A DNA stretch of 32,000 nucleotides from Erysipelothrix inopinata (GTDB lineage: Bacteria > Bacillota_I > Bacilli_A > Erysipelotrichales > Erysipelotrichaceae), in assembly GCF_014396165.1 (NCBI RefSeq), contig NZ_CP060715.1:1470001-1502000 (forward strand). Direction: 5' to 3'. The notes beneath the pieces were generated by a model that saw nothing but the letters and a program-made list of their open reading frames with translations, was not told where the DNA came from and did no database searches. Position numbers and translations under genes: made by a program. Numbering within the stretch: the first letter of the stretch is position 1; every line of letters starts with the position of its first letter. This document shows, piece after piece, positions 1 to 32,000 of the stretch.

Positions 1-27
1 AAGATTCCAAAATTTGGAATCTTTTTT
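1..27 (+). terminator. Rho-independent terminator of an off-window upstream gene
   Basis: Inverted repeat AGATTCC (2-8) / GGAATCT (16-22) followed directly by a T-run (22-27). Confidence 0.6.
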
Positions 28-37
28 AGTACATAAG

Positions 38-66
38 TTGACAAGCAATAATTACAAGAGTATCCT
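38..66 (+). promoter_or_regulatory. Putative sigma-A promoter for the ABC exporter gene
   Basis: TTGACA at 38-43, 17-nt spacer, TATCCT at 61-66. The -10 is imperfect. Confidence 0.4.
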
Positions 67-96
67 AGTGGTTGTAAATAGAACTACTAGGAGTTA

Positions 97-1827
97 TTGA
101 GTATGAAACAAACTAAAACAAAAAAATATTTAATGGAATATCTCTTGAAATTCCGTTTTGATACAGTTGTCACCATTGGTATTTTTTCATTAATTGCAAT
201 TGCGCAATTTTTGATACCATTGGTAACACAACGCATTATTGATGTTGTGATTCCGAATCATGATATGAATCAATTGTTACTTCAATTAATGTATCTTTTA
301 GGTCTTACAGTCCTTATTGGAGGTCTAACCTACTTCTCAACCATCTTAATCAATAAGATTAGTCAATCTACGATTTCACAGTTAAGAAATGATTTATACA
401 GTCATATTTTGGAACTGGATTATCGATATTTTGAAGACCATAAAACAGGAGATACATTAGAGCGAATCAATAGTGACATATCTGTGATTCAAAGTCTCAT
501 ATCCCCAAATACTTTCTCTATATTTGGAAGCCTCATTACGTTTATTTGGATAATAGGGTACATGTTGATTGTGGATTGGAAATTAATGTTAATTCTATCA
601 GTTACATTTCCAATATTATTTTTCATCAATCGTTATTTCAGTAAAAGAGTCAAACAAGCTTATCGAGTCGTGAGAACCACGTCTTCGAAAATTAATTCTC
701 ACTTACAAACCACGCTCACTTTGATTCCGTTGATCAAAGTATCTCATACGGAGCGTTATGAAAATCGAAGATTTGAAAAATTAACCAAATTAAATAACGA
801 AGCGAATGATAAAGCAACACAAGTCCAGGCAGCTTATGGGCCAACAGTAAGTCTTCTAGATACTGTTGGAACAATGATTGTCTTAGGTTACGGCGCATTT
901 ATGGTTATGTTGGGATCGATTACAATCGGGAGTGTCGTAACTTATTTATCCTATCTTGCGCTACTTCAAAAACCAATGAAATCATTTAGTTCGATGGTGA
1001 ATCGATTCCAACAAGCATCAGTATCTCTAGAGCGTATTGATGAAGTATTTGACACTGAACCATCAATATGTGATGGTTATGAAAGTATTCGTATCAACTA
1101 CATTAAAAGTGTCGAGTTTAAGAATGTATCTTTTAACTATGAACCTCAGTTAACGGTATTAGATAAATTGTCATTTAAAGTTGAACAGAATCGAAAGTTT
1201 GCGATAGTCGGAGAATCAGGATCTGGGAAAACGACAATTACGAAACTACTGACAAGACTCTACGATACCGAAGTGGGAGAAATTTTCTTTAATGGTATTA
1301 ACATTAAAGAAATACATCGAGACAGTCTACTTGATCAAATCGGTGTTGTAAGTCAAGATGGTAATGTTATTGATGGAACTATTTATCAAAATATTACGTA
1401 TGGATGTTATAATTATCATGATGAAGATGTCTATAGAGCAATGAAGCTTGCGAATATTGATGATTTCGTGAGTGGTTTACCCTTAGGTTTAGATACTGAA
1501 GTAGGAGAACGTGGTTTGAAGTTATCGGGTGGTCAGAAACAACGTCTTGCTATCGCTCGCATGTTCCTTAAGGATGCGCCGCTTATCATACTGGATGAGG
1601 CTACAGCATCATTGGATAGTTATAATGAATCGGTAATTCAGGCTTCATTGGAAACACTGATGTCTAAAAAAACATGTATTGTCATTGCCCACCGACTCTC
1701 GACCATTGTTGATGCTGATCAGATATTAGTCCTCGATAAGGGCCACAAGATTGCGATGGGAAACCACGAAACACTATTAGAACACTCGCCGGAATATCGT
1801 GCAATGTTCACTGCTCAATTTAAATAG
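97..1827 (+). CDS. ABC transporter, fused permease/ATP-binding protein (type I exporter, MsbA/LmrA-like)
   Basis: N-terminal half has six hydrophobic segments. C-terminal half has Walker A GESGSGKTT, signature LSGGQKQR and Walker B LIILDEATS. The track start at 97 is TTG. ATG at 103 sits 9 nt after AGGAG (89-93) and is the more likely start. Confidence 0.9.
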   Translation: MSMKQTKTKKYLMEYLLKFRFDTVVTIGIFSLIAIAQFLIPLVTQRIIDVVIPNHDMNQLLLQLMYLLGLTVLIGGLTYFSTILINKISQSTISQLRNDLYSHILELDYRYFEDHKTGDTLERINSDISVIQSLISPNTFSIFGSLITFIWIIGYMLIVDWKLMLILSVTFPILFFINRYFSKRVKQAYRVVRTTSSKINSHLQTTLTLIPLIKVSHTERYENRRFEKLTKLNNEANDKATQVQAAYGPTVSLLDTVGTMIVLGYGAFMVMLGSITIGSVVTYLSYLALLQKPMKSFSSMVNRFQQASVSLERIDEVFDTEPSICDGYESIRINYIKSVEFKNVSFNYEPQLTVLDKLSFKVEQNRKFAIVGESGSGKTTITKLLTRLYDTEVGEIFFNGINIKEIHRDSLLDQIGVVSQDGNVIDGTIYQNITYGCYNYHDEDVYRAMKLANIDDFVSGLPLGLDTEVGERGLKLSGGQKQRLAIARMFLKDAPLIILDEATASLDSYNESVIQASLETLMSKKTCIVIAHRLSTIVDADQILVLDKGHKIAMGNHETLLEHSPEYRAMFTAQFK

Positions 1828-1837
1828 GAGAAATATT

Positions 1838-2602
1838 ATGTTAGAACATTTAAAAAGCCTTGGATTAACAGAAACGGAGGCGCGTTGTTATTTGTGTTTG
1901 TACGAAAATGGCGAGCAATCAGGTTATGAAGTCGCTAAAAACCTTGGAATTTCGCGATCAAATGTTTATGCTTCGTTAGCATCCCTCCATCAAAAAGGAA
2001 TGTGTCGCGTTAGTGATGAAAAAACATCAATCTACTTTGCTGTTGATATCAATGAAGTTATTGATCAAATGAAAGTAGAGTTCAAAACATCGGCACGATA
2101 CTTGGAAGCAAATTTACATCGAAAAGGAAACGATGTTTACCAATTCTTTTCAATAAACGGTTATGATCAGATAATGAGTGCTGCAAAGCGCATGATTGCG
2201 ACTGCAAAGAAATCAGTATTGATTGATGTTTGGAATGAAGACTTAGCGCCATTACTCAATTATTTGGAAGAAGCAGAATATCACGGAGTCGATGTGAAAT
2301 TGGTAACATTCAAGCCCATTGAAACGTCTTTAAAAACAGTTATTTTGGACCAAAAAGTAATGCCACAACAAGAACGCGATTTCTCGATACTTGTAGATGA
2401 AAAGAAAGTTTTGATTGGGACATTCAATTACGAATATAATAGTAGTGCACTTGAAACAGAACACCCAACGCTCGTTCGTCGTGTTCTTGCAGAACATCAT
2501 CATGATGTGATTATCTCAAAATTATCAGAAGAATTTAAAGATCAAATTCAAGCACTTTATGATGGTGATATTTATAATATTATTAAGGATAGTAAAAACT
2601 AA
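1838..2602 (+). CDS. TrmB-family transcriptional regulator
   Basis: N-terminal winged-HTH typical of TrmB (LGLTETEARCYLCLYENGEQSGYEVAKNLGISRSNVYASLASLHQKGM). I moved the start to ATG 1838, preceded by AGGAG at 1826-1830. The track ORF start at 1799 overlaps the upstream gene. Confidence 0.8.
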   Translation: MLEHLKSLGLTETEARCYLCLYENGEQSGYEVAKNLGISRSNVYASLASLHQKGMCRVSDEKTSIYFAVDINEVIDQMKVEFKTSARYLEANLHRKGNDVYQFFSINGYDQIMSAAKRMIATAKKSVLIDVWNEDLAPLLNYLEEAEYHGVDVKLVTFKPIETSLKTVILDQKVMPQQERDFSILVDEKKVLIGTFNYEYNSSALETEHPTLVRRVLAEHHHDVIISKLSEEFKDQIQALYDGDIYNIIKDSKN

Positions 2603-2623
2603 ATGTGAATGAATTATTTTATA

Positions 2624-2664
2624 AACAAGAAGAAAGTAACAAATCACTTCTTGTTTTATTTTTG
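2624..2664 (+). terminator. Rho-independent terminator after the TrmB-family gene
   Basis: Stem AACAAGAAG (2624-2632) / CTTCTTGTT (2647-2655) followed by TTATTTTTG. Confidence 0.7.
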
Positions 2665-2817
2665 TGTTAGAATAGTCTAAATGAGGAGATAAATGGATTC
2701 AGATTTAGAAATTATTTGATTAGAAAGTAATTGATGGAATCCATGATAAATACCGATTTGAGAAATAAACTGGACAAATACCAGTTAGTGAAAAATACTT
2801 GAGAGGAATATGAAGAG

Positions 2818-4068
2818 ATGATTAAAACATTAAATAATATAGATAAAAATGTGCTATTAGAAGCCATTAACTTGGGATTTTCAGATTATATTACACCGAT
2901 TCATATGGACGAATCAAGCCTTGAAATGAAAATTAGTGCCGCTCGAATTGATTTGAATGTATCAGTCGGTTTTTTCGATGAGACTGTTTTAGTGGGATTT
3001 ATTTTGGTAGGCATTGATGGCAGTTTTGCTTATAATGCAATGACCGCAATTATTCCGAGTTACCGGAACAAGGGAATATTTCCAAAAATGTATGCTGAAG
3101 TGGAAGTCCTGTTGAAGGATAAGGGAATAACGTCCTTTGAACTTGAGGCAATATCAACGAATATACCTGCTATCAAAGCATATGAACGTATGGGCTTTGA
3201 AATTGATTATACTTTGGACTGCTATCGAAAAGTAGAGCAGTGTGATGTGAATGATCAATCGAATGTTGATGTTGATACACCGATCTTGTTTCCATCTTTC
3301 CAAAATAGATTAGCATTAACGTCTCTTACAAAAGAAGTACACGATGATCTTGAAGTTTATACTAATATTAACAATATTCAACAAATCACCTCTCAAGATG
3401 GGTATAAGGGTCTAGGAGCACTAACATCGAATCTCGATATTGACACGAAACTAATCAATGTCCTGCATAACGGTAGTGTTAAAAAAGTTTTGACTGAGAG
3501 TGGCTTTGAAATTTTTATTTCTCAAGTTCATATGACAAAATATATTGGATACGACGATAGCTGTGTTTTTAGAAAAGCAAAACTTGAAGATGTAGATGCT
3601 ATTATGGATATCATTGGCGAAGCAGTAATTGCATTTAGAGAACAGGGCATTGATCAGTGGCAAAAAGGATATCCTAACAGACAGCGTATCCTCGATGATA
3701 TTAAAGAAGGAAATGCCTTTGTTCTTATCGATGAAGATGTTGTAGCCTATACCTATTTGGGATACGGAATAGAACAAAACTATGACCAAATTGAACAAGG
3801 ATCTTGGATTAATGAAGATTTATATGCAGTGATGCACCGCTTTGTTGTTTCAAATAAGAAACAAGGAAAGGGATACGCGACGAAGCTTTATCATGGATGT
3901 GAGAATCTTGTTACAGTATTTGGTATTCGAGAAATGAGAATCGACACTCATGAAGTTAATACTAAAATGAGAAGATTTATAGAAAAGCAAGGTTTCGAGT
4001 TGTGTGGTATTGTGGAAGTTGCGGATGGGATTCGTGTTGCCTATCAAAAAAGCTTAAAGTCTAAATAA
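2818..4068 (+). CDS. Tandem GNAT-family N-acetyltransferase (two acetyltransferase domains in one polypeptide)
   Basis: First GNAT core around SYRNKGIFPKMYAEVEVLLKDKGITSFELEAISTNIPAIKAYERMGFE. Second around NKKQGKGYATKLYHGCENLVTVFGIREMRIDTHEVNTKMRRFIEKQGFE. A linker of about 100 aa of unknown function joins them. Confidence 0.8.
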   Translation: MIKTLNNIDKNVLLEAINLGFSDYITPIHMDESSLEMKISAARIDLNVSVGFFDETVLVGFILVGIDGSFAYNAMTAIIPSYRNKGIFPKMYAEVEVLLKDKGITSFELEAISTNIPAIKAYERMGFEIDYTLDCYRKVEQCDVNDQSNVDVDTPILFPSFQNRLALTSLTKEVHDDLEVYTNINNIQQITSQDGYKGLGALTSNLDIDTKLINVLHNGSVKKVLTESGFEIFISQVHMTKYIGYDDSCVFRKAKLEDVDAIMDIIGEAVIAFREQGIDQWQKGYPNRQRILDDIKEGNAFVLIDEDVVAYTYLGYGIEQNYDQIEQGSWINEDLYAVMHRFVVSNKKQGKGYATKLYHGCENLVTVFGIREMRIDTHEVNTKMRRFIEKQGFELCGIVEVADGIRVAYQKSLKSK

Positions 4069-4097
4069 TTGACAATTATGAAATGAGCTCCTATAAT
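4069..4097 (+). promoter_or_regulatory. Perfect-consensus sigma-A promoter for the DUF2871 gene
   Basis: TTGACA (4069-4074), exactly 17 nt, TATAAT (4092-4097). Confidence 0.75.
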
Positions 4098-4126
4098 GAA
4101 CATTGTTCAGTATAGGAGGGTTTATA

Positions 4127-4543
4127 ATGAAAAAAATGTTTAATGTGTCATTTTATTATATGATAGCGGGCTTAATTGGTGGTGTATTCTTTCGTGAATT
4201 TACCAAAATCCAAGGATTTACAGGTAATACTGCTTTAGGAGTAGTTCATACACATACCTTAATGTTAGGAATGTTTATGTTCTTGATTGTAGGAATCATT
4301 GTTGATTACCTAAAAATTACAGATGATAAACGTATTAAAAAATTCTTTATCTGGTATAACACAGGACTTATTCTCACAATCACGATGTTAGTGGTTAGAG
4401 GTGTCTTTGATGTTTTGGGAACAAATTTAAGTAAAGGTCTTAATGCCTCAATTTCAGGTATGTCGGGTTTAGGTCATATAGTTCTCACAGTAGGTTTAAT
4501 GTATTTCTTTACTGCTATTCGAAAAGCTGTGAAGGATCGTTAA
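4127..4543 (+). CDS. DUF2871-family small integral membrane protein
   Basis: Four hydrophobic helices. The N-terminal motif GLIGGVFFREFTK matches my recollection of DUF2871. Start set at ATG 4127, preceded by AGGAGGG (4114-4120), rather than the track TTG at 4103. Confidence 0.7.
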   Translation: MKKMFNVSFYYMIAGLIGGVFFREFTKIQGFTGNTALGVVHTHTLMLGMFMFLIVGIIVDYLKITDDKRIKKFFIWYNTGLILTITMLVVRGVFDVLGTNLSKGLNASISGMSGLGHIVLTVGLMYFFTAIRKAVKDR

Positions 4544-4556
4544 TTAATGTATAAAA

Positions 4557-4585
4557 AACAGCAGTTCATATTCTGAAGTGCTGTT
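4557..4585. terminator. Bidirectional terminator between convergent genes
   Basis: AACAGCA (4557-4563) / TGCTGTT (4579-4585), flanked by an A-run upstream and a T-run downstream, so it can serve both strands. Confidence 0.65.
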
Positions 4586-4595
4586 TTTAATATCT

Positions 4596-5786
4596 TTAAA
4601 TTTTATGAAGTGATAGATAATCTAACGCGAGAATAGCAAGAGAAGCACTGGTCGTCTCTAAAATATCATCATTCCAGGCAAATTTAGGATGGTGATGAAC
4701 CGGTTCATCGTGTCCATCCTCAAAGATACCTACATTATAGTAACAAGATGGAACTGCAAGTGCGACATAAGCGAAGTCTTCCGCTCCTAGTGAGGCAAAT
4801 TCTTTTTCACTGACTTGGTTCTCACCAAAGTAGTTAATGAGCTGTTGATGGGCGAAACGAGTTGTAGCGTCATCATTAATGAGTGGGGGATACGAAGGCA
4901 TGAATTCAAACGAAGCACTTGCACCATTTAATTCACACAGCGTGTTCACGATTTCTTGAAGTTTATCTGCTAAGAACTGTCTCGTATCTGGATAAAGCGT
5001 ACGGATGGTTCCGCCAAGATAGCACGTATCAGGAATGACATTAAGACCTTCACCTGCATGAATTGATGTGAAAGAAATAACGGCAGGTTTCATAGGGTCT
5101 TTTTGTCGCGTTAAGAGTGTTTGAGCGGATTGGATAATTTGTGTAGCAATCATAATTGGGTCAATGGTTTGTTCAGGGCTCGCTGCGTGACCACCGCGAC
5201 CTTGAATCCGTATTTCGAACTCATCGGGTGCTCCAAACATGGGACCATACTTGATTTCAATTTTTCCATGTTCAAGATGCCCTCCTAAATGGAGCCCAAA
5301 AGCAGCATCTACTTTTGGATTGTCCATGATGCCTTCTTCTATCATTGTCTGTGCACCACCATCTGTTTCTTCAGCTGGTTGAAACATAAGTTTAACGTTT
5401 CCATGAATCTCATCTTTCATTGCATTGAGAATCATTGCTACACCTAATAATCCGGCAGTATGTCCGTCATGTCCACAAGCATGCATTTTTCCATCGATTT
5501 GTGAACGGAAAGGAATATCAACTTCTTCTTGAATGGGTAAAGCATCCATGTCACCACGTAGAAGGACTGTTTTACCAGGATGAGACCCTTGAATAATTCC
5601 TACAACACCCGTTTCAGCTAGAATCGTGTAGGGGATATTTAATTCAGTTAAAACTTCAATGACACGTTGTTGTGTAAGGAATTCTTCGTGAGCAAGTTCA
5701 GGATTTTCGTGTAGATAGCGACGGTGACGTTTCATTTCTGGTAAATGAGTAACTGCTAAATTTCGTACTGTTTCGTAATAGTTCAT
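4596..5786 (-). CDS. M20D-family amidohydrolase (N-acyl-L-amino acid amidohydrolase / possible N-acetyl-diaminopimelate deacetylase type)
   Basis: Metal-binding motifs [12 protein letters not shown] and RGDMDALP are typical of the HipO/AmhX/YxeP/DapL group. Its start overlaps the upstream ATPase stop (ATGA, 5783-5786), so it is the last gene of the operon. Confidence 0.85.
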
Positions 5787-6532
5787 ATTTGTGCTCCTTG
5801 TTGTCTAAAGCGACTTAAAAATTCTTGAGTTCTTTTTTGTTGCGGATTGTTGAAGAGTTGATCGGGAGTTCCGGATTCCAATACAACACCACCGTCCATG
5901 AAATAAACAGTATCCGATACATCTTTTGCAAAAGCCATTTCATGAGTTACGATGACCATCGTGAGTCCTTCTAAAGTTAATGATTTCATAACTTCCAATA
6001 CTTCACCAACCATTTCTGGATCGAGTGCTGAAGTAGGCTCATCAAACAGAAGTACTTCGGGATCCATTGCAAGCGCTCTTGCAATGGCTACCCGCTGTTT
6101 TTGACCTCCAGATAGTTGTAGAACATGTTTGTCCTTAAATGCCAACATACCAACTTTATCTAAGAGATCAAGAGATTTTCTTTCTGCTTCCTCGGTACTT
6201 CTACCAAGAACAATGGTTTGAGGTTTGATGCAATTTTCAAGAACTGTCATATTATTAAAGAGATTAAAACTTTGAAAAACGATACCTACTTTCGTATTGA
6301 GTGCTTTTGAATCAAGATCTTTTAATGAGGTTTCATCAATTAAGATGTCACCACCATCAAAAGTTTCAAGTCGATTGATACATCGAAGGAGTGTTGATTT
6401 TCCGGATCCGGAGGAACCAATAATGGAAATTACATCACCTTGATTTACAGTAAGATTAATGCCTTTCAATACTTCAAGGTCTCCAAATTGTTTTGTAATA
6501 TTTTGAATTTGAATTCGAGTTTGTGTCGTCAT
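5783..6532 (-). CDS. Polar amino-acid ABC transporter ATP-binding protein (GlnQ-like)
   Basis: Walker [10 protein letters not shown], signature LSGGQKQR, Walker [12 protein letters not shown], and the C-terminal QEFLSRF typical of the PAAT family. Confidence 0.9.
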
Positions 6533-6535
6533 AGT

Positions 6536-8095
6536 TTATCCTTTCGTGATATTTACGGGTGTTGTCATTGAGGTTGGTATTGATGTATAGGAGGATTCTG
6601 ATTTACTCATTTTTCGTTCTACCCATCTTAGAATAAAGGTGAAAATGGTTGTAAGTACCAAGTAAATCATCGCAGTAATGGTAAAGGTTTCGAGTATTTG
6701 ATAAGTAGTAGAAGCAATTCCGTTTGATATGAAGAAGAGTTCCGTAATGGAAACAATATTTAGAACGGATGTATCTTTGATGTTTACGATAAACTCATTT
6801 CCCAATGCCGGAATAACGTTTCTAACTGCTTGAGGTAAGATAATGTGTCTCATTGTCTCAAATCTTGAAAAACCTAAGCCTTGTGCTGCTTCAAATTGTC
6901 CTTTATCAATCGCTTGTATGCCACCACGTATGGTTTCTGCCATATAGGCTCCAGTATTAATACTTACAATAATAATCGCAATTACAAAGTTACTGTAAGG
7001 AATATCAGACCATCTAAAGCCATTGAAGAGAAGTGCAATACCATGATAGAACAACATGGCTTGAACCATCATCGGAGTTCCTCTAAATACAGTGATGTAT
7101 ATGTGTGCAAGAGGGCGAGTAATTTTAGTATCACGTGTCATTGCAACAAAGAGTCCGATTAGAAAGCCAAGAAGTGTTCCAACAAATGAAATAAAGAGTG
7201 TTGTAAGCGTACCTCGTAGGAACAACGAACCGTTATTTTGTAGAATAGAGCCTACTTTTTCAAAGAAGTTCCCTGTAGATACTTCATTGGCGTTAATAGC
7301 TTGATCCATGAGCGCTTGTTGTTTTTCTGTAGGAATCGTTTCAAGTGCAGCATTAATTTCTTCGATAAGCTGTTTATTATCTTTGTTGACACCTACAGCA
7401 ACGCCTGCCATTTCTTCTGTTACTACAAATCCATCATCACCATCTAATTGAATATACATCAAGTCGGGATTCGCAGCATTAATCATTTGCCCTGTACCAC
7501 TATCAGCAACAAATCCGTCTAATTCACCAGATTGTAGAAAAATCGTTAGTGTTGGAAAGTCTTTTAAGTTTTCGAATGGTTTGATATTTTCAAGTTGTGT
7601 AAGGAGCTGAACATGATGTGTTCCCATTTGTGCAGAAATGACTGCAGATTCAAAATCTGAAACTGATTTAGCCTCTGCATAAGGACCATCTCTTTTAACA
7701 ACGACTCCAAATGCTGTCGCATCATCAACGAAATAGGGATTTGAAAATCCAATTTCTTTTTTACGATCTGGCGTGGGGGACATACCGGCAATGACTGCAT
7801 CTATTTGTCCGTTTTGAAGTGATAAGATTAAACTTTCCCACGTTGTTTTCTCTATAACCAGAGGTCTTCCCATTTCATTCGCAATAATTTTTGCAATTTG
7901 GACATCATACCCATCACAATATTGACCACCAGCAATCGGTTCAGATGTTTCTGTAGGATTAGCAAGTGTCCAGTTATAAGGTGCATATCCACATTCCATA
8001 CCGACTCGCAAGGGTTCGCCCTCAAGTGCATTTTTTGATCCACATGCACTCAGTAAGAGTAATAAACTCATTAAGATACCAATTCTTTTTCGCAT
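6536..8095 (-). CDS. Fused lipoprotein solute-binding domain + amino-acid ABC permease
   Basis: Lipobox LLLSACGS. Family-3 solute-binding domain at roughly aa 25-270. This is followed by a His/Glu/Gln/Arg-type permease domain with the EAA-like loop (GQFEAAQGLGFSRFETMRHIILPQA). SD AAGGAGA lies upstream of ATG 8095. Confidence 0.88.
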   Translation of the reverse strand: MRKRIGILMSLLLLLSACGSKNALEGEPLRVGMECGYAPYNWTLANPTETSEPIAGGQYCDGYDVQIAKIIANEMGRPLVIEKTTWESLILSLQNGQIDAVIAGMSPTPDRKKEIGFSNPYFVDDATAFGVVVKRDGPYAEAKSVSDFESAVISAQMGTHHVQLLTQLENIKPFENLKDFPTLTIFLQSGELDGFVADSGTGQMINAANPDLMYIQLDGDDGFVVTEEMAGVAVGVNKDNKQLIEEINAALETIPTEKQQALMDQAINANEVSTGNFFEKVGSILQNNGSLFLRGTLTTLFISFVGTLLGFLIGLFVAMTRDTKITRPLAHIYITVFRGTPMMVQAMLFYHGIALLFNGFRWSDIPYSNFVIAIIIVSINTGAYMAETIRGGIQAIDKGQFEAAQGLGFSRFETMRHIILPQAVRNVIPALGNEFIVNIKDTSVLNIVSITELFFISNGIASTTYQILETFTITAMIYLVLTTIFTFILRWVERKMSKSESSYTSIPTSMTTPVNITKG

Positions 8096-8110
8096 AAAAT
8101 TCTCCTTCTC

Positions 8111-8315
8111 AAAATAATAAAAGAACTTCAGCGGAAGGTTTGCTGAAGTTCTTGTTCGCTAGCACCAATCCACCGGGATCGAGTGGCTGAGATATTCTCT
8201 CAACCCCCATGGGCACACTATGTCTAGTATGACCATTCGGCGATGGTTACCTTTCAGAAGTGTCCTCGTATACCTACTCGACTTCTTACTCTGATGCACC
8301 GCTACCTCTATATAT
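8111..8315 (-). promoter_or_regulatory. Lysine riboswitch (L-box) with intrinsic terminator
   Basis: The minus-strand RNA contains AGAGGTAGCG, CAGAGTAAG, CTGAAAGGTAACCATCGCCGAATGG, GCCCATGGGGG and CCACTCGAT. Order and spacing match the conserved L-box blocks (GAGGCGC / GAGTAGG / GCTGAAAGG..GCGCCGAAGG / GCCTGGGG / CCACTGTCA). The terminator is CAAGAACTTCAGC (8154-8142) / GCTGAAGTTCTT (8132-8121) plus TTATTATTTT. It lies between the promoter and ATG 8095. Confidence 0.72.
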
Positions 8316-8330
8316 TCTTTAATTTCATCA

Positions 8331-8359
8331 AATATACCGTGAATTGATGAAAGTGTCAA
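8331..8359 (-). promoter_or_regulatory. Sigma-A promoter of the riboswitch-controlled operon
   Basis: On the minus strand: TTGACA (8359-8354), 17-nt spacer, TATATT (8336-8331). Confidence 0.7.
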
Positions 8360-8420
8360 GCATAATGATGAAAGTATTTCATATGTATGATGAAAAGTGT
8401 TTCATCAAGCGAGGAAATTT

Positions 8421-8460
8421 AATAAAAACTCCTTCAATGATGTGTCGTCACATCATTGAA
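8421..8460 (-). terminator. Rho-independent terminator of the PepT-like gene
   Basis: 12-bp perfect stem TTCAATGATGTG (8433-8444) / CACATCATTGAA (8449-8460), 4-nt loop. On the minus strand it is followed by GGAGTTTTTATT. Confidence 0.8.
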
Positions 8461-8482
8461 AGAGTTCATCGCATTATGAGTA

Positions 8483-9619
8483 TTAAGCATCAATTTCAGT
8501 TACAAGCCAAAGCACTTGTTGCGTGTTAGCTACGAATTCATCAATGATAAGTCGCTCCTTGAGTTCATGAGCAAATTCACCACCGGCTGCTAAACAAATA
8601 GCATTAATGCCATTAAAGGTAAGGCCACTGACATCAGTTCCTCCACGTACAACCATTCCATTATATGTTAGGTTGTGACGCTCGCACATTGCTTTATAAT
8701 TTTGAATGATAGCAAGAGAATCATCTAAATGATAGGCATGTAGAGATTGTCCAACTTCAATTTCAAGTTTTGCTCCAAATGAGTCTGCTGATGCTTGTAG
8801 TGTATCAACAACATGTTTAACTTGCGCTTGTGCTTTTTCTGGAACAAGGCTTCTCACTTCCATCTCAAAAGTCGTAACCTCGGGTACAACGTTGGTTGGA
8901 TAATCACAGATCACACGACCAATATTTGTCGTTGTATCTTCGTCCACTTTTAAGAGTCTCATCTTTGAAATCGCATCTGACATTACTTGTATGGAGGAAA
9001 TCCCTTTGTCAGGGGCTGCACCAGCGTGTGAAGCTCTCCCGATGATGCGTCCAGTAATATCGTAGAAATCAGGACCACCAATAATTGCAGTTCCTGGTCC
9101 GCCACCACCGTCAAGAACGTATGCGGTTTTTCCAGTTACAAGATTTGTATCAATATTGAAAGCACCTAAAATTCCGATTTCTTCGGATATCGTAAATAAT
9201 AATTCAAGTGGTGGATGGGAGAAATCATGCTCTCGAAGTACTGCTTCTACCTCAATAATTTGAGCAATTCCTGCTTTATCATCCGCACCCAAAATTGTTG
9301 TACCGTCAGAGACAACATATTTGCCATCTTCTGTCACGGAAGGTTTAACGCCATTTCCAGGTTCTACAGTATCCATGTGAGCTTCCAGAATAATGGGATC
9401 GTGGTTAACATACGCACCTGTTCCAGGAATCTTAACGACAATATTACCAGAGTTTGCCTGTGGAACCTTTTGAACGGACACTTGGTCTTCATAAACCTCA
9501 TAACCCAGATTTGTAAAGTAAGACTTTAGAAATGATGCAACACCTTTCTCATTCAAACTGACACTGTCAATTTGAACCAGTTCACAAAACATTTTTATTG
9601 CTCGATCTTTATTAATCAT
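8483..9619 (-). CDS. M20-family peptidase, peptidase T-like (PepT/YqjE-type tripeptidase)
   Basis: Motifs HMDTV, GADDKAG, SEEIG and HAG. Start trimmed to ATG 9619 (MINKDRAIKMF...), preceded by AAGGAGA. The extra 73 codons in the track ORF run through the promoter region and look non-coding. Confidence 0.85.
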   Translation of the reverse strand: MINKDRAIKMFCELVQIDSVSLNEKGVASFLKSYFTNLGYEVYEDQVSVQKVPQANSGNIVVKIPGTGAYVNHDPIILEAHMDTVEPGNGVKPSVTEDGKYVVSDGTTILGADDKAGIAQIIEVEAVLREHDFSHPPLELLFTISEEIGILGAFNIDTNLVTGKTAYVLDGGGGPGTAIIGGPDFYDITGRIIGRASHAGAAPDKGISSIQVMSDAISKMRLLKVDEDTTTNIGRVICDYPTNVVPEVTTFEMEVRSLVPEKAQAQVKHVVDTLQASADSFGAKLEIEVGQSLHAYHLDDSLAIIQNYKAMCERHNLTYNGMVVRGGTDVSGLTFNGINAICLAAGGEFAHELKERLIIDEFVANTQQVLWLVTEIDA

Positions 9620-9717
9620 GAAAAATATCTCCTTCTCTTTAGATAAAATTGTACATATTGTATCAAAACGCTCACAAATGTCGATGAGAAAGCACTTAAT
9701 CACTGTCAAATCTATGA

Positions 9718-9737
9718 ATGTGTGAACAATCACATAT
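9718..9737. promoter_or_regulatory. Inverted repeat, candidate operator in a divergent promoter region
   Basis: ATGTGTGA-ACAA-TCACATAT (TGTGA-N4-TCACA core), flanked by direct TCACTG repeats at 9700-9705 and 9742-9747. Confidence 0.3.
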
Positions 9738-9827
9738 TTATTCACTGAATGTTCTTTAATCCTCACGAAAACTTTGTTGAGTCTATAGAAATAAAAGCAT
9801 ACGATTAACATAGAAGAAGGAGGTGTT

Positions 9828-11432
9828 ATGATGAACATTAATTCTAAATTTACTGAGAATTACGCAACTGATGTATCCAAAATTTACTTTGTCGGATCAA
9901 CCATGGCATCTTTGAGCGGAGCATTTTATTTAATCCGAGATGGTCATGTTGACGGAAATCAAATACATATTCTGGACTCAATGCCTTTTGTCAATGAAGC
10001 CTCAGGATCTGTCTTAAATGAACAACGCCGCATTCTCATCAAAAGAAGTATCGAGTTTGAACACTATTATGATAATCTACGTGAAGTATTAAGTGAAATA
10101 CCGTCATTAATGAATCATCAACATTCTATATTGGAAGAGTACAACCAATTCCATAATGATAACGGAGTCGAAGCGAAATGGTATGTTACCAATGAGTGTG
10201 GTCAAGAATATAAGGTTGGCCACCAAATAGCTTTATGCCCAAAAATTAAACAAGATATCATTCAGCTTTGTCTCAGAACGGAGAATAACATTCAAGAACT
10301 AAAAATTATTGATGTTTTTGATAATGCATTCTTTGATTCAGATTTTTGGCTCTATTGGTCCTCAACTTTTGCATTTGAAAAGTGGGATGGAGCACTTGAG
10401 TTTCGTCGTTCATTACTTCGTTATGCTCATCGAATTGGACCTGTTGATAGTTTATCAATGTTAGAATTTGTAAAATATGGTCAATACGATGTTCTGACGA
10501 TTCCGATTATTTCTTACCTCAAAGAAAAAGGTGTTATTTTTGAATATGATACGACTGTAAATAATATTAAACTAGAACGTAAAGATGACACGACATTTGC
10601 AAAAACTATGTGTTTGAATGTTAATGAAGATCGTGAAGATATTGAATTAAGTGAAAACGATTGGGTGTTTGTTAACAACGGTGCAACCATCGAAACAATG
10701 AGTTATGGAAATCACCTAGATGCAATACCTAAAGACATACCGTTGTCACCTAAATGGGATCTATGGCGCAATTTAGCGCAACAAGATTCGCTCTGTGGAA
10801 ATCCCGAACCATTCTTAACAGATGAAAAACATCGTGGATGGTGCATGACTGCAGCAATCACAACTGCAAACCATGAAGTTCGAACACTTGTAAAAGAGTT
10901 GCTCGGAAATGATGGGCTTGAAGGACTTGTAACCGTTAGAGATTCTAATTGGAATATGAATTGGCTTGTAAGTCAAGCTGACGACAAATCCATGGTGATC
11001 TGGTTGTACGCACTGCTTTCCGATGAACCAGGTAACTTCATTAAAAAACCGATTACAGAGTGTAACGGAAAAGAAATTACTGAGGAATGGCTATATCATC
11101 TCGGTATGCATCCCGATAAAGTTGAAACACTGGCTGCATTTGCTTGTGACTGTGTTCCTACATATATTCCAAACGTAACGGCAATCTTAAAACCAAGAAA
11201 AATCACTGATCGTCCTGAAACGGTCCCACACAATTTCGCAAATCTTGCATTTATCGGACCTTATGCTGAATCTAAAAATGAAGCATCTTTCACGGTTGAA
11301 TATTCAGTTAAAACAGCCAAAGAAGCAGTCCATAAAATGTTAGGAATTTATGAACAGGATGACAGCACAGGTCAAGATGTAGATACTTTAAAAGAAGCAT
11401 TGAAAAACAATCAAATGTTTTCTATCGATTAA
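9828..11432 (+). CDS. Oleate hydratase / myosin-cross-reactive antigen (MCRA) family protein, divergent paralogue
   Basis: Collinear similarity to MCRA throughout: YLIRDG..IHIL, IPSL, FWLYWSSTFAFEKW, VFVNNGATIE, WxLWRNLAQQD, VRDSNWNMNW, IWLYALLSDEPGNFIKKPI, NLAFIGPYAES, TVEYSVKTAKEAV. SD GGAGGTG lies before ATG 9828/9831. The FAD motif is degenerate (see findings). Confidence 0.85.
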   Translation: MMNINSKFTENYATDVSKIYFVGSTMASLSGAFYLIRDGHVDGNQIHILDSMPFVNEASGSVLNEQRRILIKRSIEFEHYYDNLREVLSEIPSLMNHQHSILEEYNQFHNDNGVEAKWYVTNECGQEYKVGHQIALCPKIKQDIIQLCLRTENNIQELKIIDVFDNAFFDSDFWLYWSSTFAFEKWDGALEFRRSLLRYAHRIGPVDSLSMLEFVKYGQYDVLTIPIISYLKEKGVIFEYDTTVNNIKLERKDDTTFAKTMCLNVNEDREDIELSENDWVFVNNGATIETMSYGNHLDAIPKDIPLSPKWDLWRNLAQQDSLCGNPEPFLTDEKHRGWCMTAAITTANHEVRTLVKELLGNDGLEGLVTVRDSNWNMNWLVSQADDKSMVIWLYALLSDEPGNFIKKPITECNGKEITEEWLYHLGMHPDKVETLAAFACDCVPTYIPNVTAILKPRKITDRPETVPHNFANLAFIGPYAESKNEASFTVEYSVKTAKEAVHKMLGIYEQDDSTGQDVDTLKEALKNNQMFSID

Positions 11433-11470
11433 CAAAGAGAAACCCTTACAATTGTAGGGGTTTCTCTTTG
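11433..11470. terminator. Bidirectional terminator between convergent genes
   Basis: 13-bp stem CAAAGAGAAACCC / GGGTTTCTCTTTG around an 11-nt loop. Confidence 0.75.
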
Positions 11471-11482
11471 TTATGGTTGTAC

Positions 11483-13390
11483 TTAAATAGTATTTTTTTC
11501 TTTTTTGATTTTATGAAGAACAAGTAATAGCGTACCTAGAATAACAACGGAGACACTTATTATTAAGTAAGAGGTAACCCCCGTGCTAGGAAGAAATTTA
11601 TCGGCTAATGGTGAATCAGTAATTTCTGAATTTGTATTATTCTTACCAATAATTGGATCGATGTCCGAGCCAGATGTTGGTGTTTCAGGTATTTCCTTGT
11701 TTGGTTCGATAAACAGGTCGATTGAAATATCATTATCAGGCGCAATTCCTTCTAACTTAGAAATATCTAATATTTCCACGAGATGATAGTTCTTAGGTAA
11801 CTCTAAGATGAATTTATATATATCTTTGAATTTGACTACTGATTGCTGATTACTGATGATTGTACCATCTTTAAGTTTGTAATTTAGTTGGATGTTGATA
11901 TCTTTACGAAAATAAACAATGCTAGAAACAATGTTTTCGTCTAAGCTTACAAGTCGATATTCGATTATTTTGGAATCTAATTCATTATATCCTGCAATAA
12001 TTGGTAATTCTATTTGAACAAGATCATTATAGAACCCATTGACTGCTTGTTCGTAGATCACATTTCCGAGCTCATCTTTAAATTGAAGTGTTGATGATAT
12101 TTTCTTAGGAGTAACTGGAATTGATACTACGAGATCTTCAGAAGGTGTTTTACCGGATAATATAACATTTTCTACATTTAAATTGTATCCGTAAAGATCT
12201 TCTGGAACGATTGTATAATTCGAATTGAATAATTGAGATTTTTTCGTATTATGTATGATGTCACCATTATCAAGGACGTAGTTAGTCGTTATGTTAATGC
12301 TTTTTCGTTGATAGACGTGGCTTGAATCTACAAACTTGTCAAATTCAGCTAATTGATAGGTTTCATTTTGAGTTGGTTTGTTGTATCCTTCAATTTCAGG
12401 AAGATTTACATCAACATAGTCGAGATACTTTCCAACTATTGGTTTTTCTAAGACGATTTCTCCTAAATCATTATAATAGCGAATCGTATTAGTTAGAGTT
12501 TTAGGAACCAAATTAATCTTGATTTCAGAATCCTTAGCAGGCATCGTTCCCTCCAATGGAAGCGAGGATTCAGAGATTTCATAACCAAAAAATGATTTGG
12601 GTTCGATTGAATAGTCGGTTTTATATAGCTGAGTGAGAGAATCACTGTGCATCAATGTACCATCCTCAAGTCGATACTGAATATTTAGTGTTATATCTTT
12701 TCTATAGTAAGGGAAAAATTTGAGATCGTTTCCTAATATTATTTGTTCAATACTATCAGTTAAGTGATGATATCCTTCGATTTCAGGGAAGGGTATTGTC
12801 ACTCTACTTCCATATTTTCCGATTACTGTAGAATTTCCGATGACTTCATTGTCAATTGAATCTTGAAAGAAAAAATTGATAGTAAATGTTTTAAACTCAT
12901 ACAATACCGTCATTTCTTTATGTTCTTTAAATGTATATTCAAAAGTTTTGTTGAGAGGTGTATAGTTTGAATAATCTGGCAGTGTGATGGTCTTTTTTTC
13001 ATTATATTTACCAGTGAATTCAAAGCGCTTAAGTTCTTTTCCTTTTTCATCAACTGCAATAATATCCAGATAGTAAATTGCATCTTCATAGACAATGATA
13101 TATTCATTATTTACGACTTTATCGAGAGGAATAAACACAAAATAAGGATTGATGTACCCTGGTATTTCAAGCGTGCTATGGGGGAGGTTTTGTGAGGATC
13201 CTTTTGAAACGTATTCCTCACCTATGATTTCTCCATGCTTATTTTTATAGATTATATGTAGTTTATCTTCTGATAAACGGGTTACATTATTCTTGCTTGG
13301 TGGAGTGTCTATTGTATCGGCGGAAGCGTTAATTCCAACACATGCAAACACCAGGATAATAGTGAGGAAGTTTAGTGTAAATTTCTTCAT
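11483..13390 (-). CDS. LPXTG-anchored cell-surface protein with MucBP-like repeats (putative adhesin)
   Basis: Signal peptide MKKFTLNFLTIILVFACVGINASA. C-terminal sorting signal LPSTG + hydrophobic helix + KIKKEKN. Repeated beta-rich modules end in (E/A)GY. Start set at ATG 13390 after AGAGGTG. The track GTG at 13399 lies inside the SD. Confidence 0.85.
   Translation of the reverse strand: MKKFTLNFLTIILVFACVGINASADTIDTPPSKNNVTRLSEDKLHIIYKNKHGEIIGEEYVSKGSSQNLPHSTLEIPGYINPYFVFIPLDKVVNNEYIIVYEDAIYYLDIIAVDEKGKELKRFEFTGKYNEKKTITLPDYSNYTPLNKTFEYTFKEHKEMTVLYEFKTFTINFFFQDSIDNEVIGNSTVIGKYGSRVTIPFPEIEGYHHLTDSIEQIILGNDLKFFPYYRKDITLNIQYRLEDGTLMHSDSLTQLYKTDYSIEPKSFFGYEISESSLPLEGTMPAKDSEIKINLVPKTLTNTIRYYNDLGEIVLEKPIVGKYLDYVDVNLPEIEGYNKPTQNETYQLAEFDKFVDSSHVYQRKSINITTNYVLDNGDIIHNTKKSQLFNSNYTIVPEDLYGYNLNVENVILSGKTPSEDLVVSIPVTPKKISSTLQFKDELGNVIYEQAVNGFYNDLVQIELPIIAGYNELDSKIIEYRLVSLDENIVSSIVYFRKDINIQLNYKLKDGTIISNQQSVVKFKDIYKFILELPKNYHLVEILDISKLEGIAPDNDISIDLFIEPNKEIPETPTSGSDIDPIIGKNNTNSEITDSPLADKFLPSTGVTSYLIISVSVVILGTLLLVLHKIKKEKNTI
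11702..12889 (-). repeat. Three tandem two-module units of about 130-134 aa inside the adhesin gene
   Basis: In track-ORF numbering, units are aa 171-300, 301-432 and 433-566. Each has a module ending ..LPEIEGY..(Y/F)(Y/Q/R)RK(D/S)I followed by a module starting N(I)xxxY.L.DG... Divergent at the DNA level. Confidence 0.6.
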
Positions 13391-13759
13391 AAAATGCACC
13401 TCTTTTCTTTAAGGGCTTTAATTATATACTATCTAATTTTATAAGAATATATTTTTGCTTTGATACTCATGAAATATTCACAAAGATATAGGGTATCCTC
13501 ATAGTTAATTATGTTTATGGAAGAAAGTATAAAAAGAATATGATTGACGTCATATTGACACATCGTGTTTCGTTAAACAATTTATTTAATTTTAATAATC
13601 TTTGACTACTTGTCCTTTTACTTCTGTTGGATATTTATTTTTTCTACGTATAGAAAAAGCTCCTCCTTTTTGCAGTTCCCAATTTTATTTATCTTGGGTG
13701 GTTACCTAAAGTGGAGCTTATTAATTGTAGCTTTTTGTTACGGTTCTACTCGAATAGGA

Positions 13760-14011
13760 TTACTCTTTTTGACTTAGTAAATAAATGTTTAATCCCAATG
13801 ATAGAAATAAAAGTGTAGTAAGAACTCCAATGTGAGTGAAAGAATTCGTGTTAATTGCTTGGGATGCTTTCAGAATTTCTGCGGTTTTATCTCCACCAGA
13901 AAATGCAATATTAGTTAGAGATAAATCAGTCATGGGTTTCTTAAGGAAAAAGAAATAACACATGATAAGAAAATAAATTGCAATAATTCCGAACACTTGT
14001 CCTTTTTTCAT
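13760..14011 (-). CDS. Hypothetical small membrane protein (two predicted TM helices)
   Basis: Good SD (AAAGGAG) 7 nt upstream of ATG 14011. Hydrophobic N- and C-terminal helices. No family recognised. Confidence 0.6.
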   Translation of the reverse strand: MKKGQVFGIIAIYFLIMCYFFFLKKPMTDLSLTNIAFSGGDKTAEILKASQAINTNSFTHIGVLTTLLFLSLGLNIYLLSQKE

Positions 14012-14069
14012 AGAGACTCCTTTTAATAAAAAAATATCGAGTAAATACCTAAAGATATTGACCTATCAA

Positions 14070-15047
14070 TTACTGGTTAAGTTCTTCAAGAAATGCATCA
14101 AAGAGTTCAAGGCGACGCTTGAGATATCCCGTATCCTCACGTTTAGGGTGGATACGATTCGTTAGAATAATAAAGCCTGCTTGATTATCCAAGTCTAATA
14201 AAATTGAAGGACCCGTGAATCCAGTGTGGAAGAGATAGTTCTTACCTTTATAGGGATGAAGATTCCATCCGTATGAACGCATATCAACATTGGTTTCGTT
14301 GAGTAATTTTAAAGTTTCTTGGGTGAGTACAGGTGTTTCATAGCCCAAGTATGATTTTACGAATTGCTTGAGATCCGACATGGTACTGAATAAACCAGCA
14401 TTTCCTGCTACGCCACCAAAGTTGTGGGCAGTCTCATCATGAACTACACCGCAAATAAGACCGCGTGCATCAGTATATTCTGTTGGGACACAGCGACTTG
14501 TATCACTTGGATTGTACTGAGTATCCGACATGTGAAGAGGGTTTAATATTGTTTTAGAAATTGATTGATCTAAAGATGTATCGAGAGCTTCAATGACCAG
14601 TCCTAAAATAAGATAGTTAATGCATGAATAGTCCATTTTTGTGTCTACAGGGTTTACCCAGTCATCACAATTCATGATTGAAGCAACCATTTCATCATGA
14701 TTCATGGTGTAACGCCCACGAACGCTTGGCAACATACCTGAACGGTGTAAAAGACAATGTTGTATGAGAATGCTTTCTTCTTTAAACTCTGGAAGAATAT
14801 CTTTAATGGGTGTATCAAATGAAAGTTTCCCTTCTTCGATTAACTGAAGGATACGTGTGGTAGTAAACATTTTGGTAAGCGATGCGATATCATAAACCGC
14901 ATTATTTTGTAACGGTGTATCAGGGTATTTTGAAAGCCCATAGACATCAGTGAGAGACTCTTCTTTAGTAATAATACCGATAGCTATACCCGGGATAAGT
15001 TTTTCGTTGACGCTTTGATGAGCAAGATTAATTACAGATTCAAACAT
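14070..15047 (-). CDS. Beta-lactamase-fold serine hydrolase (class C / PBP4*-esterase-like)
   Basis: SxxK motif ASLTKMF near the N-terminus, a Y-x-N-like YSCINY, and a C-terminal HTGFTG (KTG-like) box. Confidence 0.8.
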   Translation of the reverse strand: MFESVINLAHQSVNEKLIPGIAIGIITKEESLTDVYGLSKYPDTPLQNNAVYDIASLTKMFTTTRILQLIEEGKLSFDTPIKDILPEFKEESILIQHCLLHRSGMLPSVRGRYTMNHDEMVASIMNCDDWVNPVDTKMDYSCINYLILGLVIEALDTSLDQSISKTILNPLHMSDTQYNPSDTSRCVPTEYTDARGLICGVVHDETAHNFGGVAGNAGLFSTMSDLKQFVKSYLGYETPVLTQETLKLLNETNVDMRSYGWNLHPYKGKNYLFHTGFTGPSILLDLDNQAGFIILTNRIHPKREDTGYLKRRLELFDAFLEELNQ

Positions 15048-15182
15048 GAAATTCTCCTTTAAATTCGTATATTGTAAACGCTACATATTATAACATAAAA
15101 ACTGTTTTAAGATAAATTGAATGAAAATTATAACACGTGACCATAAAATCCTTTATAATAGAGCTAACAAAGGAGAATTAAT

Positions 15183-16385
15183 ATGGATTATAAGGATCAA
15201 AAACATGAAGATGTTTATATTAAGGTTCCTACTGAAATATTAGAACGTCTTGATTTAAAAGAAGAGACAAAAGCACAAATTCACGTCAATGAACATGGGG
15301 TTTACATTAACAATCGAAAGAAGAATACCGAGAAAACAGTTCCTCTAACTTCAATTACAATTGTGGGGCTCTTAACATTAGGCATATGTCTCTTCATATT
15401 TAGAGACTTTTCGCAAATTCCATTAATTGGTCAGCGATCGATTGCAAGCATGGTTATTTTACTTGGAGTCATTTCTGGAATGATTAACTTTACCTACTAT
15501 TTTATAAAAGATAACAAGCGTGATAACTCATCGCTGAAACTTTACTGGCGAAACTTACCCGTAGTGTTGCTTTCGTATCTTGTAATTATTGTTGTTGCAC
15601 AACTTCTGTTTTTTAAAGTAATGGGGCAATTATTTATGGGGGCAACGTTTGATATTTACACATCATCTTGTATGGCGGCTGTAATGACTGGTATTGTTAA
15701 CTACGTTATGATTTATTCAGCAAAAAGCATTACGCCTACATCTTTAATTCGTTCGCTCGTATTCGTTATTTTAGGTGGTGTGTTTATTGCCATGGTTACA
15801 AATCGTGATCAACAATGGTGGCTCTATAACTTTAGTTTTTTAGGAACACCTGAGGCAACAAATAGCTGGCAATTTAATCTAACGCTTATTTTATCATCGC
15901 TACTCATGGTGGCATTGATCGACTACATTTTTGTATATCTATATAACATTGAGGGGAAAACAAAACGCTTAATTGCCTTAAAGGTACTTTTACTTTTAAC
16001 TGCAATTTGTTTAGGTGGTGTTGGATTCTTCCCTTATAATGACAGTTTGTTCTATCAATCAATGCATAATCGTGTTGCTGGATACTTGGTGTATTTATTC
16101 ATTATTTTAATCATTTCAATTCGCTGGTTACTTCCAAATGTGTCGAAACATTTCTTAAGAATATCTTATTCAATTGGAGCCATGTTAGGAATCATATGTG
16201 TGCTCTTCTTGGGAGTACACTACTTATCACTCACTGCATTTGAGCTCTTTGCATTTGTACTTGCATTCAGCTGGCTCTTGCTGTTACTTCAACATATCAT
16301 TGATATTGTGAATACTGCAAATGAGGTATATACAGTAGAGATTATTCGTCAACCTACTCAGGAAACAGTAAAAGAAAACAATTAA
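15183..16385 (+). CDS. Polytopic membrane protein with an N-terminal AbrB/SpoVT-like domain
   Basis: aa 10-43 (VYIKVPTEILERLDLKEETKAQIHVNEHGVYI) fit the swapped-hairpin AbrB/MazE pattern. About 9-10 hydrophobic helices follow. SD AAAGGAG lies before ATG 15183. Confidence 0.65.
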   Translation: MDYKDQKHEDVYIKVPTEILERLDLKEETKAQIHVNEHGVYINNRKKNTEKTVPLTSITIVGLLTLGICLFIFRDFSQIPLIGQRSIASMVILLGVISGMINFTYYFIKDNKRDNSSLKLYWRNLPVVLLSYLVIIVVAQLLFFKVMGQLFMGATFDIYTSSCMAAVMTGIVNYVMIYSAKSITPTSLIRSLVFVILGGVFIAMVTNRDQQWWLYNFSFLGTPEATNSWQFNLTLILSSLLMVALIDYIFVYLYNIEGKTKRLIALKVLLLLTAICLGGVGFFPYNDSLFYQSMHNRVAGYLVYLFIILIISIRWLLPNVSKHFLRISYSIGAMLGIICVLFLGVHYLSLTAFELFAFVLAFSWLLLLLQHIIDIVNTANEVYTVEIIRQPTQETVKENN

Positions 16386-16390
16386 TATTA

Positions 16391-16422
16391 AAACCCTCAT
16401 CAAATGAGGGCTTTATTTTTTT
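16391..16422. terminator. Bidirectional terminator
   Basis: CCCTCAT (16394-16400) / ATGAGGG (16404-16410), then CTTTATTTTTTT on the plus strand. The minus strand has TTTTAAT. Confidence 0.7.
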
Positions 16423-16843
16423 ATCGTGTTGTTTTTTCAATAACTGAATAGGTGAAGGGGACTTCTTCAACAGTATCTTTAAGTCTGACATAAAGTGTTC
16501 CAGTAAAGTTTTCTCCCACTGAACTGGTATCAATGAAATTAAATTCTAGGGTCATGGGTGTATCTTTAGTTCCAATTTTATTGAACGAAATTTCATCGTA
16601 ATGCGATTCCTTTTCAATAATAATATCATTGGGTAATATAACAGGAAGATTTTCAACAATTACTTCGTTATTTTCATCTACTTCGCTAAATGATTTCTGA
16701 TTTTTAATAAATACGATGTTTTCTTTAAAAGTTATTTTAGGTTTGTCAGATTTTTTATCGTTGTTTGATAGAACTTTAGCTGCCATAAAACCTCCACCAA
16801 TAACGACGACTAGAGCCAATACTATTATAATTTTTTTATTCAT
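16421..16843 (-). CDS. Hypothetical membrane-anchored / secreted protein
   Basis: N-terminal signal-anchor KKIIIVLALVVVIGGGFMAA, then a beta-rich soluble part. Start set at ATG 16843, 8 nt after GAGGAGGTG. The track GTG at 16852 overlaps the SD. Confidence 0.6.
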   Translation of the reverse strand: MNKKIIIVLALVVVIGGGFMAAKVLSNNDKKSDKPKITFKENIVFIKNQKSFSEVDENNEVIVENLPVILPNDIIIEKESHYDEISFNKIGTKDTPMTLEFNFIDTSSVGENFTGTLYVRLKDTVEEVPFTYSVIEKTTR

Positions 16844-16925
16844 AGAGTGCACCTCCTCATACTATTATTTTAATTTTTCAATGTGATAGGTGATTGTGAG
16901 TGATGTGTGCGATTGTGTGAATTAT

Positions 16926-17591
16926 TTATATATGAACGTAACCTGCGTATTCTTTTAATCGTTCAAGATTGATAATTAAATATGATTTTTCTTTTTTAAT
17001 AAGAATGTTTTCATCAAGCAATCGCCTGAAAGTATGAGTTAAGTGACGGTAACTAACATTAAGATATTCTGCCACCTCGGTATGTTTTTCTTTATATACG
17101 TTATTAACCTGGGCTTCTAAGATGAAAGCGGAGAGGCGATGAATTAATTGGTAGTTTGATCCGTCTCCAAGTCTATTTGTACGATCTAACAATTTTGATG
17201 CAAGATAGGTGGAAAGATAATTTAGAAAAACAACATCATTTAAAAGGTAAGATTGATATTTAACGACAGAAATACCCAAACATTCTACTTCAGTTTGGGC
17301 TTTGACTTCACGTGGCTCATCTTCAACACCTAATAGTTCTAATTCGCCGATTAAATCTTTTGGTTTTGCGAAGTGAACAATGGATCGGTTTCCATTTTCT
17401 AAAATCCGACTCACTTTTACTTTGCCATTGGTAATCAAATATAGCATCTCATTCTCTTTGGTTTGACTCATAATAGTTTCATCTTTATTGAATGTAAAAA
17501 TTTGGAAATCTATATCCTTTAGGGAAGAGAACATTATTGAAAAGTCTATAGGTGCGACTTGACTGATTTTAGTCGATGTTTTTTTAATCAT
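16926..17591 (-). CDS. Crp/Fnr-family transcriptional regulator
   Basis: cNMP-binding-like beta-roll (MLYLITNGKVKVSRILENGNRSIVHFAKPKDLIGELELLG) and a C-terminal HTH (HTEVAEYLNVSYRHLTHTFRRLLDENIL). Start trimmed to ATG 17591 after AAGGAGA. Confidence 0.8.
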   Translation of the reverse strand: MIKKTSTKISQVAPIDFSIMFSSLKDIDFQIFTFNKDETIMSQTKENEMLYLITNGKVKVSRILENGNRSIVHFAKPKDLIGELELLGVEDEPREVKAQTEVECLGISVVKYQSYLLNDVVFLNYLSTYLASKLLDRTNRLGDGSNYQLIHRLSAFILEAQVNNVYKEKHTEVAEYLNVSYRHLTHTFRRLLDENILIKKEKSYLIINLERLKEYAGYVHI

Positions 17592-17604
17592 TATTTCTCC
17601 TTTA

Positions 17605-17620
17605 TAGGAGATATCTCCTA
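17605..17620. promoter_or_regulatory. Perfect 16-bp palindrome in a 78-bp divergent intergenic region
   Basis: TAGGAGATATCTCCTA read directly. It sits 13 nt from the Crp-family start codon and 49 nt from the YczE-like start codon. Confidence 0.45.
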
Positions 17621-17669
17621 TTTTGTAATGCGGTAATTTCATATGATGGTTACGAAAGAAGGACAATCT

Positions 17670-18305
17670 ATGAAAAAATTACTGTATTCTTTATTCTTTT
17701 ATGCTTTAACTGGACTGGGAATCAGTTTAACAATTAAAGCAAACATTGGTGTGAGTAGTTTTAATTCATTGAATCTTAGTTTATCGCTCATTAGTGGTAT
17801 TAAAGTAGGAACCGTTACATCACTCGTAAATGGTGCGTTTATTATATTATATATGATTTTAACAGGTCTCAAACAACGAAAAGAATATATCAGTCAAGGA
17901 GTATCTGTTTATGCTCTGGGTTTGGTTATTAATTTCTTCGTATATACAGTTTTTGTTAATGTAAATTTAAACTCGTATCTATCCCAAGTTATTTGTTTTA
18001 TTATGGGAGTATGTATCTCTGGATTTGGTACGGGAATGGTCTTGAATTTAAGGGTTCTTGCATTTCCAATTGAAAGTGTGTGTCGTATTGTGTCAGAAAA
18101 AACTAAAGTTTCCTTTATGAAGCTTCGTTATATTGTAGATATAATCTGTATTTCAGCATCTCTCGTCATCACTTCCCTAACAAACTCAGACCTATTTATT
18201 CGCGAAGGAACCGTACTTAGTTTGTTTCTGTTATCTTTCGTGATTGGAATTACTAAGAAGACCTATGAAAAAATGCCGCATCCCAAATCTTTAGAAAGTA
18301 TATAG
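17670..18305 (+). CDS. YczE-like integral membrane protein (DUF6198/YitT-related)
   Basis: N-terminal LTGLGISLTIKANIGVSSFNSLN resembles YczE-type proteins. Six hydrophobic helices. Start set at ATG 17670. Confidence 0.6.
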   Translation: MKKLLYSLFFYALTGLGISLTIKANIGVSSFNSLNLSLSLISGIKVGTVTSLVNGAFIILYMILTGLKQRKEYISQGVSVYALGLVINFFVYTVFVNVNLNSYLSQVICFIMGVCISGFGTGMVLNLRVLAFPIESVCRIVSEKTKVSFMKLRYIVDIICISASLVITSLTNSDLFIREGTVLSLFLLSFVIGITKKTYEKMPHPKSLESI

Positions 18306-18311
18306 AAAAGG

Positions 18312-18354
18312 GACCCAGTTTCTCAGATTGAGAAAGTTGGGTCTCTTTTTGTTT
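18312..18354. terminator. Bidirectional terminator
   Basis: GACCCAGTTTCTC (18312-18324) / GAGAAAGTTGGGTC (18330-18343) with one bulge, then TCTTTTTGTTTTT. Confidence 0.7.
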
Positions 18355-20991
18355 TTATTCTGAACGCAAAGCAATCACAGGATCTTGTTTTGCCGCTTTT
18401 GAAGAAGGGATAAGTCCTGCAAGCATTGATAAGAATATCGAAATGAGGACAAGGATAACACCTGCTTGCCATGGCAGAGAAGCAATACCTGCAACACCAG
18501 AAAGAGATTCGATGATGGCATTAATTGGAATCAGCAAGAGTAATGTTATTCCAATTCCAAAACCTCCTGACAAGAATCCTAGGATTAATGTTTCGGCATT
18601 AAAGATACTGGAAATATTTCGTTTGGAAGCACCGATACTTCTAAGAATTCCAATTTCTTTTGTTCTTTCAAGAACTGAAATATAAGTAATAATTCCAATC
18701 ATGATGGAAGAAACAATTAATGAAATGGCTACAAATCCAACAAGGACATAGGTAATCATATTAATAATTACAGAAACAGAAGACATCATGAGACCCGCAA
18801 TATCTGTATAATTAAGTGTTAGATTTTCATTGCCTTGCTCAATTTGTTTGTTATTGTACGTTTTAATAATGGATTCAATTTCGTCTTTGGCTTTAAAGTC
18901 TTTAGGATAAAGATTAATTGAAGAAGGTTTATCAAGATCTACAACACCCAGTTTGGCTAAGTTGCCGTCGTATGTTTCGATTTCTTGTTGTGAAGCTTGC
19001 ATTTGTTTACTTACCATATCAATGACTTGTGCTTCTGACATTGAGGCGGTGAGTTGTGCAAATTGCATTTGTTCTTGCTCTGACAAGGTTTTTGTCCAGT
19101 CTCGAACTTGTTCAATGGTGAGTGTTTCAGTATAGTTCTCAATATCAAAAGGAAGGCCTGTGAAGACGTTTGTATCTTTATTTTCCTTTTGTTCTTTGAC
19201 GATTTCCGTATCATTGATTTTATTGATAACATGTTCCGTGAGTGTATGATTATAAGCTATTGTACCATTTAGTGATTGTGCACTCGATTCAGGATTGGGT
19301 CTTAAAATACCGACAACCTTAATATCCATAGCGTTCTCAATGACGGGTTTCATAAAGTTTAAATCCTCATGTTTATCAACCCATTTATTTGCTTGTTGAT
19401 CAAAACTGTAGATATCTGTATTTAGAACTAATTTAAATTTTGTTGCTAATATTTCATCGTATGAAAATGATTTTTGTTCGCTTTCTTTAGCCTTTTGATC
19501 GGTAGCGAGAGCATTCACAATTTCTTTATACTCTTTTTGATCCATAAGCCCTAATGAATAAAGAACCATGTCACTAATTTCATTGTTTTTATCAACAACA
19601 AGAACAACTTCGTCATGAGCATTTTGATCAGGGAATCGACCTGCCAATACATCGTATTGCGCTCCAAGGAGTTCAGGATTATCAATCATTTCTTGAAATA
19701 CTTGAGATGACATCATACCTGAAAGACCCGGTACATTTGGACCGGATTGTCCTTGTTGTAACATGGCACTCGGATTCACCTTGAGGTTATCATCGGCTTG
19801 GCTGCTATAGATTTGTAAATCAAGGTTGTAACCTGTTTGGATGGCAGTAACGTGTTTGTCGATGCCCGTATCTTCTTCTTTGAGGTATTTAAGAAATTGA
19901 GCTAAATCGTTTTGTTTCTTTTGCTCCGTCATGGTTGTCATCATGTTTGTCGCAATATTATTGGAATAGACCTGAGAAAGATCATGCTCAATGTCATTTT
20001 TATTATTTTGATCCATCATTGTCGTCATCATTGTTGTGAGATCAATGCTTTCACTTTCTATAGATATCGGATAACTCGATAATGTGTCTTTTTGAACATT
20101 ATCGATATATTGATTGACACCATTTGATAAAGATAAAATGAGTGCAATTCCGATAATTCCAATACTTCCTGCAAATGCTGTTAGGAATGTTCGTGCTTTT
20201 TTTGTACGAAGATTATTGAAACTCAGGGTGAGGGCTGTAACGAAAGACATTGAAGCTTTACCGAGGTTTTGGTGAATGGCTTCTTCAGCATGACTTTCAT
20301 CAAGTTCAAGAGGATTGGAGTCACTCAAAATGACACCGTCACGAAGATTTACAATACGGTTTGCGTAATCATCAGCCAATTCAGGGTTGTGAGTAACCAT
20401 GATGACAAGTTTGTCATTAGCTACTTCTTGAAGTAATTTCATAACTTGGATACTGGTTTCGGTATCTAAAGCACCTGTAGGCTCGTCAGCAAGTAAAATA
20501 TCGGGGTCATTAACAAGCGCTCTAGCAATCGCAACGCGTTGCATTTGACCTCCAGACATTTGATTTGGTTTTTTATGAAGTTGATCGCCCAAACCTACTT
20601 TTGTGAGGACATCAGTCGCACGTTGACGTCGTTCAGATTTTGAGATTCCGGATATGGTTAAGGCAAGCTCGACGTTTGCGAGGATGCTTTGATGAGGGAT
20701 TAAATTGTAAGATTGAAAAACAAATCCGACCGAATGATTTCGATACGAATCCCAATCGCGATCGTGATATTTCTTCGTTGAAATACCGTTAATAATGAGA
20801 TCACCATGATCGTAGCGATCCAAACCACCAACAATATTAAGTAGGGTAGTTTTTCCCGAACCACTGGGTCCAAGAATTGCGACAAACTCGTTATCTCTAA
20901 AATTGAGGCTGACGTCATTCAAGGCAACTTGAATTAAATCACCAGTTTTATATTGCTTATATATATTCTTTATTTGTAGCATATAAGTCAC
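18355..20991 (-). CDS. Fused ABC ATP-binding protein + FtsX-family permease (MacB-type) with a very large extracytoplasmic domain
   Basis: aa 1-225: Walker A GPSGSGKTT, signature MSGGQMQR, Walker B LLADEPTGALD. TM1 at about aa 268-289. A hydrophilic domain of about 450 aa follows. The C-terminal FtsX module has three TM helices (aa about 741-863). Confidence 0.88.
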   Translation of the reverse strand: MTYMLQIKNIYKQYKTGDLIQVALNDVSLNFRDNEFVAILGPSGSGKTTLLNIVGGLDRYDHGDLIINGISTKKYHDRDWDSYRNHSVGFVFQSYNLIPHQSILANVELALTISGISKSERRQRATDVLTKVGLGDQLHKKPNQMSGGQMQRVAIARALVNDPDILLADEPTGALDTETSIQVMKLLQEVANDKLVIMVTHNPELADDYANRIVNLRDGVILSDSNPLELDESHAEEAIHQNLGKASMSFVTALTLSFNNLRTKKARTFLTAFAGSIGIIGIALILSLSNGVNQYIDNVQKDTLSSYPISIESESIDLTTMMTTMMDQNNKNDIEHDLSQVYSNNIATNMMTTMTEQKKQNDLAQFLKYLKEEDTGIDKHVTAIQTGYNLDLQIYSSQADDNLKVNPSAMLQQGQSGPNVPGLSGMMSSQVFQEMIDNPELLGAQYDVLAGRFPDQNAHDEVVLVVDKNNEISDMVLYSLGLMDQKEYKEIVNALATDQKAKESEQKSFSYDEILATKFKLVLNTDIYSFDQQANKWVDKHEDLNFMKPVIENAMDIKVVGILRPNPESSAQSLNGTIAYNHTLTEHVINKINDTEIVKEQKENKDTNVFTGLPFDIENYTETLTIEQVRDWTKTLSEQEQMQFAQLTASMSEAQVIDMVSKQMQASQQEIETYDGNLAKLGVVDLDKPSSINLYPKDFKAKDEIESIIKTYNNKQIEQGNENLTLNYTDIAGLMMSSVSVIINMITYVLVGFVAISLIVSSIMIGIITYISVLERTKEIGILRSIGASKRNISSIFNAETLILGFLSGGFGIGITLLLLIPINAIIESLSGVAGIASLPWQAGVILVLISIFLSMLAGLIPSSKAAKQDPVIALRSE

Positions 20992-21110
20992 CTTTCCTAT
21001 TTTATATCCCCATTATATCTTTATTTGATAAACTGAATGTTAACTTTCAATAACTTCTGTTAATGCTCAGTTTATATTCTATGATATCATGAAAGTATGG
21101 AGGTGATCTG

Positions 21111-21785
21111 ATGTTTAGAATATTAATTGTAGAAGATAATAAAAATACGTCACGATTGATGAAGGCATTACTAGAACATGCGGGTTACGAAACAGAAGTA
21201 GCTTACAATGGGGTAGAGGGATTCGAGGTTTTAGATCGAATACATATTGATTTAATTTTATTGGATGTCATGATGCCCGTAATGGATGGCTATGAATTTA
21301 CTGATCAACTTCGCAAAAGTAATGACAATGTTCCCATTTTGATGGTAACAGCGAAGCATCTTCCAGAGGAAAAATGTCGCGGATTTTTGGTAGGGACGGA
21401 TGACTATATGATTAAACCTGTTAATGAAGAAGAGTTATTATTAAGAATAAAAGCACTGTTGAGACGTTCTCAGATTGCCAATGAGCACCGACTTAGTATT
21501 GGGAATGTTATTTTAGATTATGATGGTCTGACGGTATCTAGAGGCGATGAAATTCAAACCTTGCCAGAAAAAGAGTTTTACCTCTTATACAAATTATTAT
21601 CGTATCCAAATCAGATTTTCACAAGAATTCAACTGATGGATGAGATATGGGGAAAAGATTCGGAGAGTGTTGACACCACCGTAAATGTTCATATTAATCG
21701 ATTAAGAAAACGATTTGAAAATTACGATGAATTTGAAATTGTTGCGATTCGAGGTTTAGGATATAAAGCGGTACGAAATCGATGA
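21111..21785 (+). CDS. OmpR/PhoB-family response regulator
   Basis: Receiver domain (ILIVEDN, LILLDVMMPVMDG, TAK) and winged-helix output (TVNVHINRLRKRF). ATGA overlap with the kinase gene. Confidence 0.92.
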   Translation: MFRILIVEDNKNTSRLMKALLEHAGYETEVAYNGVEGFEVLDRIHIDLILLDVMMPVMDGYEFTDQLRKSNDNVPILMVTAKHLPEEKCRGFLVGTDDYMIKPVNEEELLLRIKALLRRSQIANEHRLSIGNVILDYDGLTVSRGDEIQTLPEKEFYLLYKLLSYPNQIFTRIQLMDEIWGKDSESVDTTVNVHINRLRKRFENYDEFEIVAIRGLGYKAVRNR

Positions 21786-22818
21786 GAAGCAAAAGGAAAT
21801 TTCGAAATAATTTTGAACTCATCGTATTCTTTGTCTTGGTAGTATTTGTTATCTTAGTCTTAACCATGGCATTAATTATGACTGGAATGAAAGTCCTAGA
21901 GATGATGGGATACACCGAATCACAGTTTACACATGCACCGGTACTTGTCTTTTCTGTCGCAACAATTATCGTAGGGTCAACAGTAGCGGCCATTGTGAGT
22001 CATATTCCTTTAGCGCCACTCCAAGAGGTTATTGCTGCCACAAAGAGGTTTGCTAAAGGAGACTTTTCAGCAAGAATTAATCTTAAGGGTCCAAAAGAAC
22101 TCAAGCAATTAAGCGATAGTTTTAATGAGATGGGAAAAGCATTGGGAAGTATAGAACTTCTTAGAAACGATTTTGTTAATAACTTCTCCCACGAATTCAA
22201 GACGCCGATTGTATCCATTCGCGGGTTTGCGAAAATGCTTCGTGATAATCCTGATCTAACAGATGCAGAAAAACAAGAATACCTTGAAATTATTATTAAT
22301 GAATCAGAGAGACTCTCTGAATTATCGTCAAGTGTCCTCAATCTATCTCAAGTAGAAACACAAACGGTACTTAAGGACATAAAACGGGTTAACATAACCG
22401 AACAAATGCGACTCATTCTTGTTCTACTAGAAAAACGTTGGCAAGATAAAAATCTTGATATTCATTTAGAGGCTGAAGAAGTCGAGGCCGAGGTAAATGA
22501 GGAATTAATGCAACAGGTTTTTATTAACCTCATCGATAATGCCATCAAGTTTTCCGATAGAGGAACCGAATTGAAACTTGAAATCTTTGAAGGGATTCAA
22601 GAAATTAAAATTAGTATCACGAATGAGGGGAAACAATCTCAAAAGAAGATCAACGTCGTGTATTTGATAAGTTTTATCAAGGAGATGGATCTCATGCTAC
22701 CAAAGGAAATGGCCTCGGACTGAGTTTAGTTCAAAAAATAATTGATCTCCATCAAGGAAGCATTACTATTCGTTCGGGAAATGGACAAACAACCTTCACA
22801 ATATTTCTTCCAAAGTAA
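21782..22818 (+). pseudogene. Intramembrane-sensing histidine kinase (BceS-like architecture), interrupted by a 1-nt frameshift
   Basis: Two TM helices with a short loop, a HAMP-like segment, H-box FSHEFKTPI and N-box NLIDNAIKFS lie in the frame of 21782. The G1/G2 boxes (DKFYQGD, GNGLGLSLVQKIIDLHQGSITI) lie in the adjacent frame, which is open from 22627 to the TAA at 22816-22818. The frames switch at the G4 run 22627-22630. Confidence 0.8.
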
Positions 22819-22849
22819 AAATTGTATGATAAATTGATGAATATTATTA

Positions 22850-22865
22850 TATTATTCGAATAATA
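22850..22865. promoter_or_regulatory. Perfect 16-bp palindrome upstream of the ABC exporter operon
   Basis: TATTATTCGAATAATA read directly. Its centre is about 45 bp upstream of the TATAAT at 22901-22906. Confidence 0.4.
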
Positions 22866-22877
22866 CAGTGACACACC

Positions 22878-22906
22878 TATGAATTTCTCTCAAAATCCGC
22901 TATAAT
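22878..22906 (+). promoter_or_regulatory. Promoter of the ABC exporter operon (consensus -10, poor -35)
   Basis: TATAAT at 22901-22906. The hexamer 17 nt upstream is TATGAA, a poor -35 that suggests activator dependence. Confidence 0.5.
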
Positions 22907-22927
22907 CTAAAAAAAGAGGAGATTTAT

Positions 22928-23626
22928 ATGTTACAAATTCAGAGTTTACACAAAAAGTATAACCAGGTCGTAGCGGTCGACCATGTAAGTTTTAACGCAT
23001 ACGACGGTGAAGTAACTGTAATTTTGGGTCCGAATGGGGCGGGTAAATCCACAATTATTAAATCCGTAGCCGGATTGTTGCGTTATGAGGGAGAAATCTT
23101 TATTAATGGCAAAAAGGCTTCAGAGATTGAAGCTAAGAAAGAGTTTTCCTATGTTCCTGAAATACCTGCAATGTATCCGTTATTAACGGTTCGCGAACAT
23201 TTAATCTTTACAAGTAGAGCTTATGGAATCACCGATAATGATGATGAAATCGATGCCCTGATGCAACGATTTGAATTACAAGATAAACAAGAAAAATATG
23301 GTGATGAACTTTCAAAAGGGATGATGCAAAAAGTAAGTATTTGCTCAGCGCTTTTAACGCATCCAAATGTAATTGTTTTGGATGAACCAATGGTTGGATT
23401 GGATCCAAAAGCTATCAAAGAACTGAAACGTGTGATGAAAGAATTAAAAGAATCAGGTGTTACTGTCATTATTAGTACCCATATGATTGAAATGGTTGAA
23501 GACGTTTGGGATAAGGTGATTGTGATGGAAACAGGTAAAATTCGTGCAGAAATTGCGAAGAATGATTATCCTGATGAAGATCTCGAAACACTCTTCTTTA
23601 AGATAACGGGTGAAACCTATGAATAA
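22928..23626 (+). CDS. ABC transporter ATP-binding protein (ABC-2/DrrA-like subfamily)
   Basis: Walker A GPNGAGKST, signature LSKGMMQKV, Walker B IVLDEPMVGLD. SD GAGGAG lies before ATG 22928. Confidence 0.9.
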   Translation: MLQIQSLHKKYNQVVAVDHVSFNAYDGEVTVILGPNGAGKSTIIKSVAGLLRYEGEIFINGKKASEIEAKKEFSYVPEIPAMYPLLTVREHLIFTSRAYGITDNDDEIDALMQRFELQDKQEKYGDELSKGMMQKVSICSALLTHPNVIVLDEPMVGLDPKAIKELKRVMKELKESGVTVIISTHMIEMVEDVWDKVIVMETGKIRAEIAKNDYPDEDLETLFFKITGETYE

Positions 23627-25217
23627 TGGTTTGTTGTACCTATGTCAGATGAATGTCAAGAATCGTTTCAAAAAACTGATTCGCAAACCTTTAAAGTTAA
23701 TTGCGACGATTGTTGGTGTTCTATATTTTATTATGATTCCCTTTTTCTTTAAATCATCAATCGATCAGTTAAATATGAATAATCAGCACAGTTTTGGATT
23801 GATTATCCTCTTGTTCACAATTTATCTGTCTACACCCGGATACTTATCGTATCTAAAAAGAAAAGGAATTGTTTTTACAAATGCTGATGTTCATTTTCTA
23901 TTTTCAGCACCTGTCTCATCAAAACAAATTATTTTTTATGGTCTCAGTAAGACATACTATCTTCAAGTTATTTATGAGATTGCTCTAATCGTGGCAGCAT
24001 TATTCTTATTTAATGTATCGGCACTGCCTTTATTACTGTATGTGCTCAGTATTTTCATTTTTGAAATTCCAATGTCATACTCGCTAGCACTCATTATGTA
24101 TGCCGATGAAAAAATAAGTCTTACTGCTAAGAAGGTTATTCGCTATACAGCATATGCGTTTCTTCTAATCTTTACAGCTTTATCTGCTTACTATATCTAC
24201 GCTAATGGAATCTCTGTACAAAGCGTAATTGAAGTATTTCAACTGCCACTCATCTTGCTCTTCCCAATTATTGGATGGCAAGCATGTTTAATTCAACTTC
24301 TATTCTGGGGACCGACAAATGTAAATATCGTTGGAACCGTGTTGTTCTTTATTTTCGGATTGATTTCAATAGTTTATGCTTATCGTATGAAAGTTAACGG
24401 CGAATACTACGAAGAAGCACAAGATTTTGCCTTAGACTATGAAAAGAAGATGGCCAAAGCAAAGAAAAATGCGCCGTTGTCCGAACAAATGGGCAAACGA
24501 AAAATTCTCAAAGCCAATCGTGAAATTACGAGTTTAAAGAGCCGTGCTATCTTAGATAAGGAACTTCTTGAGAACAGAAGAACACGTCGTACATTCGTGA
24601 AGATCTCAGATTTAGTTCTTGCAATAATCGGAGGTTTTGTAGGTTATTTCCTCAAAGACTCGCTAGCTGAATTTGGAACTGAAGAAACATTTATATTCTT
24701 TGGCGTTATTGTTGGAATTATTATGTATATTAATGCTTTCTTTACACATTCGAATTTTTGGCAAAAAGAAGCGGAGCACTTTACTTTTTTCCTTATTCCG
24801 GATACGATGATAAGTAAGTTGTTCTTTGCATCATCATTGGATTTATTAAGTGCATTAACTCGTACATTTGCGCTTGTTCTTCCACTGATGGTAATATCAA
24901 GAGTGCCGCTTGTCTATGGTATGATGGGGATCTTACTGGCGTTAAGTTTACTTGTTTTTGAAATTTATTTAAGAATGGGATTAAGTGAGTTTCTAACTCA
25001 AAAAGTTGGTACCATTTTTGCACAGTTTATATATATGTTCTTATCAATCATACTGTGTGCAGTACCTGTCGGATTATGGGGATTAATGACATGGTTTACA
25101 GCAATGCCTACCTTAGTAGGAGTCTTATTAACAGTTTTAAGTTATTTTGGACTCGCATACTTTGGGTTGTGGATTGCATCAAAAACAATATTACATACGC
25201 AATTGGAAGATAACTAG
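23610..25217 (+). CDS. Polytopic membrane protein, putative ABC exporter permease partner
   Basis: About 10-12 hydrophobic helices split by a charged cytoplasmic segment (EYYEEAQDFALDYEKKMAKAKKNAP...). It overlaps the ATPase gene. The start is GTG 23610 or ATG 23619 (ATGAATAA overlap). The family recollection (putative ABC exporter) is uncertain. Confidence 0.7.
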   Translation: MKPMNNGLLYLCQMNVKNRFKKLIRKPLKLIATIVGVLYFIMIPFFFKSSIDQLNMNNQHSFGLIILLFTIYLSTPGYLSYLKRKGIVFTNADVHFLFSAPVSSKQIIFYGLSKTYYLQVIYEIALIVAALFLFNVSALPLLLYVLSIFIFEIPMSYSLALIMYADEKISLTAKKVIRYTAYAFLLIFTALSAYYIYANGISVQSVIEVFQLPLILLFPIIGWQACLIQLLFWGPTNVNIVGTVLFFIFGLISIVYAYRMKVNGEYYEEAQDFALDYEKKMAKAKKNAPLSEQMGKRKILKANREITSLKSRAILDKELLENRRTRRTFVKISDLVLAIIGGFVGYFLKDSLAEFGTEETFIFFGVIVGIIMYINAFFTHSNFWQKEAEHFTFFLIPDTMISKLFFASSLDLLSALTRTFALVLPLMVISRVPLVYGMMGILLALSLLVFEIYLRMGLSEFLTQKVGTIFAQFIYMFLSIILCAVPVGLWGLMTWFTAMPTLVGVLLTVLSYFGLAYFGLWIASKTILHTQLEDN

Positions 25218-25272
25218 TTGAATGGTATCAGGTATTTAAAGATAAACTTATAGAAACTGAAAGGGAAACTAT

Positions 25273-25758
25273 ATGGAGAATATTCAATTATTGTTTAAGG
25301 AAAATCCTTATATGTGGTACTATGTAGGACTTGTTGTCTTATGTATCGTTTTTGTAATTTTTAGTCAAATGAGAGTTCGTAAGAAAAAGAATGATTTCTT
25401 GAACTTACATCCTGATGCATCACGAATCCTTCTTAATCGTCAAGGATTTGTTTCTACTGTTACCATTCATATTCATGAAGTAAATGGCGAACCAGTTCAA
25501 GCGGATATGAAGAGTTTATATGGAACTTCTACCGAATCACAATTTTTTCAAGATAAAACAAAGTATGGAATCTTTGTAAAACCTGGAGAAAATAAGCTGT
25601 CAGTAAGTTATGAACACACACGTCCTGGCGTGATGTATAAATCTGTAACAGAGTATACAGATCCAGTACAGGTAGTTGTAAACTGTAAACCTAATGCTAC
25701 CTATAAATTATCGTTTGATAAAGATACCAATCTTTATGGTGTAGAGGAAATAGACTAA
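25273..25758 (+). CDS. Hypothetical single-pass membrane protein with a beta-rich C-terminal domain
   Basis: One N-terminal TM (YYVGLVVLCIVFVIFSQM), then RVRKKKN and a soluble domain of about 110 aa. Same strand and operon. Confidence 0.6.
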   Translation: MENIQLLFKENPYMWYYVGLVVLCIVFVIFSQMRVRKKKNDFLNLHPDASRILLNRQGFVSTVTIHIHEVNGEPVQADMKSLYGTSTESQFFQDKTKYGIFVKPGENKLSVSYEHTRPGVMYKSVTEYTDPVQVVVNCKPNATYKLSFDKDTNLYGVEEID

Positions 25759-26222
25759 TGGCTCCTGCAACATTTAAACGTACGATACCGAATATTATTA
25801 AAAACTTTTTATATACATTTTTCAGTCCGTTAGCGGCATATATCTTTGTTTATTTCATAGGTTCTATTTTTATTAAAGATAGCGAAATGTTACAATGGAT
25901 TGCTATTGGAATTAGTGCATTAATCTTCTTAGCATTACTTAAAATGTTATTGATTGATGACAAAGTTGTGGTTACCGTATATGATGATCATCTTGTCTAT
26001 CAATCCGGTAAAAAGGTACGTGAATTTTACTTTAATGAATGTCAGTTTGGATATAAATCAGTCTCAAGTTCTGGAACTACAGATACGATAGACTTGAACG
26101 TTGTACAAAACGGAAACTGGATAACGTTAAATTGTGAACCTCTTGGTCCAACGCAATTTCAAGCGCTATACAGCCTTATTAAGGATCGCGGTCAATTTGA
26201 TGAACCGCAAAAATTAAATTAA
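25758..26222 (+). CDS. Hypothetical two-TM membrane protein with a small C-terminal soluble domain
   Basis: TAATG start/stop overlap with the previous gene (25756-25760). TM hairpin at aa about 17-66, then a domain of about 85 aa. Confidence 0.6.
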   Translation: MAPATFKRTIPNIIKNFLYTFFSPLAAYIFVYFIGSIFIKDSEMLQWIAIGISALIFLALLKMLLIDDKVVVTVYDDHLVYQSGKKVREFYFNECQFGYKSVSSSGTTDTIDLNVVQNGNWITLNCEPLGPTQFQALYSLIKDRGQFDEPQKLN

Positions 26223-26226
26223 TCAT

Positions 26227-26266
26227 AAATACCGTAAATTCCAATTGGAGTTTCGGTATTTTTTTG
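26227..26266 (+). terminator. Rho-independent terminator of the ABC exporter operon
   Basis: AAATACCG (26227-26234) / CGGTATTT (26254-26261), with extended imperfect pairing inside, followed by TTTTTG. Confidence 0.75.
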
Positions 26267-26355
26267 TTTTAGATACTTCAAACTTATTTGGTTCAATGAA
26301 TGGAAATAAAGTACAATAGTATTATAGAAAGTACCTGATTAGAGAGGACGTTAAT

Positions 26356-27252
26356 ATGAAACCAAAATATTCTGATGAGTATTGGAAACGCATTTATCTA
26401 GTCCAAGATTATATCGAAAAACATCCAACAGAAATATTTACAGTTGAAAATTTGGCTCAAATATCTGGGTTATCACAATATCACTTTCACCGAATCTTCA
26501 AGGCTTTGACTCAGGAAACGATTTATGAGTTTGTGACACGGACAAATATGGAATGGGCTCTAGGAATGTTGTTGCATCGTCAAGATTTATCGATTACCGA
26601 TATCGCGTATGAACTCGGGTATAGTGACTCAGCAGTTTTTTCGCGTTCGTTTAAACGGTACTATGATATGAGTCCTCGAAAAATACGCAGTGAGGATAGC
26701 AAGAATCGCAAAGTTATCGTAAAACCAAGAATCTATAATGAGGGTGTAGATGAAGTGGAAGTGAAACCAATTCTTATTGAACATAAGATAATTAAACCAC
26801 TGAAGCTCATTTACCAAAGAAAAATTGGTTCTTACAGTCAACTAGAATCTTATGGTGATGTTATTCAACATTTATTTTCAATTGCTCTTAATGGAAATAT
26901 ACTGAATGAAAACTCAAAGCCAGTTACGATTTATCACTCAAGTCCTGAAATATCAGAAACTGAAAATCAAAGAACGACATTTGGTTTATTTGTAAAAGAA
27001 ACAACGAAAGGTGTACCTCGTGACGATGTATCCGTAATGACATTGGATGAAAGTGAATATGCAGTGCTAAGTTTTGAATTGGACCTTGATGAATATCCGG
27101 CAGCTTGGAATTATATCTATGAATCATGGCTTGGAGAAAGTGGTTATTTACCAAGGAATGCGCCACCCTTCGAAGTTTATAAAAATAATCCATTAGAACA
27201 TCCTCTTGGTAAACATCTTGTTGATATTTATATTCCTGTAACAACCTATTAG
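26356..27252 (+). CDS. AraC-family transcriptional regulator with a C-terminal GyrI-like (SbmC/BmrR-type) ligand-binding domain
   Basis: N-terminal double HTH (LAQISGLSQYHFHRIFKALT ... IAYELGYSDSAVFSRSFKRYYDMSP). A C-terminal domain of about 165 aa ends ...PFEVYKNNP...HLVDIYIPV, typical of GyrI-like domains. Confidence 0.85.
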   Translation: MKPKYSDEYWKRIYLVQDYIEKHPTEIFTVENLAQISGLSQYHFHRIFKALTQETIYEFVTRTNMEWALGMLLHRQDLSITDIAYELGYSDSAVFSRSFKRYYDMSPRKIRSEDSKNRKVIVKPRIYNEGVDEVEVKPILIEHKIIKPLKLIYQRKIGSYSQLESYGDVIQHLFSIALNGNILNENSKPVTIYHSSPEISETENQRTTFGLFVKETTKGVPRDDVSVMTLDESEYAVLSFELDLDEYPAAWNYIYESWLGESGYLPRNAPPFEVYKNNPLEHPLGKHLVDIYIPVTTY

Positions 27253-27273
27253 TTTCTTAGAAAAGAGGGAAAC

Positions 27274-29559
27274 ATGAATAAAATTCGTATAAGAAATGCC
27301 CACAATAATAACTTGAAACATCTCGATGTTGATGTTCCTAAAGAAGAACTCATTGTCATTACAGGTGTTAGTGGTTCGGGAAAGTCGAGTTTGGCTTTTG
27401 ATTTAATCTTTGAAGAAGGACGTAAAAAATATCTCCAATCAATTGGGATGGGACTCGATTTTGGAGAGCAGTCCTACTCTGAAATTTCAGGTTTAAGTCC
27501 TACGGTTGCTGTAAAACAAAATATAATTCGTCAAAGTAACCCACGATCGACTGTCGGATCACGAACTGGGGTTCTAAATCTTCTGACGCTTCTTTATTCT
27601 CATGAAGGCACCGGGCAGGACATAGTGGAGGGAGAACCTATAGATCCGAGCACTTTCAGTTATTTAACGCCACAAGGAATGTGTTTTGATTGTGGCGGTA
27701 AGGGCGAGGTATATCGTATTCATTTGGATAAAATAATTACAGACGATGTAATGACTCTTGAGGATGTGTTTATTAAGATAGGTTCAACACCAGGATATCT
27801 TAATTTACTGAAACGAAATTACCCAGAGGCATATCATTTACCCTTTACATCTTTAAGTGAAGATTTACAAGATACCTTGATTTATGGAGCCTACAATAAT
27901 ACTACAGGTAAAACGAGCTACTGTATTGAAAGAGTACTCCAAAATCGCTACTTAAGAAATGAAGATGTGAGTGCCTACTATACCTTAGAAACGTGTAACA
28001 CGTGTCAAGGATATCGAATCGGTGAAGAGGCACAACATGTGCTCATCAATGGGAAACACATTGGAGAACTGGCACAAATGCAACTTTCAAACTTGGCACT
28101 ATTTTTGGAAGAACTTAAGAAATATAAGCGTGTCTCTGATTTTGGAATCGAACTTATTAGCACAATTCTTAAAGTGCTTGATTCACTGATTGACATTAAG
28201 TTAGGTCACCTCAGTTTATATCGTGAAATGCGAACCTTGAGTGGTGGGGAGTTACAACGCCTGTTTCTCCATGATCATTTAAACTCAGAGTTGAGTTCTC
28301 TTATCTATATTTTTGACGAACCGACCAGCGGACTTCACGAATCAGAAAAACAATCTATCAGTAACGCCATGCACCGCCTGAAATCACTTGGAAACACAGT
28401 GATTATCGTGACTCATGATCCTTACATAATTAAACAGGCAGAACACATCATTGATATTGGACCTAAAGCTGGATCTCTGGGAGGTGAAATTATCTTTCAG
28501 GGAACATATGATGATTTCTTAAATAACCATGAATCTCTCACAGCTCAATATTTAACAAAAAATCTCTTTCATTTACAAACTAAACGTCACCAGTCACATT
28601 CTTATTTAAAACTCAAGAATGTTTCGACATTCAATCTAAAGAATTTGGATGTTGAGTTACCATTGAACCAAGTCGTTGGTATTGCTGGGATCTCTGGAAG
28701 CGGTAAAAGTTCACTTATATCTAAAACACTCGTACCGAGAGTTAAGGATGCACTCAATACAAATGAAAAATCTCGCGTTGAAGGGATTGAAGGTTTGTCT
28801 AATGTGCTTGAAATTACGCAAGCACCCATTGGTCGCAAGTCAAACTCTAATCCCATTACATATTTAGGTATTTGGGATAAGGTGAGGTCGCTTTATGCAC
28901 AACAAGCGTCATCCAAAAAGCGACATTATCAAGCAGGAGACTTCTCATTTAATTCAAAAGGGGCATGTCCTGATTGTAATGGTTCAGGAGTCGAAACTAT
29001 TAATATTGGATACGACATTCAATTTGAGAAGAAATGTCCCACCTGTCTTGGAACTCGTTATCGAGAAGAAATACTAGAAGTTACCTATAATGAAAAAAAT
29101 ATCAATGATGTACTTAATTTAAGTGTTGATGAAGCCCTTGAATTTCTTAAAGAAAGCAAACTGAATCTCAAGGCCTTGGAAATTCTAAGTAAAATTGGAA
29201 TGGGTTATATAAAGTTAGGACAGTCAACTGCAACACTTTCAGGCGGCGAGGCACAGCGTATTAAACTTGCCAAAGAAATTGGAAAAGTTAATACAGGAAA
29301 AACACTTTATGTGCTTGATGAACCGTCAACAGGACTTAGTTACTATGATATTGAGAAGCTTCTGATTCTTATTGAAGAACTCATTGCGAAAGGAAACTCA
29401 GTCATCATTATTGAGCACGACCTCACAATTCTAAGAGCATGTGATTGGATAGTAGAACTTGGACCCGAGAGTGGCGACAAGGGTGGTTATATCATTGCCG
29501 AAGGCACCGTAGATTCTCTAAAAAACAATGATATTTCTAAGACGGGACGGTATTTGTAA
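27274..29559 (+). CDS. UvrA-like ABC ATPase, short paralogue (class II UvrA / UvrA2-DrrC-like)
   Basis: Two Walker A motifs (GVSGSGKSS, GISGSGKSS), two signatures (LSGGELQR, LSGGEAQR), and Cys pairs of zinc modules (CFDCGGKG, CNTCQGY, CPDCNGSG...CPTCLGTRY). It is 761 aa. Canonical UvrA is about 940 aa from memory. Confidence 0.85.
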   Translation: MNKIRIRNAHNNNLKHLDVDVPKEELIVITGVSGSGKSSLAFDLIFEEGRKKYLQSIGMGLDFGEQSYSEISGLSPTVAVKQNIIRQSNPRSTVGSRTGVLNLLTLLYSHEGTGQDIVEGEPIDPSTFSYLTPQGMCFDCGGKGEVYRIHLDKIITDDVMTLEDVFIKIGSTPGYLNLLKRNYPEAYHLPFTSLSEDLQDTLIYGAYNNTTGKTSYCIERVLQNRYLRNEDVSAYYTLETCNTCQGYRIGEEAQHVLINGKHIGELAQMQLSNLALFLEELKKYKRVSDFGIELISTILKVLDSLIDIKLGHLSLYREMRTLSGGELQRLFLHDHLNSELSSLIYIFDEPTSGLHESEKQSISNAMHRLKSLGNTVIIVTHDPYIIKQAEHIIDIGPKAGSLGGEIIFQGTYDDFLNNHESLTAQYLTKNLFHLQTKRHQSHSYLKLKNVSTFNLKNLDVELPLNQVVGIAGISGSGKSSLISKTLVPRVKDALNTNEKSRVEGIEGLSNVLEITQAPIGRKSNSNPITYLGIWDKVRSLYAQQASSKKRHYQAGDFSFNSKGACPDCNGSGVETINIGYDIQFEKKCPTCLGTRYREEILEVTYNEKNINDVLNLSVDEALEFLKESKLNLKALEILSKIGMGYIKLGQSTATLSGGEAQRIKLAKEIGKVNTGKTLYVLDEPSTGLSYYDIEKLLILIEELIAKGNSVIIIEHDLTILRACDWIVELGPESGDKGGYIIAEGTVDSLKNNDISKTGRYL

Positions 29560-30518
29560 TGAAACAAAATGCGCAGTATTGGGACAATATTACCAAAACG
29601 ATACAATCACAGTATTCAAATATCAGAGGAATATCCGTGGTTTATAATAATGAAACAGTATATGAACAGTTCTTTAAAACAAGAGCTCCCGAACAAAAAT
29701 TCAACGTTGCTTCGGTTACAAAAAGCATTGTATCTTTGCTAATTGGGATTGCAATTGATCAAGGCCATATTCCAAGTATTGATGATAAGGTTATGACTTA
29801 TTTTCCAGAGTATCACTTTAATGACACGAACCGTATACGTGATAGCATTACGATAAAAAATCTCTTAACCATGACGGCACCGTATCCTTTCCCTGCATGG
29901 AATGAACCATTTCTACGAATGGCAAGAAGTGAAGATTGGGTCGAATACTCACTGGGTACTCTTGGTAAAGGATGCCGTGTCGGTACTTTTAAATACTCTA
30001 CATCGGGAACACATATCTTATCCGCACTGCTGACTAAAGCTACCGGAATGAGTGCTCGCGAATATGCAAATCAAAATTTGTTTAAACCTATTGGTATTGA
30101 GGAAATTCCTCTATACCCCATGAAATTCGACCAAGAACATATTTTCGGTAACAAAGTTAGAGGTTGGGTAAGTGATCCATTGGGCTATTCTACAGGTGGT
30201 TGGGGACTTAATTTAAGCATTTCTGATATGGTGAAAATCGGGCAGTTATGTTTGCAAAGAGGCGTTTGGAATCAAAAACGAATCGTCAGTGAATCGTGGA
30301 TTTTAGAATCGACGACTACAGATAAAAACAACTATGGATACTTATGGTGGATAGGTGATCGAGAACGTGAGTATATTGCAACTGGATCTGGAGGGAATAT
30401 CATTTACGTAAATGAACCTGATAACCTAATAATTGCGATAGCATCAACAATCATCTCGAGACCAAAAGATCGCAAATATCTTGTGGAAGATATTAGAACG
30501 TTACTGGAATTAAAGTAA
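29559..30518 (+). CDS. Beta-lactamase-fold serine hydrolase
   Basis: SxxK motif ASVTKSI and a YSTSG (Y-x-S/N-like) motif. TAATG overlap with the UvrA-like stop codon (29557-29561). Confidence 0.8.
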   Translation: MKQNAQYWDNITKTIQSQYSNIRGISVVYNNETVYEQFFKTRAPEQKFNVASVTKSIVSLLIGIAIDQGHIPSIDDKVMTYFPEYHFNDTNRIRDSITIKNLLTMTAPYPFPAWNEPFLRMARSEDWVEYSLGTLGKGCRVGTFKYSTSGTHILSALLTKATGMSAREYANQNLFKPIGIEEIPLYPMKFDQEHIFGNKVRGWVSDPLGYSTGGWGLNLSISDMVKIGQLCLQRGVWNQKRIVSESWILESTTTDKNNYGYLWWIGDREREYIATGSGGNIIYVNEPDNLIIAIASTIISRPKDRKYLVEDIRTLLELK

Positions 30519-30536
30519 TAAACTAACGAAAGACTT

Positions 30537-30572
30537 AAACCAGGGTTCATCCATTTGAATTCTGGTTTTTTA
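30537..30572 (+). terminator. Rho-independent terminator
   Basis: AAACCAG (30537-30543) / CTGGTTT (30562-30568) with inner GTTCA/TGAAT pairing, followed by a T-run. Confidence 0.7.
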
Positions 30573-30668
30573 TTATTGGTGTGATTCTGAAAGTCACGTG
30601 ATAATTATCAAATATAATAATTGATATGATAAAATGAAGATACGCTGGTCGTGAAAGGAATACTTAAT

Positions 30669-30992
30669 ATGAATTCAATTACAATTTCAACACTTCAAGA
30701 ATATTTGAAAACAAAATATGATAATCCACAATATACAAACTCGCTGTTTATGAAACTTGTCGAGGAAGTTGGCGAGGTTGCGGAAGCCATTAATAAAATT
30801 GATGGAAGAAAAGCAGACGATGGACTGAGTTCACTTTCAGAAGAATTGGTCGATGTCATTCACTATGCTGTGGCGATAGCGACAATTAATGATATCGACC
30901 TTGAACAAGTCATGATTGAAAAAGACAAGAAAGCAAGTGTAAAATATCATCAATTTCCTAATCTTCAAGACTATTTAAATAATGAAAAATAA
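30669..30992 (+). CDS. MazG-like nucleoside triphosphate pyrophosphohydrolase (small all-alpha type)
   Basis: EEVGEVAEAI and EELVDVIHYAVAIA motifs (EExxE...ExxD). Start set at ATG 30669 rather than the track GTG at 30651. Confidence 0.75.
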   Translation: MNSITISTLQEYLKTKYDNPQYTNSLFMKLVEEVGEVAEAINKIDGRKADDGLSSLSEELVDVIHYAVAIATINDIDLEQVMIEKDKKASVKYHQFPNLQDYLNNEK

Positions 30993-31010
30993 AAGAAGAG
31001 AGGAATTACG

Positions 31011-31646
31011 ATGACTACGATACTAGTACATGGATTAGGTCAAAATCAACAAGCATGGAATGAAGTGATTCGTTTGCTTAATTTCAATGATGATATTATG
31101 GTTCCTCAACTTAACAATTTTGAAATTTCAGGGCCATTAACTTATGAAAAACTTTACGGGGAATTTTGCGCATTGTGTCATCGAGAATCATCGATAAATC
31201 TATGTGGTTTGTCATTAGGGGCAATACTTTGTTTAAATTATGCTATAGATTATCCGGAAAACGTTAATTCTTTAACTGTAATTGCTCCACAGTATAAAAT
31301 ACCAAAAGGACTCTTCAAAGTTCAAAATATGATTTTCAAGCTGTTACCAAAATCCGCATTTACAAAAATGGGTTTCTCGAAAACAGAGACACTTTCACTC
31401 GTCAACTCAATGGTTGATATTGATTTTACCGACCAATTGAAACGTATCAGTTGTCCTACACTTATCATGTGTGGTGCTAAAGATAATGCAAATATCAAAG
31501 CTGCGAAATCATTGCATGAATTGATACAAGACTCAATTTATGAAGAAATTAAGAATTCAAAACATGAAGTAAATATTGATAATCCTAGTGGACTTGCAAA
31601 CCAATTGAATGAATTTATAGATAAGAACTTAAGTCATAAAATCTAA
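31011..31646 (+). CDS. Alpha/beta-fold hydrolase
   Basis: HGLGQN oxyanion region, nucleophile elbow GLSLGA, C-terminal SKHEVN histidine. SD AGAGAGGAA lies upstream. Confidence 0.8.
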   Translation: MTTILVHGLGQNQQAWNEVIRLLNFNDDIMVPQLNNFEISGPLTYEKLYGEFCALCHRESSINLCGLSLGAILCLNYAIDYPENVNSLTVIAPQYKIPKGLFKVQNMIFKLLPKSAFTKMGFSKTETLSLVNSMVDIDFTDQLKRISCPTLIMCGAKDNANIKAAKSLHELIQDSIYEEIKNSKHEVNIDNPSGLANQLNEFIDKNLSHKI

Positions 31647-31649
31647 AAA

Positions 31650-31678
31650 TTGACAATAATTAATGGAATTGCTATAAT
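31650..31678 (+). promoter_or_regulatory. Perfect-consensus sigma-A promoter of the leader + ABC ATPase transcript
   Basis: TTGACA (31650-31655), exactly 17 nt, TATAAT (31673-31678). Confidence 0.75.
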
Positions 31679-31701
31679 CGAAATATCTAAAGAGGTGGCC
31701 G

Positions 31702-31725
31702 ATGATTAATATTTCTTGTAAATAA
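31702..31725 (+). CDS. Candidate 7-codon leader peptide (MINISCK)
   Basis: ATG 31702 is preceded by AGAGGTGG (31691-31698). TAA at 31723-31725. It lies about 17 nt downstream of the predicted transcription start and upstream of the terminator. Confidence 0.35.
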   Translation: MINISCK

Positions 31726-31818
31726 TTTAGCTAGAACAGTTTCAATGAAGAAGTTGTTTTTAGCGTGATTCGCAAGAAATGACTTTTCGCCTCAATAGAA
31801 TTTAAATTAACTTTTAAA

Positions 31819-31850
31819 GGGCTACAAGTTTCAGACTTGTAGTCCTTTTT
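31819..31850 (+). terminator. Intrinsic terminator inside the 5' leader (attenuator)
   Basis: 11-bp stem GGGCTACAAGT (31819-31829) / ACTTGTAGTCC (31835-31845) with one G-U pair, loop TTCAG, then TTTTT (31846-31850). It sits 87 nt upstream of the ABC ATPase start codon. Confidence 0.8.
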
Positions 31851-31869
31851 CGTCTTAGAAAGGGTGATT

Positions 31870-31902
31870 ATGATGAGAAAAAATCTAAAACAAAACATTT
31901 AA
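31870..31902 (+). CDS. Candidate second leader uORF (MMRKNLKQNI)
   Basis: ATG 31870 after AAAGGGTGA. TAA at 31900-31902. It ends 1 nt before the CAGGAG/CTCCTG hairpin adjacent to the main-gene SD. Confidence 0.25.
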   Translation: MMRKNLKQNI

Positions 31903-31936
31903 TTCAGGAGAAGACTCCTGACAGGAGGAAAAAATA

Positions 31937-32000
31937 ATGTCTATAATAATAAAAAATTTAAGCTTTGCTTACGATAATAGTGATCGTCTGATTTTTGATA
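31937..32000 (+). CDS. ABC ATP-binding protein, 5' fragment (possibly an ARE-type ABC-F of the Lsa group)
   Basis: ATG 31937 after ACAGGAGG. The visible 21 aa, MSIIIKNLSFAYDNSDRLIFD, form the beta-strand lead-in of an ABC ATPase and resemble Lsa-type N-termini as I recall them. The gene continues past the window. Confidence 0.6.
   Translation, partial: MSIIIKNLSFAYDNSDRLIFD

Follow-up and report, generated by a model that had tools for sequence, protein, structure and literature searches.

Antibiotic producers that combine DrrC with DrrAB follow a strategy that can be described as "displace and export". DrrC (daunorubicin) and Ecm16 (echinomycin) share the defining features of class II UvrA proteins and give resistance to DNA intercalators; Ecm16 acts independently of NER and needs its own ATPase and insertion domain (PMC9328131; PMC10192343). 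UvrA-like genes are also a recurrent component of clusters for DNA-binding compounds (PMC6804068; PMC10413001). In Deinococcus, Xanthomonas and Pseudomonas no class II UvrA has a demonstrated drug role, and deletion of D. radiodurans UvrA2 causes no UV phenotype (PMC9328131). Ligand sensing by a C-terminal GyrI-like domain behind an N-terminal double HTH is known from Rob and STM3175/YgiV (AraC-GyrI) and from BmrR/EcmrR (MerR-GyrI). In STM3175/YgiV the GyrI domain serves to bind albicidin, a gyrase poison, and GyrI-like regulators sense ligands of diverse chemistry (PMC10414762).

In a 32,000-nucleotide stretch of Erysipelothrix inopinata DNA (the window), both protein types are encoded in one plus-strand operon of three genes: an AraC-HTH/GyrI-like regulator, a UvrA paralogue and a β-lactamase-fold serine hydrolase (Table 1). 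We could confirm the layout given in the initial annotation. The open reading frames lie exactly where it had placed them, with a gap of 21 nt between regulator and UvrA and a TAATG overlap between the UvrA stop and the hydrolase start, and both bounding hairpins are strong. The upstream terminator (arms 26227-26237 and 26251-26261, then a T-run) folds at -16.1 kcal/mol (z -5.36) and the downstream one at -16.1 kcal/mol (z -5.45); in each case 0/200 shuffles were as stable and a U-run follows. The 21-nt gap holds an AGAGGG Shine-Dalgarno sequence, and folding of this gap gave no significant hairpin. The upstream terminator is kept in L001, the 87% orthologue, and so is the candidate promoter block TATTTGGTTCAATGAAT..AAAGTACAATAGTA, the flanks of which diverge. 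A consensus promoter scan did not flag this candidate.

Table 1. Features of the E. inopinata operon, with positions counted within the window
Feature	Position	Strand	Remarks
Intrinsic terminator of the preceding gene, marks the 5' boundary	26227..26266	+	inverted repeat + T-run
Candidate sigma-A promoter, TTGGTT-N18-TACAAT	26288..26317	+	putative, read from sequence
AraC HTH/GyrI-like regulator, operon gene 1	26356..27252	+	298 aa; PF12833/PF00165 + PF06445
Class II UvrA paralogue (predicted)	27274..29559	+	761 aa; UvrA-like
Class-C-related (S12 / family VIII type) serine hydrolase (predicted)	29559..30518	+	319 aa; PF00144
Intrinsic terminator closing the operon (3' boundary)	30537..30572	+	terminator scan: 13-bp stem + T-run

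The UvrA paralogue retains the Walker A, signature, Walker B and H-loop sets of both ATPase sites, which are invariant across its clade. Zinc modules 2 (C137, C140, C241, C244) and 3 (C565, C568, C588, C591) are also kept. The cysteines of module 1 are gone from the E. inopinata protein; relatives from C. difficile, Paenibacillus and archaea carry a compact CxxC...CxxC at this position. Relative to a 958-aa UvrA from Bacillus, 133 aa are absent as one block after residue 118. This block comprises the UvrB-binding domain and Zn1, and residues ~132-262 are skipped when the paralogue is aligned to 3pih and 2r6f. The insertion domain is shortened by 6 + 7 + 14 aa rather than absent, and the remaining loss in length falls on small loops and the C-terminal tail. 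The initial annotation had described both ATPase modules and the zinc-module cysteines as retained, and had tentatively ascribed some 180 missing residues to the UvrB-binding and/or insertion domain. The alignments bear out both ATPase modules, the missing UvrB-binding domain and, among the zinc modules, numbers 2 and 3; they do not bear out retention of zinc module 1 or loss of the insertion domain. Since the UvrB-binding domain is missing, the protein is unable to start excision repair. Judged by its sequence, it is a class II UvrA of the DNA-damage-sensor type without the means to recruit the normal repair machinery.

Scored against the NCBIfam UvrA equivalogs, this paralogue does not reach the cut-offs (714 vs 1147 bits, 710 vs 729.8 bits). 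Its AF2 model (pLDDT 85.6) superposes on DNA-bound UvrA structures. The best overall structural match is D. radiodurans UvrA2 (PDB 2vf7 / 2vf8; TM 0.83 to 2vf7, 34% identity), which has the same class II domain composition. [quoted passage not shown] It nevertheless belongs to a separate clade, with 30% identity to Ecm16 as compared to 36-41% to class I UvrA, and with scores of 589 bits for the class I UvrA of Thermotoga, 472 bits for D. radiodurans UvrA2 and 373 bits for Ecm16. Hence, the likeness to DrrC and Ecm16 that had been proposed for this protein holds for domain composition but not as close kinship. In addition, its insertion domain is ~27 aa shorter than in the Ecm16/DrrC group, and it occurs in non-producers within a compact accessory operon, usually under an AraC-GyrI sensor. 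The Ecm16/DrrC group is found in antibiotic producers and is paired with efflux genes, instead of the serine hydrolase that always follows the paralogue.

To see how far this arrangement is conserved, we surveyed 18 lineages of the UvrA clade from Firmicutes, Chloroflexi and one gammaproteobacterium. The hydrolase gene lies directly downstream of the UvrA gene in all of them (18/18), C. difficile and Listeria included. Eight of 11 measured junctions are a 1-nt overlap, a 4-nt overlap or a zero gap, and further loci are equally tight. The hydrolase-linked UvrAs form a monophyletic clade; class II UvrAs outside of it (33-36% identity) have no hydrolase downstream. About two-thirds of the lineages examined also carry an AraC-GyrI gene next to the pair, and orthologues of the E. 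inopinata regulator stand beside the pair in 11 other loci. Elsewhere the adjacent regulator is AraC-cupin or missing. Gene order is permuted at one locus, where all three genes are still together, and one variant operon contains an inserted GNAT acetyltransferase. Of the three-part module put forward in the initial annotation, the UvrA-hydrolase part is thus constant and the regulator variable; it is the pair, rather than the triad, that never varies. The arrangement is more than chance, as it recurs in unrelated genomes. Close orthologues were found only in E. inopinata and one Erysipelothrix MAG, the next match being 61% identical, and the operon appears to be accessory in this genus.

The hydrolase matches PF00144 (3.3e-25) and stays far under every NCBIfam β-lactamase cut-off. 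Its catalytic residues, S52-x-x-K55 and Y146, vary hardly or not at all. A Foldseek search with the AF2 model (pLDDT 90.4) returned the PBP-like esterase Lsa45 as best match (8dc1, TM 0.80, 23% identity), followed by PIB-1, NylB, EstG and macrolactin acyltransferase. These proteins, which include the 6-aminohexanoate-dimer hydrolase NylB and the family VIII esterases EstG and EH7, share the fold (TM 0.70-0.80) and the Ser-x-x-Lys + Tyr catalytic core with the hydrolase, and the fold neighbours as a group are esterases, amidases and acyltransferases. The E. inopinata protein differs from them by its low identity (<=23%), its shorter chain and its cytoplasmic location. In place of the KTG/HxG motif it has a glycine-rich GSGG/GDGG segment, and its tyrosine motif is Y-S-T. 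The sequence contains no signal peptide. We therefore predict a cytoplasmic, class-C-related enzyme, which the overlapping stop and start codons would cause to be made in step with UvrA.

The regulator matches PF12833 (1.9e-20), PF00165 (1.4e-19) and the GyrI-like family PF06445 (4.7e-28). A RobA-like match spans residues 18-279, and the NCBIfam RobA score is 47 bits (cut-off 380). STM3175/YgiV (7R3W) is the closest solved chain, with a match that covers only the DNA-binding domain (residues 6-113). The double HTH and GyrI-like domains are arranged as in Rob, STM3175/YgiV and BmrR/EcmrR; unlike these, the regulator is the first gene of an operon that is presumably under its own control.

Members of the same hydrolase family (46-51% identity) are also encoded in Bacillus, Lysinibacillus and Paenibacillus, where they immediately follow a regulator with a GyrI domain. 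In these two-gene modules (gaps of 4-33 nt) the DNA-binding domain is MerR instead of AraC and there is no UvrA gene. Identity between the GyrI domains of the AraC-linked and of the MerR-linked regulators is only 25-28%, so that a common ligand cannot be assumed. The fact that the hydrolase works in other genomes without UvrA implies that its substrate need not be DNA-bound.

Because the UvrA-hydrolase pair is present in every relative examined, the E. inopinata operon probably represents an inducible defence, so far undescribed, that acts against a DNA-binding compound; our literature search found no publication describing a sensor / UvrA / hydrolase arrangement. For the fuller description, a self-contained and probably autoregulated xenobiotic response in which the target of a DNA-binding small molecule is protected and the drug itself inactivated, we see about an even chance. 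Several observations count against a defence function: the UvrA clade is no nearer to proven resistance proteins than to housekeeping UvrA, class II UvrAs of the three genera mentioned above have no proven drug role, and the operon contains no biosynthetic cluster and no efflux gene. Compounds that do not bind DNA also elicit a response of GyrI-like regulators.

The pairing could also reflect a physical complex on DNA, in which the hydrolase replaces UvrB/UvrC and cleaves its substrate in situ, be it the ligand, a DNA-peptide link or some covalent adduct, as a form of UvrA-guided excision-free repair. UvrAs of this clade never occur without the hydrolase (18/18), the nearly always overlapping or gapless junctions suggest a fixed stoichiometry, and the lost domain is exactly the one recruiting the partner UvrB. 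We consider such a complex unlikely: there is no fused UvrA-hydrolase protein among the best 150 representatives, and the MerR-linked, UvrA-free hydrolases branch from within the UvrA-linked group of the tree, so that the enzyme does not need UvrA. The same UvrA-free pairs would suit the hydrolase, governed by its GyrI-type sensor, as the true detoxifier of an aromatic ester or amide unrelated to DNA (an antibiotic, a plant metabolite or a bile-derived compound), with the UvrA-like ABC protein in a non-DNA or only generally protective role. The varied esters and amides on which relatives of the hydrolase act, and the diversity of GyrI ligands (PMC10414762), are consistent with this explanation, which we regard as likewise unlikely. 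It leaves the obligate tie between UvrA clade and hydrolase unexplained, and the paralogue keeps Zn2, Zn3, the insertion and signature domains and a predicted fold that superposes on DNA-bound UvrA.

A back-up or specialised DNA-damage sensor for stress-induced repair or mutagenesis, as proposed for UvrA2 of Pseudomonas putida or Xanthomonas, would turn the neighbouring genes into unrelated passengers. Class II UvrAs of several bacteria do contribute slightly to UV survival or stationary-phase mutagenesis (PMC9328131), and the paralogue is no less identical to class I UvrA than to any class II protein. Passengers are difficult to reconcile with a neighbour conserved in 18/18 lineages across phyla, through permuted order and overlapping codons. 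Given also the missing UvrB-binding domain, the accessory status of the gene within the genus and a window without uvrB, uvrC or LexA-type genes, we find this role quite improbable. A relation to the anti-phage system MADS, in which mad3 and mad8 are UvrA-like ATPases, is suggested by matches of the C-terminal ABC module to PADLOC mad3 (4.2e-60, 202 bits) and mad8 (90 bits). However, MADS comprises eight genes, with MAD6-8 mandatory and MAD3 accessory (bioRxiv 10.1101/2023.03.30.534895). The PADLOC search gave no match for regulator and hydrolase, the window contains no methyltransferase or other mad genes nearby, and a small-molecule sensor does not suit phage defence. An anti-phage module is highly improbable.

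If the operon does defend the cell against a compound that binds DNA, the regulator would take up an aromatic, drug-like molecule in its GyrI-like domain and would then activate the promoter in front of its own gene, which would raise all three genes together. By analogy with Ecm16 and DrrC, the UvrA paralogue may recognise drug-distorted DNA and release the drug using ATP. The hydrolase could break one of the compound's ester or amide bonds, or acylate the compound, which would keep the drug from rebinding. Such a mechanism would amount to "displace and destroy", as opposed to the "displace and export" of producers.

A role in small-molecule defence is supported by the MerR-GyrI pairs without UvrA, the variant with the GNAT gene, albicidin binding by STM3175/YgiV and a copy of the pair in a PKS cluster. 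This copy, from Paenibacillus dendrobii, lies between the terminal PKS module and a free-standing AT and is placed like a self-resistance gene, as in the Ecm16/DrrC group. Its hydrolase reads S-V-T-Q instead of S-V-T-K, and this copy may therefore be inactive or have another role.

The operon is laid out as the initial annotation had described it, with an AraC-GyrI regulator, a UvrA paralogue and a hydrolase on the same strand, a 21-nt gap after the regulator, a TAATG overlap at the UvrA-hydrolase junction and terminators on both sides, each a hairpin of −16.1 kcal/mol (z about −5.4) followed by a U-run. The 21-nt gap contains a good Shine-Dalgarno sequence and, on folding, no significant hairpin. 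The UvrA-like protein and the hydrolase match E. inopinata entries at NCBI with 100% identity. [quoted passage not shown] Regulators of this type bind a small-molecule ligand and switch on target promoters, and the one putative sign of this here is a conserved promoter-proximal block. An AAAGTAC direct repeat (26308 and 26328) was dropped as an operator because its second copy is not conserved in the 87% orthologue (locus L001).

Features of the window and of related loci (positions refer to the window or to the named locus)
Feature	Sequence	Position	Strand	Remarks
AraC-type double HTH + GyrI-like regulator	window	26356-27252	+	
UvrA homologue	window	27274-29559	+	761 aa
PF00144 protein (hydrolase)	window	29559-30518	+	319 aa
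Promoter-like block	window	26288-26317		TTGGTT-N18-TACAAT; kept in 87% orthologue L001
Second beta-lactamase-fold gene	window	14070-15047	-	324 aa; PF00144, 141 bits
Variant gene order	L097, metagenome contig	1598-7323		AraC-GyrI, GNAT acetyltransferase, UvrA, hydrolase
MerR-GyrI + hydrolase module	L086/L087	4165-5999		
MerR-GyrI + hydrolase module	L088	4089-6023		
MerR-GyrI + hydrolase module	L090	4163-6023		
PKS locus	L077, Paenibacillus dendrobii	5-10659		trans-AT-like; DH-KR; KS-ACP-TE; UvrA; hydrolase; AT

By alignment with Bacillus UvrA we could establish that the UvrA paralogue lacks a single block of 133 residues after residue 118 (Bacillus residues 125–257). This block corresponds to the UvrB-binding domain and zinc module 1, and alignments with two solved UvrAs (3pih and 2r6f) skip the stretch between about residue 128 and the position matching residue 262. 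The proposed absence of the UvrB-binding domain is thus borne out. The insertion domain is present, with about 100 residues between C140 and C241, that is, between the halves of zinc module 2; it is 27 residues shorter than in Bacillus UvrA (6 + 7 + 14) and is predicted with a pLDDT of 79–92 in the AlphaFold model. The protein had also been said to keep both ATPase modules and the zinc-module cysteines. The first part of this claim stands: in 24 members of the clade formed by the paralogue and its hydrolase-linked relatives, the Walker A, signature, Walker B and H-loop motifs are invariant in both the first (G31–S39, S323–R329, D348–P350, H381–D382) and the second ABC module (G472–S479, S656–R662, D682–P684, E714–H715). 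The second part stands for zinc modules 2 (C137, C140, C241, C244) and 3 (C565, C568, C588, C591), which are invariant in the same 24 proteins, but not for module 1, since residues 1–136 contain no cysteine. The C. difficile and Paenibacillus relatives, including P. dendrobii, keep a compact CxxC...CxxC at the position of module 1.

These losses and retentions match the definition of class II UvrA given in work on the echinomycin resistance protein Ecm16 (PMC9328131, PMC10192343), namely no UvrB-binding domain and no zinc module 1, together with zinc modules 2 and 3, two intact ABC ATPase modules and the insertion domain, which is necessary for DNA binding in Ecm16 (PMC9328131, PMC10192343). 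Unlike canonical, class I UvrA, the paralogue has neither the UvrB-binding domain nor an equivalog score; it falls below the cut-offs of both NCBIfam UvrA models, scoring 714 bits where NF001503 requires 1147 and 710 where TIGR00630 requires 729.8. Its AlphaFold model (pLDDT 85.6) superposes best on UvrA2 of D. radiodurans (DrUvrA2, TM 0.83), and the prediction also fits Ecm16 well (TM 0.88 on the target). Scores of 589 bits for Thermotoga UvrA, 472 for DrUvrA2 and 373 for Ecm16 were obtained, and by sequence the paralogue is not close to the proven resistance proteins Ecm16 and DrrC (daunorubicin). Close orthologues occur only in E. inopinata and a single Erysipelothrix MAG; with the loss of the domain needed for NER and the lack of an adjoining uvrB, this is indirect evidence that E. 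inopinata may have a canonical uvrA as well.

The catalytic type of the hydrolase is clear. The protein keeps S52-V-T-K55 (Ser-x-x-Lys) and Y146, and thereby has in common with the PF00144 (S12/family VIII) superfamily a Ser-x-x-Lys motif and a catalytic Tyr on a class C fold. In place of the K/H-T/S-G third motif, the equivalent strand bears a conserved G276-x-G278-G279 (GSGG/GDGG). The model (pLDDT 90.4) is nearest to Lsa45 (TM 0.80), PIB-1, NylB, EstG and macrolactin acyltransferase, at 23% identity for the best, and its fold neighbours are esterases, amidases and acyltransferases of the class-C/family VIII fold. Class C beta-lactamases proper are set apart by family cut-offs of 415–882 bits, against which the hydrolase scores at most 20.5 bits. 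No signal peptide was found in it. The second beta-lactamase-fold gene of the window was rejected as a paralogue, the two being unrelated (21% identity over 68 residues).

In the tree, relatives at 41–60% identity to the UvrA paralogue form one clade, apart from class I UvrA, an Enterococcus class II protein and an archaeal sister group. Gene order was examined in 18 lineages: the E. inopinata window, an Erysipelothrix MAG, Desnuesiella, an uncultured Firmicute, Isobaculum, Clostridium hydrogenum, a cut contig, P. dendrobii, P. plantiphilus, Cohnella, Vallitalea, L. monocytogenes, C. difficile, a sortase-bearing Gram-positive, a Chloroflexi MAG, a Granulosicoccaceae MAG and two metagenome contigs. 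In every one of them the hydrolase is the next gene downstream, and a clade UvrA without it was never seen; the linkage thus extends across phyla. Eight of the 11 junctions measured are 1-nt or 4-nt overlaps or have zero gap, and further loci are equally tight. The hydrolase was beside none of six more distant class II UvrAs (33–36% identity). The AraC-GyrI gene adjoins the pair in about two-thirds of the lineages, so that the synteny of all three genes in relatives was confirmed as well; in one lineage it has moved downstream of the pair with the three genes still together, and a divergent AraC-cupin protein serves as the regulator in a gammaproteobacterial MAG. When metagenomes were scanned with the clade alignment and generic Walker and signature motif patterns, the matches listed were mostly class I UvrA and included at least two new clade members. 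We found no evidence for plasmid carriage, the best plasmid match being 36% identical.

The surroundings of the pair vary. A His_Phos_1 (histidine-phosphatase) gene lies directly upstream in the Chloroflexi locus L094 (4100–8533) and in contig L096 (3468–7391), and in L093 (3610–4751) the pair is closely preceded by an IS element (rve transposase). In L. monocytogenes (L081, 3348–9751), the triad is flanked by the gene of a TRAM/tRNA-U5 methyltransferase and that of a 133-aa glyoxalase-family protein; this setting may resemble the lmo1703/fosX region, which would make the triad a strain-variable insertion. In C. difficile (L082, 9558–11640), a MerR-family regulator and an MFS transporter follow immediately and form a second drug-sensing/efflux-type pair beside the triad. 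Outside the clade, the class II UvrA of Enterococcus rivorum (L078, 4472–8250; 35% identity) has no hydrolase, and a divergent WYL-domain regulator and a GNAT acetyltransferase lie upstream. The archaeal sister group (L008, 3605–8505, uncultured archaeon; L009, 4918–9598, Promethearchaeota MAG) is flanked by BtrH_N/DUF4872 (peptidase C39-like) proteins, again without the hydrolase, and this is a different recurring partnership.

Two kinds of variant are informative. In B. subtilis, Lysinibacillus sphaericus and Paenibacillus elgii, the same hydrolase family (46–51% identity) occurs 4–33 nt behind MerR-GyrI regulators, and these loci contain no UvrA. These hydrolases nest among the UvrA-linked ones in the tree. 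The hydrolase therefore pairs with GyrI-type sensors whatever their DNA-binding domain, and the two-gene module appears to be uncharacterised. With identities of only 25–28%, we make no claim that the AraC-linked and MerR-linked regulators have a sensor domain in common. In P. dendrobii, a terminal KS-ACP-TE module precedes the pair and a free-standing acyltransferase follows it; a DH/KR module lies further upstream, and the pair is hence inside a PKS cluster. Such clusters are a typical site of self-resistance genes. The hydrolase of this locus reads S-V-T-Q for S-V-T-K, that is, the catalytic lysine is replaced by glutamine.

On the best-supported reading, the operon would serve as a sensor-controlled defence against a small molecule that binds DNA. 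Its regulator would sense the molecule, the UvrA paralogue would handle drug-loaded DNA without calling excision repair, and the co-translated hydrolase would inactivate the compound. By analogy with Ecm16 and DrrC (PMC9328131, PMC10192343), UvrA-like genes in clusters (PMC10413001, PMC6804068) and the albicidin-binding AraC-GyrI protein STM3175 (PMC10414762), we infer ligand binding and autoregulation, displacement of the drug and its hydrolysis. The constant, dedicated hydrolase and the usual drug-sensor regulator point to a defence that combines target protection with drug inactivation. Resistance proteins of the Ecm16/DrrC type protect against a DNA-binding drug in a way that needs their ATPase but not NER. 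They sit in the biosynthetic cluster of a DNA-binding compound, whereas the E. inopinata operon does not: the window contains no biosynthetic genes, the neighbours being ABC exporters and two-component system, MazG-like and alpha/beta-hydrolase genes, and P. dendrobii is the single relative with such a location.

Other explanations were considered. One is a back-up repair role, against which the paralogue lacks the domain needed for NER and has no uvrB near it in the window. The hydrolase might instead be the centre of a detoxification unconnected with DNA, and its occurrence behind MerR-GyrI regulators indicates that it can act without UvrA; in the clade it stands beside UvrA throughout. The two proteins might also form a physical complex on DNA, as their tight junctions would allow; a fused protein of about 1,090 aa was not found among the best 150 matches from 1.84 billion representatives, which were mostly duplicated UvrAs (1,600–1,900 aa). 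We regard as unlikely the proposal that the hydrolase has replaced UvrB as the partner of the short UvrA, which would find a drug or adduct on DNA and either pass it directly to the hydrolase or activate that enzyme for cleavage in situ. Such a mechanism would be a two-protein, excision-free clearing of ligands from DNA, among them possibly covalent adducts of peptides or polyketides.

An anti-phage role as part of MADS was suggested by the C-terminal ABC module (28609–29556, UvrA residues 446–760), which matches PADLOC mad3 with 202 bits. This match implies that mad3 itself is a UvrA-family half-protein. MADS, however, needs mad6–mad8 in an eight-gene operon. This mandatory set is missing, the paralogue matches mad3 and mad8 at the domain level only, the regulator and the hydrolase have no PADLOC match, and the window contains no further mad genes, so that membership can be ruled out. 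With defence against a DNA-binding small molecule as the preferred reading, the UvrA-hydrolase arrangement is real and conserved, and as a variation on the theme of resistance by class II UvrA it appears to be undescribed. Within a literature coverage short of all journals, we found no publication on this gene arrangement and nothing relevant on Erysipelothrix uvrA/uvrB or on UvrA paralogues in C. difficile or gut drug tolerance.

What class II UvrA does in bacteria other than antibiotic producers is a recognised question in the field (PMC9328131), to which the operon offers a concrete and testable answer for one large clade. Its occurrence in the tractable pathogens C. difficile and L. monocytogenes means that genetic work and drug panels could begin at once. 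If the reading is true, the operon would be an unrecognised determinant of resistance to DNA-binding antibiotics or chemotherapeutics in gut and food-borne Firmicutes, and the pair-bearing Paenibacillus PKS cluster would be a lead to the natural ligand.

Downstream of the operon (30651–31646) lie genes for a MazG-like pyrophosphohydrolase (113 aa) and an alpha/beta hydrolase (211 aa), which probably stand outside the unit because, among the loci searched, only the close Erysipelothrix relative has them. On a longer contig (L085, 14664–17828), an ABC-F-like double ATPase and a MutS2-like (MutS_V) protein come next. Upstream (18355–25217), the window encodes a fused ABC-FtsX protein alongside a two-component system, followed by an ABC ATPase with a PF16962 'putative ABC exporter', and this run of export-type and resistance-type genes makes the neighbourhood export-rich.
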